A stretch of DNA of 27,874 nucleotides. It comes from Candidatus Sericytochromatia bacterium. GTDB lineage: Bacteria; Cyanobacteriota; Sericytochromatia; S15B-MN24; UBA4093. The position numbers and the translations under genes are program-made. The notes under the pieces were generated by a model. The model worked only from the letters and a program-made list of their open reading frames with translations. It had not been told where the DNA came from and made no database searches. The stretch covers positions 1 through 27,874 of the forward strand of contig JAKFBU010000042.1 in the NCBI GenBank assembly GCA_036676985.1, written 5' to 3'. This document shows, piece by piece, positions 1-27,874 of this stretch; within the stretch, counting starts at the first letter, position 1; the number at the start of each line of letters is the position of its first letter.

Positions 1-2310
1 AGCGCCGGACCCGGCGCGGGCAAGACCGCCTTGCTGCGCCGCTGGCACGCGGCCAGCCCCGCTCCGGCCTCCTACACGGGGCTCACGTCGGACGACCTCT
101 CCGTCGAGTTCTTCCTCCACCGCCTGCTGTTGCCCTGGCCCGAGATCCGGGCGCCCTTCGAGCAGTTGCGTCAGGACCTGCCAGGCACCGAGCCGGGGGC
201 CCTGCTGGGGCTCGCATTGACCGCCGCGGCCCCCGACTTCCGCCTGCTCCTCGACGACTTCCACCTCTGCGAAGGGACGCCCCTCGAACCCCTGCTCCTG
301 GGCCTCATCCGACAGTTCCCGCCCGCCGGGACCCTCGTCGTCGCCTCGCGCCACCGGCCGCCCCGGCTCGAGCGCCCCGGCCTGGAGGTCTGGGACGCCG
401 AGCATCCGGCCTGGCAAGGCAAGGCAAGCCGTGAGGACTGGCAGGCCCTCCCTTCCGCCCTCCAGGAGCAGGTCGTGGCCCTGCACGTCGTCGGCGAGTT
501 CGCCGACTTGCCGGACGGCGACGAGCTCGTGCGGCGCAACCTGGCCAAACGGGACGGCTCGAACCTCCTGCTGCTGCTCCCCCATTGGCGAGAGGCGGCC
601 GAGCAAGCCCTGGGACGAGGCGTCCCCTCCACCGTCTGGCACCTGGTCGCCGACGGACTCAAGGCCCATGGCCGGCGCCACTTTCAAACCCAGGAGGGTC
701 GAGCCGGCCAGCAACGCCTCGGCAAGGTGCCGCCCGAGGCGCGCCAAACGCACGCGTACTTCCTGCGACTGGAAGGGTCGATGCTCCTCGAGGCGGGCAA
801 CCTGGAAGGCGGCTGGGCGACCTTCGACATGGCCCTGCAAGCCTGCGAGGCAGAGCCGCAGGAGCTCCTCGACACCCTTCTCGAGATGGCGACGGGCGCC
901 TCGATCCAGCGCGACCTCGAACGATTCGAGACCCTCATGGCCGAGCTCGCCCCGCAACAGGACCGTCTCACCGCCGCCCAGCGCGCTCGCTTCCTCAACC
1001 TCAGAGCCTGGGCGCAATGGCTGGCGGCCGACACCGCGGCGGTCCAGGCCCTCTGGGAGCAGGTGCTCTCCGTGCCCCCGCTCGGCGATCGCGCCGTATC
1101 CTACGAGCACTACCTGGCCCTCTTGGGCCAGCACGTCACGCAGAACAACCAGGGGATGAGGCTGGAGGCGACGCGCTACGCCGAGCGGCTTTTCGCGCTG
1201 GTCACCGAGCAAAACTTCGAGCGGGTCCTGCTCGATGCCCACAACGCGCGCCTCCGGTGCCACATGCTCGATCCGCAGGGGACCTGCTCCATCCAGACGG
1301 TGCTCGAGGTCCCGCTCCGGGCCTTCGCGGCCCCCAGCCCCGATGCCGTCCTCAACTTCGTGTCCCTGCTCGCCAGCCGGGCCCTGAAAGCGCTGGCCTA
1401 CTCGACCGCCGACGGCTACTTCCGCCACATGAAGACCCTGGCGATCCGGTACGGGACCTCGGCCTTCGTGCAGATGAGCAACCTCCACCTGCTGGAGATC
1501 GCCTGCTTCCAGGGCCGAACGGTGGAGGCCCGGGTGCTCTTCGACGAGCTGATGCGTCACCCGCTGGACAACGACCAGCTCAACCTCGTCCGGCTCACGT
1601 GGAGCTGGGCCCTCGCCAAGCACGGCGACGCGGAGGCCGCCATCCGACTGCTGCGCGAGGAGGTGGACAACCAGCCCCTCGACGATCTCAGGGAGCATGC
1701 CCAGTCGCTGCTCCGGGCGATCGAGGGCGAGCCCATCCCCGCCCCGCCCGTGCTCTCGCGCCAGTCCTTGCGCAAGACCTTCTGGCAAGAGGCCATGAAG
1801 GGGAACTCCTGGCCCTCGAAAGTCGTCTGCCGGGCATTCGGCGATCTCACCATGACGCGGGACGGCACGTCCCAGCTCCAGCTCTCGCGCCACAAGGCCC
1901 TCACGCTGCTCGGCTACCTCACCCTCAATCCCGACGGCCTTCCCTCCGAGACCCTCGCCGAGCACCTGTTCGGCGATCCCACCGACCTCAACCTCCTGCA
2001 CTCGGCCGCCCACAGCCTGCGTCAGGGCTTCAAGAAGCTGGGCACCGAAAACCTGCTCGAATCCGCCGGCGGGATGTACCGTCTGCGCTGGTGCGAGGTC
2101 GCCCTCTGCGACCTGCACGAGTTCGACGCGCTCTACCGCAAGGCCCGCGAGCTGGAAAACGAGGGACTCACCCAGGGAGCACGGCTCTTCTTCGAGCTCG
2201 CGCTCTGCGTCGCCTCGGCCCCGCTCCTCGACAACCTGCCCGACGATTTCGACAGCGCGCGCGCCGCGCATGCCGGCAAGCTTCGGCACGCCCGCGCGTT
2301 CTGCGCCTGA
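1..2310 (+). CDS. STAND/MalT-like ATP-dependent transcriptional regulator with TPR-like region and C-terminal wHTH/BTAD (SARP-like) module; 5'-truncated by the window edge
   Basis: Frame 1 is open from base 1 and reads SAGPGAGKTALL (Walker A), upstream of the track's TTG at 31. Walker B LLLDDFH and LVVASRHRPP match MalT-type NTPases. The middle is helical and Ala/Leu-rich. The C-terminus (RAFGDLTM...KALTLLGYLTL...LAEHLFGD...LHSAAHSLRQ...GGMYRL...DLHEFDAL) resembles a SARP-type wHTH plus the start of BTAD. Confidence 0.8.
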   Translation, partial: SAGPGAGKTALLRRWHAASPAPASYTGLTSDDLSVEFFLHRLLLPWPEIRAPFEQLRQDLPGTEPGALLGLALTAAAPDFRLLLDDFHLCEGTPLEPLLLGLIRQFPPAGTLVVASRHRPPRLERPGLEVWDAEHPAWQGKASREDWQALPSALQEQVVALHVVGEFADLPDGDELVRRNLAKRDGSNLLLLLPHWREAAEQALGRGVPSTVWHLVADGLKAHGRRHFQTQEGRAGQQRLGKVPPEARQTHAYFLRLEGSMLLEAGNLEGGWATFDMALQACEAEPQELLDTLLEMATGASIQRDLERFETLMAELAPQQDRLTAAQRARFLNLRAWAQWLAADTAAVQALWEQVLSVPPLGDRAVSYEHYLALLGQHVTQNNQGMRLEATRYAERLFALVTEQNFERVLLDAHNARLRCHMLDPQGTCSIQTVLEVPLRAFAAPSPDAVLNFVSLLASRALKALAYSTADGYFRHMKTLAIRYGTSAFVQMSNLHLLEIACFQGRTVEARVLFDELMRHPLDNDQLNLVRLTWSWALAKHGDAEAAIRLLREEVDNQPLDDLREHAQSLLRAIEGEPIPAPPVLSRQSLRKTFWQEAMKGNSWPSKVVCRAFGDLTMTRDGTSQLQLSRHKALTLLGYLTLNPDGLPSETLAEHLFGDPTDLNLLHSAAHSLRQGFKKLGTENLLESAGGMYRLRWCEVALCDLHEFDALYRKARELENEGLTQGARLFFELALCVASAPLLDNLPDDFDSARAAHAGKLRHARAFCA

Positions 2311-2330
2311 TCGGACGGCCAAAACCCAGG

Positions 2331-2366
2331 CTTGGCAACACTTTGCAAGGACTTGCAAGTTATGAT
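2331..2366 (+). promoter_or_regulatory. Putative operator/promoter of the lipoprotein operon: three phased 10-bp repeats followed by a -10-like TATGAT
   Basis: cttggcaaca / ctttgcaagg / acttgcaagt place GCAA at 2335, 2345 and 2355. The last unit is a perfect palindrome. TATGAT lies at 2361-2366. Confidence 0.5.
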
Positions 2367-2447
2367 CCGCCCACCATCCGGTATACGTGAGTCATAGACC
2401 CCTTCCTCGAAGGCTCTAGGCACGTTACTTGGAGGCAATCGACCGAC

Positions 2448-3179
2448 ATGCTCGGCAGGCGTTACCTGGGTCCCCTCGCATTGCTCGCGGCGATCGCCCT
2501 GACCATCGGCTGTGCCCCCGAGGAGGAGGTCGTCGGCAAGGTCGTTCCCCGCCCCACCCCGACCGCTTCGACGAACGGCGTGGGCGGCAAGGTGACCGGG
2601 GGCAATGGTGCTCCCTCGGCCCAGCTGGTGCTGATCGAGCCCGACCTCGAGACGCTCTCGCTCAACGCCCCGGCGGCCGACGGCACCGCTCCGGCGGGCT
2701 ATGCGTTCGAGCAGGCACTCACGGCCCGGGTCCTCCTGACCGACGGCAAGACGGATGCCCAGGGCGTGACCTGGGCGAGCGCCGACGCCGAACGCGTCAT
2801 CGTGACCGACGGGGTGGCCAGGGTCCTGCCCGGCGCGACGGGCGACGTGGTCCTCACCGCGACCTCGGTGAGCGATCCCTCCAAGTCTGACTCCCTGACC
2901 GTCCACATCACCACCGACGGCGAGCTCGACCTGTCCGTCACCCCCGCGCTTTCCCTCAACGAGGCCGCCAACAGCCCCACGACGCTGCACATCACGCGGA
3001 ACGGCACCCCGCTTCCCAACCAGTCGCTCACCAACGACCTGACGGTCCGTCTGCCGGCCGGGACCTACACCTTCCAGGTCACCCGCACCCTGCCCTCGGA
3101 TCCCATGGTCACCTGGTCTGCCACCAACGTGGCGATCACCCCGAACGGCGTCACGTCCCTCCAGGGGAACCTCGAATGA
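2448..3179 (+). CDS. Lipoprotein with Ig-like (Big_2-like) domain and C-terminal PEGA/carboxypeptidase-regulatory-like beta domain
   Basis: GGAGG upstream. Signal peptide with lipobox LTIGC. VTWASAD...VTDGVARV...VVLTATSVSDPSKSDSLTVHI is a typical Big_2 pattern. LPAGTYTFQV is PEGA-like. ATGA overlap with the next gene. Confidence 0.8.
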   Translation: MLGRRYLGPLALLAAIALTIGCAPEEEVVGKVVPRPTPTASTNGVGGKVTGGNGAPSAQLVLIEPDLETLSLNAPAADGTAPAGYAFEQALTARVLLTDGKTDAQGVTWASADAERVIVTDGVARVLPGATGDVVLTATSVSDPSKSDSLTVHITTDGELDLSVTPALSLNEAANSPTTLHITRNGTPLPNQSLTNDLTVRLPAGTYTFQVTRTLPSDPMVTWSATNVAITPNGVTSLQGNLE

Positions 3180-6100
3180 ACGCCGGCACGATGAGGCGGC
3201 TCCTCGCCCTGCTCCTGACCGGCACGTTGCTCGCCCTGGCGGCATGCACCAAGCTGCCTTCCCTCTCGACGCTGGGCTCCACGGTCACGGCGCTCGGCTC
3301 AGACGTGCTGACCGGCACCGTGCACCTCAGCACGCAGGCCACCGCCACCGACGTCTCGAGCGGCGCCACCGTGTCGCTGATCGACACCAGCGACGGCCAC
3401 TCGGTGGCCGCCACCGTGACCAAGCCGGACGGGACCTTTTCGCTCGACATCAAGGGCTGGAAGTACCAGTCCAACACCCCCTATGTCCTCGAAGCGGTCA
3501 AGGGCCTTCCGGCCGGCGGCACCCCGAACCGGGTGGGGGCCGCCGCCGCGCGCTTGAGGACCCTCCTCCGGTACAACGGGGGGTGGGGGAGCCTCACGGC
3601 GGGCACCATCGACATCAGCCCAGCGACCACCGCGCTGTGCACCATCCAGAGCCTCAAGGCCCTGAGCACCGCCCAGCAGCTGGCCGCCATGGGGACGGTG
3701 AACGGGGCGAGCTACACCGGCACCGTGGGCGCCACCGGCATCAGCTCGGCCGAGTTCACGAGCGTCATCGGTCAGGTCAATGCGGCCCTGCTGCTCGATC
3801 AAGATCCCATGCGCTGTATCGCTCGGGACGTGAACAGCGGCGCGTTCGTGCGCCTGGAGCGAGGCGCCCTGGTCACGGACCTCTCGATCACCCAGGGCTA
3901 TCGGGGCGACACCGTCGTCCTCTACGGCAGCGGGTTCGATCGGACGACGAACCTGGTGCGCTTCAACGGGACGCTCGCGACCGGCACCGGGAACCCCACG
4001 GGCACCGAAGTGACGGTCACCATCCCCGCCACCGCGATCGGCGGCCCCCTCACGGTCCAGACCGGCAACCTCATTTCGCTCGCTCTGCCCAACTTCACGG
4101 TGCTGGGCCTGGGCGTCACCTCCGGCAGCCCCATCACCACCGTGGCCGGCCGCTTGTTGCCCAGCCCGGGCACGCCCGCCGCGAACTGGAACTATAACTA
4201 CCTCGCCGGCATCGCGGTGGATGCCGCGAACAACATCTACGTCTCGGAGGAGCAAAACCACAGCGTCTGGAAGATCGACGCCGCCGGCATCGTCTCGCAC
4301 GTGGCCGGCATCGGGGTCGCCGGCAGCGCGGGCGGCAACGGCTCGGCCGCCGCGAGCACCGAGCTGAACCAACCGCACGGCCTGACGGTCGATGCGACGG
4401 GGAGCCTCTACATCACGGACACCAACAACAACCGGATCCTCAAGGTGACCAACGGCATCGTCACGACGGTGGCCGCGGGTGCGCTCAACAACCCTTACGA
4501 CGTCAAGGCGGACGCCGCGGGCAACCTCTACATCGCGGACTGGAAGAACCACCGGATCCAGAAGGTGACGCCCGGGGGCGTCGTCTCGACCGTGGCGGGC
4601 ACGGGGACCGCGGGTGCCGCCGTGGAGAACGTCCCGGCGTCGGGCGCCCCGCTCAACTTCCCCCGGTACGTCGCGCTGGACGCCACGGGCAGCCTGTACA
4701 TCAGCGACAACAGCAACAACCGGGTCCGCATGGTGCCGGCCGTCAGCGGCACCTACTTCGGCCAGGCCATGACCGCCAACAACATCTACACCATCGCCGG
4801 CGGCGGAGCCTCCTCCCTGGAAAACGTCCTGGCGACCACCGCCTCGGTCGGTCCGAACGGCCTCGAGGTCGACGCCGCGGGCAACCTCTACATCGCGATC
4901 TACGGCCTCCACAAGGTCCGCAAGGTCGACGTGGCCACCGGCAAGATCAACACCATCTTCGGCACCGGCAACAGCCTCGCCGGTACCGACGGCGTGGCGG
5001 CGACCGCGGCCCAGGCGCCGTACCCCTACGCGCTGACGTTCGATAAGTCGGGCAACCTCCTGGTCGCCGAGTATGCCATCCCGCGCCTGCGCATCATCCC
5101 CAAGGTCGGCGGCGACTACTACGGAAAGACGGGGCTGACGGCCGGCTTCGCCTACACCATCTCGGGTCACGACTGGCGATACGCCTCGGGTGCCGACGGC
5201 AGCTCCGCGCTCGACGCCCAGCTCTACGGGGGAACGGGCATCGGGCTGGATGCCGCGAAGACCCTCTACTTCGTCGACACCTACATGATCCGCAGCGTCG
5301 CCAATGGCGTGATCAACCGGGTGGTGGGCACCGGGCTCTTCGGCGGGGCGCCCAGCGGCACCGTCGCGACCCTCGGAGGCACCGACGTCCGCGGCATGGC
5401 CGTGGACGCCGCCGGCAACCTCTACTTCACGCACACGTTCTACAAGCTCGCGATGGTGCCCAAGAACGACGGGACCTACTTCGGCCAGGCCATGACGGGC
5501 GGTCGGATGTACATCATCTCGGGCACCGGCTCCAGCGCCTACGGGGGAGACAACGGCCCCGCCACGAGCGGGGGCTTCGTCAATCCCCAGGAGGTGGCGG
5601 TGGATGCGACCGGCAGCGTCTACGTGTCGGATACCGGCAACCACCGTATCCGCATGATCCCGGCTGTCAGCGGCACCTACTTCGGCAAGGCCATGACCGC
5701 CAACAACATCTACACGGTGGTGGGAACCGGATTGGCCGGGGCCGGGGGTGACAACGGAGCGGTCACGAGCGCCACGATCAATTCCCCCCGAGGCCTCACG
5801 CTGGATGCGGCGGGCAACCTCTATTTCGCCGACTGCGGCAACCACAAGGTCCGCAAGGTGACGAGCGATGGGATCATCAGGACCATCGCCGGCTCGGGCC
5901 CCGCGGGCTCGACGGGCGATGGCCTCGCCGGCACCTTCGCCCGGCTCAACACCCCCACCGGGGTCGCCGTGGACAGCCTGGGCTTCGTCTACATCGCCGA
6001 CAGCCTCAATCACCGCATCCGCAAGGTCGATACGACCGGGATCATCTACACGCTGGCCGGATCCAGCGCGGGCTACGCCGGCGACGGCCTCACGGGCGCC

Positions 6101-6202
6101 AGCGCCAAGTTCAACAACCCGCTGTCCGTGGCGGTCGACGCGTCGGGCAGCCTCTACGTGATGGATCGTGACAACCGCCGGATCAGGAGACTGGATCCAT
6201 GA
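3176..6202 (+). CDS. Large lipoprotein: conserved N-terminal domain + IPT/TIG + tandem NHL-repeat (teneurin-like) beta-propellers
   Basis: Lipobox LALAAC. IPT/TIG motif GDTVVLYGSGF...VRFNG...VTVTIP...GPLTV. About 12 NHL blades of the type P.GVAVD..GNLYIAD..NHRIRKV..G.I.T.AG.G. ATGA overlaps at both ends. Confidence 0.9.
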   Translation: MNAGTMRRLLALLLTGTLLALAACTKLPSLSTLGSTVTALGSDVLTGTVHLSTQATATDVSSGATVSLIDTSDGHSVAATVTKPDGTFSLDIKGWKYQSNTPYVLEAVKGLPAGGTPNRVGAAAARLRTLLRYNGGWGSLTAGTIDISPATTALCTIQSLKALSTAQQLAAMGTVNGASYTGTVGATGISSAEFTSVIGQVNAALLLDQDPMRCIARDVNSGAFVRLERGALVTDLSITQGYRGDTVVLYGSGFDRTTNLVRFNGTLATGTGNPTGTEVTVTIPATAIGGPLTVQTGNLISLALPNFTVLGLGVTSGSPITTVAGRLLPSPGTPAANWNYNYLAGIAVDAANNIYVSEEQNHSVWKIDAAGIVSHVAGIGVAGSAGGNGSAAASTELNQPHGLTVDATGSLYITDTNNNRILKVTNGIVTTVAAGALNNPYDVKADAAGNLYIADWKNHRIQKVTPGGVVSTVAGTGTAGAAVENVPASGAPLNFPRYVALDATGSLYISDNSNNRVRMVPAVSGTYFGQAMTANNIYTIAGGGASSLENVLATTASVGPNGLEVDAAGNLYIAIYGLHKVRKVDVATGKINTIFGTGNSLAGTDGVAATAAQAPYPYALTFDKSGNLLVAEYAIPRLRIIPKVGGDYYGKTGLTAGFAYTISGHDWRYASGADGSSALDAQLYGGTGIGLDAAKTLYFVDTYMIRSVANGVINRVVGTGLFGGAPSGTVATLGGTDVRGMAVDAAGNLYFTHTFYKLAMVPKNDGTYFGQAMTGGRMYIISGTGSSAYGGDNGPATSGGFVNPQEVAVDATGSVYVSDTGNHRIRMIPAVSGTYFGKAMTANNIYTVVGTGLAGAGGDNGAVTSATINSPRGLTLDAAGNLYFADCGNHKVRKVTSDGIIRTIAGSGPAGSTGDGLAGTFARLNTPTGVAVDSLGFVYIADSLNHRIRKVDTTGIIYTLAGSSAGYAGDGLTGASAKFNNPLSVAVDASGSLYVMDRDNRRIRRLDP
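4725..5715 (+). repeat. Intragenic near-identical direct repeat (4725-4791 and 5649-5715, 67 nt)
   Basis: I count 63/67 identical nucleotides at an offset of 924 nt (308 codons). Both copies encode RM(V/I)PAVSGTYFG(Q/K)AMTANNIYT. Confidence 0.85.
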
Positions 6203-7197
6203 GGATGACTCGCCCCGCCCTGCTCATCGGCCTCCTGCTCGCCGGCTGCGTCCCGATCGCCGCGCCGCCGGCGCTCTCCGAGACCCCGCCCCTCGTCGGG
6301 CAGGTCGAAGGGGCTCCGGCCCGCGGCACCCAGGCGACGACGGCCGAGGTCGCCAACGGCGCCACCATCTCCTTGATCGAGCCGTCCACCGGGACCACCC
6401 TGGCGACCACCCTCACGGCCGCAGACGGCCGCTTCAGCCTGACGTTCAAGGGCGGCTTCAAGCCCGGGGGTGCGCCCTACTTCCTCGAGGCGATGAAGGG
6501 GCTGTCCAACAACGGCGCGGGCGTCGCCCTGATCCGTCTGCGGACGCTCGTGGCGCACGCGAACGGCGCTTGGATCACCCTCTCGGGCAGCGCCACCTTC
6601 CTCAATCGCAGCACCACCGCCCTCTCGGCCCTCTCCAACCTCAAGGACTTCTCGGACTCCCAGAACATGGCCCTGATGGGCAGCTTGAGCATGAGCACCC
6701 CTGAGACCCTCGAGGGGATCACGACGCCGGACACCTACACCCCGCCGGACTCCCTGACGGCCGTGCTCACGGCGAGCGAGTTCCACCGGGCCTGGAGCCT
6801 GGTGGATCAGGCCGTCACCCGGGACGTGGATCCCATCGCGGGGCTCTTCAGCCGCCCCGCCACGGGCTCGGCCGCGGGCTCGAACGTCGCCAGCGAGAGC
6901 TTCGGCATCTGGGACGGCTTCGGCTGGCAGTCGGACGGCTTCGTTTTCTCCAGCCTCTCGGCCGTGACGGTCGCGCGGGGCGGGACCGTCACCCTTTATG
7001 GGCACGGGTTGGCGACGACGACGGCCGGGGCCCGGGTGACGCTCGGCCCGGGGGGTACGGCATGCCCCGTGACGGCGGCGAGTGCGAACGGCACCTCGCT
7101 CACCATTTCGATCCCGGCGGGCGCCACTCCAGGCTCCTATTCCCTCCAGCTGATCATCGGCCCCTGGACCGCCACCCGGACCTTGACGGTCACCTAG
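6199..7197 (+). CDS. Lipoprotein with the same conserved N-terminal domain as 3176..6202 plus a single IPT/TIG domain
   Basis: Lipobox LLAGC. TQAT..EV..GATISLI...DGRFSL...Y.LEA.KGL...RLRTL aligns by eye with the preceding gene. The C-terminal GGTVTLYGHGL...VT.ASANGTSLTISIP is IPT/TIG-like. Confidence 0.85.
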   Translation: MRMTRPALLIGLLLAGCVPIAAPPALSETPPLVGQVEGAPARGTQATTAEVANGATISLIEPSTGTTLATTLTAADGRFSLTFKGGFKPGGAPYFLEAMKGLSNNGAGVALIRLRTLVAHANGAWITLSGSATFLNRSTTALSALSNLKDFSDSQNMALMGSLSMSTPETLEGITTPDTYTPPDSLTAVLTASEFHRAWSLVDQAVTRDVDPIAGLFSRPATGSAAGSNVASESFGIWDGFGWQSDGFVFSSLSAVTVARGGTVTLYGHGLATTTAGARVTLGPGGTACPVTAASANGTSLTISIPAGATPGSYSLQLIIGPWTATRTLTVT

Positions 7198-7238
7198 CGC
7201 GAAGGGCCCTTGGTAGGCAGTTCAACTTCACCCACGAC

Positions 7239-7305
7239 AAAACCGTTCGTCCCTTCGAGAAGCTTAGGACAGGCTTGAGCCTGGTCGAAAGGCGAACGGG
7301 ATTTT
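7239..7305. repeat. REP-like palindromic element between convergent genes; may act as a bidirectional terminator
   Basis: Nested inverted repeats: AAAA-CCGTTCG...CGAACGG-GATTTT, TTCGA...TCGAA and CAGGCT-TG-AGCCTG. It resembles a widespread palindromic repeat that translates as PFDKLRT / LSLVE (here PFEKLRTGLSLVE); this resemblance is from memory. Confidence 0.65.
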
Positions 7306-7335
7306 AATTGGTGTCTAGCGATCCCACCTAGCCTC

Positions 7336-8622
7336 TCAAGCACCACGAGCGCTTTCAGCAGGCTTCCCGACCCGTCCAGCCGCAGCCATGCCGCGGCGCT
7401 CGTCGACCCTTCGAAGTAACCATAACCCCAGCACGAAGAAGGCGCCCGTCGAGAGCATGGCCACCTTCTGGTTGCCGCCCGATACATACGCGAGCAGGCC
7501 GTAGCTGAGCGGGCCCAGCACGGCCGACAGCTTCACGGCGAGCCCCCAGAGCCCGAAGAACTCGGCCTCCCGCCCCGGCGGCGTGAAGCGCCCGATGAGC
7601 GCTCGCCCTGCCGACTGGCACGATCCCAGCGCGAGCCCGATGAGGGTCGCCGCCGCCCAGAAGGCCGGCACGCTGCTAGAAAAGTAGGCGATCGCGATCG
7701 CCACGATCCACCCCCCGAGCGTCAGCGACAGCGCCGGCACCGACCCGACCCGGTCCTGCAAGGCCCCCACCCCGAACGCCCCCACGGCCGCCGCCAAGTT
7801 GACCACGAGGATCAGCACCAGGCTGTGCTCGACCGTGAAGCCCATGACCACCTGCGCGTACACCGCGGCGATGACGACCACCGTGTAGAGGCCCGCGTTA
7901 TAGGCCACCAACGCCGGCAAGAAGCGAAACAGGTCCTGGAACCGGACGGCCTCCTCGACGGTGGCTCCCAGGCGCCTGAAGACGGCACCGATCCCCCCGG
8001 CAGGCCCGGGGACCCCGCGCTCCTCAAGCCAAAGCAGGCTCGGAAGGGCCGCGAGCCCATAGATCGTCGCCACGATGAGCAGGACGTACGGCACATACTC
8101 CGGGGCCGCCAGACCCCGCGCCTGGGCCCACGTCACCACGACGATGCACAGCCCCAGCGTGAGCAGGCCGCCGAGGTAGCCGACGGTCCAGCCGATACCC
8201 GAGAGGCGCCCGAGATCCGACGGCGGCGCCAGCTCGGGCAAAAAGGCGGCGATGAGGTCCTCGGCCGTCCCGAAGCAGAGGTTGGACCCGATCACCAGGA
8301 CCACCGCCGCCCAGGGCGCTACGGCCCACCCCAGGAGCGCGGTCGCGACGAGGCACCCCACGGTCGCCACGAGCAGGTAGCGCTTTTTGGCCGCGCGGTG
8401 GTCCGCCTGGGCCCCCACCACCGGGGCGGAGACGAGCACGAGCAGGTTCGAGACGGCGATCGCCGTCGTCCAGAGCAGCGTCGCGCCCCCGGGCCCCAGG
8501 TCCGCCGCCACCTCCCGCACGAAGTACGCGCTGTAGATCGCCGTCAGCACCACCGTCGCGTAGCCCGAGTTCGCAAAGTCGTAGAAGGCCCAGGCCCAGC
8601 GCTCCCGGCCCATGGCGATCAT
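7336..8622 (-). CDS. MFS transporter (UMF1/Atg22-like)
   Basis: The real start is MIAMGRERWAWAFYDFANSGY (ATG at 8622, ATGA overlap with the upstream stop), not the 784-aa track ORF. WAFYDFANS is typical of this MFS family. About 12 hydrophobic segments, with motifs AFLPELA...LSGIGWTVGYLGG and EFFGLWGL. Confidence 0.88.
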   Translation of the reverse strand: MIAMGRERWAWAFYDFANSGYATVVLTAIYSAYFVREVAADLGPGGATLLWTTAIAVSNLLVLVSAPVVGAQADHRAAKKRYLLVATVGCLVATALLGWAVAPWAAVVLVIGSNLCFGTAEDLIAAFLPELAPPSDLGRLSGIGWTVGYLGGLLTLGLCIVVVTWAQARGLAAPEYVPYVLLIVATIYGLAALPSLLWLEERGVPGPAGGIGAVFRRLGATVEEAVRFQDLFRFLPALVAYNAGLYTVVVIAAVYAQVVMGFTVEHSLVLILVVNLAAAVGAFGVGALQDRVGSVPALSLTLGGWIVAIAIAYFSSSVPAFWAAATLIGLALGSCQSAGRALIGRFTPPGREAEFFGLWGLAVKLSAVLGPLSYGLLAYVSGGNQKVAMLSTGAFFVLGLWLLRRVDERRGMAAAGRVGKPAESARGA

Positions 8623-9773
8623 GGGGGCCCCAGCCGGCGTTCCATCAAGATGGCCTCCAGGGCACAAGACAGACGCCACGCATCCCGGATGCCGAGCCCC
8701 CGGATATCCACATGTTGCAGGCCCCGGAGCAGGAAGAGGCGCGCCTGGTACGACGGCACCGCGCGGTCGAGCCGGATGCTCTCCGTGTAGGGGATGATGG
8801 TGTCGTCCTCGCCGTGGATGAGGATGAGCCGCGCCCGGAGGTCGGACAGGCCCCGGCGCGAGAGGTCCAGGGCCTGCATGTCGCTCCAGATGCCCGCGGG
8901 CAAGGCCTCGAGGAGCGCCGGGGTGCGCTCCGGGTCCGTGTTGCTCAAGAGCTCGTAAAGCGATCGCCCCTCCGCTTCCAGCCGCATGGCCAGCTCCTCG
9001 ATGGGCGCCTTGGGATCGCTGATGCGGCGCTCGGCCATCTGCGTCAGCGTACTGCGATCGGGCTCGCTGAAGCGATCGACGTTGCTCAGGACGAAGACCC
9101 ACTTGCCGTAGTCGTTGGGAGCCAGGTAGCGCCAGGGCTCCGTCGGCTCGAGCCGGTAATACCCCGTCGTGAAGAACCGGATGACGTTGGTGATGTCGTA
9201 GTAGCCCCCGATCCCGTACACGAATCGCACCTGGTCCCGCAGCTCGGGCTGCATGGCCGCGAGGATCGCCGGCCCGACGGCATAGCTGTGGCCCCCGATG
9301 CCCACCCGGCCCTCCGGTGCCAGCTCCCGCCGGGAGGCGAGGTAGGTGAAGGCGTCGGCCACCTCCTGGATGTCCGAGGGGCGCACCTTGAGGTCTCGCA
9401 CGCCGGTCATGTCGGGCACCAGGACCGCGAAGCGCACCCGCGCGAGCGTGTAGGCGAGCGACACGAGGCGCGGGTCGTCCTTGCCCTTCTGGGCGGCCCC
9501 CGGCACGAGCACGATGGCCGCCTGGGGCGCCGCGCTCAGGCGGTAGAGATCCCCCGTGTAGAAGCGCCCGTCCACCGTGTAGTCCACCAGGCGCCGGTCC
9601 GGCCAGGGCGTGATCTGCTTGAGGCGGCTCGGGCCCTGTCCCGCCGACAGGTCTGCCAGCATCAGGAGGGACTCGTAGCTCGGCACGCACATGGGCTCGG
9701 TTACGGCCGTGATCGGCGCGCAGCCGACCAAGAGCGCCAGGGCGAGCCCCCAGAGGCGCTCCAGCGGCCTCAT
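8619..9773 (-). CDS. Alpha/beta-hydrolase fold lipoprotein (putative lipase/esterase)
   Basis: Start MRPLERLWGLALALLVGC (lipobox, ATGA overlap at 9770-9773). Oxyanion-region IVLVPGA, nucleophile elbow GIGGHSYAVG, acid in LIHGEDDTII, and His in LQHVD. Confidence 0.8.
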   Translation of the reverse strand: MRPLERLWGLALALLVGCAPITAVTEPMCVPSYESLLMLADLSAGQGPSRLKQITPWPDRRLVDYTVDGRFYTGDLYRLSAAPQAAIVLVPGAAQKGKDDPRLVSLAYTLARVRFAVLVPDMTGVRDLKVRPSDIQEVADAFTYLASRRELAPEGRVGIGGHSYAVGPAILAAMQPELRDQVRFVYGIGGYYDITNVIRFFTTGYYRLEPTEPWRYLAPNDYGKWVFVLSNVDRFSEPDRSTLTQMAERRISDPKAPIEELAMRLEAEGRSLYELLSNTDPERTPALLEALPAGIWSDMQALDLSRRGLSDLRARLILIHGEDDTIIPYTESIRLDRAVPSYQARLFLLRGLQHVDIRGLGIRDAWRLSCALEAILMERRLGPP

Positions 9774-12568
9774 CCCGGGTCCCCCCGCTCGAGCGCGAGC
9801 TCTCCCGAATGGAGCAGGACGGCCTCGTAGGCGGCGTCCCGCAGCCGGGCAGCAGCCGCCAGGTCGCGCCCCGTGGGCCGGATCGGCTGCTCGATCGTCA
9901 GGTGCACCGCTCCGCGCCGCACGAACTTCGAACGGGCCCTGAGCAGGGAGCGCGTCCCCCGTAGCGCCATGGGCACCACCGGCACCCCGGCCTCGGCGGC
10001 CACCACGAACGCCCCCAGCCGAAACGGCCTCAAGCCGGGCTCGCGCACGAACCCGCCCTCCGCGAAGACGAAGAGCGAGTCTCCCGCCCGCAGCGGCTGC
10101 AGGAGGGCGCGGGCGTCCTCGATCGCCCGTTGGGCCTCCTGGCGCTCGACGTACCGGACGCCCAGGCGATCGAAGGGAATCCGCGTGAGCCAATGCCGGG
10201 CGAACTCGCGCTTGGCCACGTAAGTCATCTCGGGCGGCATGGTCGCCATGAGCACGATGGCGTCGAAGTAGCTCGCATGGTTGGCCACCAGCACGCACGG
10301 CGGACAACCCGCCAGGTGCTCGCGGCCATGGACGAAGACGCGCAGGCCATACAGCCGGAGCAGCAAGCGGCAGAGCGCCTTCACGAATCCCCGGCGCCAG
10401 GACCTTCGGGGCAAGAGCACCGTCACGAGCCACCCGACAGGGGCCACGAGCCAGAAGACGAGCCAGGCGTACGCCGAGTACAGCACGTCGAGCGCATTAC
10501 GGGCGCCCCGCCTAAGGCCTGGCCCCAGGCCCGCGAGTCCGAGGCTTGCGACCTGCAGCCAGACCGCCCGACCGCCCGCGAGCTCGCCCCGCTCGTACAG
10601 CTCCCGGGTCGCCGAGCGCCGTATCTTGCCGCTCGAGGTCTTGAGCACCGCATGGGGCGGCGCGAGCACCACCTCGTCCGGCGGCTCGCCCAATCGCTCG
10701 ATCGTGAGGTCCCGGATGTGCTGCACGAGGTGCTTTCGCTCCTCGGGACGGTCCTCACGCGTCTCGGCGATGACCACCAGCCGCTCGGTCCCCGCGTCCG
10801 CCACCCCGATGACCGCCACGCAGCCCTTGCGGATGCCCGGCACGTCGCCGATCGCCTCCTCCAGCTCGTAGGGATAGACGTTGCGGCCGCCCCGGATGAT
10901 GACGTCCTTGACCCGCCCCGTCACGTAGACGTCGCCCCCCGCCAGGTAGGCGAGGTCCCCCGAGTCCAGCCAGCCGTCTCTAAACAGGCCCCGGGTGGCC
11001 TCGGGGTTGCGGAAGTAGCCGCTCGTGCAGGACGGCCCCCGGAACTCCAGGCGCCCCACTTGTCGCTCGGGCAGCTCGCGTCCCCACGCATCCACGATCC
11101 TCAGCTGATGCCCCGGCAAGGGCTGGCCACAGGCCACCATGCGCACGGCGTCCGGATCCTCGGGTGATGCGACCACGGCCCGGCCTTCCCGGAGCAGGGC
11201 TTCGCGCCGGACCCGATCGATCACCGGGCCGCGTCCCGGCGGCGGAAAGGCCAGCCCGACCGAGGACTCGGCGAGCCCGTAGACCGGAGCGAGGGCCTCA
11301 CGCTTGAAGCCGTAGGACCGGAACCGCTCGGCGAAGTGCTCCAGGGTCTCCGGGCTCACGGGCTCCGCACCGTTCACCGCCATGCGCCAGCTCCCGAGCT
11401 CCAGGCCCTCGAGCACCTCGGGCTTGAGACGCCGCGCGCAGATCTCGTAGGCGAAGTTGGGCGCCGCCGAGAGCGTGCCCCGGTAGCGATGGAGGGCCCA
11501 CAGCCAGCGCTCGGGTCGCGCGAGGAACTGCAAGGGCGAGAGCAGGACGAGCGGCATCCGGTAGTACAGGCTGCCGAGCCACGCCCCGATGAGCCCCATG
11601 TCGTGGTACAGGGGCAGCCAGCTCACGAACACGTCGCCCGGCCCGACCCGGGCCACCTCGCCCATGGCCCGGATGTTGGCGAGCAGGTTGGCATGCGTGA
11701 GGACGACCCCCTTGGGGCTCCCGGTACTGCCCGAGGTGTACTGCAGAAAGGCCACGTCCTCGGCATGCGGGCGTAGGCGCGCCGCCTCGCGTCCCCGCAG
11801 GGCCGTAACGGTCTCGATGGCCCGCAGGCTCTCCACGTTGGCCTGGAGGAGCCGTGCTAGGGAGCGCACCTCGGGCACCGAGACGAGCAGCGAGGCCCGG
11901 GCGTTCCGGAGGATGCCCGCCTGGCGCCTCAGGTGCTCCTCGAGCTGGGACGGTCGGAAGGGCGGGTAGATGGGCACGGGCACGAGCCCGGCCAGGAGCG
12001 CCCCGAAGAAGGCCTCCAGGTACTCGACGCCCGTGGGCAGCATGACGGCCACCGTCTCTCCCGGCTGCAGCCCCCGTGCCTGGAGGCCCGCCGCCACCTC
12101 GGAGGCTCCCGTCAGGAGCTCCCGGTACGTCAGCGCCACCTCTCCGGCATCCGTCTGCAGGTGGACGTGCACTCTGTCCGGATGGGACGCCGCGTGCCAC
12201 TCCAGGACCTCCACGAGGGTCCGGGCATGGGCCGGGACCTCGCCCGCGGGCTCCGCGCGGAGGAACGCCACCCGCAGCTCCTCCGCGGCGACCCCGCCGG
12301 GCCGGGCGGCCAACAGGGCCCGCAGGACGTCCCCCAGGGTCTCGGCCGTGACGAGGAGCTGCTCCGGCAGGCGCACGCCGAACCCCGCCTCGACCTTGTG
12401 CAGCAGCTCCGTGCGCCCGAGGCTGTCCAGCCCCAGGTCCCGCTCCAGGGAGCTTTCGAGCGTCACCGGCCGCGGCCGCCCTCGCGGGTGCAGACCGGCC
12501 TGCAGCTCCCGGATGAGCTCCAGGAGCCGGGGCACGGCGACCTCCACCTCGGGACGCTGCGGGGCCAT
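9770..12568 (-). CDS. Trifunctional ACP - fatty acyl-AMP ligase - 1-acyl-glycerophosphate (PlsC-type) acyltransferase
   Basis: N-terminal carrier domain DLGLDSLGRTEL (phosphopantetheine Ser). FAAL motifs FLQYTSGSTGSPKG, SWLPLYHDMGLIG, YGLAE, DSGDL, GRVKD, KTSSGKIRR. A hydrophobic segment precedes the PlsC motifs NHASYFD (HX4D), FAEGG and GAF. Confidence 0.92.
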   Translation of the reverse strand: MAPQRPEVEVAVPRLLELIRELQAGLHPRGRPRPVTLESSLERDLGLDSLGRTELLHKVEAGFGVRLPEQLLVTAETLGDVLRALLAARPGGVAAEELRVAFLRAEPAGEVPAHARTLVEVLEWHAASHPDRVHVHLQTDAGEVALTYRELLTGASEVAAGLQARGLQPGETVAVMLPTGVEYLEAFFGALLAGLVPVPIYPPFRPSQLEEHLRRQAGILRNARASLLVSVPEVRSLARLLQANVESLRAIETVTALRGREAARLRPHAEDVAFLQYTSGSTGSPKGVVLTHANLLANIRAMGEVARVGPGDVFVSWLPLYHDMGLIGAWLGSLYYRMPLVLLSPLQFLARPERWLWALHRYRGTLSAAPNFAYEICARRLKPEVLEGLELGSWRMAVNGAEPVSPETLEHFAERFRSYGFKREALAPVYGLAESSVGLAFPPPGRGPVIDRVRREALLREGRAVVASPEDPDAVRMVACGQPLPGHQLRIVDAWGRELPERQVGRLEFRGPSCTSGYFRNPEATRGLFRDGWLDSGDLAYLAGGDVYVTGRVKDVIIRGGRNVYPYELEEAIGDVPGIRKGCVAVIGVADAGTERLVVIAETREDRPEERKHLVQHIRDLTIERLGEPPDEVVLAPPHAVLKTSSGKIRRSATRELYERGELAGGRAVWLQVASLGLAGLGPGLRRGARNALDVLYSAYAWLVFWLVAPVGWLVTVLLPRRSWRRGFVKALCRLLLRLYGLRVFVHGREHLAGCPPCVLVANHASYFDAIVLMATMPPEMTYVAKREFARHWLTRIPFDRLGVRYVERQEAQRAIEDARALLQPLRAGDSLFVFAEGGFVREPGLRPFRLGAFVVAAEAGVPVVPMALRGTRSLLRARSKFVRRGAVHLTIEQPIRPTGRDLAAAARLRDAAYEAVLLHSGELALERGDPG

Positions 12569-12574
12569 GGCGCG

Positions 12575-13363
12575 TCAGCGGAGGCCGATGGTCTTCCAGG
12601 CGTGGAGCGCGCCGTCGCTCCGGCGTGCCGTCTGGAGCGTGAGCTGGCCTGCCTGGCCCGCGATCCCGTCCTCGTCATTGGTCGTGTCGGGGGTGGCGCG
12701 GCCGCGGTAGTCCGGGTGCGAGCCCGTGATCTCGGCGCTCAGGCGGTCGTCGAAGACCAGCTGGGACGTGAGGGCCTCCTGGCCGCCGACGCGCACGGTG
12801 TAGTGCAGGTGGACCGTGCGTCCGGGGTACCATCCGGGGAAGACGCTGTCGAAGTCCACCCGGCCGCTCGCGTCCGTCACCTGGACGCCTCGCCCGTAGC
12901 GGGCCGCGCTCCCTCCCGAGTCCGTCCGGTTGCAGAAGCTGCCCGGTGCGAAGCCCGAGTAGTTGCCGCCCGGGCCCGCGTGCCAGACCTCCACCTCGGC
13001 GTTCGGGACCGGCTCGCAGCTGCCGGCGCGCACGACCCGCAGGGACAGCCGCATGGGCAGCCCCGCCATGCCCTCGCTGACGTCCCGCCGGGTGGGGGCC
13101 GGTACGCGGCAGGGGCCCGACGTGAACGAAGGCGTCAGGCCGCACGACTCGGCCGCTCCCGCGAAGGGATCCGGGTACGGGCCGCGCATGGCCGCCGTGC
13201 CGCCCGATGCCCACGCAGGTGCGGGGCCTTGCCTGATGGCCCGCTCCGAGGGGCCGTCGGGGCGGTTGCAGCCCGCCGGACCACTCCAGGCGAGCACGAA
13301 GACGACGATGCCCAGACCGACTTTCCACGCGTCAGGCCTGAACGACAGAGCCTCGCAAGACAT
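12575..13363 (-). CDS. Intradiol ring-cleavage dioxygenase-like protein, probably exported
   Basis: ATG at 13363 with GAGAGGG upstream (the track starts at 13396). Motifs GLPMRLSLRVV...C.P..NAEVEVWHA...GNYSG, GRGVQVTD..G.V.F.SVFPGWYPGRTVHLH and TSQLVFDD. Hydrophobic N-terminus ending in AGC. Confidence 0.82.
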   Translation of the reverse strand: MSCEALSFRPDAWKVGLGIVVFVLAWSGPAGCNRPDGPSERAIRQGPAPAWASGGTAAMRGPYPDPFAGAAESCGLTPSFTSGPCRVPAPTRRDVSEGMAGLPMRLSLRVVRAGSCEPVPNAEVEVWHAGPGGNYSGFAPGSFCNRTDSGGSAARYGRGVQVTDASGRVDFDSVFPGWYPGRTVHLHYTVRVGGQEALTSQLVFDDRLSAEITGSHPDYRGRATPDTTNDEDGIAGQAGQLTLQTARRSDGALHAWKTIGLR

Positions 13364-13508
13364 TCCGCAACCCTCTCGCAAGCGGCGGGACGGCACCCGA
13401 GCGGCCGTCTCCTGGAGCCATGCTCACGATACGCACGGGCCATGGTCATGCAATCGGCTAACGTGGTCAACAAGTTATCGGGGCAAGCGTCGAGCCGGGA
13501 AAGCGGCG

Positions 13509-14993
13509 TCAGCCCTGGATCGAGACGCGGGACTCGAGCGGCAGCGTGAACCAGAAGCACGCGCCCTTGCCTGGTCCGTCGCTCTTGGCCCCGACGTGTC
13601 CGCCGTGCGCCTCGACGAGCGCCTTGCTGATGGACAGCCCGAGGCCCGTGCCGCCGACGCGCCGGGTCGAGCTCATGTCGAACTGCGTGAACGGCCGGAA
13701 CAGGAGGTCGAAGTGCTTGGGATCGATGCCCACGCCCTGGTCCTCGACCTCCACCCGCACCTCGTGGTCCAAGACCCGGGCCCGCACCTGGATCCCCCCG
13801 CCTTCGGGGCTGAACTTCACGGCGTTGCTCAGGAGGTTTATGAGCACCTGCCCCACCCGCTGCGGATCCCCGATGAGATCCGGCAGCTCCGGCACGTCGA
13901 TGGACACCTCGAGCCCCGACTTGTCGGCCAGGGGCTGGATGGTGGCCACCGCTTCGCGGATGATCGCCTCCAGGTCCACCACCCCCAGCGTCAGCGTGAA
14001 CTTGCCCGCCTGGATGCGGCTCATGTCGAGCAGGTCGTTGACCAGATTCAGGAGCAGATCGGCGCCGCCCAGGAGCTTCTGGAGGTAGAACTGCTGCTGC
14101 TCCGAGAGCGGGCCCGCCAGCCCGTCCTGCAGGATGCTGCCGAACCCCGTGATGGCGTTGATCGGTGTGCGCAGCTCGTGCGACAGGATGCTCAGGAACT
14201 GGTCCTTGAGCTCGTCCATGCGCCGCCGCTCGGTCACGTCGCGCACGATGGCGGTCGTGAGCAGACCCTCGTCCGGCGTCTCCATCGGGCTCAGGGCGAT
14301 CTCGACCGGGAACTCCGAGCCGTCCTTGCGCAGCCCCGCGAGCGGCAGCCCGGCCCCCATGGGGCGGGTGCGCGGGTGGGCGAAGTAACCCTCCCGGTGG
14401 CCCACGTGCCCCGTCCGGAAGCGGTCGGGGACCAGCATCTCGATGCGCTGGCCCAGGAGCTCCTCGCGGGTGTAGCCGAAGAGCTCGACCATCTGGGCGT
14501 TGGCGTAGACGATGCGACCTTGCCGATCGACGGTCACGATGCCGTCCGGCGCCGCCTCGAGCAGGTTGCGGTAGCGATCCTCGCTGAGGCGCAGCTGGTG
14601 GTCGACCCGGTGACGATCCGAGACGTCCCGGAAGATGGAGAGGACGAACCGCCCGGACTCCGTCTCGAGCGGGAAGCAAGTGACTTCCGCGGGGAGGTCG
14701 CCGCCGTCCTTGCGGCGCCCCATGAGGGGCACGCGCGGCCCCCCCTTTCCGATCTGCGGCTGCTCCAGGGCGGCGGTGTGCAGCTGGACGTAACCGGGAC
14801 GCGACGTCTCAGGGACGAGCACCCCGAGCGACTGACCAAGCAGCTCGCCCGATTGGTAGCCGAACATGGCCTCGGCCTGCTGGTTGGCGAAGACGATGAC
14901 GCCCTGGGCATCGGTGATGACGTAGCCACTCGGAGCCGCTGTCAGCACCTGGCGAAATGTTTGCTCGTTGAAGGGGAACTCCGGCTGCGCCAT
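13509..14993 (-). CDS. Cytoplasmic PAS-PAS sensor histidine kinase (HisKA + HATPase_c)
   Basis: GAGAGGAG RBS. Two PAS domains (AAP.G....D..G.IV.AN...FGY..ELLGQ.....LVP...RKDG..FP.E). H-box SHELRTP, N-box NLLSNAVKF, G1 EDQGVGI, G2 GGTGLGLSI. Confidence 0.95.
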   Translation of the reverse strand: MAQPEFPFNEQTFRQVLTAAPSGYVITDAQGVIVFANQQAEAMFGYQSGELLGQSLGVLVPETSRPGYVQLHTAALEQPQIGKGGPRVPLMGRRKDGGDLPAEVTCFPLETESGRFVLSIFRDVSDRHRVDHQLRLSEDRYRNLLEAAPDGIVTVDRQGRIVYANAQMVELFGYTREELLGQRIEMLVPDRFRTGHVGHREGYFAHPRTRPMGAGLPLAGLRKDGSEFPVEIALSPMETPDEGLLTTAIVRDVTERRRMDELKDQFLSILSHELRTPINAITGFGSILQDGLAGPLSEQQQFYLQKLLGGADLLLNLVNDLLDMSRIQAGKFTLTLGVVDLEAIIREAVATIQPLADKSGLEVSIDVPELPDLIGDPQRVGQVLINLLSNAVKFSPEGGGIQVRARVLDHEVRVEVEDQGVGIDPKHFDLLFRPFTQFDMSSTRRVGGTGLGLSISKALVEAHGGHVGAKSDGPGKGACFWFTLPLESRVSIQG

Positions 14994-15280
14994 CTACGCG
15001 ACTCCTCTCACCGACACCAGCATACCGCCTCTTCGGTCACGTTCGTAGTCCGCCGCGACCGAGAAGTCCGTTCGGACCCGCCATGGATGCTCCGGTCCGG
15101 GGGCGCCAGCGGCGCATGGCGGCTGAGTCGGAGCCGGTCCCGCGGCGTGGGGGCGGAGCGCAACGGATCCCCTCCAGCACCAAATCGCGGGTCCATCCTC
15201 AAGACGCGGCACCCTATCGTCCCCCCACCGGGCTCGGTCGAAGCCAGAATCCTCATGCACGCATGTCATCCTGGCAGGGG

Positions 15281-15300
15281 TATAATATTATTGCTTTATA
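15281..15300 (+). promoter_or_regulatory. AT-rich divergent promoter region with consensus -10 TATAAT
   Basis: TATAATATTATTGCTTTATA sits in otherwise very GC-rich DNA between the divergent kinase and propeller-lipoprotein genes. It contains the palindrome ATAATATTAT. Confidence 0.55.
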
Positions 15301-15341
15301 AGGCTGCATTTTAGTGTCACCCAATGACATCGAGGCAAGAC

Positions 15342-16619
15342 ATGCGACGAAACTCCCGCGGTACCGCATCCACCCGAGACGGACGGCCCCGAGCGGCCGT
15401 GGTCCTGCTACTGGCCACCCTGGTCGGCGGCTGCTCGCCTGCAGGCTTCTTCGCCACGATTGGCCGGGCCACCCCCTCGCCCTTGGGCGGCGCCTTCATC
15501 GGCGGCAGGATGGGCCAGGAGGTCGAGCCGCCGCTCGAAACCGGGGGCGGTATCCATGCCGTCTCGCCCGATCCCCATCTGCTTCACCCGGCGAACATGT
15601 ACTTCTCGAGCCACAGTCGGACCTTCCTCTGGCTCTCCGACTCCGGCGACACCCTGATGGCAGCGGAGCTGGACGGCCAAGCGCGCGAGCTCGCTCCCTA
15701 CAACCGATCGGGTTACATGGCGCTGCCGCCGCTCTGGAGCGCGGATGGTCGGTCCGTGATCATCAGGCAGTACCCCACACGCCCGAGGGGCGGCTACGCC
15801 GAGGGCCTTCCCCTCCAGGCCTTCCGCATCGGCTTGCAGGACGGTGCCTCGAGCGTCATCGGGACCATCGCCCCGGACTGGTACCTCGACGCCATTCCGG
15901 ATGGCTCGGGCATCTGGACCACTCGTCCCATCGAGGCGTCCCAGCGCCCCCCGGACGTCATGAACAACGAGCAGCGCAACCTGTATGTCCAGCTGCCCGG
16001 CCAAGCGGCGACCGTGGAGCTGGCCATGGGCGGACCGGGCTTCGGCTCCTGGAGCCCCGACGGGCAGGCCTTCGCCTACTTCGAGTATCCGAACCAGGAC
16101 CCGCGGCAGGGCATGGACCTCCGGCTCTACGATCGTCAGAGCAAGGCCTCGCGCACCGTCCATCACCTCGATAGCAACCCCTTCACCTACGGTCCGCCCA
16201 ACTTTCAGTGGTCCGGCCGGCGCCTGGCCTTCAGCGTCCAGGCTCCGCCCGACTGGAAGTCGCTCACCGTGCATTCCGTCAACGTGGACGACGGTCAGAG
16301 TCAGGTGCGAACCTTCACGCTGCCGCTCGGCGCGAATGACGTCCTCAACAAGCTCGTCTTCTCGCCGGACCTCGAGCAGGTGGCCTACGAGGTGTCGGAG
16401 ACCGTGGCGTACCAATCCGGGAAGGCCAGCGGCACGCGCCTCGAGTCGAGAGGCATCCGGGTGTTCTCGCTGAGCGACAGCCAGGTCGTTTCACTGTCCC
16501 CGCGCGGCCGGATCGTGTGCTGGTTGCCGGGCGGTCAGGACCTGATCGCCACCACCGGGCGGGAGGATGACACCCGGTTCTACCGGATCGACGTGCCCGC
16601 GGGCACCGGCAAGCAGTAG
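15342..16619 (+). CDS. TolB-like (PD40/WD40-like) beta-propeller lipoprotein
   Basis: Probable ATG at 15342 after GAGG (the track starts at 15324). Lipobox LVGGC. Repeated blade motifs LWSADG, SWSPDG, QWSG, VFSPD, CWLPGG. Confidence 0.78.
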   Translation: MRRNSRGTASTRDGRPRAAVVLLLATLVGGCSPAGFFATIGRATPSPLGGAFIGGRMGQEVEPPLETGGGIHAVSPDPHLLHPANMYFSSHSRTFLWLSDSGDTLMAAELDGQARELAPYNRSGYMALPPLWSADGRSVIIRQYPTRPRGGYAEGLPLQAFRIGLQDGASSVIGTIAPDWYLDAIPDGSGIWTTRPIEASQRPPDVMNNEQRNLYVQLPGQAATVELAMGGPGFGSWSPDGQAFAYFEYPNQDPRQGMDLRLYDRQSKASRTVHHLDSNPFTYGPPNFQWSGRRLAFSVQAPPDWKSLTVHSVNVDDGQSQVRTFTLPLGANDVLNKLVFSPDLEQVAYEVSETVAYQSGKASGTRLESRGIRVFSLSDSQVVSLSPRGRIVCWLPGGQDLIATTGREDDTRFYRIDVPAGTGKQ

Positions 16620-16629
16620 GGGGCCCCAG

Positions 16630-17706
16630 ATGTTGTACCGACACCTCTTCACCTGCGCCCTCGCGCTCACCCTGTCCGGCTGTGCCGCCGGCCTGTGGCC
16701 GTTCACGGGCGGTCCATCGGTCCAGACCTTCGTCTCGGGCGGCAAGGGCTTCGCGGACGGTCCGGCGAGCCAGGCCCGTTTCTACTGGCCGGAAGCCCTG
16801 GCCCTCGGTGCCGACGGCACCCTGTACGTGTGCGACACGGGCAACTCGGCCATCCGCAAGGTCACCCCGGCGGGCGAGGTCTCCACGGTCGCCGGAGACG
16901 CTGACGGCTACGCGGAGGGCAAGGGAGCCCAGGCGCGGTTCAGCCGTCCGACGGGCATCACCGTGGGTCCGAACGGCGTCCTGTACGTGGCCGACACCGG
17001 CAACCACCGCATCCGGACGATTGCCCCCGACGGCACCGTCAGCACCTTGGCAGGCTCGATCGCCGGAAAGGCGGACGGCACGGCGGGCGAGGCCCGATTC
17101 CTCAGACCGAGCGCCCTGGTCGCGACGGCAGAGGGCCGGGTGTACGTGGCAGACGCCGGGAACAACCTGATCCGGCTGGTGGAGCCCGACGGCACGGTCA
17201 AGACGGTGGCGGGCGGCGGGGACGGGGGCGATGACGCGATGGACGGGCAGGGGAGCAGCGCCAGGTTCCAGCTGCCACGATCGCTTGCGATCGCGCCGGA
17301 AGGGCACCTCTGGATCGCGGACGGGGACAAGCTGCGTCGGCTCGATGCGGCGGGCAACGTCACGACGGTCGCCTCCCTTGGCCTCGGCATGCAAATCTAC
17401 GGCAACAACGGGATGTCCGGTGCCTCCTACGGGTCGGCCTCTTCGATCGTCTGCGACCAGGACGGCACCGTCTATGCCGCCTTCCCGGACCGCATCCAGC
17501 AGGTGGACCGGGAGGGGAAGGTCTCCTTCGTGGCCGGCTTCAACGACACCGTGATGACCAGCTTCGACGGGAACGTGGGGGATGCCGACGGCGCCGGCGG
17601 CAGCGCGCGCTTCCGGGTGGCGTGGGGCCTGGCGCTGGATGGCCGTGGCAACCTGTTCGTCTGCGAGCGGGAGCCAGGGCGCATCCGCAAGCTCGCCTTG
17701 CGCTGA
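16630..17706 (+). CDS. NHL-repeat beta-propeller lipoprotein
   Basis: ATG at 16630 (MLYRHLFTCALALTLSGC, lipobox). Six blades of the type G.ADG....ARF..P..LA...DG.LYVADTGN..IR. Confidence 0.9.
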   Translation: MLYRHLFTCALALTLSGCAAGLWPFTGGPSVQTFVSGGKGFADGPASQARFYWPEALALGADGTLYVCDTGNSAIRKVTPAGEVSTVAGDADGYAEGKGAQARFSRPTGITVGPNGVLYVADTGNHRIRTIAPDGTVSTLAGSIAGKADGTAGEARFLRPSALVATAEGRVYVADAGNNLIRLVEPDGTVKTVAGGGDGGDDAMDGQGSSARFQLPRSLAIAPEGHLWIADGDKLRRLDAAGNVTTVASLGLGMQIYGNNGMSGASYGSASSIVCDQDGTVYAAFPDRIQQVDREGKVSFVAGFNDTVMTSFDGNVGDADGAGGSARFRVAWGLALDGRGNLFVCEREPGRIRKLALR

Positions 17707-17754
17707 TCGGGCGGCCCGAGGTTCGGTAGCGGCTACGGACGAGCATCCGACAGA

Positions 17755-17772
17755 TAGGTAATATATTACCTA
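17755..17772. promoter_or_regulatory. Putative MarR autoregulatory operator overlapping a -10 element
   Basis: Perfect 18-bp palindrome TAGGTAATATATTACCTA ending 1 nt before the MarR ATG. It contains TATATT at 17762-17767. Confidence 0.8.
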
Positions 17773-17773
17773 C

Positions 17774-18238
17774 ATGAGAGACGAGGACCGCACCCCCCTT
17801 CAGGCCGAGCTGTTCGGCTCCCTGTTCTTGCTCACGCAGCACCTGGCCCGTCGAACGGACGTCGTCATGGAGCCCGTTGGGCTGACCACCAAGCAGTGGC
17901 TGCTCCTGGCGGTGCTCGTGAAACGCTTCGCCCACCGGTCGCCCACCCTGAGCGAGGCCGCCCAGGTCTACGGCTCCTCGCGCCAGAACGTGAAGCAGAT
18001 CGCCCTGCAGCTCCAGAGCCAGGGCTACCTGCGCCTGGTGGACGATCCGCAGGATCGCCGCGTCCTGCGCCTGGAGTTGAGCGACCGGATCGCGGATCTG
18101 GACTCGCTTCGCGAGCGCGAGCGCCAGGCGGGCCTGCTGGCCGAGCTGTTCGGGCACCTCTCGAAAGCGGATCTCGCAACCTTCAACGCCCTCGTCCGCC
18201 GCCAGTTGAGGGCGATCGCCCCCAGCGGCCTCGACTAA
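17774..18238 (+). CDS. MarR-family winged-helix transcriptional regulator
   Basis: GLTTKQWLLL...PTLSEAA...GSSRQNVKQIA..L...GYL....DPQDRRVLRL, the MarR D.RR wing motif. 154 aa. Confidence 0.93.
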   Translation: MRDEDRTPLQAELFGSLFLLTQHLARRTDVVMEPVGLTTKQWLLLAVLVKRFAHRSPTLSEAAQVYGSSRQNVKQIALQLQSQGYLRLVDDPQDRRVLRLELSDRIADLDSLRERERQAGLLAELFGHLSKADLATFNALVRRQLRAIAPSGLD

Positions 18239-18248
18239 GGAGCCCCCC

Positions 18249-19115
18249 ATGACCAACGCCACAAAACTCCTTGCCGCCACGCTCGTGACCCTGGGTCTCC
18301 CGGGCTGCGGGACCATGAAAAGCCACTTCGCGGCCGAGGTGGCCACCGCCGGGCTGTCGTCCGAAACGGCCCCCGGGACGGTTGTCACGGAGACCGACCT
18401 GCTGGCGCTTCCCGCGCCGGTGCAGCGCTACATGCGCTTCATGGGGGTCGTGGGACGGCCCCGGGACTGGTCCTTCCAGCTCAACAGCAAGGGGCGCTTC
18501 CGGCTCAAGCCCGAGGATGGCGCATGGTTCGACGTGGAGACCTGGCAATACAACACCCGGCTCGACGTGGCCCGGCTCTTTCGCATGGAAGGGCGCATGA
18601 GCGGCCTCCTGCCGGTCGTGGCGCGCGATACCTACGTGGCGGGCAAGGGCCGCATGGTCGGGAAGCTCTTCGACCTCGTCACGGTCGCGGACGGCCAGGG
18701 CCCCGAGTACGACCTCGGCGAGCTCGTGACCTACCTCAACGACGCCGTCCTGTTCGCTCCGTCCTTCCTGCTCGGGCCCGAAGTGACATGGTCGGCGATC
18801 GAGGCGGATGCCTTCGACGTCGCCCTGACGGATCGGGGGCGGACGGTCACGGCCCGGGTGCTGCTCGACGCGGAGGGCGGCGTGCGCGACTTCGTGACCA
18901 CGGATCGCTACCTGGAAGACCCCGAGGATCCCAAGCATCCGCTCGTCCGTGGGGAGTGGCACACGCCGGTGGTGGGGTGGCAACGGGTCGACGGGCGCGC
19001 CCTGCCCACGGCAGGCCAGGGCATGTGGCAATTGAAGCAAGGGCCCTACGTCTATGCCGAGCTGAACTTCGCGGCCAGCGGGTGCGAGTTCAACCTCCCG
19101 TCCGGCCGACCGTAG
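18249..19115 (+). CDS. Conserved exported protein/lipoprotein of unknown function (DUF6544-like)
   Basis: TAAGGAG RBS 10 nt after the MarR stop. Possible lipobox LPGC. Motifs DL..LPAPVQRY, D.Y..G.G.M..KL and GEL..YL....P..L recall DUF6544-type proteins (from memory). Confidence 0.7.
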   Translation: MTNATKLLAATLVTLGLPGCGTMKSHFAAEVATAGLSSETAPGTVVTETDLLALPAPVQRYMRFMGVVGRPRDWSFQLNSKGRFRLKPEDGAWFDVETWQYNTRLDVARLFRMEGRMSGLLPVVARDTYVAGKGRMVGKLFDLVTVADGQGPEYDLGELVTYLNDAVLFAPSFLLGPEVTWSAIEADAFDVALTDRGRTVTARVLLDAEGGVRDFVTTDRYLEDPEDPKHPLVRGEWHTPVVGWQRVDGRALPTAGQGMWQLKQGPYVYAELNFAASGCEFNLPSGRP

Positions 19116-19383
19116 GTCCACGAGCGGCCAATCTGACGGCCGCCCCGCACGTTACGAGGCGCCGAGGCCCAGCACACCTGGGGCGTGGGCGTCCCGGCGA
19201 CGCTGGGCCGGACCTCGGCCCTCCATCCCCCGACCACCACGCCTTCCGTGCCCGCGTCGCTGACGCAGCAGCTCCCCAAGATTTAAAGGAACCCTAACCG
19301 ACGCTTCCCTCTCCGTTAACCCCATGTTTGGTCGCTCCCCCGATAAGGAGGGCAGAAGACACGGGTCACGAGAGGGTACGCGC

Positions 19384-20103
19384 ATGTCGGACTTCATGCA
19401 GGTAGTCAATCAGATCGGGACGATCGCGGGCCAGGTGGCCACGGTCGTGGGCCAGGTCACCGGCCGTTCACCCGGCATCAACCCGGGCGCGCCCCTGCCG
19501 CCCTCCTACCCGCAGCCCGGCCCCATGGCCCAGGACCGCGTGCAGTGGTCGCCCGGCGCCGTGCCCGCCTATCCGACCTATCCCACGCAGCCGACCGCCC
19601 CGGTGCAGACGCTGCCCGCCCCCGTGCCGACCACGCCGGCGCCCGGCGGCTTCATGCAAGTGATGTCCGCCTTCTTCTCCAAGATCGCGAACTTTTTCAA
19701 GCAGCTCTTTGGCGGCGCCCAGCCGGGCGCTCCGGTCGGGGCCCCGCCCCCCACGGCGCCGGTGCCCATGGCGGACGCCCGCGAGCAGCTCTTCCAGATG
19801 TTCCCGACCGGCCAGGGTACGGTCCTCGGCTTCGTGCCCGTCACGGTGAGCAAGTACGCCGACCGCATCGTCGCCTCCGCCGGCAGCTTCGGCAGCGCCG
19901 CCATCGTGAAGTACCAGGGCGACTACCTGCTGTACGAGGGCAACAAGCAGCCCGTGAAGGTGTCGAGCGTCGTCAGCAGCCGCTCGGCCACCGGCGACAT
20001 GCACTTCGACATCACGCTCGAGAACGGGAAGAAGGTCGGCGCCGACATCTTGGCCGACGGCCGCACCATCCGCTACGACCGCTACACGCTCACGCTGCAT
20101 TAA
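19384..20103 (+). CDS. Hypothetical protein: Pro/Gln-rich N-terminal half with amphipathic helices, beta-rich C-terminal domain
   Basis: ATG at 19384 after AGAGGG. Strong third-position C/G codon bias. Followed by a terminator. No signal peptide. Confidence 0.8.
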   Translation: MSDFMQVVNQIGTIAGQVATVVGQVTGRSPGINPGAPLPPSYPQPGPMAQDRVQWSPGAVPAYPTYPTQPTAPVQTLPAPVPTTPAPGGFMQVMSAFFSKIANFFKQLFGGAQPGAPVGAPPPTAPVPMADAREQLFQMFPTGQGTVLGFVPVTVSKYADRIVASAGSFGSAAIVKYQGDYLLYEGNKQPVKVSSVVSSRSATGDMHFDITLENGKKVGADILADGRTIRYDRYTLTLH

Positions 20104-20118
20104 GCCACCCCGCCGCCC

Positions 20119-20161
20119 GCAGGGGACGCTCTCCGCTTGGAGAGCGCCCCCTGCCTTTTTA
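20119..20161 (+). terminator. Rho-independent terminator
   Basis: GCAGGGG-A-CGCTCTCC / GCTT loop / GGAGAGCG-C-CCCCTGC followed by CTTTTTA, 15 nt after the stop. Confidence 0.85.
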
Positions 20162-20280
20162 TGAATCAATTCATTTCCGTAAAGATTCCCGCTTCTTAAC
20201 CGAATCTGTACGCAACCTTTTCAGATCATTTACCTATAACCAAACCAACGACCGTCCTTATGCAAGAAACGAGGGAGTCA

Positions 20281-21255
20281 ATGAGCGGACCTATCGCGGA
20301 GCGCAGCTCGCTGCAACTGAACCCGGCGCGTCCCGCCCAGCCGACGGCCATGCGCCAGGAGGCGCCCGGCGAGCGGCTCAACCTGACGCTGGACCAGCTT
20401 TCCCTCTCCAAGATTGTCGCCGAGGCCCCCAAGAGCGAGGCCGACGTCATCCTCGAGCAGGTGATCCGCCCTGCGGTCGAGGCCGGCGAGCAGAAGCGCG
20501 ACGTCTTCGCGCCGGCGCCCATCTCGCCCGGGCCCTCGAAGGAGGCGATCGCCATCCAGAAGATTCGCTTCGCCGACATGGTGCGCGGCGGCAAGGAGTC
20601 CGAGCTCGACTTCGAGCGCTATCCCGGCGACCTGACGCCCCGTCCCCAGCCGCCCGTCTTCATCGACCGCGACCCGCGGACGGGCCAGCCCGATCTCCGG
20701 CTCAAGGAGCTGCGCGCGCGCATCTCGGGCGGCGACTACGACGTCTACGTGAAGATCGAGGGCGACGGCTCCATCGGCATCGACCGCATCATGAAGGGCG
20801 GCCGCAACATCACGTCCATCGCCAAGGACGCGGTCGTCGAGAAGATCAAGGAGGATCCTGCCCTCTACGGCACGCTCGCCGCGGTGGCGGTGGTGGGGGC
20901 GGTGGCCGCCGCCCACGAGTACGTCAAACGCACCGGCGACCCCATCGAGTTCGACGCGTTGAGCCACAACTTCCTCAAGCGCGACAACTTCAGCGTCAAG
21001 GGCAAGCTCAAGGCCGAGCTGACGGGTGACAGCAGCTTCGTTAGGGCCTCGGGCGCCGAGGTCGGCGCGCACTACACCACCGAGAAGCTCGACGCGTTCG
21101 CGAGCGCCAAGTACCGCGTGCATCACGACGAGTGGGAGGCCAACCTGGGGGCCAACTACAAGCTCGACAAGAACGTGAACCTGACGAGCGGGGCCTTCTA
21201 CCGGACCAAGAGCAAGGATTACGGGGCCTTCGTTGGCCTGAGCGCCGTCTTCTAG
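20281..21255 (+). CDS. Hypothetical protein with central hydrophobic helix and C-terminal amphipathic beta-strands ending in Phe
   Basis: GAGGGAG RBS before ATG 20281. Strong codon bias. Segment LYGTLAAVAVVGAVAAAH. Strands such as AEVGAHY, DAFASAKY, EANLGANY, NLTSGAFY, GAFVGLSAVF*. Confidence 0.82.
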   Translation: MSGPIAERSSLQLNPARPAQPTAMRQEAPGERLNLTLDQLSLSKIVAEAPKSEADVILEQVIRPAVEAGEQKRDVFAPAPISPGPSKEAIAIQKIRFADMVRGGKESELDFERYPGDLTPRPQPPVFIDRDPRTGQPDLRLKELRARISGGDYDVYVKIEGDGSIGIDRIMKGGRNITSIAKDAVVEKIKEDPALYGTLAAVAVVGAVAAAHEYVKRTGDPIEFDALSHNFLKRDNFSVKGKLKAELTGDSSFVRASGAEVGAHYTTEKLDAFASAKYRVHHDEWEANLGANYKLDKNVNLTSGAFYRTKSKDYGAFVGLSAVF

Positions 21256-21274
21256 ATCGAACGACCAGAGAATC

Positions 21275-21310
21275 AGCGGGTCCCGGCCGATGGCCGGGGC
21301 CCGCTTTCTC
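21275..21310 (+). terminator. Rho-independent terminator
   Basis: AGCGGGTCCCGGCC-GAT-GGCCGGGGCCCGCT followed by TTCTC, 19 nt after the stop. Confidence 0.72.
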
Positions 21311-21343
21311 GTGGGAAGGGCATTTCACCGGGATTGCCGACCC

Positions 21344-21478
21344 TGGATGCCCGCTTTCGCGAGCATGACGGGAGCGCCCAGTCACGTATCAAGGGCAAGC
21401 TCCCGTCAACCGTATCGTGGGAGAGGCTTTGCAGCGCCAAATCGGCGCTCCCGTCACCCTCGCGAACGCGGGGGTCCA
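21344..21478. repeat. Inverted pair of REP-like palindromic units (BIME-like)
   Basis: 21344-21378 (TGGATGCCCGCTTTCGCGAGCATGACGGGAGCGCC) matches the reverse complement of 21444-21478 (TGGACCCCCGCGTTCGCGAGGGTGACGGGAGCGCC) at 30/35 positions. Each unit is itself a hairpin. It resembles GTCATTCCCGCGAAAGCGGGAATCCA-type repeats. Confidence 0.82.
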
Positions 21479-21660
21479 CGGCCGGGACTCCGGCAGCAGC
21501 CCAACCAAGCGAGCGAGAAAAACTCCGCCGACCTCATGGTTGAATCCAAAGCGACGAAGCATTAGTTTGTGGGACATCCAAAGGGTTTGCCTTGGTGTGT
21601 GATCTCGATGCGGGGCGCAAGGGCCTCGAGCCCCCGCCACCCCCTAAAGAGGAGGCTCCC

Positions 21661-22563
21661 ATGATCCGTCTTCCTTGGCGCGCGAGCGTCACCGTCGCCA
21701 CCCTCGTGGCCCTCACCGGCTGCGGGTGGTTGCCCGGATCCTCCGGCCCGGTCGTGGACGCCGGGTCGGGCTTCGCCCTCATGGTCCAGGCCCCCGAGGC
21801 CTATCGCGGCAACAGCTCCGTGAGCATGCGCTTCAACATGCCCCGCCGCTCCGGCTACTCGGTCGCCGCCCTGGCCTCGGACATCGACCGGATCAACGTG
21901 ACCCTGCTCGAGATGGGCGCCATCTCGATGCCGGCCGACATCCCGATGCCCACGCCAGTCTCCATGCCCGCCGTCGGGCCGACCGCCCCGTCCCGTGAAC
22001 CGATCAAGCCGCCGCCCACCGAGCCGTGGCCGAGCGACCTGGAGGACTTTCCGACCATCCTCCCGGACAATCCCACCCAGCCGGTGGGGCGGCCCGCGCC
22101 GCCCAAGCCCATGCCGCCCGACATGGCCCCGCCCCCCGATATGGCCATCCTGCCGGCGCCGATGCCCATGCCGGGCGCCAAGCCCCTGGTCTCGTCGCCC
22201 ATCGTCGCCGAGGCCTCCATCAGCAAGCGAGATCTGGACAAGGGCCAGGGCGACGTGGTCTTCAACGACCTGAAGGCCGGCGTCTACGGCATCCAGATCG
22301 TCGCTCTGGACCGCGAAGGCCACGCCATCGGCAAGTCCATGCAGAGCGTGCAGGTGCTCGACGGCGAGACGACCTCCGTGGACACCCGCCTCGTGCTGTC
22401 GGGCTCCGGCAACGTCTCGGTGGGCGTGACCATCATCGAGGGTCAGGTCGGCGACGGTGGTGGTGCGGTCGACGGCTCGATCGGCGGCGACGTGGCCACC
22501 GCGAGCCCCGTCCTGCCCCCGCCCCCGCCGGTGCCCATGCCCTGGCCCCGCAAGGGCGGATAG
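21661..22563 (+). CDS. Lipoprotein with a long Pro/Met-rich insertion and a C-terminal beta-sandwich (carboxypeptidase-regulatory-like)
   Basis: GAGGAGG RBS before ATG 21661. Lipobox LTGC. VVFNDLKAGVYGIQIVALD..G..IG....VQVLDGETTSV pattern. Confidence 0.82.
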   Translation: MIRLPWRASVTVATLVALTGCGWLPGSSGPVVDAGSGFALMVQAPEAYRGNSSVSMRFNMPRRSGYSVAALASDIDRINVTLLEMGAISMPADIPMPTPVSMPAVGPTAPSREPIKPPPTEPWPSDLEDFPTILPDNPTQPVGRPAPPKPMPPDMAPPPDMAILPAPMPMPGAKPLVSSPIVAEASISKRDLDKGQGDVVFNDLKAGVYGIQIVALDREGHAIGKSMQSVQVLDGETTSVDTRLVLSGSGNVSVGVTIIEGQVGDGGGAVDGSIGGDVATASPVLPPPPPVPMPWPRKGG

Positions 22564-22618
22564 GCACTCCGAGCGGCATCCGCTCGTCCCATGTCGGCCG
22601 CGCAGGGAATTGGAGCTT

Positions 22619-22627
22619 TGCTATAAT
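22619..22627 (+). promoter_or_regulatory. Extended -10 promoter of the thioesterase/PPTase operon
   Basis: Perfect TGnTATAAT (TGCTATAAT) ending 29 nt upstream of the ATG at 22657. Confidence 0.7.
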
Positions 22628-22656
22628 GCCCCTTTCCCCTGGACGGGCCCTGGCAG

Positions 22657-23406
22657 ATGATCGACACTCCATGGCTGGCCTATCGCCGGCCCAACCCCAG
22701 AGCATCCATGCGCTTGTTCTGCTTTCCCTTCGCGGGCGGCGGAGCGAGCGCCTTTCGGATGTGGGTGCAGCGCCTGCCCGACGTGTTCGAGGTCTGCCCG
22801 GTCCAGCTGCCCGGGCGCGAGGGACGGCTGGCCGAGCCCCCGATCCACCGGATGGCGACCCTGGTCCCCGCGCTCGCCGAGGGGCTCCGAGCCCACATGG
22901 ACCGGCCTTTCGCCTTCTTCGGACACAGCATGGGGGCAGCTATGGCCTTTGCGCTCGCCCATCACCTGGAGAGCCTGGGCGCGCCCGGTCCGCGCCACCT
23001 GTTCGTTTCGGCCGGCAGCGCCCCGAGCCATCATGACGGCGCGCCCTTGCACCGCTTGGCGGATGCCGAGCTGGTCGAGGAGCTGCGGAGCCTGGGCGGC
23101 ACTCCGCCCGAGATCCTGGCGGACCCCGAATGGCTCGAGCTGCTATTGCCCCTCATGCGCGCGGACTTCGAGCTCCTCGAGACCTACTGCCCCCAAGGGG
23201 CCCGGGTGCGCTGTCCCATCTCGGCCTTCGGAGGACTGCATGACGGGCGCGTGCGCCGCGATCGCCTGGAAGCCTGGCAGTCCCTGACCCACGGCGCGTT
23301 CACCCTCCGCATGGTCCCAGGCGAGCACTTCTACCTGGGGTCGGCCATGGACCTGCTTGCCGAGGGAATGATCCAAGACCTGGGCCTCGCCCGCCCGGCC
23401 CTCTAG
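22657..23406 (+). CDS. Type II thioesterase (GrsT/RifR-like editing thioesterase)
   Basis: RLFCFPFAGGGAS, VQLPGREGR, FFGHSMGA (catalytic Ser), RADF, PGEHFYL (His). Confidence 0.95.
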   Translation: MIDTPWLAYRRPNPRASMRLFCFPFAGGGASAFRMWVQRLPDVFEVCPVQLPGREGRLAEPPIHRMATLVPALAEGLRAHMDRPFAFFGHSMGAAMAFALAHHLESLGAPGPRHLFVSAGSAPSHHDGAPLHRLADAELVEELRSLGGTPPEILADPEWLELLLPLMRADFELLETYCPQGARVRCPISAFGGLHDGRVRRDRLEAWQSLTHGAFTLRMVPGEHFYLGSAMDLLAEGMIQDLGLARPAL

Positions 23407-23408
23407 GC

Positions 23409-24086
23409 ATGGCTCCGCACGAGCTGCCGAGTCACGACCGGGTGGACGTCTGGCATGTCCCCCTGGACGTTCCGAGCGCGCGGCTCGAAGCCTCCAAGGC
23501 GCTCCTGTCGCCGGACGAACGAGCGCGCATGGAGCGCTACTGCTTCCAGCACGACCAGGCGCGGTTCGCCCATACCCGTGCGGTGCTCCGTCGCCTCCTG
23601 GGCGACGTGCTCGGCATGCCCGCCGCGGCCGTCTCCTTTGCCTACGGTCCCCATGGCAAGCCCCGGGTGCGAACTGCGTCCATGGACGTGCGCTTCAACG
23701 TCTCTCACTCGCATGAGGTCGCCCTCATCGCGATCGCCCTCGGACGCGAGGTGGGCATCGACGTGGAGCGGCGCCGGGCGGTGCCGGATGCCGGCACGAT
23801 CGCCCGCGACTCCTTCCCGCCCTCCGAGGCCGCCCTTGGCGACGAGGCCTTCTTGGAGCTCTGGACGCGCAAGGAGGCCGTCCTCAAGGCGAGCGGCCTC
23901 GGCCTCGCCGAGGGCCTTTCCGACGTGGAGGTGGGCGTCCGACCCCTGGCGGAACGGAGCGTGGTGGCGTTGGCGACGCATGGGAGCTGGTCGCTGCTGA
24001 GTTTCGAACCGTGCGAGGGCTACATCGCAGCGGTCGCCGCCGAGGGCTCAGGGTGGGAGCTGGCGCGGCATCGGGCGCCCGACTGA
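23409..24086 (+). CDS. 4'-phosphopantetheinyl transferase, Sfp/HetI type
   Basis: LLSPDERAR, YGPHGKP, FNVSHS, VGIDVE, WTRKEAVLKASGLGL. Confidence 0.95.
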   Translation: MAPHELPSHDRVDVWHVPLDVPSARLEASKALLSPDERARMERYCFQHDQARFAHTRAVLRRLLGDVLGMPAAAVSFAYGPHGKPRVRTASMDVRFNVSHSHEVALIAIALGREVGIDVERRRAVPDAGTIARDSFPPSEAALGDEAFLELWTRKEAVLKASGLGLAEGLSDVEVGVRPLAERSVVALATHGSWSLLSFEPCEGYIAAVAAEGSGWELARHRAPD

Positions 24087-24120
24087 TCCAACGACGTCCA
24101 AACGATAGAAGATCAAACCA

Positions 24121-24170
24121 AACAATTAGAGCCGCTTGCCTTATAATTCGATGAGAATTCCCTAATTTTG
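24121..24170 (+). promoter_or_regulatory. AT-rich promoter region upstream of the FAAL/NRPS genes
   Basis: TATAAT at 24142-24147 within an AT-rich intergenic stretch. Confidence 0.5.
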
Positions 24171-24259
24171 ACGGCCAAGGCGGTGCGATCGCCCGGGCGA
24201 CCCGCACGCGCCGCGCGCCAACGGCGAAAAGGCAGTCGGCCGCTCGTTCTTCGCCGCCT

Positions 24260-26392
24260 ATGACCCATTCGATCGTGAGAGCCTGCGCCATGTCCTCGAG
24301 CCTCGTCAGCCCCCGCCATGCGTCCATCGTCGAAGCCCTGTCCCACCATGCCCGGACGAAGCCGGAGCAAGCCGCCTACACCTTCCTGGACGAGGCAGGC
24401 GAGCCGTCCGCGACCCTCACGTTCCGCCAGCTGCGGGACCGCGCGCTCGCGGTGGCCCACCACCTCCTCGCCGAGGGCTTGCGCGGCGAGCGCGTCCTGT
24501 TGCTCTTCCCACCCGGGCTCGACTTCATCGCGGCCTTCTACGGCTGCCTCTACGCAGGGGTGGTCGCCGTCCCCTGCTATCCTCACCTCAACACCCGGGG
24601 GATGGCCAAGCTCGACGGCATCATCCGGGATGCGGACGCCCGGGCGGCCCTGAGCGTAGGCTCCCTCATGCCGAGCCTCCGGACCGCCGGTCTTCCGGTG
24701 CCCTGCTGGGCCATCGACGAGCTCCAAGCAGGCTCGGCCGCCGAGATCCCGCTCGTCGCCGATGGCCTAGCCTTCCTGCAGTACACCTCCGGCTCGACCT
24801 CCGCCCCCAAGGGGGTCATGGTGAGCCACGCCAACATCGTGGCCAACCAGGAGGGCATCCGCTCGGTGTTCAAGACGACCGAGTCGGACGTGGTCCTCGG
24901 CTGGCTGCCCGTGTACCACGACATGGGGCTCATCGGCATCGTCATGCACCCGGTGTACATGGGCGTCTCCTGCGTGCTCATGGCGCCGACCACTTTCATT
25001 CGCCGCCCCATGGCATGGCTGGAGGGCATCTCGACCCACCGCGCGACCATCAGTGGCGGCCCAAACTTCGCCTATGACCTCTGCGCGCGGCAGGCGACGG
25101 CCCAGAACCTCACGGGGCTGGACCTCAGTTCCTGGCGCCTGGCCTTCAGCGGCGCCGAGCCCGTGAGCGCCCAGAGCCTCGATCGCTTCGCCGCGGCCTA
25201 CCAGTCGGCGAGCTTCCGGGCCCAGGCCTTCCTGCCCTGCTACGGCATGGCCGAGACCACGCTCATCGCGACGGGAATTCCCGCCGGCGACGGGGCTTCG
25301 AGCCTCGCCGTGGACGCCGAGGCCCTGGCAACGGGCCACGTCCAGCCCGCGGCGGCACCGGACGACGCCCGGCGGCTCGTCAGCTGCGGCCCGGTGATCC
25401 CTCAGCACCGGCTCGCCGTCGTCGACCCCGCGACGCTCGAGCGCTTGGCCGACGGCCGTGTCGGCGAGATCTGGATCGCAGGCCCGAGCGTCTCGTCGGG
25501 CTACTGGCGGCGGCAGGAGCTGACGCAGCAGGTGTTCGGCCAATGCCTCGGCAGCGAGGGGGGCTACCTGCGCACCGGCGACCTCGGGGTCGTGCAGGAC
25601 GGCCAGGTGTACGTGACCGGGCGCCTCAAGGACCTGCTCATCATCCGCGGCCGCAACCACTACCCGCAGGACATCGAGGAGACGGTGGCCACCGTGGGCT
25701 CGCCCGTCCGCGAGGGGGGCGTGGCCGCGACCGCGACCGAGGTGGACGGCAAGGAAGAGCTCGTGGTGGTGGCCGAGGTGGGCCGCCACTGCGACCCCTC
25801 GACCGTCAAGTGGGTCTGCGACGCCATCCGCCGGGTGGTCGCCGAGGAGCACGGCGTCTCGCCCTACGCCGTCGTCCTCCTGAGGGCCGGTCACCTACCC
25901 AAGACCACGAGCGGCAAGATCCAGCGGAGCGCATGCCGCCAGGGCTTCGAGAGCCGAGGCTTCGAGGCCTTCGTCTACGACGTCGCGGAGACCGTCGAGG
26001 CCGCGGGTCCCTCGATCCGCGCGCAGGTCGAGTCCGCGGCCCCCGGCGAACGGACGGACCTGCTCGAGCGCTACGTGCGCGAGCGCCTGGCCCGCAAGCT
26101 CAACCGCCGACTGGAGGACATCCCCGCCGACCAGGGCCTCTTTGCGCTGGCGCTCGACTCCCTGGGGGTCACGGAGCTCAAGGTCATGCTCGAGCAGGAG
26201 TTCGGCGTGGGCCTTGCCCTCTCCCTGATGCGCTCCGACCCGAGCCCGCGGACGATCGCCCGGTACCTCGTCGAGCGTCTCGACGAGGCCACCCCCTCCG
26301 AGGCGTCGAGCGAGATGCCCATCCAGGTCGACGACCTCTCGGACAGCGAGGTGGACCGCATGCTCGCCCAGATGATGGCGGGACAAGGCTAG
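24260..26392 (+). CDS. Fatty acyl-AMP ligase - acyl carrier protein didomain (lipoinitiation module); alternative start at 24290
   Basis: FLQYTSGSTSAPKG, GWLPVYHDMGLIG, CYGMAETTL, FAAL-type insertion (LAVDAEALATGHVQPAA), YLRTGDLG, GRLKDLLIIRGRNHYPQDIE, LPKTTSGKIQR. ACP ALALDSLGVTELK. Acidic C-terminal tail. Confidence 0.95.
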   Translation: MTHSIVRACAMSSSLVSPRHASIVEALSHHARTKPEQAAYTFLDEAGEPSATLTFRQLRDRALAVAHHLLAEGLRGERVLLLFPPGLDFIAAFYGCLYAGVVAVPCYPHLNTRGMAKLDGIIRDADARAALSVGSLMPSLRTAGLPVPCWAIDELQAGSAAEIPLVADGLAFLQYTSGSTSAPKGVMVSHANIVANQEGIRSVFKTTESDVVLGWLPVYHDMGLIGIVMHPVYMGVSCVLMAPTTFIRRPMAWLEGISTHRATISGGPNFAYDLCARQATAQNLTGLDLSSWRLAFSGAEPVSAQSLDRFAAAYQSASFRAQAFLPCYGMAETTLIATGIPAGDGASSLAVDAEALATGHVQPAAAPDDARRLVSCGPVIPQHRLAVVDPATLERLADGRVGEIWIAGPSVSSGYWRRQELTQQVFGQCLGSEGGYLRTGDLGVVQDGQVYVTGRLKDLLIIRGRNHYPQDIEETVATVGSPVREGGVAATATEVDGKEELVVVAEVGRHCDPSTVKWVCDAIRRVVAEEHGVSPYAVVLLRAGHLPKTTSGKIQRSACRQGFESRGFEAFVYDVAETVEAAGPSIRAQVESAAPGERTDLLERYVRERLARKLNRRLEDIPADQGLFALALDSLGVTELKVMLEQEFGVGLALSLMRSDPSPRTIARYLVERLDEATPSEASSEMPIQVDDLSDSEVDRMLAQMMAGQG

Positions 26393-26394
26393 TC

Positions 26395-27874
26395 ATGCAG
26401 CTCGAAGGGCTCACGCCGGATCAGAAGCGGGCGCTCCTCAAGGAGCTCCTGGCCAAGCAAGAGCGGACGTTCGCCCTCTCCGAGGGCCAGCATGCCGTCT
26501 GGGTGGCGCACGAACTGCGTGGGGTCCGGGACGGCTTCCACATGCTGAGCCGCACGGACTACGACGCCCCCCGTGATCCGCTCGTCCTGGCGGCGGCGCT
26601 CGACTTCCTGTGCGAGCGCCATCCGGCGTTGCGCACGGTGGTGGCCGTCCAGGACGGCGTGCCCGTGCAAGAGGTCCGGGACCCCCTGCCCGTGCCCTTC
26701 ACCACCGAGGACGGCACGGCCCTCACCCTCGAAGCGGCGCATGAGCGCCTCATGGCCGAACTCCACCGCCCGTTCGACTGGGCTCGGGGGCCCTTCCTGC
26801 GGGCATGCCTCATGCTCCTGCCCGGCGGGCGGCAGACGCTCCTCCTCTCGACGCACCACGTGGCCATGGACCTCTGGGCCACCACCCGGCTGGCCCAGGA
26901 GCTCGAAGAGGCCTACCAGGCGATCCAGCGCGGTGAGACACCCGCTCTCCCGCCGCCGGCAGGCACGTTCAAGGAGTTCGTCCGGCGCGAGCAGGCCTTC
27001 TTGAAGAGCGACGAGGCCGAGCGCCAGTGGGAGTACTGGCGCGATCAGTTGATGGGCGAGCTGCCGGTGCTGCAGTTGCCGACGGATCGCCCGCGCCCGC
27101 CCCACCAGAGCGGCCACAGTGCCAGCGTCCCGCTGAGCGTCTCTCCGGAATTGGCCGAGCGCCTCGTGACCGTGGCCCAGGGCCTGGGCACCACGCCGTT
27201 CACGCTCCTCCTGGGGGCCTTCCAGGTGCTGCTGCACCGCTACTCGGGACAAGCCGCGATCATCGTGGGCGCTCCGACGCACGGTCGCGAGTATGCGGGG
27301 GCCGCCGAGGTGGCGGGCAGCTTCATCAACATGCTCCCGATCAAGGCCGAGTTCGGATCGGACCCCACCTTCACCGAGTTCCTGGCCCGGCTGCACGACA
27401 CGGTCCTGGACGCCCGCGCCCACTCGGAGCTGCCCTTCGCGCGTCTGGTGAGCCGGTTGCAGGTCACCCGCGACGCCGCCCGCTCCCCGGTCTTCCAGGC
27501 CACGTTCTCGCTGGAGGTCTCAAGGGGCCAGCTCAAGGCATCCCACCCCGATCTGGCAGCGCTCAGGGGCGTGCCGGGGGACGGCTTCACCTTCTATCAG
27601 GATGTCGGGGCCTCGGACCTCGCCATGACCCTGGTCAAGAGCCCGACGGGCATCGCCGGCGGCCTCGCCTACGCCACGGACCTGTTCGACGAGGAGACCA
27701 TCCGGCGCATGGGCCGGCACTTCCAGGCCCTGCTGGAGGGCATCGTCCAGGGCCCCGAGCGCCGGATCTCCGAGCTGGAGCTACTGGCCCCGGAGGAGCG
27801 GCACCTCCTCCTGCAGGGCTGGAACGACACCATGGCTCCTTGCCCCGAGTGCACGCTCCACGCCCTCTTCGAGG
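26395..27874 (+). CDS. Non-ribosomal peptide synthetase: N-terminal condensation domain and entry to an adenylation domain; 3'-truncated
   Basis: Not in the ORF track because there is no stop in the window. Manual translation from ATG 26395: MQLEGLTPDQKRALL...FALSEGQ...ERHPALRT...RPFDWARGPFLR...THHVAMDLW...YWRDQL.G.LPVLQLPTDRPRP...TTPFTLLLGAFQVLLHRYSGQ...FINMLPI...ELPF..LV...YATDLFDEETI.RM..HF..LL...WNDT...LHALFE. Confidence 0.95.
   Translation, partial: MQLEGLTPDQKRALLKELLAKQERTFALSEGQHAVWVAHELRGVRDGFHMLSRTDYDAPRDPLVLAAALDFLCERHPALRTVVAVQDGVPVQEVRDPLPVPFTTEDGTALTLEAAHERLMAELHRPFDWARGPFLRACLMLLPGGRQTLLLSTHHVAMDLWATTRLAQELEEAYQAIQRGETPALPPPAGTFKEFVRREQAFLKSDEAERQWEYWRDQLMGELPVLQLPTDRPRPPHQSGHSASVPLSVSPELAERLVTVAQGLGTTPFTLLLGAFQVLLHRYSGQAAIIVGAPTHGREYAGAAEVAGSFINMLPIKAEFGSDPTFTEFLARLHDTVLDARAHSELPFARLVSRLQVTRDAARSPVFQATFSLEVSRGQLKASHPDLAALRGVPGDGFTFYQDVGASDLAMTLVKSPTGIAGGLAYATDLFDEETIRRMGRHFQALLEGIVQGPERRISELELLAPEERHLLLQGWNDTMAPCPECTLHALFE

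Follow-up and report, generated by a model that had tools for sequence, protein, structure and literature searches.

An unnamed N-terminal domain shared by adjacent Sericytochromatia lipoproteins and its candidate role as a stalk and pairing module

Two adjacent lipoproteins encoded in a 27,874-nucleotide stretch of DNA from a Candidatus Sericytochromatia bacterium (the window) share a block just after their lipoboxes which is a genuine unnamed domain of about 170-185 residues (here termed the N-domain) and marks a large family of paralogous lipoproteins. The overall best reading, to which a probability slightly above one half (about 0.55) is given, is that the N-domain is a stalk and pairing module that lies close to the membrane and is specific to this lineage. 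Nearly all that is known of Sericytochromatia comes from metagenome bins, and the biology of their envelope is unexplored; the family could warrant a Pfam/DUF entry of its own and may serve to mark the lineage. No new principle is involved, since lipoproteins that combine a beta-sandwich stalk with a propeller or lectin head are common.

The gene cluster and its shared block

The three plus-strand open reading frames at 2448-3179, 3176-6202 and 6199-7197 (P0001, P0002 and P0003) are present as first described, with ATGA overlaps at both junctions (P0001/P0002 and P0002/P0003) and GC3 values of 0.91-0.94 against GC2 values of 0.53-0.61. A promoter and terminator scan of 2200-7500 gave nothing above shuffles. 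The features of this part of the window are:

1..2310, + strand: P0004, a large regulator-like protein truncated at its 5' end, with a P-loop start, a TPR-like middle and a weak BTAD end
2448..3179, + strand: P0001, a 243-residue lipoprotein with a signal peptide, a disordered tether of ~35 residues and Ig-like beta domains at 58-155 and 158-241
3176..6202, + strand: P0002, a 1008-residue lipoprotein with a lipobox (Cys24), N-domain, TIG-like domain and 12 NHL blades
3308..3829, + strand: N-domain copy 1 (P0002 residues ~45-218), matched by the family profile over 45-218 (E 1.7e-60) and found again by hmmsearch on six-frame ORFs
3881..4120, + strand: TIG-like domain (P0002 residues ~236-315), recognised through homology alone, by its alignment to the TIG of P0003
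4133..6199, + strand: NHL beta-propeller region of P0002 (residues ~320-1008), with 12 blade motifs counted in the translation
6199..7197, + strand: P0003, a 332-residue lipoprotein with a lipobox (Cys17), N-domain and TIG, and nothing after
6289..6861, + strand: N-domain copy 2 (residues 31-221 of P0003 as modelled with AF2; ~31-219 by hmmsearch, E 9.2e-65)
6952..7164, + strand: IPT/TIG of P0003 (residues 252-322), with a PF01833 score of 21.8 bits (cut-off 20.9)

Read from the translations, the lipoboxes of P0002 (LAAC) and P0003 (LAGC) both fit the pattern [LVI][ASTVI][GAS]C after the signal peptide, and lipidation of these two proteins is predicted; that of P0001 (TIGC) is looser. The homologous block which the original prediction placed after the two lipoboxes is real (BLASTP, 93 of 280 identities, 33%, E 4e-24), and every motif pair quoted in its support lies within the alignment. 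As this alignment spans residues 53-295 of P0002 and 44-317 of P0003, the homology extends through the TIG region. The proposed length of ~160 residues was slightly short of the range measured here, but the shared block itself stands. A recent tandem duplication was rejected because the window copies are only ~37% identical while each has closer relatives elsewhere, at 71% identity for P0002 (to P0035, its nearest relative) and 58% for P0003; the two copies would thus be old paralogues, and in the family tree P0003 is placed in a clade of 16 rows, all of the short class. Further copies in the window were also sought and rejected, as the hmmsearch over six frames finds just two. P0006, the second NHL lipoprotein of the window, is without an N-domain by hmmsearch.

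The IPT/TIG domain that had been read after the block in both proteins reaches the Pfam cut-off in P0003, whereas in P0002, which has no Pfam TIG match at E<=1, it is recognised by alignment; long-class relatives do carry a Pfam TIG at the position equivalent to ~236-315. The NHL region of P0002 scores above the cut-off for PF01436 (170.6 bits in 8 stretches), with TEN_NHL at 157.5 bits, and its 12 blades probably form two six-bladed propellers. Among PDB sequences this head matches Pizza designs, PknD and a teneurin-like protein, with E 1e-55 to 1.6e-56 for 9pt5/9ifo and 5e-29 for 1rwi. What is common to P0002 and the PknD sensor domain or bacterial teneurin-like NHL propellers is the head but not the N-domain. 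To our knowledge, the ligands of these propellers are largely unknown.

Relation to named families and predicted fold

Pfam-A (2025 copy) and NCBIfam 20.0 contain no model covering the block, and an end-to-end match to a characterised Pfam family, by which the original prediction was to be judged, was not found. Relatives appear under the public names 'IPT/TIG domain-containing protein' or 'hypothetical protein' and nothing else, and a search of the literature on Sericytochromatia with lipoproteins, NHL repeats, TIG domains or beta-propellers did not find the family. The ESM Atlas gave leads only, the best (0.92) to unnamed clusters and those to named clusters at <=0.88, including a 'putative lipoprotein' cluster with PF13620 in 13% of its members. 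In P0003 itself, PF13620 (CarboxypepD_reg) matches residues 48-82 with 15.3 bits, well below its gathering cut-off of 32.3 (E 0.027). Weak matches also occur in 3 of 6 family members (best E 0.0036) and, at E<=0.01, in 8 of 73 short-class members (best 0.0015), arising from a G-A-T-V-S-L-I-D ... D-G-x-F motif. Judged from these weak matches and from partial transthyretin matches, the first ~95 residues appear to be a divergent prealbumin/CarboxypepD_reg-type beta-sandwich, so that the N-domain, although unnamed as a whole as had been claimed, is not wholly unrecognisable.

The AF2 model of P0003 31-221 is a single domain (pLDDT 92.4, pTM 0.89), and its fold can be described with high confidence, as a model, as a seven-stranded beta-sandwich (strands in model residues 2-97), apparently prealbumin/CarboxypepD_reg-like, packed on an alpha/beta subdomain of ~90 residues. 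Foldseek searches of the PDB and BFVD gave no match at E<=1e-3 and none to the whole domain. Transthyretin-like rows reached probabilities of 0.8-0.94 (E 0.025-0.2, TM to target 0.35-0.47) over 70-125 columns, and the best of them, 5-hydroxyisourate hydrolase 3qva (E 0.025) and transthyretins, had a query-normalised TM of 0.2-0.3. The N-domain would resemble PF13620 and transthyretin-like proteins in its predicted seven-stranded sandwich, to which the weak matches also point, but adds the ~90-residue subdomain and an 18-residue insert. Mean column identity in the family alignments is 27-29%; across 73-77 sequences four polar or charged positions are invariant (Arg, Arg, Thr, Asp) and ~10 more are nearly so, with no His in any of these columns. 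Foldseek's longest alignment, over 178 columns with E 0.032, is to the non-heme N-terminal domain of PgcA (9i0d, 9i0e), a Geobacter cytochrome in which, according to the published description, this domain is N-terminal and precedes tethered modules (PMC11520253). However, with TM 0.33, an rmsd of 10.6 A, 16% identity and no sequence-level match, this similarity is a lead only.

In PDB sequence searches with the family alignments the N-domain is unmatched at E<0.28, and all significant matches lie on the TIG part. Among these are the N-terminal TIG domains of 3kya, 4hw6, 3tc9 and 3hrp (E 4.6e-10 to 0.028), which we take to be Bacteroides lipoproteins and in which an IPT/TIG domain is likewise followed by a propeller, although their TIG lies at ~9-97 with no N-domain before it and they come from another lineage. 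Matches to the SGBP-B entries 5e7g, 6d2y and 7k44 (E 2.3e-5 to 8.4e-4) point to a similar arrangement of lipid anchor, Ig-like/TIG stalk and distal binding domain, and some members of the N-domain family also carry CBM4_9 and LamG. In contrast to SGBPs, which are without the N-domain, the heads of this family are mostly NHL propellers, and SusC/SusD-type neighbours, the mark of the polysaccharide utilisation loci in which surface-exposed SGBP and SusE-F proteins are encoded, occur neither in the window nor among the 55 neighbouring ORFs of the genome loci.

Family size, architecture and genomic setting

The possibility that the block is a one-off duplication is ruled out by the family profile, which matches 658 cluster representatives at E<=1e-3 (511 at 1e-10 and 200 at 1e-30) and puts the family at no fewer than 658 clusters at 50% identity. 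A word-indexed homologue search with P0003 40-220 returned 4 relatives of near-equal length and none longer, missing P0002 itself; since the exhaustive profile search gave 658, this low count reflects a limit of the index and not rarity. The N-domain is single-copy in 150 of 150 representatives among the matches listed and starts at residue <=97, a strict lipobox is present in 112 of the 135 members having room for a signal peptide, and the gap from Cys to N-domain has a median of 17 residues.

Profile and Pfam scans of relatives bear out the proposal of a constant N-terminal lipoprotein module with varying C-terminal parts. After the N-domain come at least one and sometimes more IPT/TIG domains, and these are followed by no further part, by a single or double NHL propeller, by Kelch propellers, or by LamG or CBM4_9. 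TIG is present in 62 of 73 short-class proteins (E<=0.01). In the long class (>400 residues; 66 scanned of 71 listed), 43 members are NHL-type and 2 Kelch, 9 are TIG-only or TIG+DUF5057 and 12 are without a Pfam match at 1e-5, while members from the genome loci include LamG+CBM4_9 and an IgGFc_binding-like part. On a FastTree tree of 153 rows, 32 architecture changes were counted against a shuffle mean of 64.8, a count inflated by truncated metagenome proteins and to be used qualitatively; in these terms, architecture seems clustered on the tree, with repeated change.

The family appears restricted so far to Sericytochromatia-type genomes, as surveyed by one scan with a 9-residue pattern drawn from a 6-row alignment. 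Each of the 15 genome loci comes from a metagenome-assembled genome (MAG) that is either of Sericytochromatia type or unnamed; 5 loci are labelled 'Stenomitos sp.' and 2 only 'bacterium'. The initial guess at this lineage fits all named loci. The window and the 15 loci together hold 28 ORFs with an N-domain, and 6 of the 15 loci carry 2-4 copies as tandem arrays; at least 8 family genes occur in one MAG. A neighbouring partner is nevertheless not obligatory, because only one family gene is present in 3 of the 8 loci that measure >=8 kb.

Predicted pairing and candidate roles of the N-domain

The polymerisation or co-assembly that had been proposed gains some support from modelling, as a prediction of pairing between the two N-domain proteins. 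Complex prediction with the N-domain and TIG parts of P0002 and P0003 gave ipSAE values of 0.77, 0.84 and 0.70 (median 0.77), with partner pLDDT >=78 and >=80% contact agreement between runs, while the best of three controls scored 0.00. Among solved complexes, 116 of 157 attain this pass mark, and among mismatched pairs 2 of 215; these counts are only roughly valid because our own alignments were used. The predicted interface is homodimer-like, in that 58 of 69 P0003 interface residues are homologous to P0002 interface positions, and it includes invariant residues of both proteins, R113 and D211 in P0003 and R126 and D210 in P0002. Conserved residues are only weakly enriched at the interface of P0003 (11 of 29, compared with 58 of 273 other residues, Fisher p=0.04); for P0002 the corresponding p is 0.13. 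Since P0002 and P0003 are paralogues, the pass may reflect a homodimer mode common to the whole family and not this heterodimer in particular. The score may instead reflect predictor memory of beta-sandwich dimers, and the four invariant residues (Arg, Arg, Thr, Asp) could alternatively serve as a structural network buried where the two subdomains meet, or bind a ligand.

In the preferred stalk-and-pairing reading, the N-domain and the first TIG would form an isologous dimer interface and act as a membrane-proximal base that pairs family members, either as homodimers or as heterodimers of adjacent paralogues such as P0002 and P0003, and the paired base would hold putative ligand-binding heads off the membrane. 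The domain might instead be a passive spacer, a divergent CarboxypepD_reg/Ig-type stalk and linker that lifts the TIG and heads with no specific interaction, as the weak PF13620 matches over the first ~40 residues, the partial transthyretin-like matches and the parallel to Ig-stalked lipoproteins among the PDB TIG matches (SGBP-B) would allow. This is doubtful, however, given that both halves form one compact unit, that four polar or charged positions are invariant and ~10 further positions nearly so, and that a confident dimer is predicted while the controls score nothing. A relationship to transthyretins or 5-hydroxyisourate hydrolase as an enzyme or small-ligand binder, suggested by the best Foldseek rows and by the four invariant residues, is highly improbable: the structural matches are partial and low-scoring, there is no Pfam or NCBIfam transthyretin match, and these hydrolases rely on conserved His residues, which the N-domain lacks.

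An envelope anchor or sorting module, binding a fixed component (peptidoglycan, an outer-membrane protein or a translocon) and thereby fixing or exporting all members, would account for the constant site next to the lipid anchor and for polar residues conserved regardless of the downstream part, and small Ig-like lipoproteins whose Cys is followed by an acidic run recur next to family genes. However, the 55 neighbouring ORFs, which include LeuRS, pirin, a T2SS ATPase, RapA and an MCP, hold no conserved transporter, translocon or wall-binding gene, and the sequence and fold searches linked the domain to none of the known wall-binding or sorting domains. The anchoring or export role put forward in the original prediction is thus left unsupported, and such a function is considered unlikely.

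A bolder and rather speculative extension is a combinatorial receptor system of Sericytochromatia, in which paralogues side by side would form selective heterodimers through N-domain and TIG, the abundant TIG-only subunits such as P0003 would be obligate partners or adaptors for head-bearing subunits (NHL, Kelch, LamG, CBM), and small Ig-like lipoproteins on acidic tethers, P0001 among them, would be third components. If true, this would amount to mix-and-match envelope binding complexes on a fold without a solved counterpart. The N-domain is confidently predicted, expressible and solvable, and the pairing hypothesis is testable. The AF2 model of P0001 has a pLDDT of 73.5 (residues 1-52 below 50), with Foldseek matches in the PDB to the Big_2-CBM56 structure 7r3t (E 8.8e-7) and LigA 8gyr (E 2.5e-6); its homologues, in loci L008 and L013, adjoin N-domain genes in only 2 of the 15 loci, both from one MAG. 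Upstream, P0004 is regarded as context with a possible regulator role: its Pfam BTAD and TPR_21 matches are weak, as is a MalT-like match, and in locus L012 (12936-14744, E 1e-74) an N-domain gene has a homologue of P0004 downstream of it.

The lipoprotein operon and its shared domain

The operon comprises three consecutive ORFs with GC3 values of 0.91-0.94, in a window of ~70% G+C, and has an ATGA overlap at both of its junctions:

2448-3179, + strand: P0001, Ig-like lipoprotein
3176-6202, + strand: P0002, NHL lipoprotein
6199-7197, + strand: P0003, TIG-only lipoprotein

The predicted structure of P0001 is a disordered tether with two Ig-like domains. P0002 and P0003 both have a canonical lipobox (LAAC with Cys24 and LAGC with Cys17, respectively), and a homologous block starts 14-21 residues past the lipobox Cys (BLASTP of P0002 53-295 with P0003 44-317: 93/280 identities, 33%, E 4e-24). 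All motif pairs quoted in the original prediction are present in this alignment, so the homology stands, but the block (hereafter the N-domain) measures ~170-185 aa and not 160 aa. An IPT/TIG domain was also said to follow in both proteins, which was borne out in P0003 (21.8 bits, just above the Pfam cut-off of 20.9), while in P0002 its presence is suggested by alignment only. C-terminal to this region, P0002 carries 12 NHL blade motifs (counted from the translation; PF01436, 170.6 bits). Because the two N-domains are ~37% identical and hold separate tree positions with closer relatives elsewhere (that of P0003 inside a 16-row all-short clade in FastTree; P0002 nearest to the long protein P0035, at 71% identity), they are old paralogues.

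A one-off duplication, set beforehand as the refutation of a modular system, is ruled out: when 1.84 billion cluster representatives were searched with a six-sequence profile of the shared region (A2), 658 proteins scored E<=1e-3, of which 511 reached <=1e-10 and 200 reached <=1e-30. The N-domain is single copy and starts at residue 2-97 in all 150 listed matches, whose lengths peak at 300-349 aa (67/150) and 600-699 aa (25/150) and extend as far as 1200 aa. Ahead of the domain, 135 of the 154 family proteins examined have enough sequence for a signal peptide; 112 of these 135 have a strict lipobox, and the majority of the remaining 23 a Cys following a hydrophobic run. From the Cys to the domain the median distance is 17 residues.

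As had been supposed, the block belongs to no named family by above-threshold match over the N-domain in Pfam-A (2025 copy), NCBIfam (zero matches for P0003 and propeller matches only for P0002) or profile searches of PDB sequences, where matches were confined to the TIG part. The first ~40 residues give a weak Pfam match to CarboxypepD_reg (P0003, E 0.027), seen in 3 of 6 members (best E 0.0036) and 8 of 73 (best E 0.0015). Relatives are publicly named 'IPT/TIG domain-containing protein' or 'hypothetical protein', with precomputed Pfam TIG or none, and the family did not come up in literature searches on lipoproteins, NHL repeats, TIG domains or beta-propellers of Sericytochromatia. The analysis shows that the N-domain defines a genuine domain family without a name, located at the N-terminus of lipoproteins whose downstream modules vary and whose genes form tandem arrays in Sericytochromatia-type genomes. 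What is new is the domain family, whereas the architecture follows a familiar theme; the predicted dimer can be put to the test.

Predicted fold and pairing of the N-domain

An AlphaFold2 model of P0003 31-221 (77-row alignment; pLDDT 92.4, pTM 0.89) has seven strands in model residues 2-97, with a loop and helix inserted at 7-25, and a C-terminal half of helices (107-118, 123-128, 162-177, 182-185) and a small hairpin (139-146). Foldseek against PDB and BFVD gave no match at E<=1e-3. The longest partial PDB alignment, 178 columns at TM 0.33, was to the non-heme domain of PgcA; PMC11520253 describes a cleavage site where that domain ends, in a passage that names no function for it. We read the model as a sandwich of the prealbumin/CarboxypepD_reg type, to which a lineage-specific alpha/beta subdomain has been added.

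Complex prediction with P0002 39-320 and P0003 31-332, using custom alignments, returned ipSAE values of 0.77, 0.84 and 0.70 in three runs (median 0.77; controls, best of three, 0.00), with partner pLDDT of at least 78 and contact agreement between runs of at least 80%. The pairing mark is reached by 116/157 solved complexes and 2/215 mismatched pairs, a rough calibration with custom alignments. The prediction supports binding of P0002 to P0003 by their N-domain and TIG parts. The modelled interface is isologous (58 of 69 P0003 interface residues lie at positions homologous to those of P0002), so a homodimer mode shared across the family is no less likely than a specific heterodimer. Conserved residues show only weak enrichment at this interface (p=0.04 and p=0.13).

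We propose that the N-domain would serve as a membrane-proximal stalk and pairing base of family proteins. It might instead be a passive spacer, or an envelope anchor or sorting module. A transthyretin-like enzyme is the third alternative to the stalk and pairing base: 5-hydroxyisourate hydrolase and transthyretins are the best partial PDB Foldseek rows (70-125 columns). Invariant columns, in P0003 numbering, are G34, R113, R115, T140 and D211, with G268 in the TIG part; Y94, E97, A98, K100, G101, L102, N105, T116, W125, A141 and P212 are nearly invariant in the N-domain.

Downstream modules and genomic setting

Pfam matches (E<=1e-5) in 66 of the 71 listed matches >400 aa (P0146, P0148, P0152, P0156 and P0160 omitted)
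43/66: NHL-type propeller, mostly C-terminal to TIG (one also with Laminin_G_3)
2/66: Kelch propellers
9/66: TIG only or TIG+DUF5057
12/66: no Pfam match

TIG is detected at E<=0.01 in 62 of 73 short-class proteins, and other heads in the fetched loci are NHL+Laminin_G_3, CBM_4_9+Laminin_G_3 and an IgGFc_binding-like region. The proposal of a constant N-terminal domain with interchangeable downstream modules was largely right. Length class is clustered on a FastTree of 153 N-domains (at least 32 changes against a shuffle mean of 64.8, the count of 32 being inflated by truncated metagenome proteins).

The GTDB species genomes were searched in one narrow scan, for [PT]Y[FVY]LEA[MVA]KG, which yielded 15 confirmed loci:

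MAG labels of the loci (doubtful or uninformative for 7/15)
Candidatus Sericytochromatia: 5
Candidatus Tanganyikabacteria (class Sericytochromatia): 1
'Cyanobacteria bacterium' (one groundwater MAG): 2
'Stenomitos sp.' (one MAG; contigs DATNQJ01...): 5 (L004, L008, L010, L012, L013)
'bacterium': 2

Within these limits of scan and labels, the suspected Sericytochromatia origin fits. The 'Stenomitos sp.' contigs with family genes have 64-69% G+C, and that MAG holds at least eight such genes; its genus label looks doubtful, the family otherwise occurring in Sericytochromatia bins. An N-domain hmmsearch of all six-frame ORFs found 28 (26 in the 15 loci, two in the window), with 2-4 copies in six loci (four each in L009 and L014, three in L010, two each in L003, L006 and L008).

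No conserved non-family partner gene was found by Pfam among 55 neighbouring ORFs, which include LeuRS, pirin, T2SS ATPase, RapA, MCP and amidohydrolase. P0001 homologues adjoin N-domain genes in L008 and L013, both from one MAG. P0004, a large P-loop/TPR/BTAD-like protein, lies upstream of the operon (1-2310), and L012 has two ORFs resembling it (12936-15555; E 1e-74, 2e-24) downstream of a family gene; P0004 may be a dedicated regulator. In L009 and L004, family genes have stand-alone NHL proteins of ~360 aa next to them.

Other features of the window and loci

Small Ig-like or propeller lipoproteins adjoining N-domain genes carry an acidic run directly after the lipobox Cys (C-APEEE, C-PEEA, C-APEED, C-PEDDA and C-VPEEE in five proteins):

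2511-2528: C-APEEE of P0001, residues 22-27
L008:1188-1889, L013:1392-2264, L012:11282-11842 and L003:6631-7824: lipoproteins with the run elsewhere

N-domain proteins have no such run; it may be a sorting signal, with a putative likeness to the acidic export signals of Bacteroidota lipoproteins. Elsewhere in the window lie:

7336-9690, - strand: MFS/ATG22-like transporter, adjoining the next
9770-12568, - strand: carrier-protein domain, fatty acyl-AMP ligase and PlsC-type acyltransferase fusion
15324-17706, + strand: second lipoprotein pair, P0005 and P0006 (ORF overlap 53 nt)
19324-22563, + strand: P0007-P0009, three ORFs
22657-27874, + strand: thioesterase, 4'-phosphopantetheinyl transferase, fatty acyl-AMP ligase with carrier domain, condensation domain

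The transporter and fusion (7336-12568) loosely recall the Aas/LplT lysophospholipid recycling pair, with NCBIfam Aas models below their cut-offs there. P0005 is a weak TolB-like propeller, and P0006 a 379-aa NHL propeller lipoprotein lacking the N-domain and similar to the stand-alone NHL proteins in L009 and L004. P0007-P0009 have no Pfam or NCBIfam matches and no relatives within the fetched loci; P0009 combines a lipobox with long stretches rich in Pro. The condensation domain runs past the window end, and a lipopeptide-type NRPS cluster seems to begin in 22657-27874.
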